In this document: positions 1 through 62,483 of the stretch, in pieces
Position numbering within the stretch: the first letter of the stretch is position 1
Layout of the letters: every line of letters starts with the position of its first letter
NCBI GenBank assembly: GCA_019323525.1
Contig: JAHWHD010000066.1
Span: 1-62,483 of the forward strand
Direction: 5' to 3'
Source of the DNA: Candidatus Woesearchaeota archaeon
Lineage (GTDB): Archaea; Nanobdellota; Nanobdellia; Woesearchaeales; JAHWHD01
DNA length: 62,483 bases
Translations under genes and position numbers: made by a program
Notes under the pieces: generated by a model
Seen by the model: only the letters and a program-made list of their open reading frames with translations
Told to the model about the DNA's origin: nothing
The model's database searches: none

Positions 1-214
1 GAGATTGCGCTATTGGTTGAACCAAAGAAGAGTCATCTGAAACAGGAGCGACATCTAGAACAAGCTGCTCGGAATCTATATCCACAGACTCAGTCGGAAC
101 TTCATCTAAAAGCATATTCTCTTCACTTTCCCCAATTACTCCATCACCTTGAGCAACAACCAACTGAACGCAAATCACCAACATAAAAATAACCAATAAC
201 TTTTTCATCATCAT
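1..214 (-). CDS. secreted protein, N-terminal fragment (gene runs off the left edge)
   Basis: Reverse-strand ATGs at 214/211/208 are preceded by GGTGA. They give MMMKKLLVIFMLVICVQLVVAQG..., a signal-peptide-like start. The frame stays open to position 1. The gene sits directly downstream of the 610-aa gene on the same strand. It is absent from the ORF track because it is truncated. Confidence 0.45.
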   Translation of the reverse strand, partial: MMMKKLLVIFMLVICVQLVVAQGDGVIGESEENMLLDEVPTESVDIDSEQLVLDVAPVSDDSSLVQPIAQS

Positions 215-219
215 TCACC

Positions 220-2052
220 TCATCTATAATTGCCATATATGACCTGGACATAACAGGTCGTACCATATACGGACCACTGATCCCAATACAACCTTGAACC
301 TGCAGGGATATAACTAACACCTAAAGGTCTATGAAGACTAACAGCATCACCATTTCCTCCGCCTCCCGCGCTCTGAACAAAACCATAGGTCCCGCCTACG
401 ATATAATGAATCCCTGAGTCATAGTTCAAATCATAGAGAGCAGAGCCATACTGCTGACCACTATGCGAACCTGTAGTTGTCATGAAAGTCCAAGGAAAAG
501 TTCCATAATTATTGACACCAAGACTAAAATAATTAGGAACAAATGCAAGACAATAGGAGCCACCATAACTTGAAGCTCCATAAACCCGCATACCTAAAAC
601 AGGCCTGTTGGCGTCAAGCACTACAGAGTTTCTATAGTAACCTCCGCCTATGCCTAAAGCAGCAACAGTAGTTAGAGGAAAGCCTCCTGTGGAATGACCC
701 TCTGCAATTCCTTGCACACCAGACCAATCATTCTTACAAACACCACCTATACAAACTTTTCCACCTAGTACAGTACCGCCAGCATATTCTCCAGCATAGT
801 TAATATAGAGTGTATCTCCGCTTTCTTCATTTACACCAAGAATAGCTAGATTTCTATCATCACCACTTGCAGTAGATGCACCACCTTGTAGCCATAAATC
901 ATAATTTGTTCCATCATATTTGTTTCTTATTGGTCCACGCACATCCAATTTTTGTGTCGGCGTACTTGTCCCAACACCAACATTACCAGTAACACCAGAA
1001 TACATGTCACTTCCAGAGATTATCCAGTCAGTATCCGCGCCGCCACCAGCACCCCCAATTAAAGGCACCCAATAAATAATCGAACTAGCAGTCAACTCAC
1101 TTGGTTGAACATTGCCAACAACTTTCCAGTATTCTCCAGCTTTGACAGGCATTGTTATACTCCCATGATAATTCCAAGCAGAATTCTGTACATAAGTCCC
1201 AGCCTCTCTAGCCCTGATTGTAGTAGGATTACTATTTGAATCAGCATAACCTATCACAAATAAATTTGAATTTTGTGTAGTCGGAACCTGAAATGTAGCA
1301 ACTACAAACCCGTCAGTCGCAGCCTGATAAATAGTATCTGGACTTCTAGCCTCAATAGTACCAAAACCTCCACCAGCACCACCTTCATCTTCAGCGCACA
1401 CCCAACTTGATGTATCCATATCATACTTCAAAACCTGTCCGTCTGCGCATGTCGGAAGAGCAGCACCGGCACCCTCGCCGCAGATTATTAAGTACTGTGC
1501 TGAGCCATACCTGATTTGTAGGCCGTTTATTGAGTTGTGTGAAAAGCAAGTGACCACCCTTCCCTGTCCCACATCAGGCGGAGGATTAAAATCTGTGCTC
1601 ACAGCAGGTGATGACCAACAATGGGTACTTGTCCTGTAGTCTATGCCGGCTCCGTGGTTTGCTGCAGCGACTATCCATTTACACTGGGATTCATCTGTAA
1701 CACCCGCTGGAAGAGGTATTGTTCCTCCATGAGGAACTATTCCAGATTCGATGATCAATCCTGAGCCAGCTCCGCCAGTATCATCACCACAAATCCAAGT
1801 TCCTGAAACAGAATCGTACTTAACAACTTGTCCATCAATACATGTTGGTAAAACAGTTCCTGTCGGCCATGTACCTATACAATCACCATTCAAACACAGC
1901 ACGTCATTGACACTTACAGTATCGGCCGTCTTCCCTCTTAACTCATCTACATACAAAGTAGTATGCGAAGGCTGGTCAGCAGTGTAACCAGTTGCAGCTA
2001 CATACGCTGCCATAAGTATTAGCAAAACAAATATCACAAACATTTTTTTCAT
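220..2052 (-). CDS. secreted Gly/Cys-rich modular surface protein, tail-fibre-like (function unknown)
   Basis: The 610-aa ORF has an N-terminal signal peptide (MKKMFVIFVLLILMAAYVAA). A Cys-bracketed motif LPTCxDGQVxKYDxxxxxWxCxxDxGGAG occurs twice. Three GGAGxG hinges are present. The segment NVGVGTSTPTQKLDVRG resembles a motif I recall from phage tail-fibre/endosialidase-chaperone-type proteins. The start abuts the stop of the upstream pilin-like gene. Confidence 0.7.
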   Translation of the reverse strand: MKKMFVIFVLLILMAAYVAATGYTADQPSHTTLYVDELRGKTADTVSVNDVLCLNGDCIGTWPTGTVLPTCIDGQVVKYDSVSGTWICGDDTGGAGSGLIIESGIVPHGGTIPLPAGVTDESQCKWIVAAANHGAGIDYRTSTHCWSSPAVSTDFNPPPDVGQGRVVTCFSHNSINGLQIRYGSAQYLIICGEGAGAALPTCADGQVLKYDMDTSSWVCAEDEGGAGGGFGTIEARSPDTIYQAATDGFVVATFQVPTTQNSNLFVIGYADSNSNPTTIRAREAGTYVQNSAWNYHGSITMPVKAGEYWKVVGNVQPSELTASSIIYWVPLIGGAGGGADTDWIISGSDMYSGVTGNVGVGTSTPTQKLDVRGPIRNKYDGTNYDLWLQGGASTASGDDRNLAILGVNEESGDTLYINYAGEYAGGTVLGGKVCIGGVCKNDWSGVQGIAEGHSTGGFPLTTVAALGIGGGYYRNSVVLDANRPVLGMRVYGASSYGGSYCLAFVPNYFSLGVNNYGTFPWTFMTTTGSHSGQQYGSALYDLNYDSGIHYIVGGTYGFVQSAGGGGNGDAVSLHRPLGVSYIPAGSRLYWDQWSVYGTTCYVQVIYGNYR

Positions 2053-2448
2053 TTAATCCACCTCTTGTCCGCAGTTAAATCCTGAAATTTTAACATCATC
2101 AGACCCCGAACCTATCGAGATCTTATCTCCAAACTGGTAAACCTGGTTATGCAGGTCTACTAAGAAGATACAAAAATCGCTTTTAACACCTAACTGGCTC
2201 TTAATAACTTGGTAATCCTGCTGCCCAAGGTCTTGTAACTTAGAAGTGTCTATCTCATTAGTACCTTGTAACCTGACACCAGTCGTGCCTGTGACTGACC
2301 GGGATATTGCTCTGCCCTCTGTAACAAGGTTCTGCAAAGGCAGACCAGTCTCTGAGTAATAAAGAAACACAACAACCCCTACAAATGCGAGTAAAAAAAT
2401 CGTGATACCTATCAACAAGTCCCATGTAAAAACCTGTGCTTTATCCAT
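2053..2448 (-). CDS. pilin-like protein (atypical class III signal peptide)
   Basis: The N-terminus MDKAQVFTWDLLIGITIFLLAFVGVV has a short charged leader, then Q and a hydrophobic helix. It overlaps the upstream pilin-like gene by 8 nt (ATGGATAA). Confidence 0.5.
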   Translation of the reverse strand: MDKAQVFTWDLLIGITIFLLAFVGVVVFLYYSETGLPLQNLVTEGRAISRSVTGTTGVRLQGTNEIDTSKLQDLGQQDYQVIKSQLGVKSDFCIFLVDLHNQVYQFGDKISIGSGSDDVKISGFNCGQEVD

Positions 2449-2854
2449 TTGTCACAAAAATCTCTCCATTCCTTTTCTCGATAATGTTAGGACCCTTGGC
2501 AAAGTCTCCATTTATATCATAGTAAAGATTAACAACATGTTGTATATTAGTGCCTTCTAAGTTTATTGTGACTAGAGTAATACCTCCAAGCTGCTCTCTC
2601 TGAGTCTGTAGAGAGTAATCAAAACCAGCAAATATATACGGAATTGTAAAGTTTCTTGAATAGCCATCTTCAACATACGCAGCAGTTGAAACTTCTGCTG
2701 ACAAGAAATCGTCAAAAGACTCAAGCGCGACCCTCAGGTTCTCTTCATTCTTCTCAGCAGTCCTCTGCGTAACAAGTATCATGAACACAGCAAATATAAG
2801 TAGCAGTATCGACAAACCCAGTGCAAATTCCACAGCAGCCTGACCCTTTTTCAT
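2441..2854 (-). CDS. archaeal type IV pilin-like protein (class III signal peptide)
   Basis: The N-terminus MKKGQAAVEFALGLSILLLIFAVFMILV carries a KG/Q prepilin-peptidase-type site and a TadE/DUF361-like AAVEF helix. It overlaps the upstream gene by 4 nt. Confidence 0.65.
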   Translation of the reverse strand: MKKGQAAVEFALGLSILLLIFAVFMILVTQRTAEKNEENLRVALESFDDFLSAEVSTAAYVEDGYSRNFTIPYIFAGFDYSLQTQREQLGGITLVTINLEGTNIQHVVNLYYDINGDFAKGPNIIEKRNGEIFVTNG

Positions 2855-3273
2855 GTTATTGATATGTTGACATACGGACCTATGTTTTCAATCCTCACAT
2901 TCTTAATACCTTGACTATAATCCTCAGGAGAAAATTCTCCTCTAAGCATGACATCTGAAGCAAAAAGCAGTTCACTCCCTTGAACATCAATCTCTAAATA
3001 ATGAAGTTTAAGATTTACAGGATCACTATAAGCAGCCATGCCATCAACACCGTCAGGAAAGTTAAGCTCTAGCGTAATCCTAGAAAGCTGTCCAAGATTA
3101 TGAACATTCTTTGCAGTGTTTACAATATCAAACCCAATCTTGTCAACAGCAGCAAGACTTACCTCAGTCTTGGATTCCTGTAAACTCACATAAGCATAAT
3201 ACGTTATTGGAAGAATTATAACTAACGCAAATCCTACTACTAACAAGTATTCAAACGAAAATTGTCCCCTCAT
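2851..3273 (-). CDS. archaeal type IV pilin-like protein (class III signal peptide)
   Basis: The N-terminus is MRGQFSFEYLLVVGFALVIILPI, an RG/Q site followed by a hydrophobic helix. Confidence 0.65.
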   Translation of the reverse strand: MRGQFSFEYLLVVGFALVIILPITYYAYVSLQESKTEVSLAAVDKIGFDIVNTAKNVHNLGQLSRITLELNFPDGVDGMAAYSDPVNLKLHYLEIDVQGSELLFASDVMLRGEFSPEDYSQGIKNVRIENIGPYVNISIT

Positions 3274-3319
3274 TTAACGTCCTGAAAATAATTTAAAAAA
3301 AATATTAAAAAAATTAAAT

Positions 3320-3808
3320 CTATGGCGCATATGGACCCGTAATAGTCAACTCACCTAAAGCGTCCTTGCTAATTGTTCCGCCTGTGAACTGATAGTTAAC
3401 CCTTACATCCATTCTGTATTTCTGACCAGGTGTTAAAGCAATGTTTGCACCACCAGGAGCAGCCACACAGTTTGCATTAAGCACACCAGTAGCTCCATTT
3501 GCGATGTTAGGAACACCAGCTGCACTTACACATTGTATTGCACTATCTCTATCATCGATGATAAGACTAGTAACATCAATGCTTCTTCCCTGGCTATTTA
3601 GTACCTCAATTTGCAAAATGGTAGGGGTACCGTATGTCGCTCCAAAATCCCTACAACTCAGAGAAGATGGCAGAACGCACCTGTCAGGTACAAGTCTTGT
3701 CACATCAAATACTCCAAAAGCTGCTAAAGCGCCGATAACTATGATAACTATCAGAATAACCCAACCATAGGTCATCAAGAACTCTAGAGCTGCTTGACCT
3801 CTTTTCAT
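3320..3808 (-). CDS. archaeal type IV pilin-like protein (class III signal peptide), probable major subunit
   Basis: The N-terminus is MKRGQAALEFLMTYGWVILIVIIVIGALAAF. It is the first gene of the operon and the rest of the protein looks beta-rich. Confidence 0.7.
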   Translation of the reverse strand: MKRGQAALEFLMTYGWVILIVIIVIGALAAFGVFDVTRLVPDRCVLPSSLSCRDFGATYGTPTILQIEVLNSQGRSIDVTSLIIDDRDSAIQCVSAAGVPNIANGATGVLNANCVAAPGGANIALTPGQKYRMDVRVNYQFTGGTISKDALGELTITGPYAP

Positions 3809-3897
3809 TAATATCTACCTCCTTTTTTAAAAATTTTGTTCAATATATATAGATTTAAATACAATTCTGTGTTTTCTATTTATAAACGTTTCTATAT

Positions 3898-4992
3898 TTA
3901 TTCGTGAGAAACAGTAATAAGCCGAGATTTATTATCAACCTTAAACATCTTACCCAAAAACTGCTCAACTGTATATATGTTTGTCAAGCAATGATTCGAC
4001 ACTTTCGCGAGCTTCATCTTGCCTCCAAACACAAGCCAAGGGATCAGGTTATCTGCAAGGTACTCATCAACAGGTGCTTTATAGTTCATCTCGTTCATCA
4101 ACCGCTCAGCAGCCTCCTTCCCCACAATCTCTGCTTTCTTCCCCTTTTCACCCAGACTATCAGCCCCAATCCTAATAGGGTTCAAGTGATTAACATCCTC
4201 ATTCTTAGAAAAGACTCCCCAGAGAGTTATTCCGCAACCATCAGACATTGTATCCTGGTACTCTGTCCTGATCTTAACAGGAATACCTAACTTAATCAAA
4301 GCATGCTTTGCAGCCCTTGCCATCCTTTCAGCCACTTCAGCCTTTTGCAGACCAGAAGAAGCATGCGCAACACCTTTGACCAAGCTAAGCTTACCCTGCT
4401 CAATTAAATTGATATCAGGAACATTCCTTGAAACATCGCCTATGAACTCTGCATAATTATCATAATTATAAATCTTATACTCTGGTTTTACAGTGATATC
4501 AACCAAGCCGTTACCTTTAGGATAATACCCTCTTTTCAAGAGCTTGACATCAATAGACTTGCAGAACTTAGCCAGGTGCGGTACAAGTATCTCATTAAAA
4601 TAATCAAACGGCATTGACCATGCAACATCAGTGCCGCCTTTGATCTTCAACCTAATCTTTTTATCAGAAAAAAAACAAGGAAACAGTAAAGACTGTAAAA
4701 GTAACGTGATTGAGCCAGCAGTTCCAATATCAATGCTCAATGTCTGCGGCTTTATCCTGCCAGGTTCATACCGCAACACGCAAGAGCCAAGTTCAGCACC
4801 GTCAACTTTAGCACCGCACAGCTCCTGAAGCGCAGTTATACATGTAAGATGCTGCGGTTTCAATCCAGCTTTACAGCGACCTTTCCTGATATCAACTATC
4901 TCGAAAGGTTCTCCAAACAAAGTCGATAAAGCTAGAGCAGTCCTTGCAATCTGACCTCCTCCTTCTCCGTAATTACCGTCAAGTTTTATCAT
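3898..4992 (-). CDS. rtcA: RNA 3'-terminal phosphate cyclase
   Basis: The 364-aa protein starts MIKLDGNYGEGGGQIARTALALSTLFGEPFEIVDIRKGRCKAGLKPQHL, the characteristic RtcA N-terminus. The length is typical. Confidence 0.85.
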   Translation of the reverse strand: MIKLDGNYGEGGGQIARTALALSTLFGEPFEIVDIRKGRCKAGLKPQHLTCITALQELCGAKVDGAELGSCVLRYEPGRIKPQTLSIDIGTAGSITLLLQSLLFPCFFSDKKIRLKIKGGTDVAWSMPFDYFNEILVPHLAKFCKSIDVKLLKRGYYPKGNGLVDITVKPEYKIYNYDNYAEFIGDVSRNVPDINLIEQGKLSLVKGVAHASSGLQKAEVAERMARAAKHALIKLGIPVKIRTEYQDTMSDGCGITLWGVFSKNEDVNHLNPIRIGADSLGEKGKKAEIVGKEAAERLMNEMNYKAPVDEYLADNLIPWLVFGGKMKLAKVSNHCLTNIYTVEQFLGKMFKVDNKSRLITVSHE

Positions 4993-5043
4993 GATAACTA
5001 GAAAATGCCAAGTCTTTTTAATACTTTATATTTTAGAAAAAAA

Positions 5044-5841
5044 TTAGACTGCGTACTTCAAAGCTATTTCATGTACCTTTCTAGCACCTTCATAATATAA
5101 CGGATCATTCTCTCTTACTATAGCACCACAAGCAAAAGGACACTCGATCATCGTCTGTGAACCATCCAGATCTGTTATACCCTTAAGTATAGCCGAAGGT
5201 ATCTCCTCTACTGGCGTTACTTTAGGAAAGTCAGTCACATACCAAAAATCAGAGACTAACCCTTTACTCGCGTACAATGAAGCAATCCTATGGCTCCTGT
5301 AACCATGGTCTGCAGCTATCCAGATATGATTAGGTTCCCTTTCTAACGGACTTGCATCGATTTTAACATCTTCAGCGAGTTGAATTCCGTTTAGTTCATT
5401 AATAAAATCTTCAACAGCTTCAGGATCTATGTTTACATCTCCAAGGTATTCCCTACCCGCAACCTCCTCAGCCTTTTCCAGCTTAGCGAAACTACGCCTC
5501 CTGAAAAACTCTCCGAGTAATATAGAAACTGCAGCAATGCCTGCACAAGTTGGTGATGAAGTGAAATAAGCCTGCGCTCCAAAAAATAAAGCGCTCGTGT
5601 AACCTGCCAAACCATATTTATGGGAGTTAGCAGCAGCAACAGTAAAATGCTCAACACTATCAGCCCTATCTTTAAGTCGTTTGGTTTCAGCTAATTTAGC
5701 TAACAGGTCAGGATCCTTCTTAAGCATCTCCTCAAGTTCACAATTTGCAACTATAAGTGCGCGCTGTGCACCAGAAGCATTAATCTTTGCTGTTCTTTGC
5801 TCTTCTGAATTTCCGAATAAAGAATGTATAAATTGCATCAT
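5044..5841 (-). CDS. hypothetical protein
   Basis: The 265-aa ORF is preceded by GAGGTGA. A central hydrophobic stretch (GLAGYTSALFFGAQAYFTSSPTCAGIAAVSILLGEFF) is present. I recognise no family. Confidence 0.5.
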   Translation of the reverse strand: MMQFIHSLFGNSEEQRTAKINASGAQRALIVANCELEEMLKKDPDLLAKLAETKRLKDRADSVEHFTVAAANSHKYGLAGYTSALFFGAQAYFTSSPTCAGIAAVSILLGEFFRRRSFAKLEKAEEVAGREYLGDVNIDPEAVEDFINELNGIQLAEDVKIDASPLEREPNHIWIAADHGYRSHRIASLYASKGLVSDFWYVTDFPKVTPVEEIPSAILKGITDLDGSQTMIECPFACGAIVRENDPLYYEGARKVHEIALKYAV

Positions 5842-5919
5842 CGAATTTCACCTCATATAGAAATTAATCGCCATTGTTCTTAAATACATTGCTAGTGTCA
5901 AAAATATATTTTATAATCG

Positions 5920-7026
5920 TTATTCGTTATATTGTACCTTATTATCCTTCAGCCCATGGCCAGAAATAACACAAACAACATCTCCTTTAAGACCTAACTT
6001 CTTAGCACCTGCAAAACTAACAGCACCAGATGGCTCAGCAAAAATCCCTTTCTTTCCAAGTTCCTTACGAGAATCCAATATCTCTTTGTCACTCACATCA
6101 ACAGCCAAACCTCTTGACTTTTTAAGACCATAAAGAGCTTTAACACCATCCACAGGATTACCGCATGCTATAGCAGACGCAACTGTTGACGGATTTTTTA
6201 TTGATTTTAATCCTGTTTTAGAGTTAAAGGCTTTCACAATCGGATTGCACTTCTTAGCCTGCACAGCGACTATCTTAGGAATTCTCTTAATCAGACCAAC
6301 AGCCTTGAACTCGCTCACAGCTTTGAACACAGAATAAATCAAAGTAGCATTCCCGACAGGACAAACAATGTAGTCTGGAACCTCCCAATTCAACTGGTCA
6401 ATGATTTCATAACCAACAGACTTCTCCCCCTCACCTCGATAAGGATAATCTCCTGTCAAGTAAACACCCCTATCCTTTCTCAACTCTTTTGTCATGCCAA
6501 GAGCTTTATCATAATCACCTTTAACATTAACGACCTTAGCACCATGCGCTTTTATCTGCAATATCTTTTCCTTTGCAGCAATTGTAGGAACATATATTGA
6601 ACATCCCATCCCAGCACGAGCAGCATACGCAGCAACTGAAGCGCCCATGTTACCAGTTGAAGCACATACTACAGATTTAACACGAAACTCCCTTGCCTTA
6701 GTGATCTCCACAGTTGAACCTCTATCCTTAAAAGATCCTGTAGGGTTAACTCCCTCATATTTGAACCAGTACCCTGACTTTATCAGAGGAGTCCCCCCTT
6801 CATGAAAAGAAACTATCTTGTGAAAATCCTTGATTGGATAGAACGGAAGATACTTCCAATGATGTATTGCTCCTTCAAAAAAACCTTCAGGTATTAGCTG
6901 CTTCTTTATGAGCTTATAATCATAAACTATATCCAGAGGACCATGACATTTATCACACTCAAAAATAATCGTGTTAGGAGAAAACTCGCGTTTACAGCTA
7001 AAACACACTATCTTCTTAACTATCAT
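5920..7026 (-). CDS. thrC: threonine synthase (PLP-dependent, N-terminal Zn-ribbon)
   Basis: An N-terminal CxxC...CxxC ribbon, the SFKDRGS PLP-lysine motif and GNMGAS are present. The protein is 368 aa. Its start overlaps the acdB stop (ATGA). Confidence 0.8.
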   Translation of the reverse strand: MIVKKIVCFSCKREFSPNTIIFECDKCHGPLDIVYDYKLIKKQLIPEGFFEGAIHHWKYLPFYPIKDFHKIVSFHEGGTPLIKSGYWFKYEGVNPTGSFKDRGSTVEITKAREFRVKSVVCASTGNMGASVAAYAARAGMGCSIYVPTIAAKEKILQIKAHGAKVVNVKGDYDKALGMTKELRKDRGVYLTGDYPYRGEGEKSVGYEIIDQLNWEVPDYIVCPVGNATLIYSVFKAVSEFKAVGLIKRIPKIVAVQAKKCNPIVKAFNSKTGLKSIKNPSTVASAIACGNPVDGVKALYGLKKSRGLAVDVSDKEILDSRKELGKKGIFAEPSGAVSFAGAKKLGLKGDVVCVISGHGLKDNKVQYNE

Positions 7027-7649
7027 CTTACAAGCCTTACATCCACAGCCTTTCCCTCTTTAGAATTTATCATGAAAGGGTTAATGTCAAGCTCTTCAAC
7101 ACCCGTAATTTTGGAAACTCCGACAAGAGCGGCCTTAAGAATATCTAAATTAACAGGTTTTTCTCCTCTGAAACCCTCTAATAACTTTTTACCTTTCAAG
7201 TCATCTATCATATCTTGAGCATCATCTTGGCTGATAGGACAAACCCTGAAAGAAACATCTTTCAAGAGCTCGACAAATATGCCTCCAAGTCCGAACATTA
7301 TAACCTGTCCAAATGTAGGGTCTTTCTTAAGACCGATTATAACCTCTTTACCTTCGACAAACTCCTGAACAAGTATACCGTCAAGCCTTAGCTTCTTTCG
7401 TCTGGCAAGCTGAAGTAGATCATTAAAATTCTTCTGTAGCTCAAGATAGTTCTTCACAACCCTAACACCCTTAATCTCAGTCTTGTGCACAGCCTGCTTT
7501 GAAATGATTTTAAGGACAACATGATGTTTATACCTCTTAGCAAACCGTTCTGCTTCAGCTAGCTTTTTAACCATCACAGAATCAGCTACCTTGACATACC
7601 TTTTAACAAAATCATAGGCATCCTTGCCTAATAACACCCCTTTTTTCAT
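7023..7649 (-). CDS. acdB: acetyl-CoA synthetase (ADP-forming), beta subunit (ATP-grasp)
   Basis: The 208-aa ATP-grasp_5-like sequence contains VVLKIISKQAVHKTEIKGV and QEFVEGKEVIIGLKKDPTFGQVIMFGLGGIFVE. It is divergent from the alpha subunit gene. Confidence 0.75.
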   Translation of the reverse strand: MKKGVLLGKDAYDFVKRYVKVADSVMVKKLAEAERFAKRYKHHVVLKIISKQAVHKTEIKGVRVVKNYLELQKNFNDLLQLARRKKLRLDGILVQEFVEGKEVIIGLKKDPTFGQVIMFGLGGIFVELLKDVSFRVCPISQDDAQDMIDDLKGKKLLEGFRGEKPVNLDILKAALVGVSKITGVEELDINPFMINSKEGKAVDVRLVR

Positions 7650-7698
7650 GTATAGAATTAATAATCAAGGATATATATAATTTTTGATTTTAAAAAGA

Positions 7699-7706
7699 TT
7701 TATATA
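7699..7706 (+). promoter_or_regulatory. TATA box candidate for acdA
   Basis: TTTATATA lies about 40 nt upstream of the ATG at 7743. An AGAGGTGA Shine-Dalgarno-like element sits at 7731-7738. Confidence 0.35.
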
Positions 7707-7742
7707 CCAAAAATCCCCAAACATAAGTAAAAGAGGTGAAAG

Positions 7743-9092
7743 ATGTTAGATAATTTCTTCAACGCAAAACACATTGCGATAGTTGGCGCATCAAAAGAAC
7801 CTAGCAAGATAGGCCACGTTATTTTCAGGAACTTCATAGATACAGATTATGATGGAAAAATATTTCCTGTTAATCCCAACGCAGAACTGATCCTAAACCG
7901 CAAATCTTACAAATCAGTTCTAGACATAAAAGAAAAACTTCACCTTGCAATAATTGCAGTACCTGCAAAGTTCATTCTAAAGGTAGTTGAACAATGCGGT
8001 AAAAAAAAAATAAAAGATTTGATGATAATCACTGCAGGCTTTGAAGAGGTAGGAAACTTAAAACTGAAACAGCAACTAGAAAAGCTCTTAAAAAAATACA
8101 AGATACGCGTCATTGGACCAAATTGTCTTGGAACATTTAACTCCTACAACAACTTTGATTCTATGTTCTTACCAAGGTCGCGCCTAAAAAGACCAGAACC
8201 AGGGACTATATCATTTGTAAGCCAGTCAGGAGCTCTAGGCTCTGCAATCCTTGACCTGGCCGCAAAAGAAGGTTATGGAATCTCAAAGTTCATCAGCTAT
8301 GGCAATGCAATCAACACTAACGAATCTGACATACTGGAATACCTAAGTGACGACCCAAAGACAAAAGTCATCTGCCTTTATATCGAAGGCGTCAAAGACG
8401 GAAAACGATTCTTGGAAGTCTGTAAAAAGATAAAAAAACCTATCATCGCAATCAAGGGCGGCGTCACAGAAGCAGGTTCAAAAGCAACACTTTCTCATAC
8501 AGGAAGTTTAGCAGGCTCAGCTGAAATCTATAGAGGAGTCTTCAAACAAGCAGGGATTATAGAAGCTGAATCATTAGAAGACCTGTTCAATTATGCAAGG
8601 GTCTTAGAAAAAACAATTAAACCAAAAGGAAGGAGAGTACAGATTATAACAAACGGCGGCGGTTATGGGATAGTTAGTGCTGATGCTTTAGCACGGTACA
8701 ATCTTGAAGCCGCAAAACTATCTGCTACAACAATAAAAGAATTAAAAATACATCTACCGCCAATAGCAATCATAAAAAATCCGATGGACTTGATAGGAGA
8801 CGCCGACACTGAACGTTACAAGCTTGCAATCGATGCTTGCATGAACGATAACAATATAGACATCATCTACATCGTACTTCTATACCAGACACCGCTTATC
8901 ACTCCAGACATAATAGACATTGTCTCAGAATACAACGACTTAAAGAAAAAACCGATAATAACAGTCTCAACAGGCTCAGAGTTCACAGAAGTACTAAGAA
9001 AAGGCCTTGAAGAGAACAACGTACCTTGCTTTGAGTTTCCTGATAATGCAATGAAAGCTATAGGTAAATTGGTTGAGTATTATGATGTATAA
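7743..9092 (+). CDS. acdA: acetyl-CoA synthetase (ADP-forming), alpha subunit (CoA-binding/ligase-CoA domains)
   Basis: The protein starts MLDNFFNAKHIAIVGASKEPSKIGHVIFRN. It also contains GPNCLG, VSQSGALG and a SHTGSLAG phosphohistidine loop. Length is 449 aa. Confidence 0.85.
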   Translation: MLDNFFNAKHIAIVGASKEPSKIGHVIFRNFIDTDYDGKIFPVNPNAELILNRKSYKSVLDIKEKLHLAIIAVPAKFILKVVEQCGKKKIKDLMIITAGFEEVGNLKLKQQLEKLLKKYKIRVIGPNCLGTFNSYNNFDSMFLPRSRLKRPEPGTISFVSQSGALGSAILDLAAKEGYGISKFISYGNAINTNESDILEYLSDDPKTKVICLYIEGVKDGKRFLEVCKKIKKPIIAIKGGVTEAGSKATLSHTGSLAGSAEIYRGVFKQAGIIEAESLEDLFNYARVLEKTIKPKGRRVQIITNGGGYGIVSADALARYNLEAAKLSATTIKELKIHLPPIAIIKNPMDLIGDADTERYKLAIDACMNDNNIDIIYIVLLYQTPLITPDIIDIVSEYNDLKKKPIITVSTGSEFTEVLRKGLEENNVPCFEFPDNAMKAIGKLVEYYDV

Positions 9093-9111
9093 CTTCTGAA
9101 ACTACCGCCAA

Positions 9112-9224
9112 TGCTGAAATCTGTGTCTGTACATGCGAGCGAACAACAATGATATTCGTAAGACAGAAGGTGGCTCAATTAAAAGCTGCTGATGTTTAAG
9201 TCTATGAGCGAACAGATTTCAGCA
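9112..9224. ncRNA. candidate structured element E1 (13-bp closing stem, about 87-nt interior), family unknown
   Basis: TGCTGAAATCTGT (9112-9124) is the exact reverse complement of ACAGATTTCAGCA (9212-9224). The interior shares ordered blocks with a second element at 33989-34098. It lies in the convergent gap between acdA and porB, 20 nt after the acdA stop. Confidence 0.35.
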
Positions 9225-9246
9225 AGATTGCAAGCAAGAGGCTTTC

Positions 9247-10176
9247 TTAGTACTCGTCACTCTCCCAAAACTTTCCAGAATTAATCATATCCCATTCCTT
9301 GTTAACAACCTTTTGTATCTCTTTGACATGCTCAGGCTTAAGATGTTTAAAGCGACCCTGCATTGACAAAGCATTCTGAACAGGATCCATCTTAGGTTTA
9401 TGTGTAAGTGAAAACTTCTTATGCAATATTTCATACAAAGGCCAGATTCCTGTCTCAACCATTGCTTTACCTACCTCTATAGTATCGCTTTCCTTGATTA
9501 ACCATCCTGGAATGCAAGGACACAATAGGTCAATGAACGAAGGTCCTTCAACACTAGCTGCTTTCTTCAGCTTATCCATAAAATCTTTAGGAAAAGCAAC
9601 GCAAGCTGTTGCAACATAATCACAATGGCTCATTGCAAGCATCTTTGACATGTTTTTGCGAGGCAGGGCATTACCCCATGGACAACACTTGCCGGGCTCT
9701 GAAGTTTTCGTACGCGCTCCTTTAGGAGTTGCAGCTGTTCTCTGAAAACCAGTATTCGCAAAAGAGCTGTTATTATAGCATACATAGATAATCTTCTCCT
9801 TTCTGTACGCCATGCCTGACAAAGCCTGGAACCCGATATCATAAGTTGCTCCGTCCCCAGCAAAACAAAGTACATTAACATTTTTATCAAGCTTCTGCGA
9901 TTTCAATCCCATCAAGATACCAGAAGCAGTACTTGCACAATTCTCGATTGCAGAATGAACCCATGGAACATTGTAAGGTGTAAAGGGCCATGTAGCTGTC
10001 AATGTCATGCATCCTGCAGGGTTGACCATTATAGTATTCTTGCCAAGAGCTTTCAAAGCCAGCTTTGTACCAAGTATAGGTCCGCAACCAGAACATGCAA
10101 AGGTTCCACCCGTCAAGAACTTTTGTTCAGGCACATCAAAGACTTGACCCTTGATATTAACATTCACATCAGCCAT
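9247..10176 (-). CDS. porB: pyruvate:ferredoxin oxidoreductase, beta subunit (TPP-binding)
   Basis: The N-terminal region contains CSGCG. A GDG...NN TPP motif (FAGDGATYDIGFQALSGMAYRKEKIIYVCYNNSSFANTG) is present. Length is 309 aa. Confidence 0.85.
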   Translation of the reverse strand: MADVNVNIKGQVFDVPEQKFLTGGTFACSGCGPILGTKLALKALGKNTIMVNPAGCMTLTATWPFTPYNVPWVHSAIENCASTASGILMGLKSQKLDKNVNVLCFAGDGATYDIGFQALSGMAYRKEKIIYVCYNNSSFANTGFQRTAATPKGARTKTSEPGKCCPWGNALPRKNMSKMLAMSHCDYVATACVAFPKDFMDKLKKAASVEGPSFIDLLCPCIPGWLIKESDTIEVGKAMVETGIWPLYEILHKKFSLTHKPKMDPVQNALSMQGRFKHLKPEHVKEIQKVVNKEWDMINSGKFWESDEY

Positions 10177-11300
10177 CTTCTCTGCTCTCCTTTTGTCATC
10201 ATAATTTCTTTGAATATCTGTATAAAACCTTCATCTGAAACTAGAGCACCGCCAAGCCCAACTATATAATTAGATACTATTGCTTTTGAATCGTATAAAG
10301 CCATCTTAATCTCAGGATAAAGAATTCCTGACATCCCTGGACATATGCTTTGGTCAATCACAGCTATCTTCTTTATTCCGTCAAGTGCATCCTTTATCTG
10401 TTTCTCAGGAAACGGTCTGTAAACCCTTATCCTTAATAGACCAACTTTCTTACCCTGTTTCCTCATCTTATCAACAGCGCTTCTTGCAATAGTTGTGTTA
10501 GGCCCCATTATGACTAAACATGCTTCTGCATCCTTTAACCTATAAGATTCTAGTATATCGTACCCTCTTCCAGTTAATTTCTTCCACTCCGCCTGAGCCT
10601 TTTGTATAATTGGAAAAGCATCAAGCTGCGCTCTATGCAGCTGCGCCCTGTACTTCATATACTCTGCCATGACAGGAATTCCTAGTGTTCGCGGCTTTTT
10701 CACATCAAGCTTTATCTCAAGATTAAACTTAGGCAAAAACTTATCTACTAACTTCTGGTCAGGCACCTCAACTATCTCTCTGGTATAAGAATGTATAAAT
10801 CCGTCCATGTTAACTATTACAGGAAGATTTAGTATGGGGTTTTCTCCGACTTTATAACCCATGATAACTGAATCAAGCACCTCCTGGTTAGTTTCGCAAA
10901 AGATTATTATCCAGCCAGAATCGCGCATTGCAAGTATATCATTATGGTCGGGCCACAAAGTAATCGGAGCAGAAAGACCTCTGGATACATTGACCATCAC
11001 CATGGGCGTCCTTGTACCAGAAGCAATAGGCAGCATCTCGTGCATCAATAACAGACCTTGCGATGAAGTGGCTGTGAACGTCCTTGCACCTGTCATTGCA
11101 GAACCAATTGCAGCAGACATCACAGAATGCTCGCTTTCTACTTGGTTAAACTGCCCTGAAAACTCACCATTAACCTTCCATTTCTGTATTGTCTCTATAA
11201 TCTCTGTCTGTGGAGTTATAGGAAAACAAGGAACAGACTGCACTCTAGCTAACCTTGCTGCAATCGCGGCTGCCTTATTACCATCTATTAGATCCTTCAT
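10164..11300 (-). CDS. porA: pyruvate:ferredoxin oxidoreductase, alpha subunit
   Basis: MKDLIDGNKAAAIAARLARVQSVPCFPITPQTEIIE is a typical PorA start. I place the start at ATG 11300, which overlaps the porD stop (ATGA) and follows GGAGAAGGAG. The track start at 11324 is an upstream extension. Confidence 0.85.
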   Translation of the reverse strand: MKDLIDGNKAAAIAARLARVQSVPCFPITPQTEIIETIQKWKVNGEFSGQFNQVESEHSVMSAAIGSAMTGARTFTATSSQGLLLMHEMLPIASGTRTPMVMVNVSRGLSAPITLWPDHNDILAMRDSGWIIIFCETNQEVLDSVIMGYKVGENPILNLPVIVNMDGFIHSYTREIVEVPDQKLVDKFLPKFNLEIKLDVKKPRTLGIPVMAEYMKYRAQLHRAQLDAFPIIQKAQAEWKKLTGRGYDILESYRLKDAEACLVIMGPNTTIARSAVDKMRKQGKKVGLLRIRVYRPFPEKQIKDALDGIKKIAVIDQSICPGMSGILYPEIKMALYDSKAIVSNYIVGLGGALVSDEGFIQIFKEIMMTKGEQRRWLM

Positions 11301-11578
11301 TTCTCCTTCTCCATTGAAATACATTTAACAGGGCACTCTTTAGCACAGATTCCGCACCCCTTACAGGTATTAGAATCTGGATGGGTGAATCCCTTTTTAT
11401 CAATTGTATAAGCGCAGTCAGGACAGTAAAGCCAGCACTGGTGACATTTGATACACCGTTTATAATCTATAACAGGCTTGAAAACTCTCCAGCTGCTTCT
11501 CTCAGGGGCACCCATCCCTACTGTTGCATAAGGTACACCTTTTGTTCCAAGATTTTTTATCTCTTTCTCTGACTTCAT
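11297..11578 (-). CDS. porD: pyruvate:ferredoxin oxidoreductase, delta subunit (2x[4Fe-4S])
   Basis: The 93-aa protein carries two ferredoxin motifs, CIKCHQCWLYCP and CKGCGICAKECP. Confidence 0.85.
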   Translation of the reverse strand: MKSEKEIKNLGTKGVPYATVGMGAPERSSWRVFKPVIDYKRCIKCHQCWLYCPDCAYTIDKKGFTHPDSNTCKGCGICAKECPVKCISMEKEK

Positions 11579-12102
11579 TTTACTTTTTTGTAAGCTTCAT
11601 TAGCTCCTCTAACATTCTTGTCCAAAACAGCTGCAGGATATTTCCCAAGCTCAATCCTGACAGCTTTGTCAATCTGTTTCAATGTGAACAGCTTTGTGAT
11701 TTTTGCAAATGCTCCCAACAGAACAACATTTGCAACAGGTTTTCCTATCAACCTTAATGCAATCTCAGTTGCATCAACCTTATGCATATTCTTATACTCT
11801 TTAAACCCCTTGGCAGTGTTAATCAAGACCTTTGTAGTAGGTTTTGACCCAGTTAGATCACATCTAAGATCAACTGTATCGTCAAGAATTATTATATAAT
11901 CAGGATGAAATATATGACCCCTTGTGCGAATTGGGATCTTTGATAGCCTTACAAAGCTAGTCAATGGCGCACCTTTGCGTTCTGCGCCATACAATGCAAA
12001 GTCCTGCACATAATAACCTGCAAGAAACCCTGCTCTACCCAATATTTGTGCAGCCTTCTTAACTCCCTGGCCACCTCTTCCATGTAAACGTATTTCTATC
12101 AT
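11575..12102 (-). CDS. porG: pyruvate:ferredoxin oxidoreductase, gamma subunit
   Basis: MIEIRLHGRGGQGVKKAAQILGRAGFLAG is a canonical gamma-subunit start. The gene order G-D-A-B has 4-13-nt overlaps. Confidence 0.85.
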   Translation of the reverse strand: MIEIRLHGRGGQGVKKAAQILGRAGFLAGYYVQDFALYGAERKGAPLTSFVRLSKIPIRTRGHIFHPDYIIILDDTVDLRCDLTGSKPTTKVLINTAKGFKEYKNMHKVDATEIALRLIGKPVANVVLLGAFAKITKLFTLKQIDKAVRIELGKYPAAVLDKNVRGANEAYKKVK

Positions 12103-12177
12103 TCTCTTTTTTATAGAAATTTAGAACACAATAGTATATAAATATTATGAAAAATTAGAAAAAAATAAAAAAATAAT

Positions 12178-13434
12178 TTATTTGTTTTTCTTGCTGTTGC
12201 CCTTTGAGGTAGATTCTAGTTCCTCTTCATCTTCGACTTCATCGTCTTCTACTTCAAGGTCATCTAGCTGGTCTTCACTATCTTCGTCTTCAAGCTCAGC
12301 CCCGTCTTCTTCCTCTTCCTCAAGCTCGTCTTCGTCTTCAACATCTCCTGCTTTAGCCTTTTCCTTAGTTTTCGCTTTCTCTTTAGTCTCTGCTTTCTCT
12401 TTCTTAACGACGCCAGTACCTTTCTTGACGATTCTTACTTCAGAAAGTTCTCTACCTTCTTTAAGAGCACCTTCAAGAGCCTCAATCTCTTCATCTGTAG
12501 CTCCTTTCTCAGCCTTTATCTTGATCTTGGTCTTGTTCTTCTTAGCCTCAACCTTAACCTTGAACTGGCTGTTAACACCTTCTAAATTCTGAAGCATGTT
12601 CTGAAGCTGTGTTTGTTGCTCTTGGTCAAGTCCTTTAACTTTAAGCCTTAGCTGGTTAAGTTCTTGGAGTGTCTCCTGGTTCTCTTGAAGACCTGCTTCG
12701 ATTTCTAGTTGATCTTCTAGATCTGCTTCAGCATCTCCGTCACCAATAGCTTCAACATTCTCAGCTACTTCCTCCATTGCCTCTTCATACGCATCCTGAG
12801 CCTCTCCTGCTTTAGCTAACTTCTTAGCAGCGATCATAGCCTTAACTTCAGCTAGCCTCTCATGCGCATGTGCAAGACCTTTCTTAGCTTTAGCTGACTT
12901 CCCGAATGTTAAAGACAAGCTAATCCTTTCCATAGCCCTCTCAATACCGTACAATGGGCTGTCTGGAGTAATTCCAGCTTCTTCTTCCTCTTCTTCTGTT
13001 AGCTCTACAACCTCTTCTTCAACTACATCTTCTTCAGCAGCTTCGTCTTCAGCTACTTCTTCTTCAGCAGCTTCGTCTTCAGCCACGTCTTCTTCAGCAG
13101 CCCCGTCTTCAGCTACGTCTTCTTCAGCAGCCTCATCTTCAGCTACGTCTTCTTCAGCAGCCTCGTCTTCAGCTACGTCTTCTTCTGCAGCCTCATCTTC
13201 AGCTACGTCTTCTTCTGCAGCCGCGTCTTCAGCTACATCTTCTGCTGCGTCATCTTCAGCAGCAGCAGCATCAACTGTATCTTCAGCTGTCCCATCTGCT
13301 GTATCGTCAGCTACATCTTCTGTCACAGTATCATCTGCTACTGTGTCATCTGTTGCAGCCTCTTCTGCTAATGCAAACGATGCTACACTTAACACCATCA
13401 ACATCAGCACCAAAATTGCAAATATTTTTTTCAT
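12178..13434 (-). CDS. secreted, extremely acidic repeat protein with coiled-coil C-terminal half
   Basis: A signal peptide (MKKIFAILVLMLMVLSVASFALA) is followed by about 140 aa of D/E/A/V repeats. Next comes GITPDSPLYGIERAMERISLSLTFG, which from memory resembles the DUF5667-type motif. The C-terminus has K/E-rich helices and an acidic tail. Confidence 0.7.
   Translation of the reverse strand: MKKIFAILVLMLMVLSVASFALAEEAATDDTVADDTVTEDVADDTADGTAEDTVDAAAAEDDAAEDVAEDAAAEEDVAEDEAAEEDVAEDEAAEEDVAEDEAAEEDVAEDGAAEEDVAEDEAAEEEVAEDEAAEEDVVEEEVVELTEEEEEEAGITPDSPLYGIERAMERISLSLTFGKSAKAKKGLAHAHERLAEVKAMIAAKKLAKAGEAQDAYEEAMEEVAENVEAIGDGDAEADLEDQLEIEAGLQENQETLQELNQLRLKVKGLDQEQQTQLQNMLQNLEGVNSQFKVKVEAKKNKTKIKIKAEKGATDEEIEALEGALKEGRELSEVRIVKKGTGVVKKEKAETKEKAKTKEKAKAGDVEDEDELEEEEEDGAELEDEDSEDQLDDLEVEDDEVEDEEELESTSKGNSKKNK
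13021..13245. repeat. 30-bp in-frame tandem repeat (about 7 copies) encoding (A)AEEDVAEDE(A)
   Basis: The unit agctacgtcttcttcagcagcctcgtcttc is repeated head-to-tail with a few point differences. It lies inside the acidic protein CDS. Confidence 0.85.
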
Positions 13435-13522
13435 TTTGGTTTACCTCCGTATAGTTTATTATGATTGCAGCATTACTGCCACAATTATCTAGTAGGTGAA
13501 ACAAATACTTAGTTATTGTCAA

Positions 13523-13588
13523 TGGAACAATAGGCCATTTGCAGATATTAAGACAATACTGCAGGCCTAATTGTTCCATATTGTTCCA
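13523..13588. promoter_or_regulatory. cluster of three GGAACAAT-type motifs (one forward, two reverse in tandem), candidate operator
   Basis: TGGAACAATAGGCC (13523-13536) faces GGCCTAATTGTTCCA (13564-13578), a near-perfect inverted repeat. ATTGTTCC then recurs 10 nt later (13580-13587). The cluster lies upstream of the acidic-protein gene. Confidence 0.3.
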
Positions 13589-13680
13589 ACACCAATCTTT
13601 TCCCAAAATAGACCTGAAAAGAGCTTATTTGGACAAAGAGGCAGGGATTTTATGGCAAAAAGAGGGGTGGGAGTGCATTT

Positions 13681-13881
13681 TCATCCCGCCTCCTTTCCAA
13701 GCTCATTCCAGCAAATCTCATCTATTGAACCTTGGTTTGGTTTAAGATGATCATCTATCCTTCTAATCATGACATACTGCTCCATGAGTCTTTTTTCCTC
13801 AGCTTCATAAACTGCCTCGTAATCGCCATACAGTAAACGAGCAAGAGGTTCAATCAGATATTGTTTGATTACTTTGTACAT
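13681..13881 (-). CDS. small hypothetical protein (66 aa)
   Basis: An ATG at 13881 is preceded by GGAGGTAAGAAA. The product is MYKVIKQYLIEPLARLLYGDYEAVYEAEEKRLMEQYVMIRRIDDHLKPNQGSIDEICWNELGKEAG. The track start at 13977 adds an unsupported extension. Confidence 0.4.
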   Translation of the reverse strand: MYKVIKQYLIEPLARLLYGDYEAVYEAEEKRLMEQYVMIRRIDDHLKPNQGSIDEICWNELGKEAG

Positions 13882-13992
13882 TTTCTTACCTCCGGTTGTT
13901 AGACCATATCCTAGTAAGACTAGAAAATAGTTAGTTCTTGTTACTGAAACCATCAAAGCTTTTGATAAATAATCCACAGAAACTGCATTACA

Positions 13993-14010
13993 ATAGTTCC
14001 ATATTGTTCT
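13993..14010. promoter_or_regulatory. second copy of the GTTCCATATTGTTC 14-mer (two tandem motif units)
   Basis: GTTCCATATTGTTC at 13996-14009 is identical to 13573-13586. It sits 3 nt beyond the stop of the wHTH gene and upstream of the small ORF. Confidence 0.3.
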
Positions 14011-14011
14011 G

Positions 14012-14869
14012 TTAATCCTTTCTCAAGAAAACAAGGTTTTTTTTGCCTCTTTTCTCCTTATAGATAACCTTCCTGTCCTCTAATTCCTTCAAAACCCGAG
14101 ATAAGCTCGCTTTTGAAAATCCAGTAGCAACCCTTAATGTCCCCTGTTCACAAGCACCTTCTTTAAGTTTTAAGACGTTAACTACCTGTTCTTCAGGCTG
14201 TTTAAGATGCCCCTCAAATGTTTTTGAATCAAAAGTTTTTGAAGCATCAACAATTATTTCATCAACTTTTTTATTAGCAAAGATAACAAACTTTGCAGCA
14301 AAAAAGACAAGAACCCCTGCTAAAACCACAACAACCCATAGAAAACTATACTTTTGATGCCTGAACCTCACAAAGAAATTAACATCATCAGATTCCTTAA
14401 TATCCTCAGAACTCCATTCAATCACTATACTCTTACCATCTGTAGTGATTAAATCAGCATCAGGAAATATTGATGTCGATCTTCCGTTCTCAATGCCTGT
14501 CTTAAGAACTGCGCCCTCGGGAAGTACAAGATTAATATTATAGATTCCATCAAAATCAGGTTTAAGGTCAAATACAAAATTGCTTTCATCAAGATACTTT
14601 TTAGTTACATAGCTAACTTTCACTTCCTGATTATCTTCTAATACTAAAACATCGGAATATTCAACAAGTTCGCCGTCTACGTATAAAGAGACACCTTTAG
14701 CATCATTAGGAACAGAAAAAGTATAATTACCAGTAACTGATCTTTGAAAATCTACAGTTTTTTCAGCAACAACATTGCTTCCCACAATACTGAAATCATA
14801 ATCAACAGAAACGGCTGTAACAGGAACAACGAATACAAACAGCATAAAAATTAGCAACAGTTTCTTCAT
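14012..14869 (-). CDS. membrane-tethered winged-helix transcriptional regulator (extracytoplasmic domain-TM-wHTH)
   Basis: A signal/anchor (MKKLLLIFMLFVFVVPVTA) precedes an outside domain of about 170 aa. A TM segment follows (FLWVVVVLAGVLVFFAAKFVIFA). The C-terminus is a MarR/TrmB-like wHTH (QGTLRVATGFSKASLSRVLKELEDRKVIYKEKRGKKNLVFL). Confidence 0.6.
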   Translation of the reverse strand: MKKLLLIFMLFVFVVPVTAVSVDYDFSIVGSNVVAEKTVDFQRSVTGNYTFSVPNDAKGVSLYVDGELVEYSDVLVLEDNQEVKVSYVTKKYLDESNFVFDLKPDFDGIYNINLVLPEGAVLKTGIENGRSTSIFPDADLITTDGKSIVIEWSSEDIKESDDVNFFVRFRHQKYSFLWVVVVLAGVLVFFAAKFVIFANKKVDEIIVDASKTFDSKTFEGHLKQPEEQVVNVLKLKEGACEQGTLRVATGFSKASLSRVLKELEDRKVIYKEKRGKKNLVFLRKD

Positions 14870-14905
14870 TTTTAAGTATATAAGATAAGGAAATTTATAA
14901 AGCTT

Positions 14906-16060
14906 TTATCTCTTTTTTAAGAAATCAGCGATTCTGTCCATTGCTATTTCAATTAATTTATAGTCAGTTGCATAGGAACACCTGACATAACCTTCACCAT
15001 TATTCCCAAAATCAGTTCCAGGAACAACGGCCACCTTTGCTTTTTTGAGTAACTGGTCTGCAAAAAACCTAGAATTGTTAGAATATTCTTTGATGTTCGT
15101 AAAAGCATAGAAGGCTCCTTTAGGCATTGCTACACGCAGATTCAATTCGTTCAACCTTTTGATAATCATCTTCCTTCTTCTGTTATACTCCTTTACCATT
15201 GCATCAGTATACTTTGAAGATAAGGATAAAGCTTTCAAACCAACAAGCTGGGATACAGTTGGGGCGCATATCGTAGTATAAATATGTGACTTTGTCATTG
15301 CCTGTACAACATCTTCTGGCCCAACACAATAGCCTAGCCTAAACCCGCACATTGCATATGTTTTTGAAAAACTATGGAATGTAAGCACATAAGGCTCCAT
15401 CCCATTCAATGAACCTATTGAAATATGTTTAGCATTATCGTAGAGAATCTTTTCATAAGCCTCATCTGAGAATATGTAGAAATTGTACTCAATTGCCAAA
15501 TCAGCAATCTCTTCAAGCAACTTTTTAGAGAATACAGTCCCTGTTGGATTAGCTGGAGAATTTATAAGAAGCGCGTTCGTCTTCTTCCTATCAACCTGCT
15601 TCTTTATATCATCAGGATCAAAAGCAAAACCATTCTCTTCATAAACATCCACAAACCTAGGCACAGCATTAAACAGTTCAAATGTCGGCAAGAAGCCCAT
15701 AAAGCTAGGATTAGGCAGTATTATCTGCTCTGAAACATCAAGAGTGCAAGCAGTTGCTAACGCTAAACCTTCCTGGCTTCCGCAAGTAACAATAATATTC
15801 TCAGGGTTTGCCTTTATCCGGTTATCATTTTTCAGTTTCCTGATAATCGCTTCCTTAAAATCAGACCTTCCACCAGGCGGAGAATAGTGGTTGATCTTAT
15901 CAGCCACCCTCTTCACCTCAGCAACAAGCGGTTTTGGCAAAGGAAAATCTGGCTCACCAGGACCTAAACTGATAACACTCTTATCTTCAGCAGCAATCTT
16001 TAGAAGTTTACCAATAACAGCATCTGGCAGTTCCTGTTCCCTTTCAGAAATCTCTCTCAT
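14906..16060 (-). CDS. class I/II PLP-dependent aminotransferase (aspartate/aromatic aminotransferase-like)
   Basis: The 384-aa protein has the SFSKTYAMCGFRLGY PLP-lysine motif, NPANPTG and a conserved C-terminal R (YVRCSYA). Confidence 0.85.
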   Translation of the reverse strand: MREISEREQELPDAVIGKLLKIAAEDKSVISLGPGEPDFPLPKPLVAEVKRVADKINHYSPPGGRSDFKEAIIRKLKNDNRIKANPENIIVTCGSQEGLALATACTLDVSEQIILPNPSFMGFLPTFELFNAVPRFVDVYEENGFAFDPDDIKKQVDRKKTNALLINSPANPTGTVFSKKLLEEIADLAIEYNFYIFSDEAYEKILYDNAKHISIGSLNGMEPYVLTFHSFSKTYAMCGFRLGYCVGPEDVVQAMTKSHIYTTICAPTVSQLVGLKALSLSSKYTDAMVKEYNRRRKMIIKRLNELNLRVAMPKGAFYAFTNIKEYSNNSRFFADQLLKKAKVAVVPGTDFGNNGEGYVRCSYATDYKLIEIAMDRIADFLKKR

Positions 16061-16182
16061 CCTCTTTTTTCAAGCATAATTATTATTAACACATTTATAA
16101 TATTTTTGTAATTTACAGTAAAACTTATATACTTAAAACCCAAAAACATCATATTAACTATATATAAAAAAAGAGGTACAGC

Positions 16183-17652
16183 ATGAAGCAATACAAGCTT
16201 TACATTAATGGTAAATGGGTTAACTCTAGTTCTAGTAAGACCTTCAAAACCTACAACCCAGCAAACAAGAAACCTCTTGCAGTTTTCCAGGAAGGAACTG
16301 AGAAAGATGTAATGAAAGCAATAGCTGCAGGAGAGAAAGCTTACATAAAATGGTCATCATTACCTGCACCTAAAAGAGCCCAGTACCTTTTCGTAATTTC
16401 AAACTTGTTAAGAGAAAACAAGGAACGTCTTGCTAAACTCATCACTTTAGAGATGGGAAAAGTCCTGGTAGAAGCAAGAGGCGATGTACAGGAGGCTATC
16501 GACATATTCGAGTACATGGCTGGAGAAGGAAGAAGATTATTTGGCCATACCACGCCATCTGAACTTCCTGACAAGTTCTGCATGACTGTAAGAAGACCTA
16601 TAGGCGTTGTCGGGATTATAACTCCATGGAACTTTCCAATCGCGCTTCCTGCATGGAAGATAGCCCCTGCACTGATCTGCGGCAATTCAATCATCTTCAA
16701 ACCATCTTCAGACACCCCATTATGCGCTCTAGAACTTGTCAAGATACTTGAACAAGCCCAGTTACCTTCTGGAATTATTAACTTTATTCCAGGCCCTGGC
16801 AGCTCAGTAGGTTCAGAAATAGTAAAGAACCCAAAGATTCGGGCAGTATCGTTCACAGGCTCAACAATAACAGGTAAATGGATCACAGAAAACGCAGGTG
16901 TAAAAAAGCTTGGCTTAGAACTTGGCGGCAAGAACCCAATCATTATAATGGATGATGCTAACCTAGACCTTGCTGTTGACGGAATAATCTGGGGCGCTTT
17001 TGGAACAACAGGCCAGAGATGCACTGCAACCTCTAGAGTTATTGTGCATAAAAAAATAAAAAAGAAACTAGAAAAAAGACTGCTAAAAAGAGTAAGGAAA
17101 CTTAAACTCGGCTCTGGATTGAACCCAAAAACAGACATCGGACCTTTAATAAACAAAGCAGCAGTCGAAAAAGTAACAAACTATGTAAATTCAGGTAAAG
17201 AGCAAGGAGCTAAACTCTTATGCGGCGGCTCAACACCGAAAATAAAAGGATTTTTCTTTAACCCAACAATTTTCACAAATGTCAAGAAGGATATGAACAT
17301 AGCTAAAGAAGAGATCTTTGGCCCTGTTCTTTCAATTATTCCTGTTAAAGATATCGACCAGGCAATTGAAGTCGCAAACTCAGTAGAATACGGGCTGAGT
17401 TCCTCAATCTACACACAAGACATGAAATATGCATTCAAAGCAATCAACAAAATCGAAGCAGGAATCACATATATCAACTCAAGCACTATAGGTTCAGAAG
17501 TTCATCTTCCATTTGGCGGAATTAAGCATACAGGCAACGGCACAAGAGAGGCGGGGATAGAAGGGATTAACGAGTTCTCAGAAACAAAAACAGTCTATGT
17601 AGATTATTCAGATAAACTGCAGAAAGCGCAGATAGACCTTTACGAAAAATGA
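16183..17652 (+). CDS. NAD(P)+-dependent aldehyde dehydrogenase (possibly succinate-semialdehyde dehydrogenase)
   Basis: LELGGKNP, the catalytic Cys in GQRCTA, the EEIFGPV motif and FTGST are present. Length is 489 aa. The substrate guess rests only on the adjacent class III aminotransferase. Confidence 0.85.
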   Translation: MKQYKLYINGKWVNSSSSKTFKTYNPANKKPLAVFQEGTEKDVMKAIAAGEKAYIKWSSLPAPKRAQYLFVISNLLRENKERLAKLITLEMGKVLVEARGDVQEAIDIFEYMAGEGRRLFGHTTPSELPDKFCMTVRRPIGVVGIITPWNFPIALPAWKIAPALICGNSIIFKPSSDTPLCALELVKILEQAQLPSGIINFIPGPGSSVGSEIVKNPKIRAVSFTGSTITGKWITENAGVKKLGLELGGKNPIIIMDDANLDLAVDGIIWGAFGTTGQRCTATSRVIVHKKIKKKLEKRLLKRVRKLKLGSGLNPKTDIGPLINKAAVEKVTNYVNSGKEQGAKLLCGGSTPKIKGFFFNPTIFTNVKKDMNIAKEEIFGPVLSIIPVKDIDQAIEVANSVEYGLSSSIYTQDMKYAFKAINKIEAGITYINSSTIGSEVHLPFGGIKHTGNGTREAGIEGINEFSETKTVYVDYSDKLQKAQIDLYEK

Positions 17653-18953
17653 GCAAATACAAATGTCAAAGCATTGGACCTAAATCAAGGTCAGTTATCA
17701 GAAGGGATAAGAAAGTGATATCGCCATCTTTAACAAGAGAATTTGACTTTGTCTACAAAAAAGCAAAAGGAATGTACGTGTGGGATGAGGATGGAAGAAA
17801 ATACCTGGACTTTTCATCAGGCCTTGCTGTTCTTAACTCTGGCCACAACCATCCAGAGATTATCAAGGCGATAAACAAACAGCTGATATCAGGAATGCAT
17901 ATGGGTTTTGCAGACTTCTACTCCAAACTTCCAGTCGAATACGCTGAAAAGCTTCTTTCTTTAATGCCAAGGATGGACAAGGTCTTTTTCGCAAACTCAG
18001 GCACTGAAGCAAATGAAGCCGCATTTAAACTGTGCCGCTATCACACAAAAAGAAAAAAGTTCATTTCATTCACACCAAGCTTTCACGGCAGAACAATGGG
18101 AAGCCTATCTCTGCAGGATACAGGCGTGCCCGCTCACAAAAAAGGGTTTGAACCATTCTTTGAAGTACACCACCCACCTTATGGTTATTGTTACAGGTGC
18201 GCTTATGGCCAAGAATACGGAAAATGCGGATTTGAATGCATCAAAGCTGTTGAAAATTTAACTAAAAAAGACAAGGACTGCGCAGGGATGTTCTATGAAC
18301 CAGTAATGGGGGAACCAGGTTATGTTGTACCTCCGATAGAATTCGTAAAAGGAATTAGAGAAATCTGCGACAAAAACAACATACTGCTATGCGCAGACGA
18401 GATCCAGTCAGGAGCTTTCAGGACAGGAAAGTTTCTTGCAAGCGAGAATTTCAAAGTTAAGAATGACATAGTAACCCTTGGCAAAGGACTAGGAGGCGGA
18501 CTTCCCACAGGGATTATGGTGTCTAACAACAAGGTAATGACTTGGGAACCCGGAAGCCATGCAAACACCTTTGGAGGAAACTTTTTAGTATGCGCAGCAG
18601 GTCTTGCGTTCTTAGATATCGCGAAAAAAGAAAAACTTGCAGAAAGAGCTAAACATGCTGGCCGATATTTGCTGAAAAGAGTAAAAGAACTGTACGGTGA
18701 ATACGAAATTATCGGTGATGTACGCGGCCTTGGCCTGATGATCGGCATTGAATTTGTAAAGAACAGAAAAACAAAAGCATACGCTGTTAAAGAGAAAAAC
18801 AAGATACTATGCAAAAGCATCCAAAAAGGGTTATTGCTGCTGCCTGCTGGAAAGTCCTCAATAAGATTTTCTCCTCCATTGATCGTAAAGAGAAAACAGA
18901 TAGATCTTGCTCTTGATATATTCGAAGATGCGATAAAAGAGGTATCAAAATGA
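17649..18953 (+). CDS. class III PLP aminotransferase (4-aminobutyrate/ornithine aminotransferase-like)
   Basis: SGLAVLNSGHNHP, NSGTEANE, DEIQSG and the TLGKGLGGG PLP-lysine motif are present. It overlaps the ALDH gene by 4 nt. Confidence 0.85.
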   Translation: MSKYKCQSIGPKSRSVIRRDKKVISPSLTREFDFVYKKAKGMYVWDEDGRKYLDFSSGLAVLNSGHNHPEIIKAINKQLISGMHMGFADFYSKLPVEYAEKLLSLMPRMDKVFFANSGTEANEAAFKLCRYHTKRKKFISFTPSFHGRTMGSLSLQDTGVPAHKKGFEPFFEVHHPPYGYCYRCAYGQEYGKCGFECIKAVENLTKKDKDCAGMFYEPVMGEPGYVVPPIEFVKGIREICDKNNILLCADEIQSGAFRTGKFLASENFKVKNDIVTLGKGLGGGLPTGIMVSNNKVMTWEPGSHANTFGGNFLVCAAGLAFLDIAKKEKLAERAKHAGRYLLKRVKELYGEYEIIGDVRGLGLMIGIEFVKNRKTKAYAVKEKNKILCKSIQKGLLLLPAGKSSIRFSPPLIVKRKQIDLALDIFEDAIKEVSK

Positions 18954-19978
18954 AAGAAGAACTATTGATTAAACTCCTTGACACATTCGGCCCGAGCGGA
19001 AGTGAATATTCAGTAAGAGCCATAATCGAAAAAGAGATGAAGGACCTTGTTGACGAGATGTATACAGACAAACTTGGAAACCTAATCTGCCACAAATCTG
19101 GTAAAGGCGGAAAAGTAATGCTTACAGCTCACATGGACGAGATAGGTCTTATAATAAGGGATATAAAAGAAGATGGCAAGATAAAATTCTCGGTTGTAGG
19201 CGGCGTTGACCGTGCAACACTGCTAGGCCAGTACGTTGCAATCCTCAACAGAGAAAACGAGATAGTTGCTACTGGAGTAATAACTTACCAGGAACTCCAG
19301 GACGACTTAATAATTGAAGAAATGCCTGAAGTCGAAGACCTCCACATCGACACAGGCCTAAAAAAACAAGGCCTTATTAAAAAACGTATAGGCGTGGGCG
19401 CATTCGCAGTTCCGTTCCAGGAAGCAAGGTTTTTAGGCAACAAAGACGTAATCGCAGGTAAAGCTCTTGACGACAGGATAGGATGCTTTATCTTGATCGA
19501 ACTCGCAAAAAGATTGAAAGATACAGATAATGACATATACTACGTATTCACAGTGCAAGAAGAAGTTGGATTATACGGAGCTCAGATTGCAGTCTACAAG
19601 ATAGACCCTGACTGGGGCATTGCTGTGGATGTTACTAATGCTGAAGACTATGAAAAAGAATGCGTTTTGGAGTGCGGAAAAGGCCCTGTGATTAGCGTGA
19701 TGGACGCTGAAATGATTTCAAACAGATGCATTAACGATTGGCTTCTTGAGATAGCGAGAAAGAAACGAATCCCTGTCCAGTTCAAGGTAGACGATACAGG
19801 AACAACAGACGCCACAAAGATCATGCTATCCCGTGGAGGAGTTCCGTCTACGGTTGTTGGTGTAGCAGTAAGAAACCTTCATTCAACTATAAGCACCGCT
19901 AATCTCAACGATATTAAAGACGCCATTGAACTGCTTCATGAACTAATGAAAAACCCTCCAAAGGTGTGCTTTGCGTGA
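18950..19978 (+). CDS. M42 family metallo-aminopeptidase (TET/FrvX-like)
   Basis: The protein starts MKEELLIKLLDTFGPSGSEYSVR. It contains TAHMDEIGLII, ALDDRIGC and QEEVGLYGA. Length is 342 aa. Confidence 0.8.
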   Translation: MKEELLIKLLDTFGPSGSEYSVRAIIEKEMKDLVDEMYTDKLGNLICHKSGKGGKVMLTAHMDEIGLIIRDIKEDGKIKFSVVGGVDRATLLGQYVAILNRENEIVATGVITYQELQDDLIIEEMPEVEDLHIDTGLKKQGLIKKRIGVGAFAVPFQEARFLGNKDVIAGKALDDRIGCFILIELAKRLKDTDNDIYYVFTVQEEVGLYGAQIAVYKIDPDWGIAVDVTNAEDYEKECVLECGKGPVISVMDAEMISNRCINDWLLEIARKKRIPVQFKVDDTGTTDATKIMLSRGGVPSTVVGVAVRNLHSTISTANLNDIKDAIELLHELMKNPPKVCFA

Positions 19979-21102
19979 AATCAATAATAGAAGCTATCGC
20001 TACATTGATGGGGTGCGTACTCGGAGCAGGCATTCTAGGAATTCCGTATGTTGTATCTCGATCAGGCTTTGGTATAGGCATTTTATGGGTATTAGGTCTT
20101 GGCTTTGGAGTTCTCTTGATCAACCTGTACATGGGCGAGATTGTGTTAAGGACAAAAGGTTTCCATCAGCTTACAGGCTACGCTGATAAATATCTTGGAA
20201 AGAAAGGGCGGTTCTTAATGACTTTATCTATGATAATAGGAATCTACGGCGCTCTACTCGCCTATATCATCGGTGTAGGAAACTCATTGAACGCAATCTT
20301 TCCTGTGTTATCAAGTTTCCAGTTCAGTCTTATATTCTTTGTTGCAGTGACGTTCTTTGCACTCTTTGGAATAAAGATGATCGAGAGATTAGAAGTCGGA
20401 ATGGGGACTGCAATGATTGCGATTGCTGCAACAATAGCTATTATAATCATATTTTCCAAGCACTTTATACTCAGCAACCTCGCGGTTTCGAACAGCGCGA
20501 ACATATTCATACCGTATGGCATAGTTCTTTTCGCATACCTTGGCACAGCAGCAATCCCAGAAATGCACGAGGAACTGATAAGAAACAAGAGAGCTTTCAA
20601 GAAAGCTATAATCTGGGGAAGCTTATTGCCAATTATTATCTACTCGATATTCACCCTTGTTGTGATTGCTGCAACAGGAACCTCAACAACAGAGATTGCA
20701 ACAATAGGTCTAGGATTGCTTTACGGAAAATCGATGGTGATGTTCGCAAACCTGTTTGCAGTATTTGCAATGACAACATCGTTTTTAGTATTAGGCCTTG
20801 CCCTGAAAGAGATGTACTTCTATGACTTTAAGCTAAAACCTCTTAGTTCATGGAGCTTGACTGTTATTGTCCCTCTTGGCCTTTTTTTTCTTGGCATAAA
20901 GGATTTTATCGAAACACTGTGGTTCGCAGGCTCAATCTCAGCTGCACTTGCAGGAATTCTAATTGTACTTATGCATTGGCGGTGTAAGTACAGGGGCGAC
21001 AAAAAACCAGAATTCTCTGTACGCAAGAACTACATTATTGGAATCATCCTAATGGCGTTATTCTGTTTTGGCATTGTATACGAGATATTAAAGTTCGTAT
21101 AG
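19966..21102 (+). CDS. amino-acid permease (Aa_trans / Trp-Tyr permease-like, about 11 TM)
   Basis: This polytopic 378-aa protein has a GTG start. The N-terminal GAGILGIPYVVSRSGFGIG motif is typical of this transporter class. It overlaps the peptidase gene by 13 nt. Confidence 0.65.
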   Translation: MLCVKSIIEAIATLMGCVLGAGILGIPYVVSRSGFGIGILWVLGLGFGVLLINLYMGEIVLRTKGFHQLTGYADKYLGKKGRFLMTLSMIIGIYGALLAYIIGVGNSLNAIFPVLSSFQFSLIFFVAVTFFALFGIKMIERLEVGMGTAMIAIAATIAIIIIFSKHFILSNLAVSNSANIFIPYGIVLFAYLGTAAIPEMHEELIRNKRAFKKAIIWGSLLPIIIYSIFTLVVIAATGTSTTEIATIGLGLLYGKSMVMFANLFAVFAMTTSFLVLGLALKEMYFYDFKLKPLSSWSLTVIVPLGLFFLGIKDFIETLWFAGSISAALAGILIVLMHWRCKYRGDKKPEFSVRKNYIIGIILMALFCFGIVYEILKFV

Positions 21103-21107
21103 CAACA

Positions 21108-21116
21108 TTTATATAT
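21108..21116 (+). promoter_or_regulatory. TATA box candidate for tRNA-Trp
   Basis: TTTATATAT is centred about 36 nt upstream of the first tRNA nucleotide. Confidence 0.35.
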
Positions 21117-21186
21117 CACTACAAAAACGATTTCTTAGGTTATACATGGGGCTGTAGTATAACCTGGCCAGAACGGCTGGCTCCAG

Positions 21187-21262
21187 ACTTATTACTGGAG
21201 CGATGAGGCAATATGCCGATGATTATTCGCATGGTATGTCAGACATCAGCTCTGAGGAAGAT
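21187..21262 (+). other. tRNA-Trp intron 1 (76 nt, canonical 37/38 position)
   Basis: It is the sequence between G37 (21186) and A38 (21263). The boundary is ambiguous by 1 nt because A flanks both sides. The intron 5' part, CTGGAGC, pairs with the exon GCTCCAG. Confidence 0.65.
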
Positions 21263-21284
21263 ACCAGCAAATCTGGGTTCGAAT

Positions 21285-21305
21285 CGACCACAATGTCACG
21301 AGAGT
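21285..21305 (+). other. tRNA-Trp intron 2 (21 nt, non-canonical, in T-loop at about 60/61)
   Basis: TTCGAAT is separated from its T-stem 3' strand CCCAG by CGACCACAATGTCACGAGAGT. Removing this segment restores a perfect 5-bp T stem. The boundary is ambiguous by 1 nt. Confidence 0.6.
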
Positions 21306-21318
21306 CCCAGCAGCCCCA

Positions 21319-21324
21319 TTTTTT
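21319..21324 (+). terminator. oligo-T terminator after the tRNA
   Basis: TTTTTT immediately follows the discriminator base. Confidence 0.45.
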
Positions 21325-21330
21325 CTTAGA

Positions 21331-21345
21331 AAAACTTTAAATATA
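21331..21345 (+). promoter_or_regulatory. BRE/TATA promoter (AAAACTTTAAATATA) for the first island gene
   Basis: The TATA centre lies about 26 nt upstream of ATG 21367, which suggests a leaderless mRNA. The same cTTTAAATA core recurs at 25257 and 29821. Confidence 0.45.
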
Positions 21346-21366
21346 CTTTACCACTTCTTAGGGGTT

Positions 21367-22911
21367 ATGGGGGCTATAAGGGATAGAGCAGGAAATGGAA
21401 CACGAAGCACAGACACATCCTCAGAACTATGGATGGCAAGTAGAAGCCGATACACGCAAGTAATCAACAGAAGAGGCATCGTCTGGGACTATCTGGGAGA
21501 TATAATTAACAGATATACCAATTATCTGAAGAGCGTATTTTCTAGCAATCCAGAAAACAAAAGAGCTGCAAAAAGAGAGGAGATATTAGTAGAAATAGAA
21601 AAACTAGAAGATATTAAGAACCTGAACATGCTTTGGTACCGTCCATACAGGTGGAATGGCCTCTCATCATTCTTACTTGAAGAATACCCTGGAAAATATA
21701 AGGAGTATCCACCACTTACTAAAGAGCAGTTAAAGGAATTCTTTATGAAGTCATACGAGCTTATGGATAAGGCAGACGCACCATCAACCTGTCCTGAAGG
21801 AAAACCACCCAGTATTCATTTTCTTGAGACATTCGAAAAATTTTGCGAAACATATGAAAAAGAAGAAGGAGAAGAGGACATAGATTTGAGCAATAACTTT
21901 TTGAAAGGTGATGAGTGCAGTGACCAACAAGCAAATTTACAGACTAGAGCCGCTATAACATGCTTATGTAACATGATGTTTAACACTGCCAGCGAATTTT
22001 ATAATGATGGATATATCGCATCATGGAAAGGCGTGTTTAGAGATGCGGCAGAATATGCAGAATGCGACAAATTCAGGGCGTTAGAAACATTATTCACAAA
22101 AGTCGCAGAGCACAGATCTGCAAGAAAAAGAATAAGCGAATATATTTCCTGCAAAACAAAGAGAGCTGCCAAGATTGGAAAAATAGGGCTTACAACTACA
22201 GCTATTGTTGGTGCATGTTACGCAGGCCTATTATTTACTGGACTGTTTGACACATTTGCAAAAGAAGCTAAAAACGCCGGATGGAACAGAACTGCAGCAA
22301 TATTTAGACATTTAGACCAAGCACCAAAATCATTTTTTAGAGGTTCAAAAAAACTACAAGAAAAAATAAAGCAGCCGATAAAAGTAACAGCGTCCGCGAG
22401 ATTTGATTCTCCAGAACCGACACCAACCAAACCATCCACAAAAACACCGAGACCAACGCCAACACCCACAATAGACTACCAAAAACTATTGAACAGTTAT
22501 AGCAGCAAAGCAGTCACTTACCGTGCTGCTCTTGCAAAAGAGGATACTGATATTGGAAAACTAACTCAACAAATCCAGGAAAGTTATTCTGGATTTAGAA
22601 GCTTAGAACCAGAGTTCAAGTCTAGAAATTTAGATTATACAGGAATCAAAAAAAGCTTAGAAGGATATCTAAGGACAGCTAATGATAAATCAAAAACAAC
22701 GAGTAAGCTAGCTGGCGACATAAAATCATACCAAGCAGCAATGTCTAGTTTCGTTAAGGGAAAACACTCAACAGCTGAATGGTGCAAATGGCTTGAAGCG
22801 TATGAAAAGAAAAGAGACAGACTTCTTAAGAGAATAAAAGACCCTGCAAAAACAAAAGCAGTTAAGTCAGGTTACGACAAATTTGTTGACGAGTACATTA
22901 AAAACAATTAG
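21367..22911 (+). CDS. orphan bitopic membrane protein (island gene A)
   Basis: The 514-aa protein has a single TM near residue 275 (IGKIGLTTTAIVGACYAGLLFTGLF). A Pro/Thr linker (PEPTPTKPSTKTPRPTPTPT) and a helical C-terminal domain follow. I recognise no family. Confidence 0.55.
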   Translation: MGAIRDRAGNGTRSTDTSSELWMASRSRYTQVINRRGIVWDYLGDIINRYTNYLKSVFSSNPENKRAAKREEILVEIEKLEDIKNLNMLWYRPYRWNGLSSFLLEEYPGKYKEYPPLTKEQLKEFFMKSYELMDKADAPSTCPEGKPPSIHFLETFEKFCETYEKEEGEEDIDLSNNFLKGDECSDQQANLQTRAAITCLCNMMFNTASEFYNDGYIASWKGVFRDAAEYAECDKFRALETLFTKVAEHRSARKRISEYISCKTKRAAKIGKIGLTTTAIVGACYAGLLFTGLFDTFAKEAKNAGWNRTAAIFRHLDQAPKSFFRGSKKLQEKIKQPIKVTASARFDSPEPTPTKPSTKTPRPTPTPTIDYQKLLNSYSSKAVTYRAALAKEDTDIGKLTQQIQESYSGFRSLEPEFKSRNLDYTGIKKSLEGYLRTANDKSKTTSKLAGDIKSYQAAMSSFVKGKHSTAEWCKWLEAYEKKRDRLLKRIKDPAKTKAVKSGYDKFVDEYIKNN

Positions 22912-23350
22912 AGATAAATTCTATAACAGGTTTATGATAGCCTGTCAGATATGAAGCTGTACCCAAGATACTTAAACCCGCGATAATACATGCTCCAGCA
23001 ACAATCGCATTATCAATAGTACAGTGCTTGTTAGCAAAATCCTTGAAACCCTCAACACAAGTATTGAGCATGTTCTTTGCCCTTGTTGAATAGCTGTTGA
23101 TTTTTTCTATAGCTAATTCAGTCCTGTACCTTGCATAAGCATCTCTTGGAGTTATACCGGGATTCTCTGTAAGAATCTTATTATAGGCTCGTTCTAAGTC
23201 ATTACCTGAACCTGCGCACATCTTCATAAAATCATACTTCTGCTGTAGATTATCAAGTTTATCCTTTAGTAAAGAACTCTCTTTATCAGCAGCCTTCAGA
23301 CTAAGATCGACTATTCTTGACAAACCTCTAAAATCGTTATCCTCTGACAT
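22898..23350 (-). CDS. orphan tail-anchored membrane protein (island gene B)
   Basis: I prefer the ATG at 23350 (MSEDNDFRG...). A TTTTTTAAAC TATA-like box lies about 25 nt upstream, consistent with a leaderless transcript. The C-terminal TM is AIVAGACIIAGLSILGTASYLTGY. It overlaps gene A convergently by 14 nt. Confidence 0.5.
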   Translation of the reverse strand: MSEDNDFRGLSRIVDLSLKAADKESSLLKDKLDNLQQKYDFMKMCAGSGNDLERAYNKILTENPGITPRDAYARYRTELAIEKINSYSTRAKNMLNTCVEGFKDFANKHCTIDNAIVAGACIIAGLSILGTASYLTGYHKPVIEFISNCF

Positions 23351-23479
23351 GACTATTACAAAACATGAATAGTTTAAAAAACTTGTTGTTTTCACTACTC
23401 GAAAATACTAAAACAATAGAAAACTTTATATATTTTTGAGCTCATGCTAGATAAATATAGTATTAATAGGGGGATAATT

Positions 23480-25222
23480 ATGGTTGATGATAAAATTGAT
23501 GGACTTGAGCATGATAGGGATAGCTGGACTATTTTCTGGACAAATGTTAGCGCTCACTATGAAACACAAGGTGCTAAGACTATAGAGATTTATCCTCACT
23601 TTAAATCCTATATCAAAGAACAAGGAATCACAATCACCCCTGATAACATCCCAGAAACTGAAGAATTCTGTGCAGGTCTTGACAGCTACCTACTTGAAAA
23701 AGGATACACAAATGGCAATGGCTGGACATCAGAAATATTAGGATGGACTGAAGACGAGAAGCAAAGGAGAATCGTAGGCGCTAAAGTAAAGACTGTTATT
23801 GACGATCTGCTTAAAAAAATCGAAAATTTTGATAAGCAAGACGAGCCAACAAAAGCAGCTGTTGCTGGAGCAATCATTGCTGGCGGATTTGGATCCAATA
23901 CCCTTAAACAGGCAATAATCGCTAAAGACATTAAGAACGCTGAAGTCTATACAAGATCAGGACTTAACCAAGGAATGTATCAAGCTCTAATACAAGAGAT
24001 TGTTGAAATGCCTTCAGCACAGATGCAGACTTCTAAACAATATGGAGATTTATTGGAGATGTTAAGGCAGAACCACTGCAGGGATGTTGTAAAGCCTCAT
24101 ACTAAAGAAGTTATTGAAAAAACAGTTTTCGAAGTTCTTAACGAGAAACGAGAAGCATACCTTCAATTAAAAGAAACCCAAGAGGCAAGGCAAGAAGGTA
24201 CAGTAGACAGAAAGAGGCTTGACGATAAAGCAGACCAGAACCTTGCAGAAACAAAAGGTGTTCGACAGGTGGCTTCTACTATAAAATCATACCTAGACGC
24301 CGTTATAAATTGGGGTAGAGAAAACAAGAAAAACCTCGCATACGGAACTATCGGAGTGGTTTTGTTAGGCGGTCTTGGGATAGCGGGTATTGTCTATAAG
24401 TCACACAATGCTGCTAAACAAGCTGAAAAAGCTCGGATTGAAGCTTCAGAAACAAGAAAGACAGTTAATAACACTGCTAAAAAAGTTGAAGTTGTACAGA
24501 AAGAAGCAGATGCAGCACGTAAAGAGACAAAGCAAAGGCACAGCCTTGCACAGATGCTAGATGTATACTATAATGACGCTAAAAAAGCAAAAGGCTTTGA
24601 CGATGTCGCTTCAATGTACCTTATGGGCCATGAGGTAGAAGACTCAAAAAGTTTTGTATCAGCAGCAGCCACAATAGGCACAAGCGATCAAGCTTTGATA
24701 CAAGATAATGTTCCAAAGTTCAAGGAAGTTACACAGAGAAGAGCTTCTTACATAGCAAGGTCATTGTTTGACAAGGCTGTAGAGTTCGAACCAGATAACC
24801 TTAGCCTTAACAAGCTGCTTGTTAATTACAAGCATCTGCACCCTAAACGAAAAGTAACTTACATTGGAGATGCACTCTATGCTCTTGCTCAGAACCAACA
24901 ATTCAAAGCAAAGATGCCAGAAGAGTTAAAGCCTTTGTTCGGCAACATCGAGAGAACAGTAAGTGAAGCTAAAAAATCCGGCTTTAACAGAAGACGGAGT
25001 ACTTTGCAGCTGATACGGAAGTTTGTTGCAGATATTAATAACGAATCTAGACTTCAGGGAAAGGCGCTTGACAAGGCTTTAAAAAATGAATGGGTCTGGA
25101 AAGTTGACAGTATAACTCCTTTCACAGAAATCTGGTATAAAAGATTAGACGAGCTTGAAAAAGAAGCTGAAGGAGACAACTCAAAAGAGGACGTAAGGCA
25201 GCTGTTGTTTAAAACCAAATGA
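23480..25222 (+). CDS. orphan bitopic coiled-coil membrane protein (island gene C)
   Basis: I prefer the ATG at 23480, after AGGGGGAT. The track start at 23444 lies too close to the TATA box at 23425-23433. A central TM (LAYGTIGVVLLGGLGIAGIVY) is followed by a K/E/A coiled coil. Confidence 0.55.
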   Translation: MVDDKIDGLEHDRDSWTIFWTNVSAHYETQGAKTIEIYPHFKSYIKEQGITITPDNIPETEEFCAGLDSYLLEKGYTNGNGWTSEILGWTEDEKQRRIVGAKVKTVIDDLLKKIENFDKQDEPTKAAVAGAIIAGGFGSNTLKQAIIAKDIKNAEVYTRSGLNQGMYQALIQEIVEMPSAQMQTSKQYGDLLEMLRQNHCRDVVKPHTKEVIEKTVFEVLNEKREAYLQLKETQEARQEGTVDRKRLDDKADQNLAETKGVRQVASTIKSYLDAVINWGRENKKNLAYGTIGVVLLGGLGIAGIVYKSHNAAKQAEKARIEASETRKTVNNTAKKVEVVQKEADAARKETKQRHSLAQMLDVYYNDAKKAKGFDDVASMYLMGHEVEDSKSFVSAAATIGTSDQALIQDNVPKFKEVTQRRASYIARSLFDKAVEFEPDNLSLNKLLVNYKHLHPKRKVTYIGDALYALAQNQQFKAKMPEELKPLFGNIERTVSEAKKSGFNRRRSTLQLIRKFVADINNESRLQGKALDKALKNEWVWKVDSITPFTEIWYKRLDELEKEAEGDNSKEDVRQLLFKTK

Positions 25223-25257
25223 TGTTGTCACTCCAACATACTAACAACAACGAAAGC

Positions 25258-25266
25258 TTTAAATAT
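25258..25266 (+). promoter_or_regulatory. TATA box (gcTTTAAATAT) for island genes D-E
   Basis: It lies about 40 nt upstream of ATG 25302. GAGGGGA sits 7 nt before the ATG. Confidence 0.4.
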
Positions 25267-25301
25267 TATCGCAATTTTGCAATCAAATCGAGGGGATTTT
25301 A

Positions 25302-27959
25302 ATGAAAAGACATTATAAAACAGCATTATTCGCATTAGGACTTCACCTAGCAGGAATGGTTAGTCCAGTACTTGGCGCACTTGATGATTCTAAATATAAT
25401 CAAATAAGAACACAGCAAATTCTAGCACAAACTGAATATGAACGTTCAAGTTCAGCTGCAAAAGAAGCTGTTTTAAGCCACCTTGAAGATAAAGCGCTCT
25501 CTTACCATAGAGAAGCTCGTTCTGGAGGCAACGCCTTTGTAAATTCAAGAACATTATCAACTTTCCGAATTATTAAGCCGTATGCTCAAAGAGAAGGTAA
25601 GAAAGTTTCAAGACTCTTAGCTGAAAAATGCGTAGACCCTATTGGCAAAGAATTCGGCTATGGACTAATAGGAAAAGACTGTGTTGGATTATCCACGTAT
25701 AAGGATGATAAAAACGGAACCGTAAGATTCCAGTTACAGGATTATACTGGTGCAAAGAAAGCGTCGATTACTGTTACATATGGAACTGCAGTCGCTTCAA
25801 GACCAGCACCTTCAGCACCCTCAACAGAAGCAACAGCTGCTGAAGCAGCAAGAGGTATGCCTGTAGAAGGAATCAAAGATTATGCTCGTAGCGCACATAC
25901 AAGAGCAGTGGACAGATTAGCTGCTGACAGATCAGCAGCCACAGCACAACCAGAAAGCCGTAAAGAAAGATTAAGAAATATTAGACAGATACTATATCAA
26001 TTGCGTCAAACTAGATCTAAAGCTGGCCCACAAGACACCCCACGAGCAGAAGAAACAGGAGCAACCACGCCTGCTCCAAGTCCAAGATCTGCTCAACCAG
26101 TTCAACCAACACAAGCTCTAGCAAGAGTCGAAAAAACATCTTGGAACGAAGCAAGAGGAGAATACAGAAAAGGTTCATACGGCGTAAGTGGAGATAAGCT
26201 ATGGTTTACTCAAAAATATACTGGAAAATCAAGCACTGATGGTTACTTTAACTCAACATGGCAGTTAAGCCCAAGCCAAACAAAAAAGATCTGGGGGTCT
26301 AACAAGGAGCTTGCAGATTTAGTATTCCAATATATCAAGAAAGACTCTAAACTAAATAAAGGCCTTAAAGACGGCACATGGGAGTTCACATTCTCAGGTG
26401 AAAAAGTAACAGGAGCTAAACACACTGCAGGCTTTAGGTCTGCTCCAGAGTATTCTTCAGTTCCAAGCGCTTCTCCAAGAGCAACAAGAAGAAACGGAAA
26501 AATCGAAAGACCTTCAGAATCGTTTGAATATACAAAAGTTGACAAACTTTTCGATAATAACGCCGACAAAGCAAGACACAAAATAGACTTTACTGGTAAA
26601 CCGATAAAGGTAAGAAAAGCTGCACTAGAATATTTAGTGGGTGATTTCGCGAACGACGTTACAAACGTTAGATATCACGGAATTTCTACAACAGATCAAA
26701 TTACTGGCAACTATCTTAGAGATCGTGCAATGTTGTCGTTTAAGTTGAAGAATGGAAGGAGCATTTGGAAAGCGCTAAGAGACGTAACAGAACCAAAAGA
26801 TTTCTTTCCAGGACAATATGGTCTTCAAGATAAAGAGATCAAACTTGATCTAGGTAGGAAGAAAGCAGAAGTTGCACCTCCAGCACCAATCCCACCACCT
26901 CCCGTTCCAGAACCGCAAACAAGACCTTTTGCTAAAAAACCAATAACAATTCCAGAAGCACCAGGATACGAACTTGACGATAACAGCTTACTGACAATTC
27001 CAACCGACTTAGGCGACTTATCAAAAATAGTTATCCCTGCAAGCAAGATATTCAAACCAGGAGTTGATCCTAGCACAGTTAATCCAAGAAGAGCTGGTAA
27101 AAATTACCAACCATGGGCTTATGACCTACACAAGATTCTTGCAAGATCTGCAAGGAGAGATACAAGGAACGACAGGAGAGTCACATTCAAAGGTCTAAAA
27201 GGACGGCATTTAATCTCTGCACTTAATAATCATTGGACATCATGGAGTCCTTCAAGATCAGATTATGCACTGTTCAATCGCAGAAATGTATTAGGCAGAA
27301 AAAACAGAGGAAACGTAGACAGAGAAGTATTCAAGAGGCTAAAAGACGGCATAGACGGTTATGAACTAAGAAGCATGCTGAAAGGACTCGAATACCTTTA
27401 CTTAGTCAAAGACAATAACGTAACATTTGGCCAGTTCAAAAAAGCTGGAAGCAAACTTGAAGATATGATGCAAGGCGCTTTCAACAGATATCACAAAAAA
27501 TCAGTTGGCAGGTTCATGAACGACAGGCTAAACCCTGTTAATATCGCTAAAGGTCTTGGAAAAGACTTAGAAACCATTGCGCACGCAGTCACATTCAAGA
27601 GAGACGAAGACGGAAAAAGGGTTAAGTTCTTCAGATTCCTAGGAAGTGCAGCAAACATATGCACAGTTAACGCAGGAGCAAGGCAACTTGCCTGGAACAA
27701 AAAGGTAGCAAAGCTCCACAACATAGGAAGAATCGCCAAACCTGTATACGAAATAGGTAAGACAATAGAAGGCAAGAAAGACTTCAGAGCAGGAACCACA
27801 GGAGGGAATGTTCTAAACATAGGACAGATACTCTGCCGTCGTAAGGTTAAAAAATCAAGCCCAACAACCCCTCCACCGCCAGGAGTTAATGGCGGAGTTA
27901 TATGGGAAGGCAATCCAACGATAACTAGACCAGTCATAATAAGACCAAGCAGATCATAA
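25302..27959 (+). CDS. orphan secreted, basic, multi-domain protein with proline-rich linkers (island gene D)
   Basis: The 885-aa protein has a signal peptide (MKRHYKTALFALGLHLAGMVSPVLGA). Its linkers are SRPAPSAPS, TTPAPSPRSAQPVQPTQ, APPAPIPPPPVPEPQTRP and SSPTTPPPPG. It is rich in R and K. I recognise no family. Confidence 0.6.
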   Translation: MKRHYKTALFALGLHLAGMVSPVLGALDDSKYNQIRTQQILAQTEYERSSSAAKEAVLSHLEDKALSYHREARSGGNAFVNSRTLSTFRIIKPYAQREGKKVSRLLAEKCVDPIGKEFGYGLIGKDCVGLSTYKDDKNGTVRFQLQDYTGAKKASITVTYGTAVASRPAPSAPSTEATAAEAARGMPVEGIKDYARSAHTRAVDRLAADRSAATAQPESRKERLRNIRQILYQLRQTRSKAGPQDTPRAEETGATTPAPSPRSAQPVQPTQALARVEKTSWNEARGEYRKGSYGVSGDKLWFTQKYTGKSSTDGYFNSTWQLSPSQTKKIWGSNKELADLVFQYIKKDSKLNKGLKDGTWEFTFSGEKVTGAKHTAGFRSAPEYSSVPSASPRATRRNGKIERPSESFEYTKVDKLFDNNADKARHKIDFTGKPIKVRKAALEYLVGDFANDVTNVRYHGISTTDQITGNYLRDRAMLSFKLKNGRSIWKALRDVTEPKDFFPGQYGLQDKEIKLDLGRKKAEVAPPAPIPPPPVPEPQTRPFAKKPITIPEAPGYELDDNSLLTIPTDLGDLSKIVIPASKIFKPGVDPSTVNPRRAGKNYQPWAYDLHKILARSARRDTRNDRRVTFKGLKGRHLISALNNHWTSWSPSRSDYALFNRRNVLGRKNRGNVDREVFKRLKDGIDGYELRSMLKGLEYLYLVKDNNVTFGQFKKAGSKLEDMMQGAFNRYHKKSVGRFMNDRLNPVNIAKGLGKDLETIAHAVTFKRDEDGKRVKFFRFLGSAANICTVNAGARQLAWNKKVAKLHNIGRIAKPVYEIGKTIEGKKDFRAGTTGGNVLNIGQILCRRKVKKSSPTTPPPPGVNGGVIWEGNPTITRPVIIRPSRS

Positions 27960-27975
27960 CGAGGTGTTTAAAAAA

Positions 27976-29772
27976 ATGAAAAAAATATTCGGATTATTGA
28001 TTGTATTCATTGTATGCTTAGGCATAGTCGGAGCTGAGGTTACTCAGCACGTCACATTCGTTGACGTTAATACCCAACCTCTAGGCGGAGACAGCATTAT
28101 ACTGTTCTATGACCAGCTGACAGACGGATCGCTGGTTTATCAAGGAGAATCAACAGTCTCAGGCACAGGCGCAGACATTGTATACGCGACAAACATTCCT
28201 GCAGGAGTACAAGACTACTGGACATTCTTCCTTAAAGACGGCTACTTACCATGGTTCATGGAAAACGATTATAGTGGAACTGGCGAAGTGGATTACAATG
28301 CAAAATTCCTTAAAGCCGCAGACTGCCACGCACCTATACGTGAACCAAAGGTCCTTAATGTAGACGACCCTACACTACCAGTACTAATAAATGTTGAGAC
28401 TGAGGTAGACGGTTCAGTCTACTCACCATTTATATTCAATCCACAACGTCCAGACGTGAGCAACTTTATCAGGCAAGAGTTCAAAGGTCACACTTATGAA
28501 GATCACTTCTCAGCTACTACAAATGTTAACTTAATAATCTATGATTCAAACGGTAACGAGGTACACTCAGAAACGCAATCAATGGAATTGTTTGTAGACG
28601 AATCAGAACTTTTCCAATTTACTTGGTACCCTGCAGAGGACGGAGAGTATAACTTCACAGTATACTCTGAAGTAGTTGACAACCAGTGCAGTTCAAGCAG
28701 GATAGAAGATGCAAGCATTGTACGTGACGTTTACAGGAGAACTGACCTGAGAAACTCATGCGACGCATCTATACCTTCAGGCATCACACTAACACCTGTT
28801 GAGCCTGTTGTTAACCAGGAAGCAACAATCTCAGGTACAAAGAGAACAACTTACTACGACTCTTCACTTGACGAGACAACAGTACCTACTAATCTATATT
28901 TAACTATCTGGGACAGCCAAGGTAATGAAGTTCATAGAGACTCGCAATCGCTCCCTGCTAATCTTGACGAGGACCAGCCAGAAGCGTTTGAATTCAAGTG
29001 GACTCCTCAAGCAGAAGGTGTTTACAACCTTGAGCTAGCAGTAGTCGCTGACAGTGACCTATGCACAAACATGAACACACCAGAGATACACACTCTAGGT
29101 TTCACAGTAGGTACATCTTCAGTAAACTACGCGCCAAGCATCTCAACTATACCGGACAGGAACGTCAACCTAGGCACAACATCTACATGGCAGATTGACC
29201 TATGGCAGTATACCCAAGACGAGACTGCTGATGACCAGCTGACATTCTCAATGTCAGAATCCAACACAACTCCAATTGACTGTTCACTGGATAATAATAG
29301 ATACATCACATGCGGCCAGGCAAATCAACTAGGAACTAACACCATCACAGTGACAGCTTCAGACGGAACATTACAGACGTCAAAAAGCTTTAATGTAAAC
29401 GTATTAAAGGTATCGTCACCAGACGACGAAACAAAAGAAGATGAAGACTTCGGCGAAGGACTCTACATCTCAAGCCTTACTCTAAAGAACGGAGAGGTAC
29501 TTTACCCTGGTGAAGACCTGTTTACAAGAGTCACAGTAAAAAATCTAGGCAATGACCTGGAAGATGTTACAGTTACTGCAGTAATCCCTGATCTTGGCAT
29601 AAGGCGAAGAGCAGGACCTTTTGACATCGACCACAATGACCAGCACGAAACCAAGTTAATCCTTGACATACCTGAATATGCAGAGCCAGGAGAATACGCT
29701 GTAAGGTTTGTCATGAGAGACGCGGACAACGAGATATACAGAGTCAAGCACAGAGTCATCGAAATCATTTAA
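27976..29772 (+). CDS. secreted surface protein with repeated Ig-like/CARDB-like and cadherin-like modules
   Basis: The ATG at 27976 follows GAGGTG and gives the signal peptide MKKIFGLLIVFIVCLGIVGA. Two modules look paralogous: NLIIYDSNGNEVHSETQS...FTWYPAEDGEYNF and LTIWDSQGNEVHRDSQS...FKWTPQAEGVYNL. A segment resembles a cadherin-like domain (NYAPSISTIPDRNVNLG...ITVTASDG). The C-terminal module is CARDB-like (VTVKNLGNDLEDVTVTAVIPDLG...PGEYAVRF). Confidence 0.65.
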   Translation: MKKIFGLLIVFIVCLGIVGAEVTQHVTFVDVNTQPLGGDSIILFYDQLTDGSLVYQGESTVSGTGADIVYATNIPAGVQDYWTFFLKDGYLPWFMENDYSGTGEVDYNAKFLKAADCHAPIREPKVLNVDDPTLPVLINVETEVDGSVYSPFIFNPQRPDVSNFIRQEFKGHTYEDHFSATTNVNLIIYDSNGNEVHSETQSMELFVDESELFQFTWYPAEDGEYNFTVYSEVVDNQCSSSRIEDASIVRDVYRRTDLRNSCDASIPSGITLTPVEPVVNQEATISGTKRTTYYDSSLDETTVPTNLYLTIWDSQGNEVHRDSQSLPANLDEDQPEAFEFKWTPQAEGVYNLELAVVADSDLCTNMNTPEIHTLGFTVGTSSVNYAPSISTIPDRNVNLGTTSTWQIDLWQYTQDETADDQLTFSMSESNTTPIDCSLDNNRYITCGQANQLGTNTITVTASDGTLQTSKSFNVNVLKVSSPDDETKEDEDFGEGLYISSLTLKNGEVLYPGEDLFTRVTVKNLGNDLEDVTVTAVIPDLGIRRRAGPFDIDHNDQHETKLILDIPEYAEPGEYAVRFVMRDADNEIYRVKHRVIEII

Positions 29773-29820
29773 GAATAGTTAAAAGCAGTAACTACTGGAA
29801 CATACTAAAAAAAGCGAAAC

Positions 29821-29830
29821 CTTTAAATAC
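29821..29830 (+). promoter_or_regulatory. TATA box (CTTTAAATAC) for the 416-aa surface protein gene
   Basis: It has the same core as the promoters at 21336 and 25258. GGAGG at 29876-29880 precedes ATG 29890. Confidence 0.4.
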
Positions 29831-29889
29831 AAGGCGTATTTACCAGGTGATATTCATTATTAAAATGACAGATTCGGAGGGAAAATAAA

Positions 29890-31140
29890 ATGAATAGCAA
29901 GTTCAAAATTTTGGGGGTATTGACAGTATTTCTAATCGTAGCTCTAGCTGCAACAGTTAGCGCTTTACCATCAATCGAGGAAGTAAAGGTTAATGGTAAC
30001 GAGTATAAAGCAAATACTGTTATAGAAAGAGCTGATACACTTGAGCTAAAGCTTGAAGTGTTTGCTCAGAATAACGAGACTGATATTCAGATCTCTGCGG
30101 AGATTCTAGGTTACGAGTACAGCGACTTCGAAGACCTAGAAGACACCACACACAACTTTGACATGACAGCAGGAGACACCGAGTTCAAGACATTAAAACT
30201 TAAGATTCCTGAAGAGATGGACAAAGACTACTTTGACGTAAGAGTTAGAGTAGGTACAAAAACAGGTTCATCTAATGAATACCTTTACAGGATCCATGTT
30301 AAAGGCGACAGACACCTATTAAAGATTAAGAAAGTGTATCTAAGCCCTGAAAACGAAGTCAAGGCAGGAGGCACTTTAATCGCAAAGGTTAAGGTTAAGA
30401 ACATCGGCGAACAAGACGAAGACGATGTCTCAGTAAGAGTAGCTATCCCTGAACTAGGCCTTTCAGAGGTTGAGCCAATGGGCGAAATCGAAGAAGGCGA
30501 GACAGAGACAAGCGAGGAACTCTATCTAAGGATACCAAGAGATGCAGAAGCTGGCGAATACACAGCTGTTGTAACTGTTGAGTATGATGAATACGAGAAA
30601 GTTACACAAGAGTACCCAGTTGAAGTCCTTGCAAGCGAGACTCTTAAACAAGAACCAAAGGCTGATGAAAAACCTGCTGTAATCCAAGTTTCTGTTGAGA
30701 AACAGGATGTTACAAAAGGCCAAGCTGGCGCAATCTACCCTGTTACAATAAGTAACCCTGGTAGTGAAGCTAAGACATTCACCCTTACTGCAGACGCAGA
30801 ATGGGCAGACATCAGAGTAAGTCCTTCAAACGTTGTTGTTGTAAACAGTGAAGACTCAGAAGTTGTCTATGTTTATGTCTCAGCTAAAGACACAGCAGCA
30901 GCTGGAGAACAGGTTTTCGGTCTTGAGGTTAAATCAGGCGAAGAAGCAAAATCAGTCACTCTAAAGGCAAATGTTTTAGAAGCTCCTAAGAGCGGTTCAA
31001 ACACAAAGAGAGTCCTAGAGATTGGCTTGATCGTGCTAGTCATCATCTTGGTAATCGTTGGCCTTGTAGTTGCTTTCAGCAGAGGCAGGAAAGACGAAGA
31101 CCTAGAAGAGCCTGAAGTAGCTGACCAAACCTATTATTAA
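29890..31140 (+). CDS. C-terminally membrane-anchored surface protein (S-layer/envelope candidate) with CARDB-like domains
   Basis: A signal peptide is present. The module VKVKNIGEQDEDDVSVRVAIPELG...AGEYTAVVTV parallels the C-terminal module of the upstream gene. A C-terminal TM (VLEIGLIVLVIILVIVGLVVAF) is followed by a charged tail. Confidence 0.65.
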   Translation: MNSKFKILGVLTVFLIVALAATVSALPSIEEVKVNGNEYKANTVIERADTLELKLEVFAQNNETDIQISAEILGYEYSDFEDLEDTTHNFDMTAGDTEFKTLKLKIPEEMDKDYFDVRVRVGTKTGSSNEYLYRIHVKGDRHLLKIKKVYLSPENEVKAGGTLIAKVKVKNIGEQDEDDVSVRVAIPELGLSEVEPMGEIEEGETETSEELYLRIPRDAEAGEYTAVVTVEYDEYEKVTQEYPVEVLASETLKQEPKADEKPAVIQVSVEKQDVTKGQAGAIYPVTISNPGSEAKTFTLTADAEWADIRVSPSNVVVVNSEDSEVVYVYVSAKDTAAAGEQVFGLEVKSGEEAKSVTLKANVLEAPKSGSNTKRVLEIGLIVLVIILVIVGLVVAFSRGRKDEDLEEPEVADQTYY

Positions 31141-31170
31141 TTTTTTTCTTTTAACCTATTTTTCTTTTAT
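31141..31170 (+). terminator. T-rich terminator region
   Basis: TTTTTTTCTTTTAACCTATTTTTCTTTT lies directly after the stop at 31140. Confidence 0.4.
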
Positions 31171-31215
31171 TATATACATTGATTTACTAGCCAGCTAGAA
31201 CCAACGGGGTTAAAA

Positions 31216-32910
31216 ATGAAAATAATACACATAATACCGATAATCCTCATTTTAGTCATAAGCGCATCAGCCCTTTCAGAGGATTTCTCTCTAGAATCGC
31301 TCAAGGAGGATATTACACTTTGCACGTCATCCCCGGATGTTGCTGATATCCTGACAATTACCAATACAGGCATTATCCCTGGCACTTACCACATCAAAGT
31401 ATCAGGAGACATTGCAGAGTTCACAACCTTATCACAAACATCATTCTCATTAGAACCTGCAGACTCTCTAGACGTGTTCGTATACATAAGGGCGCCTAAC
31501 ACAGGTAAACACACATTGAATATTAACATGTACACTGATTTTGGTCTTGAGAAATCATTCCAAAAAGAAGTAATAATCAACAACTGTCAAAACCTGCTTA
31601 TTTTCCCAAAAACATGGTCTCATACTACAGCACCATGCCAGGCAGCAACATTTGAGTTTGAGATATTTAACACAGGAGACTACACTGAAGTATACGAGAT
31701 AAAAACAGCCTCAGAATTCGCAGAGTTAAGCCATAATCCTGCTATAATCGAACCAAACACTGCGCAGCCTGTTTTTGTATACACAACGCCTGGGTGCGAG
31801 TTGTACGGCAACCAAAACTTTGAGGTCCAAGTAACAGCCAAAACCAGCGGCTACAAGGCAACATTCCCTCTATACCTTAACATTCTGCCACTGTACAATT
31901 TTTCATTGGCCAGCCAAGAAGAGTATTCTGTATGCGAATCATCAGACACGCAGATTCCAATCAAGCTATCTAACAAAGCAGAGCTTCAGAACGCGTACAA
32001 GCTAACTCTTAACTCTCCAAGATGGGTCAAACTAGACAAAAAATACCCAATACTTGCTCCAAAACAAGAAGCCCAGATTAACCTAAACATAACAGACCCA
32101 AAAGAAGGTGCTTACAATATCACGATCAAAGCAGAGAGCCTGCTCGGCGATCTATACCTTGAAAAGTCATTCATCCTCTATGTTACAAAGTGTCACGAGT
32201 TTGAACTAAAGCTTCCAGGTGATAAAGACACTATTTGCGCATCTACCACAAAAAGACATTCAATTGAAGTGATAAACAAAGGAACAGATGAAACAACGCT
32301 TGACCTGAGCTTGGAAGCTCCTGAATGGGTAAGTCTCTCAGAATACGAACTCACCCTGGAACCTAACTCGTCTGAAAACATTATTTTGATGGCAAACCCT
32401 CCTGAAGATGTCACAGGCAAACACAACATAGAGATAAAAGCTGCAGTGGGCTCTCTCATCAAATCTGAAAAAATGCAACTTGAAGTAATCACAGGCAAAC
32501 AATGCACTGCTTTCGAATTCCAGTCATCTAAAAACATCAATGTCGAGCAGTTCCACCAGATGTTAAAGCTTCCTGTAGCAAACAGCGGCGCTGAACAAGA
32601 CACGTTCATAATTAATATCGATGGGCCAGAATTCATAACCTTAGCTACAGACGAACTCACTCTTGAGCCTGGAGAGGCAAGCTATATTGAACTTGAGATA
32701 AACCCTGGCAACAGCACAGGAACATATGAGGTACTTATACAAGCATCTGGAAAAGAGCAGTCATATTCAGATGTGTTCAAGATCAAAATTGGCGAGAGCC
32801 AGTTCTTGGAATTTTTAAGGATATATCTTCTATACGTCATTATCGGCATAGCAATCATTCTCGTCATAACAGGAGTTCTTAAGCTAAGAGAACTAAAATC
32901 CAAAAAATAG
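31216..32910 (+). CDS. C-terminally membrane-anchored surface protein with repeated beta-sandwich-like modules
   Basis: The 564-aa protein has a signal peptide and repeated E(F/W)xxLSxxxxxLEPxxxxxI modules. A C-terminal TM (IYLLYVIIGIAIILVITGVL) is followed by a KK tail. Several N-x-S/T sequons are present (NFS, NIT x2, NSS, NST). Confidence 0.6.
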   Translation: MKIIHIIPIILILVISASALSEDFSLESLKEDITLCTSSPDVADILTITNTGIIPGTYHIKVSGDIAEFTTLSQTSFSLEPADSLDVFVYIRAPNTGKHTLNINMYTDFGLEKSFQKEVIINNCQNLLIFPKTWSHTTAPCQAATFEFEIFNTGDYTEVYEIKTASEFAELSHNPAIIEPNTAQPVFVYTTPGCELYGNQNFEVQVTAKTSGYKATFPLYLNILPLYNFSLASQEEYSVCESSDTQIPIKLSNKAELQNAYKLTLNSPRWVKLDKKYPILAPKQEAQINLNITDPKEGAYNITIKAESLLGDLYLEKSFILYVTKCHEFELKLPGDKDTICASTTKRHSIEVINKGTDETTLDLSLEAPEWVSLSEYELTLEPNSSENIILMANPPEDVTGKHNIEIKAAVGSLIKSEKMQLEVITGKQCTAFEFQSSKNINVEQFHQMLKLPVANSGAEQDTFIINIDGPEFITLATDELTLEPGEASYIELEINPGNSTGTYEVLIQASGKEQSYSDVFKIKIGESQFLEFLRIYLLYVIIGIAIILVITGVLKLRELKSKK

Positions 32911-32940
32911 TTAAATAGACCTTTAGTTCTACAAGACATC

Positions 32941-33987
32941 ATGATATCCATCATTGGTGCAGGACCAATTGGCTGCTATGCAGGCTATCTTCTTGCCAAA
33001 GAAGGTTACACTATAGACATTTACGAGGAACATAGCGAGATAGGCAAGCCAGTCCAATGCGCAGGTTTACTTGCAGAGGACATCAATAACTTAGTAAAGC
33101 TTGACGAAGAATTAATTGCAAATAAGATTTCAAGGATAAAGATAATATCTCCTGACAAAAGCGAATTGGATATAGCGACAAAAGAGATTGTCCTTGACAG
33201 GGAGAAGTTCGATAAACACCTTGCCCAGATCGCATCAGACGCTGGCTGCAATATCCATCTTGGCTCCAGGTTTGAAAATAACAAGATTAATGGAAAAACC
33301 CTAAAATCAGAGATACTTATAGGAGCAGACGGCCCATTCTCGCGAGTTGCAGATTCAGCAGGCATCTTAAAGCCTAGGAAGTACCAGATAGGTATGCAAG
33401 TGCGAGCTGAACATAAAACAGACATCGAGGAGTACAAGGTAATTATAAAAGATTTCCCAGGGTTTGCATGGGTAATACCTGAAAGCGAAAATATTTCGAG
33501 GATCGGGCTTTTAACTAACACAAACCCTGCAGAGCATTTCAATAAGCTGCTTAAAGAGATAAAACCAAAAAAGATTCTTGAATCCAATTCAGGGCTGATA
33601 CCTATTCACGACCCTAAATTAGAGATACAGAAGAACAACATTTACCTAATAGGAGATGCTGCTACACAGGTAAAGACATCCACAGCAGGCGGCATAATCC
33701 CTGGGCTGAAAGCAGCCACACACCTTTGTAAAGCGATTACAAAAGATCTTAACTATTCCAATCTTTGCATGAAAGACATAGGTAAACAGCTTAAAACGCA
33801 CCTTTTAATAAGAAACATTCTTAACAAATTCTCTCAATCAGACTATAACGACTTGGTCAAGATGCTCGACAAACCCAATATTAAAGACCTATTCAAGAAC
33901 ATTTCAAGAGAGAAACCATCCCTTCTTCTTCCAAAACTGATGCTAAGACAACCCAAGCTTTTAAAGTATTTTAAATGTCTGATATAA
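32941..33987 (+). CDS. FAD-dependent geranylgeranyl reductase family oxidoreductase
   Basis: MISIIGAGPIGCYAGYLLAKEGYTIDIYEE is a GxGxxG dinucleotide fold. LIGADG and the IYLIGDAA motif are present. Length is 348 aa. Confidence 0.65.
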   Translation: MISIIGAGPIGCYAGYLLAKEGYTIDIYEEHSEIGKPVQCAGLLAEDINNLVKLDEELIANKISRIKIISPDKSELDIATKEIVLDREKFDKHLAQIASDAGCNIHLGSRFENNKINGKTLKSEILIGADGPFSRVADSAGILKPRKYQIGMQVRAEHKTDIEEYKVIIKDFPGFAWVIPESENISRIGLLTNTNPAEHFNKLLKEIKPKKILESNSGLIPIHDPKLEIQKNNIYLIGDAATQVKTSTAGGIIPGLKAATHLCKAITKDLNYSNLCMKDIGKQLKTHLLIRNILNKFSQSDYNDLVKMLDKPNIKDLFKNISREKPSLLLPKLMLRQPKLLKYFKCLI

Positions 33988-33988
33988 G

Positions 33989-34098
33989 AATGAAACCTTG
34001 GCCAATGATGGCCAGCGAGCAACTGTGCAACATCGTAAGACTTTCGGCGCCTTGTTTAAACTATTTAAAATCAAGGCTGCGAGCGACAAGGTTTCATT
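33989..34098. ncRNA. candidate structured element E2 (12-bp closing stem), same family as 9112-9224
   Basis: AATGAAACCTTG (33989-34000) is the exact reverse complement of CAAGGTTTCATT (34087-34098). It shares the blocks GCCAGCGAGCAA, TCGTAAGAC and stem-abutting GAGCGA with E1. It starts 2 nt after the reductase stop. Confidence 0.35.
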
Positions 34099-34147
34099 TA
34101 AACTTAAAATCACAATCTTTATAAATTATCATTCTTTCGATTCAAAA

Positions 34148-34714
34148 ATGCCGAAAAAGACACGTTTTTACAAAAACAAGACCTTTTGGGCTTGGTTTAT
34201 AGTCATTATAATGGTGGCCAGCACCCTGGGTATAGTGCTTAACTACAGGAGTGAAGACACTGTCAAAGCCAAGGATTATAAAGATTACAAGTTCTTTCCG
34301 ACAAGCAATGGTTACATGAGCATTATAAACAACAGACAGTTCTTTTTCGCACATTTTCCAGGAGACCTTGAAAACATCAGTGTTGAGTACAACCTTAACT
34401 TTGAATCAGAAAAGGTTTATTTTACCTACGACCCATCTGACGAAATAAACTTTGACTCCAGCATTAACAAGTTAGGCAGCATTATATTCAGCATGAACCT
34501 AAGACCTGTAAAGGCATGCATTAAAGAAGAAGGCTGCCCAGACATACCAGTTGTTGATTGCGAAGAGGAAACACCAAAATTCTTTTTCAAGGAATCCGAC
34601 TCCACAAGCATTAGCCAGGAAAATAATTGCGTTGTTCTGGAAGCTGAATCAAGAGACAAGATGGACCAGCTTGTTGAGATTATCTACTACAGACTATTAG
34701 GGATAATGAACTAA
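34148..34714 (+). CDS. N-terminally anchored membrane protein, function unknown
   Basis: I prefer the ATG at 34148 (MPKKTRFYKNKTFWAWFIVIIMVASTLGIVL...). The track extension from 33998 reads through element E2. The stop lies 1 nt before the aglB start. Confidence 0.55.
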   Translation: MPKKTRFYKNKTFWAWFIVIIMVASTLGIVLNYRSEDTVKAKDYKDYKFFPTSNGYMSIINNRQFFFAHFPGDLENISVEYNLNFESEKVYFTYDPSDEINFDSSINKLGSIIFSMNLRPVKACIKEEGCPDIPVVDCEEETPKFFFKESDSTSISQENNCVVLEAESRDKMDQLVEIIYYRLLGIMN

Positions 34715-34715
34715 A

Positions 34716-37481
34716 ATGGACGATACTGAACAAAAAAGGCAAAAGCTTGTAAAATCATTTAAAGGGATATTTTCAAAACAGCCTAAGCTACAAGACAGTA
34801 CCACTAAAGACGAGAAAAAGTACACAGAGGACCAGATAGATCTTGAAAAACAAAGACTTGCCCTTATCACGTTTTTCAAAAAATACCCGTCTCTAATAGC
34901 GTATGTAATTCTTGCAATTATTATTTGGTTCGGAAGTTATATCAGGCTTAGGAATCTATGGCTCCTTAAAGACGTAGTTACAGGAAAATATGTACCTCTT
35001 GCTTTAGATCCGCATTCATTCCTAAGATATGCGAAATACATAGTCGAACACGGATTTTTGATGTCGCAGGACATGATGAGGTTCGTACCTGTAGGAAGGA
35101 CAACTGCTGATAACAAGCTTTTATCTTATATCATAGTATATTTATACAAATTTCTCAGCATATTCAGCCCAAACATAACAATCGAATTCGCAGATATTGT
35201 TTATCCGGTTATCGCATTCGCAATCTCGCTAGTGTTCTTTTTCTTGCTTATTAAAAAATTGTTCAATAACAATGTAGCTGTCCTTGCATCCCTGTTCCTT
35301 GCAATTCTGCCAGCTTTCCTGTATAGAACAATGGCAGGTTTCTCTGATAAAGAAGCGCTTGCTATGATATTCATGTTCGCTGCAATGTACTTCTATATAA
35401 GTGCTTGGAAATCAAAGAGCCATACGAGTACAATTACATACGGAGTTCTTGCAGGCGTGCTTACAGGTCTGCTTGGTATGACTTGGGGCGGTGTAAAGTT
35501 CCTATTAATGATAATAGCATTGTTCGGCTTAATCGAATTCCTGCTGCAGAAATTCGAAAAAAAAGACTTTTACATGTACACAGCTTGGTTGATTCCTTCA
35601 ATACTCATGCTAGGTCTTTTAACACCAAGGTATGGAGGAATTCCTGGCCTTGTACGCTCTGTGACATCAGGAGCAGCCATTCTTATATTCGTCCTTGCGC
35701 TTATTGACTATATTCTGTTCAAAATAGATGTGCTAAGGGTAAAAGAAAAACTAGAGAAAAAGATCCCTCTTAGCATTGCAACAGTTCTGATAGGAATCGT
35801 GCTTGGCCTTGTTGTAATCGCCGGCATTATGGGCCCTCAGACACTTGCCACGCAGGTTACAGAACTAAGTAACAACCTATTAAGACCTCTTGGTACAGAT
35901 AGATGGATGCTTACAGTTGCAGAACAGCACCAACCATTCTTTACAGACTGGCAAAGCAATTTCAAAGGCTTCTTCTGGCTTTTCTTCCTAGGTTCTATCT
36001 GGCTATTCTATGAACTTCTTAAGCCGTTAAAGAAACATAAGATCGGACTGACAATTGTATACGCGCTATTCATCTCAGGTTTCATATTCAGCAGGTATTC
36101 AACTTCATCAGTTCTTAACGGAACTAGCGCCCTCTCAAAATTTTTGTACATCGGCTCTTTAGTATTTTTCGGCATAATTATGCTAATTTGGTACTTGCAA
36201 GCGTACTATAAAGATAAAGAACTTTACTCATCAATCCTTACACTTGATAAAGCAGCCATATTCACGCTTATCTGGTTCATTGTAATGGTCATTGCTGCAA
36301 GAGGCGCTATCAGGTTGCTGTTCGTATTCGCACCGATCACCGCAATCCTTGGAGCATACTTCCTTGTGCAGCTATTCAAAACATCTATCAGGTTTAAAGA
36401 TAACCTATACAAAATTGCCGGAGTGGTTATAGTGATAATAATAGCGACGGTATTCATAGTCGGATTCTCAAGAACAACTATGCAACAAGCAAAGTACACA
36501 GGCCCAAGCTACAACCAGCAATGGCAAAAAGCAGGTGCATGGATAAAAGACAACACACCTCTCGATGCAGTGTTCGGACACTGGTGGGATTATGGTTATT
36601 GGGTCCAGACAGGCGGAGAACGTGCAACAATGCTAGATGGAGGTAACTCGATCGTATACTGGAACTATCTCATGGGGCGTCATGGTTTAGGAGCTCAAGA
36701 ACAAAATGAGGCACTTGAACTATTATACGCACACAACGTCAGCCATTTCCTTATAATAAACGATGAGATTGGGAAATATACAGCATACTCGTCTATCGGC
36801 TCTGATAAAGATTATGACAGGTATTCGTGGATAACAACCTTCAGCATGGACCAGTCAAGGACACAAGAGACAAGAAACCAGACAATATACTTTTACCAGG
36901 GAAGCTATGTATTAGATGACGACTTTATATTTAACTCACAAATATTCCCTGCAAGAGAGGCAGGTATTGGCGGAATATTCCTTCCGCTTGAAGACACTTA
37001 TATTATTCAAAACAATGAAACTATAAAAACCCAGACTATAAAACAGCCTATCGCCGGCCTCATATATAAAGGCGCACAGGTCCAAGTGCCTATCGAATGC
37101 CTCTACATAAACGGCAAGTATCTTAGATTCAACGAACCAGGGCTTAAAGGGTGTTTCAGGATCCTTCCTACGCTTAACAGCCAGGGGCAGCTTGAAAATC
37201 CGTTTGGTGCCGGATTATATGTATCAGAAGAAGGCGTTAACGCCCTATGGACTCAGCTCTACCTATTTGAACAGAACAATCCAGAGTACGACACAAGCGC
37301 TTTCAAGCTGGCATACAACGACGAGCAAGGCATGCCTTTCGCAATCTACCAGGGCAGAATCATTGGCCCTATCAAGATATGGGAGATCCAATATCCAGAG
37401 GATTTCACAGTCAGTGAAGAACTGATACACGAATACACAGCAGGAAACGAGCATCTTCCTGATTACTTCTTTGATGTATAA
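34716..37481 (+). CDS. aglB: archaeal oligosaccharyltransferase (STT3 family)
   Basis: The 921-aa protein has a polytopic N-terminal half. The hallmark WWDYGYW motif is present (GHWWDYGYWVQTGG). A first-loop LDPHSF acidic motif and a DK-like INDEIGKY segment are also present. Confidence 0.9.
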   Translation: MDDTEQKRQKLVKSFKGIFSKQPKLQDSTTKDEKKYTEDQIDLEKQRLALITFFKKYPSLIAYVILAIIIWFGSYIRLRNLWLLKDVVTGKYVPLALDPHSFLRYAKYIVEHGFLMSQDMMRFVPVGRTTADNKLLSYIIVYLYKFLSIFSPNITIEFADIVYPVIAFAISLVFFFLLIKKLFNNNVAVLASLFLAILPAFLYRTMAGFSDKEALAMIFMFAAMYFYISAWKSKSHTSTITYGVLAGVLTGLLGMTWGGVKFLLMIIALFGLIEFLLQKFEKKDFYMYTAWLIPSILMLGLLTPRYGGIPGLVRSVTSGAAILIFVLALIDYILFKIDVLRVKEKLEKKIPLSIATVLIGIVLGLVVIAGIMGPQTLATQVTELSNNLLRPLGTDRWMLTVAEQHQPFFTDWQSNFKGFFWLFFLGSIWLFYELLKPLKKHKIGLTIVYALFISGFIFSRYSTSSVLNGTSALSKFLYIGSLVFFGIIMLIWYLQAYYKDKELYSSILTLDKAAIFTLIWFIVMVIAARGAIRLLFVFAPITAILGAYFLVQLFKTSIRFKDNLYKIAGVVIVIIIATVFIVGFSRTTMQQAKYTGPSYNQQWQKAGAWIKDNTPLDAVFGHWWDYGYWVQTGGERATMLDGGNSIVYWNYLMGRHGLGAQEQNEALELLYAHNVSHFLIINDEIGKYTAYSSIGSDKDYDRYSWITTFSMDQSRTQETRNQTIYFYQGSYVLDDDFIFNSQIFPAREAGIGGIFLPLEDTYIIQNNETIKTQTIKQPIAGLIYKGAQVQVPIECLYINGKYLRFNEPGLKGCFRILPTLNSQGQLENPFGAGLYVSEEGVNALWTQLYLFEQNNPEYDTSAFKLAYNDEQGMPFAIYQGRIIGPIKIWEIQYPEDFTVSEELIHEYTAGNEHLPDYFFDV

Positions 37482-37516
37482 AAGCCAGATAACAAAATCA
37501 ATAGGAATTAACTTTT

Positions 37517-38215
37517 TTATTTTTTTTCACAGATAAGGATATCATCAAAACACCAAGAAGGTATAGCGAATAATCCTAGAATCTTATACAGCCAGCCAAA
37601 ATAAGCAGGCCAGAGTTGGGTTAACTGGAAAAGAACAGGTATTGTAACTCCGACCCCTTTAACCTTCTTAATTTTAAAGTGCGTTTTCAACATCTTAATA
37701 TACTCTGCCAAAGGTCTGTCGCCAGGATGATAACTCGGCTTTGCTGTCCTGATTAATCTGCCTGTAAAAAAGAACATAAACCTTGATGAAAGATGGGCCA
37801 GATTAGGTAAAGCAATTATCAGTGTCCCACCAGTTTTCAAAATGCGGTGTAATTCCTTGATTAGTTTTTCTTGATCCTCTAACACCAAATGCTCGATCAC
37901 ATCTAGATTAAGAACAAGATCAAAATGATTGGCCTGAAAACCAGTATTCAGAATATTTCCTTTCTTCACATGTTTTCCTTGGTATTGAATGTCCATTCCT
38001 GAGATATCAAAACCCTTGTCACTATATTTATTGACTAAGAGGCCCTGGCCGCAACCAGCATCGAATATCTTAGCAGTCTTAGATATTTTAGAGAGAAGTT
38101 TATCTATGTACTTCATCTTAGCAACAAATGTATGCCTGTAACTCCATTTTTCAAATGTCCAGTTTGGGTCTATCTTTTTAAGATGCTCGCCTGTAATCCT
38201 ATATTCAGGTTTCAT
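37517..38215 (-). CDS. class I SAM-dependent methyltransferase
   Basis: Motif I IFDAGCGQGLL and post-I DLVLNLDVIEH are present. Length is 232 aa. Confidence 0.75.
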   Translation of the reverse strand: MKPEYRITGEHLKKIDPNWTFEKWSYRHTFVAKMKYIDKLLSKISKTAKIFDAGCGQGLLVNKYSDKGFDISGMDIQYQGKHVKKGNILNTGFQANHFDLVLNLDVIEHLVLEDQEKLIKELHRILKTGGTLIIALPNLAHLSSRFMFFFTGRLIRTAKPSYHPGDRPLAEYIKMLKTHFKIKKVKGVGVTIPVLFQLTQLWPAYFGWLYKILGLFAIPSWCFDDILICEKK

Positions 38216-38329
38216 AGTTTGGCTTTAATTAGAGGTTCATTATAAATCTTTCTAACAGAGAAAAAATATCGGCCATTCAGAATTAGATTAAGCAAGAACT
38301 AAGAGTTTAAAGCAAAGCGAAGATTAAAC

Positions 38330-38908
38330 TTACCTGGTTTTCCTCGCAATCACGAACATATTTTTTGCCAAAGGAAAAACCCTGCCGATAAGACTAACTT
38401 TAATTACACTAAAACCATTCTCATTCAGCTGATTTACTAAAGTCTTTTTAGTATAAAAACGAACATGCTCGTGCTCAGGATGGTAATGTTTATTAAAGTT
38501 AAAAACTGCTATAGACAAATTCTTGATAATCCCATGATAAGGAGTTGAAAGGAACAAAGTACCTCCGGACTTTAAAACCCTGTTTAGCTCGCGTAAGAAG
38601 AATTTGGTGTTTACTAGGTGCTCTATTATGTCGCCTGCCCAAACATAATCAAAAGAACTATCTGCAAAAGGTAGTTTTCGGGTAAGGTCATGTTCAACGA
38701 ATTTAATCTTTGGAAAACGATTCTTTGCTTCAATTAAAATCTTTTTATCCACATCTATCCCAACTACATCAAACCCCAATTCGTGAACTTTTTGGCATGT
38801 ATCTCCTCTATTGCAACCTACATCCAAAAACCGGCCTTCTTTATACATTGATAGAGATTTTAACAATAATTTTTCTCTTGCCTCATATACTGGATCCCTT
38901 CCAATCAT
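38330..38908 (-). CDS. class I SAM-dependent methyltransferase
   Basis: Motif I FLDVGCNRGDT, plus FDYVWAGDIIEH and LKSGGTLFLSTP, are present. Length is 192 aa. Confidence 0.75.
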   Translation of the reverse strand: MIGRDPVYEAREKLLLKSLSMYKEGRFLDVGCNRGDTCQKVHELGFDVVGIDVDKKILIEAKNRFPKIKFVEHDLTRKLPFADSSFDYVWAGDIIEHLVNTKFFLRELNRVLKSGGTLFLSTPYHGIIKNLSIAVFNFNKHYHPEHEHVRFYTKKTLVNQLNENGFSVIKVSLIGRVFPLAKNMFVIARKTR

Positions 38909-38912
38909 ACAA

Positions 38913-40148
38913 TCACCTTTTATACCTCAATTTTTTGATAGCATAGACGTTGAGCAGAATCTTAAACAATAGCACGATGGTTATTGCAATAGGCGCTCCG
39001 ACTATACCCAAAACCCTGACTAAAAGAATGCTCAACAAAATACTGACAACCAAAGATAATCCAACATCAATAATTATTATGGTTAAGTAAAACCTTGAGA
39101 AGACGTTCTCTCCTGCAAATATTGAATTCAAGTATGAATAAACGATTAGTAAAGACGAAGCAACCACAAGTGCAATAGGCAAAAATGTGGATTTATATTC
39201 TGCTCCATAAAGTATTGGCACTAAAACATACGCTGCTACCAAGACAGCTAAAGCAAAAGGTGCTAAGAAAAACAACAATTTCTTTAAAGAGGCTCTCAGC
39301 TTATATCTTGTTTGAACAGCTAACGGAATCATAACAACAGGAAAAACATACGCTGTCAATCTGATAACATTTGTTATAGACGAATAAGCAGAGTATAGAC
39401 CTAGACTTGCAAAATCAGTCACATACTTGATAACCAAGCTATCTACAAAACGCAAGGTATAGAAACTTATCTGTACAAGGAGCAAAGACAGCGCCATGTA
39501 AAAGAACGGCTTTCTAGGGAGCTTCAGGGAGACTTTAGGCCAGATCTTAACTAGACGAGGTATTGCGACGATAACGGGTATTACAAGGATTACAGACATG
39601 AAATAAAGGAAATATATGAACTCTACTTTGTAGAGGAACATCACGAGAATGCCCAATATCAGCAGCACCCGATATATTAATGAAAGTGAAGAACCAAAGA
39701 CAAAACTCTTGAAACCGCGAAATATGGAATAGACAAGAAAAAAGAAACTATAGATTAATATATACAGCACAACAGCCAAGTTAATTCCTGGAACATCAGG
39801 GTTCAATGAGGTAAAGTTCGTAAGAATGTATACAACAAGTATAGATATTATTGTAGCAGGGAGCATTATCCAGAACGAGTGTTTTAATCCCTGGTTTAAC
39901 TTAGATGTATCCTCAGCCAGAACCTTAGTAAGTGCATCTGCTGCACCAAACGAAGAGAATATGAACACAAAACTTACTAGATTATAAAAATAAGTAAATA
40001 CACCTAGCTGTTCCTGACCGTACAGCCTAGCTATCAGTACCCTTAGAACAAGTATTGCAATCGATATGAACGCATAGACAAAGAACGTAGGCAATAAGTG
40101 TTTTGAAGTTGCTCCAAGTTTAGATTTAAAATAATCAATGATTTTCAT
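38913..40148 (-). CDS. oligosaccharide/polysaccharide flippase (MOP superfamily, Wzx-like)
   Basis: The 411-aa protein has about 12 predicted TM segments. The N-terminus and overall pattern are typical of the polysaccharide biosynthesis protein family. It sits inside the glycosylation operon. Confidence 0.6.
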   Translation of the reverse strand: MKIIDYFKSKLGATSKHLLPTFFVYAFISIAILVLRVLIARLYGQEQLGVFTYFYNLVSFVFIFSSFGAADALTKVLAEDTSKLNQGLKHSFWIMLPATIISILVVYILTNFTSLNPDVPGINLAVVLYILIYSFFFLVYSIFRGFKSFVFGSSLSLIYRVLLILGILVMFLYKVEFIYFLYFMSVILVIPVIVAIPRLVKIWPKVSLKLPRKPFFYMALSLLLVQISFYTLRFVDSLVIKYVTDFASLGLYSAYSSITNVIRLTAYVFPVVMIPLAVQTRYKLRASLKKLLFFLAPFALAVLVAAYVLVPILYGAEYKSTFLPIALVVASSLLIVYSYLNSIFAGENVFSRFYLTIIIIDVGLSLVVSILLSILLVRVLGIVGAPIAITIVLLFKILLNVYAIKKLRYKR

Positions 40149-40188
40149 GTTCTACAATTTATGAAGAAGAATTTAAATAGGTTTCGTC

Positions 40189-41121
40189 TTAATAGACCTT
40201 TTCAACTTCATACTGCTTGTTCTTCATATTGCTAAAATAATGCTTAGTCTGTATCTCACTCACAAAACCAAGTGAAAAGAACTGTATTCCTAATATAATA
40301 AACAAAACAGCTGCAAGAAGCAAAGGCCCAACGTTTAAAGGATTTCCTAGAATAAGCAAAGAAACAAACACTTTATACAGAGCTATCAATATACCGATAG
40401 CTAAGGATAGTATGGCCAAAATCCCAAAAAAATGGAATGGCCTTATCGAGAACTTATGCCATAACAATGCACTAAGCATGTCAAAAAAACCTTTTCTAAC
40501 CCTGTTCATGCTGTACTTTGTCTTTCCATACCTGCGCGGATAATGCCTTACCTTAATCTCTTTTATCCTATAACCTTCCCACCTCAGAAGCGTAGGTATA
40601 AACCTGTGCATCTCTCCATAAAGATTTAGATTATCAAAACACGAACGCCTATAGAGTTTAAGTGTACACCCAAGGTCGTGCAGCTTTTCTCCAGTCAATA
40701 ACTTACGAATATTCCTCGCAACTATAGAAGTCATCCTTTTTGAAAAAGAATCCCTCCTGTTATACCTCCATCCTGAGATTACATCATAGCCGCAATTCTC
40801 AGCTAATCTTAACATTCTTGGAATATCTTCAGGCGAATTCTGAAGATCTCCATCCATTGTAATCACATACTTTCCTTTTGCATGCCTTATACCTGCATCG
40901 AGAGCAGGCGTCTGTCCATAGTTCCTTTTAAACTTGACCAGCTTGATAAAAGAAAATCTCCTTTTCATGGCAAGAATAGCTTTAACAGAACTATCGCTGC
41001 TACCGTCATCCACAAACACAACCTCATAATCCTCTTTCCCCAGATACTCCACTATAGCTTCAACTAAAGGTTTGATGTTCCTTTCTTCATTATAGATAGG
41101 AATAACTATCGAAAAAAGCAT
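40189..41121 (-). CDS. GT2 polyprenol-phosphate glycosyltransferase (DPM1/GtrB/ArnC-like, two C-terminal TM)
   Basis: MLFSIVIPIYNEERNI, VFVDDGSSDSS and the DGDLQN DxD motif are present. A C-terminal TM pair is also present. Length is 310 aa. Confidence 0.8.
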   Translation of the reverse strand: MLFSIVIPIYNEERNIKPLVEAIVEYLGKEDYEVVFVDDGSSDSSVKAILAMKRRFSFIKLVKFKRNYGQTPALDAGIRHAKGKYVITMDGDLQNSPEDIPRMLRLAENCGYDVISGWRYNRRDSFSKRMTSIVARNIRKLLTGEKLHDLGCTLKLYRRSCFDNLNLYGEMHRFIPTLLRWEGYRIKEIKVRHYPRRYGKTKYSMNRVRKGFFDMLSALLWHKFSIRPFHFFGILAILSLAIGILIALYKVFVSLLILGNPLNVGPLLLAAVLFIILGIQFFSLGFVSEIQTKHYFSNMKNKQYEVEKVY

Positions 41122-41155
41122 ATTTAAATCCCCCTTTTTTGAGAAGCTATCAAGC

Positions 41156-41177
41156 CTTTTTATAGATTTCTATAGTC
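41156..41177. repeat. 22-nt exact direct repeat, copy 1 (CTTTTTATAGATTTCTATAGTC)
   Basis: It is identical to 41960-41981. It lies just beyond the stop of the 253-aa methyltransferase gene. On the minus strand it reads TIEIYKK in frame after that stop. Confidence 0.85.
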
Positions 41178-41938
41178 TAGGCTTTTCGTCCAATTAATGT
41201 CCAAGAATTGTTATTGACCCTATAAATCTGAACATCCCTAAGCCCTTTATTTTTAAATAGACCCAGAGCTTGCTCCATCTTCCAATAATTAGCTATCCTT
41301 GGAATCAACTGGTCAAAGACTATTGAACGAACATGCCAAAACCTAAATTTAGATAATTGCTTAAGATACGGATGTTTCTGAGGCAAAAGTTTAAGATATA
41401 AACAGAAAGGCAATGCAAGTAAAAAACTGATAAAAGAAGTAAGCCTAAGCGGCAGTTTGCTAGTGAGTTGCCTTATCGGATTTATGTATTGAACTATCCA
41501 TTCATTGTTCTCATATCCATAGACCCAGATAAGAACAGTCCCGCCTTTCTTAACAGCTTTAACAAGATTTTTTATAGCTAGATGAGGGTTTTCTAAATGA
41601 TGAATCACACCTATAGAGAATGCAATGTCAAAATGATCTTCATAGTCAATATCGTAAATCGACTGAAACCTAACCTCTGCGTTCTTGAAAGTAGCGAGAT
41701 TTCTTTTTGCAACAGCAACAGTCCTTCTATCAAAATCAAAACCCAAAACATGCTTAGCACCATATTTTAAAGGCCAAAAGCTATTTCTGCCAATGCCACA
41801 ACCTGCATCAAGAACAGACGTTCCAGAAAAATCAGACTGCTTTAAAGGATAAACCCATTTAAGAAACTGACCTTCATATTCAGGGATTATTTTTGAGTAC
41901 TTATTCCACTCATAACCAAATCTCTCAGTTGAAGCCAT
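41177..41938 (-). CDS. class I SAM-dependent methyltransferase
   Basis: Motif I VLDAGCGIGRNS, plus FDIAFSIGVIHH and KKGGTVLIWVY, are present. Length is 253 aa. Confidence 0.75.
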   Translation of the reverse strand: MASTERFGYEWNKYSKIIPEYEGQFLKWVYPLKQSDFSGTSVLDAGCGIGRNSFWPLKYGAKHVLGFDFDRRTVAVAKRNLATFKNAEVRFQSIYDIDYEDHFDIAFSIGVIHHLENPHLAIKNLVKAVKKGGTVLIWVYGYENNEWIVQYINPIRQLTSKLPLRLTSFISFLLALPFCLYLKLLPQKHPYLKQLSKFRFWHVRSIVFDQLIPRIANYWKMEQALGLFKNKGLRDVQIYRVNNNSWTLIGRKA

Positions 41939-41953
41939 AAAACCACATCAAAG

Positions 41954-43531
41954 CTAAGACTTTTTATAGATTTCTATAGTCGGAGATACAGGATATCCTT
42001 CAAAAGTTCTGCTAAGTGAGGTATAGAAGTCCTGGTTAAAGAAGTTAGACCTAAAAGTCTTTATAAGTGTATAGCCCATATCGCCTTTTCTAAAATCTTG
42101 ATACTCTTTTGTATAAATCTTCCAATCATCATGCTCTGAAGTAAAAATAATAAATTCTGGCTCATTCTCATTTAGCCAATCGGTATCTAACTTAATCCAA
42201 GGGATTATCTCATAAAACTCAGAAGATATCTTTGGAGAATAAAATTCAGGGTCGTTCCCAATTCTAGCTCCCTCGGGAATATTCTTATAGATCCAATCAG
42301 CTGCGACATCCCTAGTATCATTTGTATAACGGGCAGTTGTGCTTATTGCAAAGATTAGAGTATAAACAATAACAATTGCCAACAAGATATTCCATAACTT
42401 ACTCTTCTTCTCAGCAAAAAACCTCGCGCCCAAAATTAAAAATACAGGAATGATTGGTAACATCAACCTGATATAAGGTTTTGCCCATCCTCCAACATAA
42501 AGAAAATATGCTAAAAAAAATGCTAATAACAAAATGTCATACTTTGACCTTTTCTTGAAAGCGTAAAAAAAACCAGGGAGAACAGCCAGATAAAGCAGTA
42601 TGCCCATGCTGAAAGGAAACGTCGCCAATATCTTAAAAATATAAGGTGAATTAAACGGAACATTACCAGACACTGCTGTATAACCAGAAGTATACTGCGT
42701 CATGTAAGCATAGAACTGTGCAAAATTTGCAAAAAAACTAAGATTTGTAATGAAATAAATCACCAACACGACCCCAATCGCAATAAAGATATTCATGTCA
42801 AAGACCGACTTTAAAAAGAACTTAAGCCTTTTCTCATGCCCCTTGCTTTTATAGAAATGGTGAAGCACATGTGCAAGTATCAAAACAAGTAAAGCAATCC
42901 AGCCAGTATGCTTCATCCCCATAGCGAATACAGCGCTTAAACCAGCAAGTATGTACCACTTAAAGTTAGCATTATCAATAATGTATAATGAAAAGAGTAA
43001 AGTAAGAGCAATACCTGCAAGAACAGGGATATCATTGTACATGTAATGACTGTGCCAAATATGTATCGGTGTGATTGCTAAAAGAAAAGCTGCAATATAA
43101 CCTGCTTTCTTGCTATGCACTTTTTTTCCGATAAAAAAAACCGCGACAACAGTAATGAGACTCATCATAATCCCAAACATTCTACCTGCAGCATACATGC
43201 TTTGAAGCGATGCAGCTCCGGTTGGCACATTTGACCCGAACAAACCTCTTAGGATTGAAGCGTATAACTGCGGATGATCAAAAAAATTCCCGAACTTTAT
43301 TCCCTCAAAGACAATCCTGACAAAACCTACCTCATCTGGATGGTAAACCAAACCATGCCCCCATTGCATTGCACCCCAGAACCGAAATGCAAAAGCAATT
43401 ATAAGAATTGCAAAGAGAATCAACCACATTTGGTGCTTAAGAACAAAATCAATAGCTCCATACTGCAAATTATTATCAGAATTTTCGATGTTCTCTTTAT
43501 TATCAGCATTTATTGGATTAGATTCCATCAA
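41954..43531 (-). CDS. GT-C fold membrane glycosyltransferase (ArnT/PMT, GT39/GT83-like)
   Basis: The 525-aa polytopic protein has an early-loop YHPDE motif (GLVYHPDEVGF), as in ArnT/PMT-type enzymes. A soluble C-terminal domain is present. Confidence 0.65.
   Translation of the reverse strand: MMESNPINADNKENIENSDNNLQYGAIDFVLKHQMWLILFAILIIAFAFRFWGAMQWGHGLVYHPDEVGFVRIVFEGIKFGNFFDHPQLYASILRGLFGSNVPTGAASLQSMYAAGRMFGIMMSLITVVAVFFIGKKVHSKKAGYIAAFLLAITPIHIWHSHYMYNDIPVLAGIALTLLFSLYIIDNANFKWYILAGLSAVFAMGMKHTGWIALLVLILAHVLHHFYKSKGHEKRLKFFLKSVFDMNIFIAIGVVLVIYFITNLSFFANFAQFYAYMTQYTSGYTAVSGNVPFNSPYIFKILATFPFSMGILLYLAVLPGFFYAFKKRSKYDILLLAFFLAYFLYVGGWAKPYIRLMLPIIPVFLILGARFFAEKKSKLWNILLAIVIVYTLIFAISTTARYTNDTRDVAADWIYKNIPEGARIGNDPEFYSPKISSEFYEIIPWIKLDTDWLNENEPEFIIFTSEHDDWKIYTKEYQDFRKGDMGYTLIKTFRSNFFNQDFYTSLSRTFEGYPVSPTIEIYKKS
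41960..41981. repeat. 22-nt exact direct repeat, copy 2
   Basis: It encodes the C-terminus (PTIEIYKKS) of the 525-aa GT-C gene. Confidence 0.85.
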
Positions 43532-45414
43532 ATAGCACTCAATTTTTCATCATTTATAAAAATATCGTGCCAAAGCTCAAATGTAAGCAAGCACCATAAC
43601 TGTCTACTATAGTACAACCGAGATTTTTTGAAATCTTTCAAGACCTTCTCAATATAGTTATAGTTGAAAATCCCTTTTCTCTTGATAATGTCTTGGTCCA
43701 GCTTCTGCAGTATAAAATCGTTCAACTCACGACTAAACCAATTGTCTATAGGCACAAAAAACCTCTGTTTCTTGTTCTTCAAAGTTGAACCAGGAAGCTT
43801 TCCTTTCATCGCTGTCTTAAGAATAAACTTTTCATTTGTCCCATTAATTTTATAACTTGATGGAACCCTCGCCATCAATTCAGTAATCCTATGGTCTAAG
43901 AAAGGAACTCTAGCCTCAATCGCATGCGCCATTGTATTTTTATCAGTCTTCATCAATATATCTTCAGAAAGCATATACTCAGTATCTCTTGCAATTATTG
44001 AATACAGATAATCATCAACATTACTAAAATAACGGCTGAAAATAGCAGAATAATTTAAAGGCCCGGTGTAATTATTAATAACCTCTGACTTTTCTTTCTC
44101 ATCAAATATTGAGACCATATTAAGATAAGACTCCCCAACATCATTTGTGCCAACAACATTGGATAATCGCTCAATACCTTTCTCGCCTAAAGCATCCGCG
44201 TACTTAAAAAACCTAGAAAATACAGACGGAGGAACCTTTTGCACAAGCTTTGCAAGGTTCTTTCTAAACACGAGCGGCACTTTCTGCAAATATCTTTTAT
44301 ATAGCATCATAATCTTGAACTGCTCATAACCGCCAAACTGCTCATCACCGCCATCTCCAGTCAAAACAACTGTAGCGTGCTTCTTTGTACCATTTGACAA
44401 CGCATATACTGGAATAGCCGTCGGATCTGCCATGGGTTCATCAAGGTGCCATACTATCCTTGGCAACAACTTGATTGCATCAACCTTTACGATTATCTCA
44501 TTATGGTCAGTTGAAAAATATTCAGCAATAAATCTCGCTTTATCAAGCTCATTGAACTGTGGAGCATTATCAAAACCAATAGAGAAAGTGTTTACCTCTC
44601 CACCAAACTTTCTCATCATAGAAACAATACTTGCAGAGTCAATTCCCCCAGAAAGATAAGCCCCTAACGGAACATCAGACATCAATCTTTTTTTAACAGA
44701 ATCAGTTATCAAAGAATCTAAAAGTTTAGCAAAATGAGTTACAGAACCAGTCGACTTCTCAAATTTTGGAAACTGCCAATACTTTTTCTGGAATAATCGT
44801 CCATTGTAAGTCATCTGGTGACCTGGCAAAAGCTTATAAATATTCTTAAACATCGTCTCTCTTTCGCTATTGCACCTGAAGGTAAGAAAACTATAAACTG
44901 CGTCAAGATTAATCTCTTTCTTAACGTCAGCCTCTAGAATCGCCTTTATCTCGCTTGCAAAGATAAACCTTTCACCGTCCCAGTAATAATAGAAAGGTTT
45001 TATTCCGTGCCTGTCCCTTGCCATGAACAAGTGGTTTTTCCGGTTATCCCATATCGCGAAGGCAAATGCCCCATTGAATAGCTCAACACAATTATCCCCA
45101 TACTCTTCGTATGCATGTATAATAACTTCAGTATCTGTGTTTGACTTGAACTTATGCTTATTCTCCAGATTTTGCCTAATCTTCTTATAATTGTATATCT
45201 CGCCATTAAACACTATCCAAATACTTCCTTCTTCGTTTGACATCGGCTGCCTTCCTGCTGTAGAAAGATCAATTATAGAAAGCCGCCTATGACCTAAACT
45301 CATACCTTTTGTAACTATGTGGCCTTTATCATCAGGACCTCTATGCTCAAGTTTAGAGTTCATTCTCTGGATTAGATTCTTATCATCCCAATTAAAACCA
45401 CAGATCCCGCACAT
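43528..45414 (-). CDS. asnB: asparagine synthase (glutamine-hydrolysing) family amidotransferase
   Basis: MCGICGF supplies the N-terminal Cys nucleophile. The SGGIDS PP-loop (YLSGGIDSASIV) is present. Length is 628 aa. Confidence 0.85.
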   Translation of the reverse strand: MCGICGFNWDDKNLIQRMNSKLEHRGPDDKGHIVTKGMSLGHRRLSIIDLSTAGRQPMSNEEGSIWIVFNGEIYNYKKIRQNLENKHKFKSNTDTEVIIHAYEEYGDNCVELFNGAFAFAIWDNRKNHLFMARDRHGIKPFYYYWDGERFIFASEIKAILEADVKKEINLDAVYSFLTFRCNSERETMFKNIYKLLPGHQMTYNGRLFQKKYWQFPKFEKSTGSVTHFAKLLDSLITDSVKKRLMSDVPLGAYLSGGIDSASIVSMMRKFGGEVNTFSIGFDNAPQFNELDKARFIAEYFSTDHNEIIVKVDAIKLLPRIVWHLDEPMADPTAIPVYALSNGTKKHATVVLTGDGGDEQFGGYEQFKIMMLYKRYLQKVPLVFRKNLAKLVQKVPPSVFSRFFKYADALGEKGIERLSNVVGTNDVGESYLNMVSIFDEKEKSEVINNYTGPLNYSAIFSRYFSNVDDYLYSIIARDTEYMLSEDILMKTDKNTMAHAIEARVPFLDHRITELMARVPSSYKINGTNEKFILKTAMKGKLPGSTLKNKKQRFFVPIDNWFSRELNDFILQKLDQDIIKRKGIFNYNYIEKVLKDFKKSRLYYSRQLWCLLTFELWHDIFINDEKLSAI

Positions 45415-45416
45415 TA

Positions 45417-45887
45417 TTATCCCTTAACATGCGTTTCAATGAATTCATTAATAAACTTATCCATGTTACATTCGAGCCGTTTATAAGGCTTAAACTTAAA
45501 GGTCCTAGCTTTATTAATATAGTCAAGAATGTGGTCTATATCCTCACAAAGAATAAGAGAACCTGTATTAGAGATTGCCCTTAGATACTCAACCTGATGC
45601 ATTGGATCAGTCCTCTCAACATTAGGAACACCTATCAACCTTTTACGCATATCAAGAATCTCAAAGATACATCCTGGGCCGCCATGGCTAATGACAATAT
45701 CTGCCGCTGTTTCATACTTTGCTAATGATGGAGCAAAGTCAAAAAACTTACAATGCTGGGGTTTATAATCGCCCCTGCCTATCTGCATAACCACTTCATC
45801 CTTAAGTCGACCAGAACCAACCAACTCATCAATCTTTTTAACCAATTTCTCAAACTTCCCATTCCCAACAGTCACAAATATCTTCAT
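45417..45887 (-). CDS. Alg13-like glycosyltransferase catalytic subunit (GT28 C-terminal domain)
   Basis: The 156-aa protein contains MKIFVTVGNGKFEKL, ADIVISHGGPGCIFEIL and GVPN...HQVE. This matches the Alg13/Glyco_tran_28_C pattern. Confidence 0.75.
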   Translation of the reverse strand: MKIFVTVGNGKFEKLVKKIDELVGSGRLKDEVVMQIGRGDYKPQHCKFFDFAPSLAKYETAADIVISHGGPGCIFEILDMRKRLIGVPNVERTDPMHQVEYLRAISNTGSLILCEDIDHILDYINKARTFKFKPYKRLECNMDKFINEFIETHVKG

Positions 45888-46369
45888 CCTAATCTGCCAG
45901 CATATATTGATTTTTTATACTTCTTCTGAAGTTCAGGCCACTGCACAAAAAACAGATTGCAATACGGATAGATCAATTTACCGCTTATTGACTTATGCTC
46001 AACCCTTACCCAAGACTCGAAAAAGATTAACTTTTTGCTGAAAAAAACCTTAGCAACAAAAAACAAAGGCAATATAAGTGAAGGACCGCATCCTAAAAGA
46101 ACCTTTGCCCTGCTCTTTCTTAATATCCTAAAACTATCAATAGTCGCAGGAATCATATTAAGTATAATCTTGAATATGTTATTGTCTTTCATTAGCCTAG
46201 GATTTTTCATTATAAATATTGGACCTCTATCTTTGACTTTTGGAGCCGATGTTTTGTCATCATGACCAACAACGAACTCATAATTATACTTATTGCCTAG
46301 CTTTTCCAGTAACCTAAGCATCTGGTTAGTGTGTCCGCCCATCCCCAAAACAACCAGGATTGTCTTCAT
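45884..46369 (-). CDS. Alg14-like glycosyltransferase partner subunit
   Basis: The 161-aa protein contains VLGMGGHTNQML, LLGCGPSLILP and FFESWVRVEHKSISGKLIYPYCNLFFVQWPEL. This matches the Alg14 family pattern. It overlaps the Alg13-like gene by 4 nt. Confidence 0.75.
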   Translation of the reverse strand: MKTILVVLGMGGHTNQMLRLLEKLGNKYNYEFVVGHDDKTSAPKVKDRGPIFIMKNPRLMKDNNIFKIILNMIPATIDSFRILRKSRAKVLLGCGPSLILPLFFVAKVFFSKKLIFFESWVRVEHKSISGKLIYPYCNLFFVQWPELQKKYKKSIYAGRLG

Positions 46370-47352
46370 TCTATAGGTTTTCCCTCTCCTTCGATACTGA
46401 ACTTTGATTCACGTAATTTGAGCAGGCTTTTTACCTTGGATAAAGGAATCTTATAGTAATACATGAGAACAATAGCGTAAATATAAGGCATGAGTGTACC
46501 AAAAACACGGGCAACAAGCAACAGCGATATAGCTGCCTCGGCCGGAACCCCTATGATTGAATAAAGGAACAAAACAGAAAAATCCATTGCACCGACTCCT
46601 GCTGGAAGAAACGACAACAAACCAAGAACTGTACTAACACCCAATATTGCAATAACACTAAATAGTGAAACATCGACCCCCATACCCATAGCAAATACCC
46701 ACTGAACAGCCCCTTCAAGCGACCAAGTCAAGATACTTAAGACAACAACCAATATCAAAGTCCAGAAATGGCCTCCGAACTTAAGGTCGCGAAGATGTTT
46801 TGCAATCATCTCAAACCTCTTAGGAATTATCCGCACTATCAACCGTGGGTATCTTAATAAGAATATGAGGATAACAGTCAACACAATTATCAAAGTGAGG
46901 AGCGCGTTCAATCTTGCATCTTGTACAACAAATATTGCAAAGAGAACACCAAAACCAGTAAGAACAAATAAATCAATCAACCTTTCAAATATCATGATAC
47001 TCATCGAAATGCTCAATCTTATTCCTTTTCTATAGAGAAGGTATATCTTTGAAGCTTCGCCCAACCTTCCAGGAGTTACCATTGCAACACAGATGCCAAA
47101 CATTTGTATCAATGCAGAGTTTCTGAAGTTTAACTTGTGGTCAAAATACTTTGTCACAAACTTAAACCTGATTATTTTCACAAGAATGCTTGCCACCATC
47201 ACAAAAAAAGCTGCAATAAGAAAAAACAGATTGCTATTAAGGAAAAGGTCATAGGCCTTAAGCCAGTCAATCTTACTCAACATGTAACCCAATCCTAAAA
47301 AGAATAAAATGCTGACAATAATAAGAGCAACCTTATATTTAGCAATCTTCAT
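46366..47352 (-). CDS. UPF0104/MprF-type flippase-like integral membrane protein
   Basis: The 328-aa protein has about 8 TM segments. The N-terminal pattern (KIDWLKAYDLFLNSNLFFLIAAFFVMVASILVKIIRFKF) is typical of the lysyl-PG-synthase TM-region family, which is often paired with GT2 genes. Confidence 0.5.
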   Translation of the reverse strand: MKIAKYKVALIIVSILFFLGLGYMLSKIDWLKAYDLFLNSNLFFLIAAFFVMVASILVKIIRFKFVTKYFDHKLNFRNSALIQMFGICVAMVTPGRLGEASKIYLLYRKGIRLSISMSIMIFERLIDLFVLTGFGVLFAIFVVQDARLNALLTLIIVLTVILIFLLRYPRLIVRIIPKRFEMIAKHLRDLKFGGHFWTLILVVVLSILTWSLEGAVQWVFAMGMGVDVSLFSVIAILGVSTVLGLLSFLPAGVGAMDFSVLFLYSIIGVPAEAAISLLLVARVFGTLMPYIYAIVLMYYYKIPLSKVKSLLKLRESKFSIEGEGKPIE

Positions 47353-47405
47353 GGAGAGATATTTATGTTGGATATTTTAAATACTTTGTGTTTTCATATT
47401 AGAAA

Positions 47406-47416
47406 GTTATATATAT
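47406..47416 (+). promoter_or_regulatory. TATA box candidate in the divergent promoter region
   Basis: GTTATATATAT lies between the divergent glycosylation operons. Confidence 0.3.
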
Positions 47417-47481
47417 AGATAGCTCATCAGCTCAGACAGGTGGTTTTTATAGAAGAAAAAAAAGAAGAGCGATCTAAAGTG

Positions 47482-49077
47482 ATGAAATTATTTAAAAACC
47501 GATATACCTGGTTTTTTATACTTATCTTAATATTTGCAATCTTCACAAGAGCCAGGTTTCAGTTCACAGACAGTATCTGGAATGATGAAGGCATAAATAT
47601 GTGGAACGGGTATGCAATTACCCAAGGAGAGATTTTTGACCAGGAGATTCTAAGCGAGGGACTAGCGCCAAAGATCCTGATTGCATTCTTCACACTTTTC
47701 ACAGGAAGCTTTAATGCAGTCCGGCTTATGAGCCTTACTTTCTCTCTTCTAGGCATAATCTTTATCTTCTTGCTCGGAAAAGAGGTGAAGGATGAACTTA
47801 CTGGCTTAATTGCTGCAATTCTGCTGACAACACACCACCTTTACTGGTATATTGGAGCAAAAGGCATACTCGATGTGCCAATATCTGCAATGTTTATTAT
47901 CACTGCATATGCTTTTCTAAAGATGGAGCATTCCAACGAAAAGTTATGGAGTATCGCCACAGGCCTACTTATTATAATCTCAATGTTTACAAAAAGACCT
48001 GGCGTTTTACTTTTGATATCAATCATAATCTATTTTGTAATAACTAGAAAAAAACTAATTTTTAAGGACAAAAAAGTCAGATACTGTCTAGGCATTCCAA
48101 TTGGATTCTTAGTAATCGGAGACATAATTTTTTATGCCCTCTTCAGAAGTTCTATGCTTAAAGGACTTGCAGTGTATCTCGGATCTATCAGAGGAATAGT
48201 AGACCAACCGTTCAACTTCACATCGATATTATTTACATTCATTCTGAACCCATGGGTAATTGTGTTCTTAGTGATTGGAATATTATTCATCCTATTCTAT
48301 AGAAAAAAAGAGCAGATATTTCTCTTGCTGTGGTTTGTAATATTCCTTGCATTCTTTGAAATAAATGTAGCAGGTCAAACAATTCCCAGGTATCTAGTTC
48401 CGCTAGTTCCTGCAGCTCTGCTTATCGCAGGCTTTGCGCTCAGTGAAATCAATGATCTTGTAAAGGCATTCACTAAAAAGAAAATAGTCTGGCTTATTGT
48501 TATTATAGCAATACTAATCTCAATACCTTTTTACAAAGAAGGGGTAGCATTGCATGAAAGCAAATCATATACATATTCTGGGTACCAAGAAGCTGCATCA
48601 TGGATTCTCAGAAATGCAGAAGAAAATGCAATACTATTTGCAGGATCTCCAAGGACAATGCGCGGCTTAACAAGATGGCAGTATTACATAGGTGGACCAG
48701 GAGGAACTGAAGATGGAAGACTTTACTATCTACGGGGCCCGAAGTACCTCGATAATAGAACCGCTTTTGAGAAAGATGTCGAACTTAATGCTGAATCAGG
48801 GATCCCAATATATCTCGAAATTGATATGTGGGAGTATACGCAGCCAAGCTGGTACTATCCTCTAAGTCAAGATAGTATAGATTATTTCATAAGCCAAGGA
48901 TTCGAACCAGTTTATGTTGTACAAAGGGAGCTTCCTACACAGCAAGGCATAGAAAAAGCTCCAGTGATATTGATTTTGAAACACTCAGGGATAATTGAAA
49001 AAACAGATACATTTAATAATACAGAATATAGTAATCCATTTGAAGATGTACCTGAGCATAGTAATTCCAGCCTATAA
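47482..49077 (+). CDS. GT-C fold membrane glycosyltransferase (ArnT/PMT-like)
   Basis: This polytopic protein has a soluble C-terminal domain. I prefer the ATG at 47482 (MKLFKNRYTWFFILILIF). The track uses GTG 47440, which lies at or before the predicted TSS. Confidence 0.6.
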   Translation: MKLFKNRYTWFFILILIFAIFTRARFQFTDSIWNDEGINMWNGYAITQGEIFDQEILSEGLAPKILIAFFTLFTGSFNAVRLMSLTFSLLGIIFIFLLGKEVKDELTGLIAAILLTTHHLYWYIGAKGILDVPISAMFIITAYAFLKMEHSNEKLWSIATGLLIIISMFTKRPGVLLLISIIIYFVITRKKLIFKDKKVRYCLGIPIGFLVIGDIIFYALFRSSMLKGLAVYLGSIRGIVDQPFNFTSILFTFILNPWVIVFLVIGILFILFYRKKEQIFLLLWFVIFLAFFEINVAGQTIPRYLVPLVPAALLIAGFALSEINDLVKAFTKKKIVWLIVIIAILISIPFYKEGVALHESKSYTYSGYQEAASWILRNAEENAILFAGSPRTMRGLTRWQYYIGGPGGTEDGRLYYLRGPKYLDNRTAFEKDVELNAESGIPIYLEIDMWEYTQPSWYYPLSQDSIDYFISQGFEPVYVVQRELPTQQGIEKAPVILILKHSGIIEKTDTFNNTEYSNPFEDVPEHSNSSL

Positions 49078-49762
49078 CGAAGAAAAACGGATCATTAAAA
49101 GTCTGGACAAGATTCTCAAGTTCTTGAAAAATAAAGCATACAAATGGGAGATCATCGTTGTTAGCGATGGCAGCAAAGACCACACTGTTGACATTGTTAG
49201 AAAGATAAAAAACAAAAATGTTTCTGTTCTTAGCTATAAGAAAAACAAAGGCAAAGGTTTTGCTGTCAGAAAAGGCATGATGAAAGCAAAAGGAAAAATA
49301 ATCCTATTCTCTGATGCAGATCTATCTACACCCATCAAAGAGATTGACAGGTTCATCCCATATCTTGAGAAAGGTTATGATATAGTTATAGGCTCAAGAA
49401 ACCAGAAAGACAGCAATATTAAGATTCCACAACCGATACATAGAAAATTGGTTGGAAAAATGTTCCAGTTTATAGTGGCTAGCGTGGCATTGAGGGGCGT
49501 TAAAGACAGCCAATGCGGTTTCAAGGCATTCACTCATAGAGCAGCAAAAAAGATATTTAACCTGCAGAAACTTAATGGTTTTAGTTTTGATGTTGAAGCC
49601 CTGTATCTTGCAAAAAATCTCGGTTTCAGGATTAAAGAAGTGGGGGTTACATGGATTAACAGTGAAGCGTCAAAGGTAAACCCATTAAAAGATTCAGTCC
49701 GGATGTTGAAAGACACATTAAAGATTAAAAATCTCCACAAGAACTTCTTTAAAAGTAAGTAG
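49046..49762 (+). CDS. GT2 dolichyl-phosphate hexosyltransferase (Alg5/AglK-like)
   Basis: MYLSIVIPAYNEEKRI, IIVVSDGSKDHT and the DADLSTP DxD motif are present. QCGFKAF and FSFDVEALYLAKNLGFRIKEVGVTW are also present. Confidence 0.75.
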   Translation: MYLSIVIPAYNEEKRIIKSLDKILKFLKNKAYKWEIIVVSDGSKDHTVDIVRKIKNKNVSVLSYKKNKGKGFAVRKGMMKAKGKIILFSDADLSTPIKEIDRFIPYLEKGYDIVIGSRNQKDSNIKIPQPIHRKLVGKMFQFIVASVALRGVKDSQCGFKAFTHRAAKKIFNLQKLNGFSFDVEALYLAKNLGFRIKEVGVTWINSEASKVNPLKDSVRMLKDTLKIKNLHKNFFKSK

Positions 49763-49800
49763 CATAAAATATATAAAACTCCGGAATTCTTTGCAATAGA

Positions 49801-50733
49801 ATGAAGACAATTCTAGTAACAGGCGGAGCAGGGTTTATAGGTTCTCATCTATGCGAAAAACTGCTTAGCAAAGGCTGCAATGTAATATGTGTGGATAATT
49901 TCTTTACAGGGAATAAAAGAAACATTGGGCATCTTATGGACAACCCTAATTTTGAACTGATTAGGCACGACATCACAAGACCTTTATGGGTCGAATGCGA
50001 CCAAATATACAATCTTGCATGCCCTGCAGCACCAGTACACTACCAATACAACCCTATTAAGACAATAAAATGCGGAACTGTTGGTATGGTAAACATGCTG
50101 GGTCTTGCAAAAAGGTTAAAGGCAAGGATACTCCAAGCATCAACTTCTGAGATATACGGCACGCCATTAGAGCATCCGCAAACAGAATCATATTGGGGCA
50201 ATGTAAACCCGATTGGAATTAGAAGCTGTTACGATGAAGGTAAGAGAGTCGCAGAATGCCTTTGCATGGACTATCACAGGCAGAACAGTGTAGACATCAG
50301 GATAATAAGAATATTCAACACATACGGTCCAAGAGTGGCATTAAATGATGGGAGAGTAGTCTCTAACTTCATAATCCAAGCACTGAAGAATGAACCTATC
50401 ACAGTTTATGGCGAAGGCAACCAGACAAGAAGCTTCTGTTATATCTCCGATCTCGTCAGGGGCATGATTGCAATGATGGAAAAAGATAATTTCATTGGGC
50501 CTGTTAATTTAGGCAACCCGCAAGAATTCACGATACTTGAACTTGCAAAAAAGATTATTGAACTTACTGGTAGCAGCAGCGAAATCGTACACAAGGAACT
50601 TCCTAAAGATGACCCTACAAGAAGAAAACCAGATATCTCACTTGCAAAACAAAAACTTAACTGGGAACCTGTAGTTCCGATAGACGAAGGCCTTAAGCAT
50701 ACAATAGAATATTTTAAGGAAGTTCTAAAATGA
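49801..50733 (+). CDS. uxs: UDP-glucuronate decarboxylase (UDP-xylose synthase)
   Basis: The protein starts [22 protein letters not shown], followed by [18 protein letters not shown]...[19 protein letters not shown] and the YDEGKR catalytic YxxxK are present. This is the classic UXS signature. Confidence 0.8.
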
Positions 50734-51434
50734 TATCATTGTTCATACCGATGTATAACGAAGAACATGTTATAGAACAAAGCATACCGAAAGTACTGGA
50801 ATTTCTAAGGACAGTCCCAAAAGACATCAAGCTGATAATGCTAGACGATGGTTCAACAGACAGGACACCTGAGCTTGCAAAGTCATTAACCGAGAAGTAC
50901 GATAAACTATATTACCAAAGACACAATGGACCTAGCAGAAGGGAGAACCTTGCGCAGGCAATGGCGCAACAAGACTCTGATATTATTATGTTCATGGACA
51001 TGGACCTTTCTACAGACTTGTGTCATATCCCTGAACTGATTACACAAATTGAGAACGGTTACGATATTGCTACAGGCAGCAGACATGTTAAAGGTTCTAA
51101 GGTGAAAAGAAATTTCTCAAGGTACTTTATCAGCCATGGTTTCAAGATTTTTATTAAACTATATTTTGGCTCGAAAATAAATGATCATGAATGCGGGTTT
51201 AAAGCCTTTAAAAAGGAAGTAATCAAAGATCTTGTCAATGAACTTGGATATGACCATAAGAAAGAGAGAAAAATGTTCTGGGACACTGAGATGTTTCTTA
51301 GAGCTCAGAGAAAAGGCTACAGGATCAAGGAGATACCTATTAGATGGACAGAAGGCAAGAAATCTGCTCTAAGAATTAGAACAGAGTTAAGTATGCTTCC
51401 TTATATTCTAAGACTAAGAAAAAGGCTAGGGTAA
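50730..51434 (+). CDS. GT2 glycosyltransferase (dolichyl-phosphate hexosyltransferase-like)
   Basis: [30 protein letters not shown] and [10 protein letters not shown] are present. Length is 234 aa. Confidence 0.7.
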
Positions 51435-51542
51435 AAGTATAGGAACGTCATTCTTAATAATATATTTTGTAGAACAAGAATTGCATTCTAATTGCTCGTT
51501 TAACTCTTGCTTGCACTTTGGACAAGCCAGTAGCTCTTTCAT
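51426..51542 (-). CDS. Trm112-like zinc-ribbon small protein (38 aa), not in the ORF track
   Basis: The reverse strand reads ATG AAA GAG CTA CTG GCT TGT CCA AAG TGC ... TAG. The product is [38 protein letters not shown]. This shows the CPxC...CxxC pattern and the (D/N)xxPxLL tail of Trm112/UPF0434 proteins. Confidence 0.55.
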   Translation of the reverse strand: MKELLACPKCKQELNEQLECNSCSTKYIIKNDVPILLP

Positions 51543-51627
51543 GAGATTACGTCTGTAAAACTCATTTATAAATCTTTAGTAATGAGTCAGCACAAACTAT
51601 ATAAATCGCTGTAAAACACCCAAGGAT

Positions 51628-52329
51628 ATGGAGAAACTGTCTCAACTTAAAAAGCATTTAAACAAATCCATTCCTGAAGAATTAAGGAGAAACATGGGCG
51701 CCATCAACCCCTATTTAGTACCGATCTATGGGAGAATCGTATACTATAAAAGGCTGAAATTCTGTTTAAATGCAATCAAAAAATTATCTAGACTGCCTAA
51801 AGAATCTGCATTCAATTTCGTGGATGTTGGCTGTGGTTTTGGTATATTCATGCGCATAGTTGGAAAGGAATATCCTAATGCAAAAATATATGGGGTAGAC
51901 CTTCGCGACGAAGAGCAATTAAAGTATGGCTACGATATAGTCAACAATAAAAACGCATTATTCATAAGAGCAGATGCATTAAATCTTCCGCTTAAAGAAA
52001 AATCATTTGATATTGTTCTCACAACCGACGTATTAGAGCATGTTAATGATCCTATAAAAGGGCTAGACGAACTATCAAGAATCATGAAAGATAACTCATT
52101 GCTAGTCATACTCGTACCTACTGAGCTTTTTCTATTCAAACTTTTAAGAAGAATGTTCGGAAAAAGAAGGTTCCATGCTCAGTATCACTGGATTGGAAAC
52201 ATCAAGAACGTCAAGGAGTTTGAAAAAGTGCTAAAGACAAGGTTCAAAGTGATACAAAGAAGATTCATACCATTCCCATTTCTAAGAGGTTTGCTTAATT
52301 ACGATCTTATGTACGTATGCAGAAAATGA
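51628..52329 (+). CDS. class I SAM-dependent methyltransferase
   Basis: Motif I FVDVGCGFGIF and FDIVLTTDVLEHV are present. Length is 233 aa. Confidence 0.75.
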   Translation: MEKLSQLKKHLNKSIPEELRRNMGAINPYLVPIYGRIVYYKRLKFCLNAIKKLSRLPKESAFNFVDVGCGFGIFMRIVGKEYPNAKIYGVDLRDEEQLKYGYDIVNNKNALFIRADALNLPLKEKSFDIVLTTDVLEHVNDPIKGLDELSRIMKDNSLLVILVPTELFLFKLLRRMFGKRRFHAQYHWIGNIKNVKEFEKVLKTRFKVIQRRFIPFPFLRGLLNYDLMYVCRK

Positions 52330-54011
52330 AAAAATCAACAATAATACTCATTATAATTATAGTGGCCAGTATCCTTGTCAAGATTTCTGGGATAAACCAA
52401 CCGCTATATGACGACGAAACAAACTCTGTTGAATCAGTCTTTAATCCAGGAGATTTGTATACTGTAAACCCAATAAGTAAACATCCGCATCCACCATTTG
52501 CACCATGGATGTATCTTTTCACAGGCGCGTTACTTGGAGCAGAGGTTTGGGTGTTTAGGTTAGTTCCCCTCATATTCTCCATAGCAAGTATGATCTTGAT
52601 ATTTGTTATTGTTAAAAGATACTACTCTGAAAGATCTGCTTTATGGTCCACAGCACTCTATGGTCTATGCTTCTATCCTGTGCTTGCATCGCTACAGACC
52701 GACGACGCGTCTATCACAATAACATTCTTCCTTCTCACAACGCTGTTTTATCTAAGATTTAGAGAAAATGAAAAGAAAAGATACTTAATTCCAACTGGAA
52801 TCTTTTTTGGGATATCTTTACTCTCTAAATACACCAGCGTATTTTTATTTATTATAATAATAATCCATTCATTTATCTCAAAGACAGAAGGAATCAAGTT
52901 CAAATCAATATTAAGATTATTCAATCCAAGAAACATTCTCCGAACCTTCATAGAGGTTATAATTATCGGAATAATCGCAGCGGCAATATTTTCAATGTAC
53001 CCAATATTTGCACCAGAGATATTTAGAGCTACTATCGGACATTCATCGCAGTACTTCGGCCTGAACATATCCCTTATGGCTCTAGCCATGCTTTTATTCT
53101 GGGCAACCTCTTTACTGTTGATTCCGGCCCTAATACAAATTTTAAAGTTCAGAAAAAAAGATTCCTTCTGGACAACCTGGGCTGTCGTTATATTTATTAT
53201 AGGCATATTCCTGCTAAGCGGCCGCGGCCAAGGGTCGTTCCTTGTCGGAGGAATTGCAGAGTATAGTAGGTATATGATGATCATCATCCCTTCATTATCT
53301 GTTCTATCTGGCCTTTATATCTCAAGCATCAGGTTCAATAAAAGGATACTTTTGTTCATTGGTATAGTTACAGGAACATTGCTTGCAGTATTCTATTACC
53401 TCAACTACAACTTCATCGCAATTGTTCCCAGAGAGTTCAGCATTTATCTTAAACTTATTAAAGAATTCATGTGGAATTTCACGTTCAGCTATACTACAAG
53501 TTCAGGTAATCTCCTGGGAGTCAACTTTTTGGTTCTTGTAATTGCATACGCAGTATCAATAGTGTTCCTGATTACATATTTCTATGGAGTTAAAAGAAAC
53601 CCAGGAGCCATGATACTTAGCCTAATGATCCTGCTGAGTGCGGGGTTTGCAGTAAACATCTTCCTTGTCAGCGAGTATGTGGGTCCTGTAACAAGTTTAG
53701 ATGTTAATAAAGCGACTTGGGAAATGATTGAATTTGTTAAAGATTACAGGCATGATCTCAACCTTTACTCTAATGACGAAGGACTGTTATTGTTAGCCAA
53801 CGACTTCAGAGTTGAAACTGATGATAACAACTATCATCTAGGAGTTTATTGTGACAACTGTCATTTAATTGATATCGAAAAGAACTCATTAGTTGCACTC
53901 ATGAACTTTCCTCCACAGGATAAAAAAACCTGGCAACTGGTAGATGGTTGCGTATTGATAAAAAACACATACTCAAAAGGAATCAAACTAGGATACCTAT
54001 ACCTTTGCTGA
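52317..54011 (+). CDS. GT-C fold membrane glycosyltransferase (ArnT/PMT-like)
   Basis: The 564-aa polytopic protein has an early-loop YDDETN acidic motif. A soluble C-terminal domain is present. Confidence 0.6.
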   Translation: MQKMKKSTIILIIIIVASILVKISGINQPLYDDETNSVESVFNPGDLYTVNPISKHPHPPFAPWMYLFTGALLGAEVWVFRLVPLIFSIASMILIFVIVKRYYSERSALWSTALYGLCFYPVLASLQTDDASITITFFLLTTLFYLRFRENEKKRYLIPTGIFFGISLLSKYTSVFLFIIIIIHSFISKTEGIKFKSILRLFNPRNILRTFIEVIIIGIIAAAIFSMYPIFAPEIFRATIGHSSQYFGLNISLMALAMLLFWATSLLLIPALIQILKFRKKDSFWTTWAVVIFIIGIFLLSGRGQGSFLVGGIAEYSRYMMIIIPSLSVLSGLYISSIRFNKRILLFIGIVTGTLLAVFYYLNYNFIAIVPREFSIYLKLIKEFMWNFTFSYTTSSGNLLGVNFLVLVIAYAVSIVFLITYFYGVKRNPGAMILSLMILLSAGFAVNIFLVSEYVGPVTSLDVNKATWEMIEFVKDYRHDLNLYSNDEGLLLLANDFRVETDDNNYHLGVYCDNCHLIDIEKNSLVALMNFPPQDKKTWQLVDGCVLIKNTYSKGIKLGYLYLC

Positions 54012-54095
54012 AAGAACTTAGTTCTATAAGGTATTTAAAAGCAACCAAAGTTCTTAATAAAAAGATATTTAAATAAACGTATTTCGTGATTAACT

Positions 54096-55082
54096 ATGGA
54101 TTTAAAAGACAAAAAGGTTCTAGTTACAGGTGCAGGTGGCTTTATAGGCTCTCATCTTGCAGAGGCTCTTGTCAAAAAGGGGTGCAAAGTAAGAGCATTT
54201 GTACATTATAACCCTAATAACCACTGGGGGTGGCTCGAAGATTCTGAATATAAAGATCAAATAGAGGTAGTGCTTGGCGATGTTCGAGACAGCGACTCTG
54301 TCTTGAACGCAATGAAAGATATTGACGTAGTGTTCCATCTTGCAGCTTTGATAGGGATACCATATTCATACGAATCTCCTCTAGCGTATATCAGGACAAA
54401 CATAGAAGGAACATACAACATTCTCCAGGCTGCAAGGATGCTTAACACCTCTAAAATCCTGATTACATCAACAAGCGAAACATACGGCACAGCGCAGTAT
54501 GTTCCAATAGATGAAACGCATCCTGCAGTTGGCCAGAGCCCATACTCAGCAACTAAGATTGGAGCAGACCAGATAGCTATCAGCTACCACAAAGCCTTCA
54601 ATCTTCCTGTAACAATAGTAAGGCCGTTCAATACGTACGGACCTAGACAAAGTGCCCGCGCAATAATTCCTACTATAATTACCCAAATTCTTGACGGAAA
54701 ACGAGAGATTAAGTTAGGAAACCTAACCCCTACAAGAGACCTTAACTATGTCCTTGATACAGTCGCAGGATTCATTTCAATAGCTGAAAGCGACAATACA
54801 GTCGGCCAAGTAATCAACATTGGCGCAAATCAAGAGATAAGCATGGGAGAACTTGCTCAAACAATAATAAACCTGATAGGAAAGGATGTAAAGATTGTTC
54901 AAGACCAGCAAAGATTAAGACCTGAAAAAAGCGAAGTAGAGAGATTAAGGTGTGATAACTCAAAAATAAAAGAACTTACTGACTGGAGCCCTAAGCACGA
55001 CTTAAAACAAGGACTTTCTGAAACTATTGAATGGATCAAGAAAAACATGCACAATTACAAATCAGAACTTTATAACGTCTAA
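54096..55082 (+). CDS. legB: NAD-dependent nucleotide-sugar 4,6-dehydratase, LegB-like
   Basis: The protein starts KKVLVTGAGGFIGSHLAEALVKKGCKVRAFVHYNPNNHWGWLEDS. From memory, the YN..N.WGWL pattern is typical of LegB-type dehydratases. STSETYG and YSATK (YxxxK) are present. Confidence 0.7.
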   Translation: MDLKDKKVLVTGAGGFIGSHLAEALVKKGCKVRAFVHYNPNNHWGWLEDSEYKDQIEVVLGDVRDSDSVLNAMKDIDVVFHLAALIGIPYSYESPLAYIRTNIEGTYNILQAARMLNTSKILITSTSETYGTAQYVPIDETHPAVGQSPYSATKIGADQIAISYHKAFNLPVTIVRPFNTYGPRQSARAIIPTIITQILDGKREIKLGNLTPTRDLNYVLDTVAGFISIAESDNTVGQVINIGANQEISMGELAQTIINLIGKDVKIVQDQQRLRPEKSEVERLRCDNSKIKELTDWSPKHDLKQGLSETIEWIKKNMHNYKSELYNV

Positions 55083-55083
55083 A

Positions 55084-56208
55084 ATGATACCTCTATGCGT
55101 GCCAAACATTAAAGGAAATGAACAACATTATGTCAAAGAATGCATTGAGACAGAATGGGTTGTAGACGGTAAATACATTACTTTATTCGAGGGCAAAGTA
55201 AAGGGTTACGTGGGTTCAAAATTTGCAGTCGCATGCGCAAATGGAACTTCAGCGCTGCACATATCTTTAATTATCTCAGGAGTAAAAAACGATGATGAAG
55301 TGATTGTCCCGACAATAACATTTATTGCTCCGGTTAATGTAGTAAAGTACATAGGAGCTCATCCTATTTTTATGGACTGTGACGATTACTATAATATGGA
55401 CGTCAACAAACTAAAGCAATTTATTGAAGAAGAATGCGAATTCTCTAATGACAAACTAATCAATAAAACAACAAAAAAGCAGATTAAAGCAATAATCCCT
55501 GTTCACGTATTTGGAAACCCTGTTGATATGGATCCGCTTATGGATTTAGCACAGAAATATAATCTAACAGTCATAGAAGACGCAACTGAAAGCCTTGGCT
55601 CAAGGTACAAAGGAAAATTCACTGGTACAATAGGAAACATTGGATGCTTCAGCTTCAACGGAAATAAGATAATCACAACAGGCGGTGGAGGTATGATAGT
55701 TACAGATAACCAAGAAGTAGCAGAAAAAGCGCGTTATCTCATAAACCAGGCAAAAGACGATGGTGTCAGGTACGTCCATCACGAGATAGGCTTTAACTAC
55801 AGGCTTAGCAATGTCCACGCAGCTATTGGAGTTGGACAGATGGAGAGACTAAGTGAATATATTGAAATAAAAAGACAGAATTTCCAAAAGTACAGGGAGC
55901 TATTGAAAGATGCAGATATTAAACTGACAGAAGAACCTGAATACGCAGAATCCAATTACTGGTTCTATGCGATAAAACTTGGCAGCAGCTTTGATAAAGA
56001 ATCCTTGATAAAACTCTTTTCAGATAACAAAATTCAGGTACGGCCATTGTGGGCACCAATACATATACAAAAACCATACCAAGACTGCCAAGCATATAAG
56101 ATTGAAAAAGCACTTGAATTATGGAATAAGACAATAAACATTCCATGTTCTATAAATATAACAGATGAAGAAATAAAAGAAGTTTCTGAGGTGTTCAAGA
56201 ATGGATAA
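55084..56208 (+). CDS. legC: DegT/DnrJ/EryC1 family sugar aminotransferase, LegC-like
   Basis: The ATG at 55084 lies 1 nt after the upstream stop. MIPLCVPNIKGNEQHYVKECIETEWV is typical of LegC. FSFNGNKIITTGGGGM carries the PLP lysine. Confidence 0.75.
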   Translation: MIPLCVPNIKGNEQHYVKECIETEWVVDGKYITLFEGKVKGYVGSKFAVACANGTSALHISLIISGVKNDDEVIVPTITFIAPVNVVKYIGAHPIFMDCDDYYNMDVNKLKQFIEEECEFSNDKLINKTTKKQIKAIIPVHVFGNPVDMDPLMDLAQKYNLTVIEDATESLGSRYKGKFTGTIGNIGCFSFNGNKIITTGGGGMIVTDNQEVAEKARYLINQAKDDGVRYVHHEIGFNYRLSNVHAAIGVGQMERLSEYIEIKRQNFQKYRELLKDADIKLTEEPEYAESNYWFYAIKLGSSFDKESLIKLFSDNKIQVRPLWAPIHIQKPYQDCQAYKIEKALELWNKTINIPCSINITDEEIKEVSEVFKNG

Positions 56209-56827
56209 AATCATTATTGTTGGAGGAGGAGGTCATGCTAAAGTCGTCATCTCTATTCTTCAGAAGAATAACAACTACGAAATAGTTGGTTACACAGATA
56301 TGGAAGATAGAGGAAACATGCTCGGAGTCAGATACATAGGAGATGACAACATACTAGAAAAACTAAAACAAGAGGGTTGTTCAAGCGCAGCAGTAGGCAT
56401 AGGCAGTATTGGCGATATAAGCATAAGGGAAAAGGTCTGGAATAAGTTAAAAGACCTGGGCTTTAATCTTCCTGCAATTATTTCCAAAGATGCAGTTGTA
56501 AATAATGATGTTTCAATAGGCCAAGGAACTGTTGTTATGGACGGAGCAGTCATACAACCAGGGACTGTAATAGGCGAATGCTGCATAATAAACACAAGAT
56601 CATCAATAGACCACGACTGTGAGATAAAAGATTTCGTCCATGTAGCGCCAGGAGTCACACTTAGCGGAGGGGTAAAAATTGGAAAACACAGCCATCTTGG
56701 AATGGGTGCAAACGTCATACAATACTTAAATATAGGAGATAAGTGCATCATAGCAGCAGGAGCTACTGTTATCAAAGACTGCGAAGATAATAAAAGATAT
56801 AGAGGAGTTCCTGCTAAGGAATTCTAA
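56201..56827 (+). CDS. NeuD/PglD/LegH-type sugar N-acetyltransferase (hexapeptide repeat)
   Basis: The protein starts MDKIIIVGGGGHAKVVISIL and contains YEIVGYTD. The C-terminal half has left-handed beta-helix hexapeptide repeats. Confidence 0.75.
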   Translation: MDKIIIVGGGGHAKVVISILQKNNNYEIVGYTDMEDRGNMLGVRYIGDDNILEKLKQEGCSSAAVGIGSIGDISIREKVWNKLKDLGFNLPAIISKDAVVNNDVSIGQGTVVMDGAVIQPGTVIGECCIINTRSSIDHDCEIKDFVHVAPGVTLSGGVKIGKHSHLGMGANVIQYLNIGDKCIIAAGATVIKDCEDNKRYRGVPAKEF

Positions 56828-58173
56828 AAGAGATCCTTGTAAATCTCTTTTATCCTTTTATCTCTCATCTCAAATACAGCATTAAAAACTGTCTGGTATC
56901 TTTTATAGAAATCTACGTCTTTAATCCAAGGAATAAACATAGGATTTATCTCTCCATACTGATTAGTATCAGCCCAACCCTCCAAAGCATCTGGCTCTTT
57001 TAAACCATGGTCCTTTTTCATAGACTCATACATCTCTGATCCTGGATAAGGAACATATATCCCGATTACAAATCTGTGGTTTGGATGTATTTTGTGCAGC
57101 TTCTTTGCAAAATTAACATTTGCTACCAGATCATCTTCAGTTTCAAAAGGAAAACCGCACATAAAACCTGAAGCATACTCGATGTCGTACTTCTTGAGGA
57201 GTTTAACAGTTTCTTCAATCTGTTCGAGCGTCAGTTGCTTTTTAAGTATATCAAGTATCCTCTGCGAGCCAGACTCTATGCCAAAACTCACCTCTTTACA
57301 GATTCCAGACATCTTTGATAGAATATCATCGTTAAGAAGATTGGCCCTTGTCATGCACCATTTAAGCCTAATGCCGCGTTCTTTAAGACCTTGAATAATC
57401 TTCTCAGCCCTGTCCTTTACCATTAAAAAATTATCATCACCTATCTGGATCTCTTTAATCCCGAATTCCTTGATAAGATAATCAATTTCACTAAGAACGT
57501 GTTCTGCACTTCTTGCACGCCACCTTCTTTTATGATAAAGCTTATTGTAGCAAAAAGTACATTCATACGGACAACCTTTTGAAGTAAACAACCGAATTAA
57601 GTATCTCTGAAAATTCTCTCTAACTAGATGCCAAGCAGGTATTGGATAATCATCAAGATTTACGAACTCTTTTATCGGCTCTGTAATAACAGGCTCACCA
57701 TTCTCCTTAAACGCAATACCCTCAACATCCCTCAAACTATCGCCATTCTTAAGAGCCTCTATTAACTTTACAACTGTTACCTCAGCTTCATTAATGACCA
57801 CTATGTCAACATAAGGATTCTTCAATGTCTGTAATGGCAAAATAGAAGGATGTACACCTCCCCAAACAATAGGAATACCTGCATCAGTATCTCTCACAAT
57901 TTTACAGATATTTAGTGCAAACCTTATCTGCGGACCTGTCATAGAATTTATACCAACAAAAATAGGTTTTTTAGAAACCTCATCCCTGATAATTGACTCA
58001 AAGTCATGTTCAATCCTTGTATCGATGATTTTTACAGAATAACCCTGTTTCTCAAGTATAGCTCCCAGTGTTAAGAAAGCATAAGGGGGCTCTTTCATTG
58101 AAGATTCTATCTCTCGTCTACCTTTTTTGCTCCTGTCAACAGTATCAGGTGTGATAAAAAGTACATCAGCCAT
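56824..58173 (-). CDS. B12-binding-domain radical SAM enzyme
   Basis: An N-terminal Rossmann-like B12-binding region is present (VLFITP..., GGVHPS). The radical SAM cluster motif is CPYECTFC (CxxxCxxC). Length is 449 aa. Confidence 0.75.
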   Translation of the reverse strand: MADVLFITPDTVDRSKKGRREIESSMKEPPYAFLTLGAILEKQGYSVKIIDTRIEHDFESIIRDEVSKKPIFVGINSMTGPQIRFALNICKIVRDTDAGIPIVWGGVHPSILPLQTLKNPYVDIVVINEAEVTVVKLIEALKNGDSLRDVEGIAFKENGEPVITEPIKEFVNLDDYPIPAWHLVRENFQRYLIRLFTSKGCPYECTFCYNKLYHKRRWRARSAEHVLSEIDYLIKEFGIKEIQIGDDNFLMVKDRAEKIIQGLKERGIRLKWCMTRANLLNDDILSKMSGICKEVSFGIESGSQRILDILKKQLTLEQIEETVKLLKKYDIEYASGFMCGFPFETEDDLVANVNFAKKLHKIHPNHRFVIGIYVPYPGSEMYESMKKDHGLKEPDALEGWADTNQYGEINPMFIPWIKDVDFYKRYQTVFNAVFEMRDKRIKEIYKDLF

Positions 58174-58289
58174 ATTTAAATAGTCGACAACCTAAGATAT
58201 TTAAAGGTTTCTAACCGCTATTGCAGAGGATTTTTAAATCATAAGATATATAAAGCGACATACTTGTCGAGGTATTGGAGGGATATACA

Positions 58290-59324
58290 ATGGTAAAAAA
58301 TGTCCGAGTAGGAAAGTTCATTCTTGGTAAAGGTCAAAGAACATTTATAATAGCAGAAATAGGAGGAAACTTTACAACACTTGAAAATGGCAAGAAACTA
58401 GTCAATCTCGCAGTAGAATCTGGGGCAGACGCTGTAAAGCTACAGACTTATACCGCCAAAAACACAGCAACAAAAGAGGCATTTATAAACCTAGAAAACA
58501 CTGGCGAGATAAACCAATACGAATACTTCCAAAACTTTGAGTTGTCACCCGAAATTCACAAAGAGATATTTGATTATTGTAAAGAAAAAGGCATCCTTTG
58601 TTTTTCTACACCAAGCCACCCTGAAGATGTTGAACTTCTTGAAAGCTTAGGAGTCGAGGTCTATAAAGTAGGATCAGATGATGCGATAAACCTTCCTCTG
58701 CTTACTTACATAGCTAAAAAGAACAAACCTATCCTTATGTCTACAGGAATGTGCACCCTTGAAGAAGTAAGAGAAGCCGTCAATACAATATTGAAATATA
58801 ACGACAAACTCGTATTGCTTCATGCAATATCTAATTACCCTAGCTACGCTGAAGACGCGAATCTAAAAGTGATTGAGACTTTCTATAACGAATTCGACCT
58901 GCCAATTGGATTTTCAGACCATAGTCTTGGCATTGAACTTCCGATTGCAGCGGTTGCACTAGGAGCTTGCGTTGTTGAAAAACATTTCACATACGACAAG
59001 AACGCAGAAGGTCCTGATCACATGCTATCTGCAACTCCTGAAGAGATGAAAGATATTATCAAGAGCATAAGATTAATCGAAGACGCATTAGGAGACGGGG
59101 AGAAAAAACCTACAGAGAAAGAACTTAAAAGCATGAAATATATGAGAAAAAGCATTGTAGCAACAAAAGACATCCCTACAGGAACCACAATAACAGAAGA
59201 GATGATTGACATAAAAAGACCTTGCCTTGGAATTCTGCCAAAAGAGTTCGAAAATGTAGTTGGCAAGATAGCAAAAACAGACATAAAAGAGGACGATATA
59301 ATCCAGTGGGACAGGCTATCATGA
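58290..59324 (+). CDS. neuB: nonulosonic acid synthase (NeuB/LegI/PseI family) with C-terminal SAF domain
   Basis: The ATG at 58290 follows GGAGGG. FIIAEIGGNF, DAVKLQTY, YKVGSDD and FSDHSLG are present. Confidence 0.85.
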   Translation: MVKNVRVGKFILGKGQRTFIIAEIGGNFTTLENGKKLVNLAVESGADAVKLQTYTAKNTATKEAFINLENTGEINQYEYFQNFELSPEIHKEIFDYCKEKGILCFSTPSHPEDVELLESLGVEVYKVGSDDAINLPLLTYIAKKNKPILMSTGMCTLEEVREAVNTILKYNDKLVLLHAISNYPSYAEDANLKVIETFYNEFDLPIGFSDHSLGIELPIAAVALGACVVEKHFTYDKNAEGPDHMLSATPEEMKDIIKSIRLIEDALGDGEKKPTEKELKSMKYMRKSIVATKDIPTGTTITEEMIDIKRPCLGILPKEFENVVGKIAKTDIKEDDIIQWDRLS

Positions 59325-60337
59325 AAACACTTATTATCAGGGCTGACGGATCAAATCAGATAGGCATGGGCCACATAGCAAGGATGAGCATTCTATACAA
59401 GACGCTTTCTGGATCATACAATGTAATTTTCATCAGTGTAAAAGATGATAAGGTTAAAGAACTTCTCTTAAAATATAATATTAAGCCGATTTGGGTTGAC
59501 AACGACGTACAAGGGCAAATAAGGATTACTAAAGAGACCATAACAGAAAATGACGCAATTTTACTGTTCAATGACAGTCTAGAAATAAAAAGAGAATACC
59601 TTGAACACCTTAAAGATAAGATAAAAATCATCAACTACGACGACCCTGCTGCGGGTTTTGGACTAATAGACTGCGCAATCACACCAACCGCATTTCTATG
59701 GAGCGACCGACAATATGAGATAGAAACGTATCAAGGTTTTGGTTATTTTATTATGTCTGACAAAATTAAGAAGTATAGAAGAGCAAACATTAGCAAAGAT
59801 AAAAAAAAGATTGTTATCTCAATGGGAGGCGCAGACACATACGGACTAAGTATAAAGCTACTGAACATATTCAAAGACCTTCCGGAGTATGACACGACAG
59901 TTATCCTTGGCCCAGGTTTTGAACATTTCAAAGAGATTGAATCAATAACCATACCAGACCACATAACAATCGTCCATAACGTAGAGAATCTATACGACTA
60001 CCTAAATAAAGCAGACATCTGTTTTTGCGCAGGTGGAATTACATTATTCGAACTAATGTACATCGGCACACCCACAGTATCAATTGCAGCTGAGAAGCAT
60101 GAAACATATAATTGCGAATACTTTAGGTCAAAAGGAGCTGTTAAATATCTTGGATTTAGGAATGATATAGATTATTGTGGAATTCCCGAGATCCTAAAAA
60201 ACTGGAACTATGAAGAAAGAAAAAGCATGTCAGATACAGGCAAGTCAATAATCGACGGCAATGGCCTGGATAGAGTTAAAAAAATAATCGAAAAGGTAAT
60301 TCAAGATGAAAGTATTAGTAATATCTGCGCATCCTGA
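59321..60337 (+). CDS. PseG/SpsG-like nucleotide-sugar hydrolase (GT28-like fold)
   Basis: The ATG at 59321 overlaps the neuB stop (ATGA). MKTLIIRADGSNQIGMGHIARMSIL is the characteristic PseG-family N-terminus. Confidence 0.65.
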   Translation: MKTLIIRADGSNQIGMGHIARMSILYKTLSGSYNVIFISVKDDKVKELLLKYNIKPIWVDNDVQGQIRITKETITENDAILLFNDSLEIKREYLEHLKDKIKIINYDDPAAGFGLIDCAITPTAFLWSDRQYEIETYQGFGYFIMSDKIKKYRRANISKDKKKIVISMGGADTYGLSIKLLNIFKDLPEYDTTVILGPGFEHFKEIESITIPDHITIVHNVENLYDYLNKADICFCAGGITLFELMYIGTPTVSIAAEKHETYNCEYFRSKGAVKYLGFRNDIDYCGIPEILKNWNYEERKSMSDTGKSIIDGNGLDRVKKIIEKVIQDESISNICAS

Positions 60338-60965
60338 TGACGAGACACTGGGGGCTGCAGGCACAATCCTTAAGCATATAGAGAATGGTGACCAAGTATA
60401 TTGGTGTACATTTACATATGCATTTCGCGATGCACCTCAAGAATACCTAGATCATAGACTTAAAATCATCAATCAAGTGTCAAAAACTTATGGATTCTCA
60501 GAGACATTTAACCTAAAATTCCCGACAGTAGAGCTTGATACAGTTTCTCTAAAACAGATGGTAGACAAATTATCTGCAGTGATAAACAGCATAAGGCCTG
60601 AGATTATCTATACGCCGACTGATGCTGATGTCAACACAGACCACGAGATCGTACATAAAGTTGTAATGGTATGCTGCAAACCGTTTGCTGCACCATTCGT
60701 TAAACAAATACTTGGTTATGAGGTAATTTCATCAACAAACACTTCCTTCCCAGAAAAACAAAAAAGATATATTCCGAATCTTTTCGTAGACATATCAGAT
60801 TATATAGACAAAAAGATAGAAATAATGAAACTATTTGATGAGGAATTCAAGCAATTTCCTCATCCGCGCTCTGTTGAAGGTATTAGAGCGCTTGCTGCTT
60901 ACAGGGGAACATCATCAAATCTTATAGCGGCCGAGGCATTTATGTTACTAAGAATGATAAAATGA
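60306..60965 (+). CDS. PIG-L/LmbE family N-deacetylase
   Basis: MKVLVISAHPDDETLGAAGT carries the AHPDDE motif. A downstream HxxH-type metal ligand region (NTDHEIVH) is present. Confidence 0.8.
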   Translation: MKVLVISAHPDDETLGAAGTILKHIENGDQVYWCTFTYAFRDAPQEYLDHRLKIINQVSKTYGFSETFNLKFPTVELDTVSLKQMVDKLSAVINSIRPEIIYTPTDADVNTDHEIVHKVVMVCCKPFAAPFVKQILGYEVISSTNTSFPEKQKRYIPNLFVDISDYIDKKIEIMKLFDEEFKQFPHPRSVEGIRALAAYRGTSSNLIAAEAFMLLRMIK

Positions 60966-61663
60966 AAACCATATCAATACACCAACCAAGCTACTGGCCA
61001 TGGTTAGGCCTATGCCACAAAGTTGCAAATAGCGATGTTTTTGTAATCCTTGATACTGTGGACCTTAACAAAGAAGCTTATCAACATAGAAACCAATTTC
61101 TGTGCAATGGAAAAAAACAGATGCTAACAATACCTATCACCTACAGCCTTGGAACTCCAATAAAAGACATCAAGATTGCAGACCGTAAATGGGGAGAATC
61201 ACATTACAATAAGCTGCTTAACTGGTATAGAAACTCTAGATTCTTTGGATATTACCACGAAAGAATAAAAGAACTCTACAGCAGACCGTTCACTAACATG
61301 ATAGAGCCAGTTATAGAGACCATGAAGTTCATTTTCAATGAATTAGGGATCAATACTGAAATAATACATGCATCTTGCATAAATCCTGAAGGAAAAAAAG
61401 CAGAACTTGTCTTGGACATTTGCAAAAAGCTTAAAGCAGACTTATATTTATCAGGCAGAGGTGCACTTAATTATATGGGCGATGATGCAAAATCAGAGTT
61501 TGAAAAAGCCAATATTAAAATAGAACTTCAGAACTTCACACATCCAACATACGAACAGTTCAACAGCCAAGAATTTATTCCAGGATTAGCGGCTTTAGAC
61601 TTGTTGTTCAACCATGGCCCTAACGAAGCAAAGAATATATTCAGACAAACTTTAGAAAAATGA
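60962..61663 (+). CDS. WbqC family protein
   Basis: ISIHQPSYWPWLGLCHKVANSDVFVILDTV matches the WbqC N-terminal pattern (QPxYxPWxG). Length is 233 aa. Confidence 0.7.
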   Translation: MKTISIHQPSYWPWLGLCHKVANSDVFVILDTVDLNKEAYQHRNQFLCNGKKQMLTIPITYSLGTPIKDIKIADRKWGESHYNKLLNWYRNSRFFGYYHERIKELYSRPFTNMIEPVIETMKFIFNELGINTEIIHASCINPEGKKAELVLDICKKLKADLYLSGRGALNYMGDDAKSEFEKANIKIELQNFTHPTYEQFNSQEFIPGLAALDLLFNHGPNEAKNIFRQTLEK

Positions 61664-62373
61664 TAAACAACAAAAAAGTCCTAGCATACATCCCTGCAAG
61701 ATCAGGCTCTAAAGGAATTCCTGATAAAAATATAGTAGAGGTCAATGGCTTACCCTTGATGGCTTACACGATAAATGCTACAAAGGCCAGCAAATACGTT
61801 GACAGGATAATTGTATCAACAGACTCTCAACAATATGCAGACATCGCTATCAAATACGGTGCAGATGTTCCGTTTCTTAGACCTGAACACTTAGCAACAG
61901 ACTTAGCTGATGAAAGCGATGTTGTTGAACATTTGATCAACTGGCTAGAAGAAAACAAAGAACCATACGACATCATAATAAAACTCCAACCAACATCTCC
62001 TTTAAGGACAGCAGAGGATATAGACAACGCCATACGGATGTTATTAGAAAAAGATGCTAACTGCATAATCAGCGTTAATGAAGCCACAGTTAACCCACTA
62101 TGGATGAATACTTTGCCTGACAATCATTCAATGGACAATTTTATTAATTTCGACCTAATTAGGAAACAAAGGCAAGAACTAAAGAAATATTACCAGCTCA
62201 ATGGCGCCGTGTTCTGCGCTAAATGGGAATTTATAAAAGAAAACAAGAATTGGTATGGTCCAAACACATTTGCCTACATCATGCCAATTGAAAGGTCTAT
62301 CGACATTGACGAACCGACAGATATAAAACTTTTGAAGACCATAATTAGTGAAAAAGATGAAAACCGAGATTGA
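61660..62373 (+). CDS. neuA: CMP-nonulosonic acid synthetase (acylneuraminate cytidylyltransferase, NeuA/LegF-like)
   Basis: YIPARSGSKGIPDKNI, QPTSPLR and NGAVF are present. Length is 237 aa. Confidence 0.85.
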   Translation: MINNKKVLAYIPARSGSKGIPDKNIVEVNGLPLMAYTINATKASKYVDRIIVSTDSQQYADIAIKYGADVPFLRPEHLATDLADESDVVEHLINWLEENKEPYDIIIKLQPTSPLRTAEDIDNAIRMLLEKDANCIISVNEATVNPLWMNTLPDNHSMDNFINFDLIRKQRQELKKYYQLNGAVFCAKWEFIKENKNWYGPNTFAYIMPIERSIDIDEPTDIKLLKTIISEKDENRD

Positions 62374-62483
62374 AAAACTAGTATTGATTGGAACTGCGTC
62401 AGTAAAACAAAGCATTAAACTTATGGACGATGCAGGCGAAGGACTCCTAATAATACTAGACGAATCACACCGCATCAAAGGCC
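62357..62483 (+). CDS. partial CDS (N-terminus), possibly CBS-domain/nucleotidyltransferase protein
   Basis: The ATG at 62357 gives MKTEIEKLVLIGTASVKQSIKLMDDAGEGLLIILDESHRIKG..., which resembles the start of a CBS-pair. The frame is open to the window edge and overlaps the neuA end by 17 nt. Confidence 0.4.
   Translation, partial: MKTEIEKLVLIGTASVKQSIKLMDDAGEGLLIILDESHRIKG

Follow-up and report, generated by a model that had tools for sequence, protein, structure and literature searches.

Which nine-carbon sugar is made by a cluster that combines legionaminic-type (Leg) enzymes with a PseG-like hydrolase, and what do its PIG-L and WbqC proteins contribute? The question is raised by positions 54096-62483 of the window, a stretch of 62,483 nucleotides that makes up a whole contig and whose end, set by the assembly, cuts the cluster. 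Genes were assigned using Pfam and NCBIfam profiles with curated cut-offs. All ten genes listed in the initial annotation were present, closely packed and of the families described there. The host is a tiny-genome DPANN archaeon with a genuine operon for making a nine-carbon surface sugar that resembles sialic acid. With a probability of roughly 0.6, the two-operon locus yields a CMP-activated legionaminic-type 5,7-diamino-3,5,7,9-tetradeoxy-nonulosonic acid (NulO) with an edited N-acyl group.

The front end is of the Leg type. LegB (54096-55082, plus strand, 328 aa), an NAD-dependent (GDP-)GlcNAc 4,6-dehydratase, matched TIGR04180 at 508.4 bits (cut-off 475) and is RmlB-like, as opposed to the inverting PseB type. 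LegC (55084-56208, plus strand, 374 aa), a PLP aminotransferase, matched TIGR04181 at 482.8 bits (cut-off 420). Against the NCBIfam models of the pseudaminic (Pse) pathway, the dehydratase scored 75 bits for PseB (TIGR03589, cut-off 407.75) and the aminotransferase 264 bits for PseC (cut-off 423.5). The proposal that the first two enzymes are Leg-like thus withstood the profile check for ordinary PseB and PseC, and a standard Pse front end was not borne out. A LegH-like 4-N-acetyltransferase of the NeuD/PglD family follows (56201-56827, plus strand, 208 aa; TIGR03570, 223.3 bits, cut-off 160.8), with PglD_N and hexapeptide domains.

The activating enzymes lie at the other end of the cluster. 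The CMP-NulO synthetase, a LegF/PseF-like cytidylyltransferase (61660-62373, plus strand, 237 aa; PF02348), had PseF as its best NCBIfam match, at 162 bits and below the cut-off of 205.7. The last feature (62357-62483, plus strand) is the 5' fragment, 42 codons long, of a PtmE-like gene with CBS and NTP-transferase parts, which ends at the contig end. Two contigs, L003 and L004, match the window at 99.95% identity, with 5 differences over 10,824 bases for L003; both carry the gene complete (352 aa), and on one such contig it follows the CMP-synthetase gene. In an alignment covering 98% of its length, the PtmE-like protein shares 35% identity with the product encoded at the PtmE position in Campylobacterota Leg clusters. 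Identities to genes of NeuC-type Leg clusters of Campylobacterota and Pseudomonadota were 57% for LegB (with a Campylobacterales cluster), 43% for LegC, 40% for NeuD, 44% for NeuA (with a Campylobacter cluster) and 35% for PtmE. By these sequence matches, LegB, LegC, NeuD/LegH, the CMP-synthetase and the PtmE-like gene together point to a GDP-linked Campylobacter-type legionaminic route, the GDP-linked intermediates being implied by LegB and the PtmE-like enzyme. On near-identical contigs, LegC, NeuB and the PseG-like gene start at positions 55084, 58290 and 59321, respectively, the LegC start on L003 being an ATG equivalent to 55084. The longest-ORF starts of all three genes lie further upstream, and the LegC frame is open from a TTG at 55027.

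The initial annotation had reported no NeuC-like hydrolysing 2-epimerase (LegG). None was detected, with zero matches to PF02350 or TIGR03568 across the whole 89%-complete genome. As also described there, a PseG-family GT-B protein stands behind NeuB (59321-60337, plus strand, 338 aa; TIGR03590, 105 bits, below the cut-off of 153.55). This putative NDP-sugar hydrolase is translationally coupled to NeuB, its gene start overlapping the neuB stop by 4 nt. Its best PDB sequence match was C. jejuni PseG (3HBM, E 1.6e-6), whose catalytic His17 aligns with His18 of the window protein. The AF2 model (pLDDT 91) has a GT-B fold; MurG-type glycosyltransferases gave the best Foldseek E-values, at TM 0.70-0.73, and UDP-GlcNAc 2-epimerases gave TM 0.62-0.65. 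The protein scored 90 bits against SpsG orthologues, which were picked by sps-operon synteny, and 26-50 bits against canonical PseG. In the tree it was placed with SpsG at moderate support (89/88) and on long branches. By sequence, Bacillus SpsG is closer to it than canonical PseG is; its description as a PseG-type hydrolase holds at family level, and within the family it groups with SpsG orthologues, apart from canonical PseG. We know of no SpsG-like enzyme that has been experimentally shown to epimerise C2 or to accept a GDP-linked substrate. Homologues of the gene elsewhere always adjoin NeuB and NeuA. Among 80 loci selected for containing WbqC, NeuB was present in 16, accompanied by a PseG-like gene in eight, by NeuC in five and by both in none. 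The eight loci with NeuB and a PseG-like gene and without NeuC, viewed with flanks of up to 10 kb per side, came from six phyla. In B. subtilis, Leg synthesis needs spsG and the pathway has no NeuC (PMC7439481). The mixture of Leg and Pse genes had been called unusual; the Leg front end and the missing NeuC stand, but the combination has a precedent in the B. subtilis SpsG pathway (PMC7439481).

The NeuB-family synthase (58290-59324, plus strand, 344 aa; PF03102, 292 bits) carries a SAF domain (PF08666) and is the only NeuB homologue in the genome. Its scores for the NeuB equivalog (357, cut-off 399.65) and the PseI equivalog (295, cut-off 340.25) were both too low to pass, and its top solved-structure match was PseI 8H2C (208 bits). 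In the tree it belonged to a clade (support 99/96) whose members all come from WbqC/PIG-L loci, apart from the NeuC-associated (canonical LegI) synthases, PseI 8H2C, SpsE 1VLI and NmNeuB; SpsE was not its sister. NeuC is absent from the locus of every member of this clade. Since the synthase lies outside the LegI clade and below the NeuB and PseI cut-offs, the product may lack the Leg configuration. Sialic-acid-like sugars had been described as rare in archaea; within this archaeal order NulO synthases are not rare, strong NeuB matches having been found in 53 of 201 genomes sampled.

A B12-binding radical SAM enzyme (56824-58173, minus strand, 449 aa; PF02310 and PF04055), of class B and a probable methyltransferase, is encoded divergently from neuB; no NCBIfam equivalog matched it above cut-off. 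The 116-bp divergent intergenic region (58174-58289) holds several A/T-rich TATA-like boxes read from the sequence, one of them, GATATATAAAGC, some 33 nt upstream of the neuB start codon (ATG), and we infer that it is the promoter region. In another Woesearchaeota MAG (L052), an orthologue of the radical SAM gene (535 bits) immediately precedes PIG-L and WbqC and shares their strand, and weaker homologues were found in WbqC loci L028, L029, L047 and L083.

The genes for the PIG-L/LmbE-family de-N-acetylase (60306-60965, plus strand, 219 aa; PF02585, 77.9 bits, cut-off 28.2) and the WbqC-family protein (60962-61663, plus strand, 233 aa; PF08889, 196.5 bits, cut-off 21.3) are real. The PIG-L protein has the AHPDDE metal/catalytic motif at residues 8-13, and related structures in the PDB are LmbE-like deacetylases and BshB. 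Neither NCBIfam models nor PDB sequences matched WbqC, and to our knowledge no member of its family has been characterised. For its AF2 model (pLDDT 96), all Foldseek matches in the PDB had E above 0.01 (best E 0.011; query-normalised TM at most 0.40); class I aminoacyl-tRNA synthetases and pantothenate synthetase were the folds that it resembled at sub-threshold level (E at least 0.05, query-normalised TM at most 0.40). No acyltransferase or ligase motif was recognisable in its sequence.

Of the 80 loci, 56 contained PIG-L, at a distance from WbqC of up to 2 kb in 45 and of up to 300 bp in 33; the other 24 had no PIG-L within the fetched DNA. PIG-L was the commonest immediate neighbour of WbqC, and GT4-type glycosyltransferases were also among the commonest. 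Taken at first for idiosyncratic extras, the two genes proved to be a conserved pair that spans many phyla and is inserted in Pse-, NeuC- and SpsG-type clusters. By analogy, they are a portable, widespread and unstudied two-gene "N-acetyl editing" module. PIG-L-NeuC fusions occur in Helicobacteraceae and Sulfurimonas, which places PIG-L action near the NDP-sugar or free-hexose stage, and in a Campylobacterales Leg cluster PIG-L is paired with an ATP-grasp ligase in place of WbqC. Of the earlier suggestion that an N-acetyl group is replaced by another acyl or amidino substituent, replacement by PIG-L and WbqC is still the best reading, and WbqC is a putative acylating enzyme on the strength of gene context and analogy. 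An amidino substituent is unsupported: in a Campylobacter Leg cluster, the ptmG position is taken by the gene for a WbuX-type amidotransferase (TIGR03573) unrelated to WbqC, and no TIGR03573 gene was found among the cluster genes scanned.

Most likely, then, the cluster makes a legionaminic-type acid that is activated with CMP and has another group in place of one N-acetyl group. The PtmE-like enzyme would convert GlcNAc-1-P and GTP to GDP-GlcNAc, and 4,6-dehydration by LegB, 4-transamination by LegC and 4-N-acetylation by NeuD/LegH would give GDP-2,4-diacetamido-2,4,6-trideoxy-D-glucose. The SpsG-like enzyme would fill the NeuC/LegG role and release the sugar from its nucleotide, whether or not C2 is epimerised in the process. 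The NeuB homologue would condense the free hexose with PEP, and the cytidylyltransferase would form the CMP-sugar. PIG-L would strip one N-acetyl group, most probably the GlcNAc-derived one (hexose N2, equal to NulO N5), WbqC would put another acyl-type group on the freed amine, and a methyl group would probably be added by the radical SAM enzyme. The novelty of this cluster, whose genes are of mosaic origin, is that textbook Campylobacter-type Leg enzymes are joined to a different sugar-release and condensation pair and to a PIG-L/WbqC module.

The product would be neither legionaminic nor pseudaminic if the SpsG-like enzyme hydrolysed a gluco GDP-sugar without C2 epimerisation and the distinct NeuB then gave a compound epimeric to Leg at C5, or a related isomer. 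Such a stereoisomer is favoured by canonical PseG, which only hydrolyses (Rangarajan et al. 2009, as cited in PMC7439481), and by the separate 99/96 clade of NeuC-free loci to which the synthase belongs. It is nevertheless unlikely: the B. subtilis product made via SpsG and SpsE without NeuC co-elutes with a Leg standard (PMC7439481), the window hydrolase clusters with SpsG, and epimerase chemistry is structurally possible for it because its fold is shared with UDP-GlcNAc 2-epimerases. There is very little to be said for an ordinary Leg or Pse pathway, in which NeuC would lie in the unassembled 11% and the GT-B protein would be a glycosyltransferase, or the front enzymes would be divergent PseB and PseC. 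The incomplete genome, the contig end inside the cluster and the MurG-type Foldseek matches would fit it, but the profile scores of the front enzymes, the recurrence of NeuB with a PseG-like gene and without NeuC in six phyla, the retained PseG histidine and the coupling to neuB all argue against it.

PIG-L alone might also leave a free, positively charged amine, with WbqC doing another job (epimerisation, O-modification or a transfer role). Free-amine CMP-NulOs are found in Ca. Kuenenia, which has a Leg-type cluster with a deacetylase (bioRxiv 10.64898/2026.04.20.719630), and the absence from WbqC of an acyltransferase or ligase motif or a significant fold match, together with the 24 loci in which no PIG-L was seen, is consistent with this. 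We consider it quite improbable, however, as the close and very frequent adjacency of the two genes argues for consecutive steps. In other clusters the partner of PIG-L is an ATP-grasp ligase or a formyltransferase, which makes deacetylation followed by re-acylation a recurring logic, and the GT4 and PIG-L neighbours of WbqC mirror the glycosyltransferase, deacetylase and ligase scheme of mycothiol and bacillithiol.

In mycothiol and bacillithiol synthesis, a GT4 enzyme (MshA/BshA), a PIG-L-family deacetylase (MshB/BshB) and a ligase (MshC/BshC) are used, and the PIG-L enzyme frees the 2-amino group of a GlcNAc residue so that it can be re-acylated. The likeness of the WbqC neighbourhood to this scheme is a functional analogy only, and no homology between WbqC and either ligase was detectable. 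With the Campylobacter/Helicobacter Pse pathway (PseB, PseC, PseH, PseG, PseI, PseF), the pathway proposed here shares a hydrolase of the PseG superfamily with its catalytic histidine, a synthase with PseI as best structure match and a cytidylyltransferase with PseF as best NCBIfam match. Unlike in that pathway, the window genes are below cut-off for all five models (PseB, PseC, PseG, PseI and PseF), and no PseH-type GNAT was found among the cluster genes scanned. The GDP-linked CMP-Leg pathway of C. jejuni comprises PtmE, LegB, LegC, LegH, LegG, LegI and LegF (Schoenhofen et al. 2009, as cited in PMC7439481 and bioRxiv 10.64898/2026.04.20.719630). The window resembles it in LegB and LegC, which pass the equivalog cut-offs, and in its NeuD, CMP-synthetase and PtmE-type genes, at 35-57% identity to Campylobacterota and Pseudomonadota genes; it differs in having an SpsG/PseG-like GT-B protein and no detected LegG/NeuC, and a synthase outside the NeuC-associated clade. 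Tailoring would be by PIG-L, WbqC and the B12-radical SAM enzyme, whereas Campylobacter has a WbuX-type amidotransferase and a methyltransferase at the ptmG and ptmH positions. The Sps pathway of B. subtilis (SpsM, SpsC, SpsD, SpsG, SpsE, SpsF; Dubois et al. 2020, PMC7439481) is likewise of Leg type, without NeuC and with a PseG-like GT-B enzyme, to whose orthologues the window hydrolase scored 90 bits. It starts from SpsM, a PglF-like UDP-GlcNAc dehydratase, and has UDP-linked intermediates, whereas LegB and the PtmE-like gene imply GDP in the window; SpsD is a GNAT where the window has a NeuD-type acetyltransferase, and the sps operon is without the PIG-L, WbqC and radical SAM genes, all three of which the window has. 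In Ca. Kuenenia stuttgartiensis, a Leg-type cluster that includes deacetylase and formyltransferase genes yields CMP-NulOs in which one amine is free and one formylated, and mass spectrometry places the editing of the N-acyl pattern at the nucleotide-sugar level (SugarBase preprint, bioRxiv 10.64898/2026.04.20.719630). That organism is reported with legG and the formyltransferase, whereas the window has an SpsG-like enzyme and WbqC and no formyltransferase; a deacetylase embedded in a Leg-type gene set is common to both.

The window spans an entire contig (C43) of a metagenome-assembled genome (MAG) of 1.14 Mb, 108 contigs and 89% completeness. For the ten-gene nonulosonic acid (NulO) cluster that runs from 54096 to the contig end, every family named in the initial annotation was borne out by Pfam and NCBIfam. 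On the forward strand, legB, legC and neuD abut or overlap from position 54096. A B12-radical SAM gene lies on the reverse strand, convergent towards neuD; on inspection of the sequence, the divergent spacer of 116 bp that separates it from neuB was seen to be A/T-rich and to hold TATA-like boxes. In the run of neuB, a GT-B gene, a PIG-L gene, wbqC, a cytidylyltransferase gene and a truncated gene, neighbours overlap by 4-32 nt. The base composition of the cluster was unremarkable. A 57-kb contig from another sample showed 5 differences in 10,824 common bases. The gene truncated at the window end is complete on this 99.95%-identical contig, where it encodes a 352-aa CBS and NTP-transferase protein.

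The dehydratase and aminotransferase had been described as resembling the legionaminic acid (Leg) enzymes rather than PseB and PseC of pseudaminic acid (Pse) synthesis, and this description held. The dehydratase, an RmlB-like NAD-dependent 4,6-dehydratase of the LegB type, scored 508.4 bits against TIGR04180 (cut-off 475) and 75.4 bits against PseB (cut-off 407.75). The aminotransferase scored 482.8 bits against LegC (TIGR04181; cut-off 420) and 264.1 bits against PseC (cut-off 423.5). With the Leg models passed and the Pse models failed, the Leg reading stands. The acetyltransferase, which would fill the LegH role, is of the NeuD/PglD type (TIGR03570, 223.3 bits; cut-off 160.8). The synthase and the cytidylyltransferase both fell below the Pse models, at 295.1 bits for PseI (cut-off 340.25) and 162.2 bits for PseF (cut-off 205.7). 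Leg clusters of Campylobacterota and Pseudomonadota genomes served as yardsticks. Four of these came from Campylobacterales, and two Campylobacterales yardstick genomes were taken as close relatives of Campylobacter jejuni on the strength of a PseG almost identical to the C. jejuni protein in PDB entry 3HBM. Identity to the yardsticks was 57% for LegB, 43% for LegC, 40% for NeuD and 44% for the cytidylyltransferase. The PtmE-like CBS and NTP-transferase protein, encoded 3' of the synthetase gene, was 35% identical to the PtmE-position gene of the Campylobacterota clusters. On sequence likeness, the front end and activation step are assigned to the GDP-linked Campylobacter type, with the use of GDP itself presumed.

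Zero matches to the LegG-type hydrolysing 2-epimerase NeuC (PF02350, TIGR03568) were obtained in the window or in the entire 89%-complete genome. The gene coupled to neuB encodes instead a PseG-superfamily GT-B protein, which scored 105.5 bits against TIGR03590 (cut-off 153.55). Its sole significant PDB sequence match was C. jejuni PseG (3HBM), aligned over nearly the full length, with the PseG catalytic His17 opposite window His18. The predicted structure (pLDDT 91) has the GT-B fold and is about equally like MurG, PseG and UDP-GlcNAc 2-epimerases; both the best rmsd (3.3 Å) and the best identity were to PseG. Homologues were 21-29% identical to the window protein. They are extended at the C-terminus by about 60 residues, among which lies a conserved DGNG motif missing from canonical PseG. 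In all three contexts opened, NeuB and a cytidylyltransferase are direct neighbours of the homologue. In two other loci from the window's order (L139:730-2535 and L141:733-2490), the PseG-like domain makes up the C-terminal portion of larger proteins (585-601 aa), after an N-terminal stretch of 240-250 residues.

The NeuC-less arrangement has a precedent in Bacillus subtilis. The product of its sps operon co-elutes with a Leg standard, the PseG-like gene spsG is required and NeuC is absent (PMC7439481). The role of SpsG as both hydrolase and epimerase was proposed by those authors, who made no enzyme assay (PMC7439481). SpsG orthologues were taken from sps operons recognised by gene order in two Bacillales genomes, after an order-wide search; Bacillus sp. 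MUM 116, searched for SpsG, gave weak glycosyltransferase matches only. Against the window GT-B protein, SpsG orthologues scored 90 bits and canonical PseG proteins 26-50 bits. A maximum-likelihood tree joined the window protein to SpsG (paired branch support 89/88) and excluded it from the canonical PseG clade (96/91). As the branches are long, this grouping with SpsG is held with moderate confidence.

The synthase was below both equivalog cut-offs, with 357 bits against NeuB (TIGR03569; cut-off 399.65) in addition to its PseI shortfall. A tree was built from four references of solved structure, the Campylobacterales Leg-cluster synthases and every NeuB found in WbqC-bearing loci. NeuC-associated synthases formed one clade (100/100), and the window NeuB lay outside it, in a clade (99/96) that also holds enzymes of Bathyarchaeota, Methanosarcinales, Omnitrophota and Nitrospinae. 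All loci of this second clade carry WbqC and PIG-L; a PseG-like gene is present on every contig of sufficient length, and NeuC is in none of them. Since the synthase falls outside the NeuC-associated clade and among such NeuC-less WbqC/PIG-L loci, the window cluster is a mosaic: its front end and activation step are canonical Leg, its synthase and hydrolase are a pair from another lineage, and a tailoring module is added. LegB and LegC were absent from the loci of the other members of the clade, where generic SDRs and aminotransferases occur alongside SPASM radical SAM enzymes; the window version is therefore the easiest to interpret.

Both proteins of the tailoring module matched their family profiles. 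PIG-L scored 77.9 bits against PF02585 (cut-off 28.2) and has an AHPDDE motif at residues 8-13; WbqC scored 196.5 bits against PF08889 and covers profile positions 1-217 of 218. A 12-sequence WbqC alignment was used as the query, and 80 WbqC loci, of at least 511 relatives, were fetched from GTDB species genomes. These loci were chosen by WbqC presence, which places a sampling bias on the context statistics that follow. PIG-L lay within 300 bp of WbqC in 33/80 loci, within 2 kb in 45 and anywhere in the locus in 56, and several of the WbqC loci without PIG-L stop close to wbqC. As an immediate neighbour of WbqC, PIG-L was the commonest (24/138), ahead of GT1/GT4 glycosyltransferases (18/138) and DegT aminotransferases (11/138). 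NeuB was also present in 16 of the 80 loci. Among these, PIG-L was found in 15, a PseG-like gene in 8 and, with four bona fide NeuC sequences as probes, NeuC in 5; a PseG-like gene and NeuC occurred together in none. The nearest named WbqC locus among those fetched came from another Woesearchaeota MAG (L052), was 66% identical over the part present and also carries an orthologue of the window's radical SAM gene.

The module is found with Pse as well as Leg genes. An otherwise canonical Pse locus of a Campylobacter-like genome, G270 (L127:7862-13803), has PseF, PseG and PseH over their cut-offs and reads PseF, two unknown genes, WbqC (directly upstream of pseG), PseG, PseH, a formyltransferase-like gene and PIG-L. 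A second PseH is also present there, and a WbuX/PseA-type amidotransferase gene lies nearby on the opposite strand. In WbqC-bearing Leg-type clusters of Helicobacteraceae and Sulfurimonas MAGs, an N-terminal NeuC (about 385 aa) is fused to a C-terminal PIG-L (about 215 aa) in a single ORF of 608-614 aa (L132:14482-16305, reverse strand, equivalent to L069 at about 6133-7960; L048 from 2664). This fusion argues that PIG-L acts near the NDP-sugar or free-hexose stage. A Leg cluster of the Campylobacterales genome G082 (L136:7640-11529) is without WbqC; in addition to NeuC and PIG-L it has, between NeuB and NeuC, an ATP-grasp ligase gene and one for a HAD hydrolase. This looks like an alternative way to deacetylate and then ligate. 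A Leg-type cluster of Ca. Kuenenia with a deacetylase and a formyltransferase occurs together with CMP-NulOs that have one free and one formylated amine (bioRxiv 10.64898/2026.04.20.719630). Taken together, the WbqC-PIG-L adjacency, the NeuC fusions and the ATP-grasp and formyltransferase clusters indicate a recurring design, in which a second enzyme re-derivatises the amine freed by a deacetylase, with WbqC as the commonest partner.

To our knowledge, the characterised PIG-L enzymes (MshB, BshB, GlcNAc-PI deacetylase and chitobiose deacetylase) all take off the 2-N-acetyl group of GlcNAc. From this precedent, and because the cluster keeps its own 4-N-acetyltransferase, we infer that the acetyl group removed by PIG-L is the GlcNAc-derived one, on the future N5. 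The WbqC model was of high confidence (pLDDT 96) and had no Foldseek match in the PDB below an E-value of 0.01. Sub-threshold likeness was to class I aminoacyl-tRNA synthetases and pantothenate synthetase; a ligase role for WbqC is purely hypothetical. A literature search returned no biochemical study of WbqC and no paper joining a nonulosonic acid with PIG-L.

The initial interpretation was sustained in part, for the Leg-type front end among others. Of the acyl or amidino substituents that it suggested in place of an N-acetyl group, the amidino one found no support. In C. jejuni, PtmG (Cj1324) converts CMP-Leg5Ac7Ac to the 5-acetamidino form (bioRxiv 10.64898/2026.04.20.719630). The idea that WbqC is PtmG was considered and rejected. 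In Campylobacter Leg clusters the gene at the ptmG position (L135:11142-12281 and L133:13195-14340, both reverse strand) stands ahead of genes for a methyltransferase, NeuB, NeuC and PtmE, then one of 295 aa and neuA. The ptmG-position gene matched no Pfam family and scored 375-384 bits against TIGR03573, the WbuX N-acetyl sugar amidotransferase model, a PP-loop type that bears no relation to WbqC; hhalign against the WbqC alignment gave a probability of 0.3%. In the genomes of this comparison with both LegB and WbqC, the two genes were on separate contigs or 30-91 kb apart. PtmG thus appears, by its family match, to belong with PseA and WbuX. As none of the window cluster genes scanned was of the TIGR03573 type and WbqC is unrelated to it, known amidino chemistry gives the amidino option no support.

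Several genes around the cluster were recorded. Past the cluster, on the near-identical contig (L003:11764-19832), the CBS-NTP-transferase gene is followed by a GDSL-like protein gene and then, on the opposite strand, by genes for a NodU-type O-carbamoyltransferase, an ornithine carbamoyltransferase, two B12-radical SAM enzymes, a methyltransferase and a GT2 glycosyltransferase. The ornithine carbamoyltransferase, adjoining the NodU-type gene, is a possible source of carbamoyl phosphate. NodU-type carbamoyltransferases also flank PseG-like genes in three other loci (L010, L011 and L018) and were found in 14/80 WbqC loci. Upstream of the cluster, among GT-C, GT2 and flippase genes, lies a gene for a 628-aa asparagine synthase-like glutamine amidotransferase (43528-45414, reverse strand); a glycan uronic acid or another carboxylate may be its target. 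The possibility that the cluster is repeated in mirror image at 5.9-11.3 kb was considered and rejected, since Pfam showed unrelated genes. The region 5920-11324 encodes central metabolism, with a PALP enzyme, PFOR subunits and an ADP-forming acetyl-CoA synthetase whose two subunit genes are on opposite strands, and the size likeness of its 449- and 208-aa ORFs to the radical SAM and NeuD genes is coincidental.

A strong, full-length NeuB match was obtained in 53/201 genomes of the window's order. The sugar class is accordingly common in these archaea, and the earlier view of such sugars as rare in archaea does not apply to this order. The SpsG-like protein was found in 6 of the 201 genomes. 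Both it and NeuB were missing from a same-genus (94% complete) and a same-family (76% complete) genome. The window cluster is a patchy accessory trait with its nearest synthase relatives in other phyla.

The product is most likely a CMP-activated Leg-type acid. In the proposed route, the SpsG-like enzyme would act in place of LegG, PIG-L and WbqC would exchange one N-acetyl group, and the B12-radical SAM enzyme would bring about methylation. A bolder reading is improbable, at roughly one chance in five. It holds that the SpsG-like hydrolase works with the distinct NeuB to make an undescribed NulO stereoisomer, for example the C5 epimer of Leg formed from a gluco-configured diacetamido-trideoxyhexose, and that WbqC is an enzyme of new fold, possibly ATP-dependent and ligase-like, which swaps the GlcNAc-derived N-acetyl group together with PIG-L. 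If true, a PIG-L/WbqC editing module would be common to hundreds of bacterial and archaeal lineages.

Nonulosonic acids determine surface charge, phage and host recognition and cell-cell contact, and the lifestyle of an episymbiotic DPANN archaeon probably hinges on its surface glycan. The locus is not unique; within a pathway type that is widespread and unstudied, it lends itself best to interpretation, and it is a good experimental entry point to the tailoring module. As the LegB, LegC, LegH and PtmE-like front end is of textbook type, substrates for the SpsG-like enzyme, NeuB, PIG-L, WbqC and the radical SAM enzyme could be made with known enzymes. Epimerisation at C2 by SpsG-type enzymes and the role of the WbqC family thereby become testable.

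What the window contributes is the joining of a WbqC/PIG-L/radical SAM cassette to bona fide LegB, LegC and LegH and a PtmE-like enzyme. From the Pse pathway the cluster differs in failing the PseB, PseC, PseI and PseF cut-offs. With the GDP-linked CMP-Leg pathway of C. jejuni it shares LegB, LegC and LegH, but no LegG was found in the 89%-complete genome and the synthase lies outside the LegI clade. With the Sps pathway of B. subtilis it shares an SpsG-like GT-B protein in place of NeuC. In that pathway, SpsM is a PglF-like (Polysacc_synt_2) UDP-GlcNAc dehydratase and the intermediates are UDP-linked, whereas the window has a LegB-type dehydratase and a PtmE-like nucleotidyltransferase.
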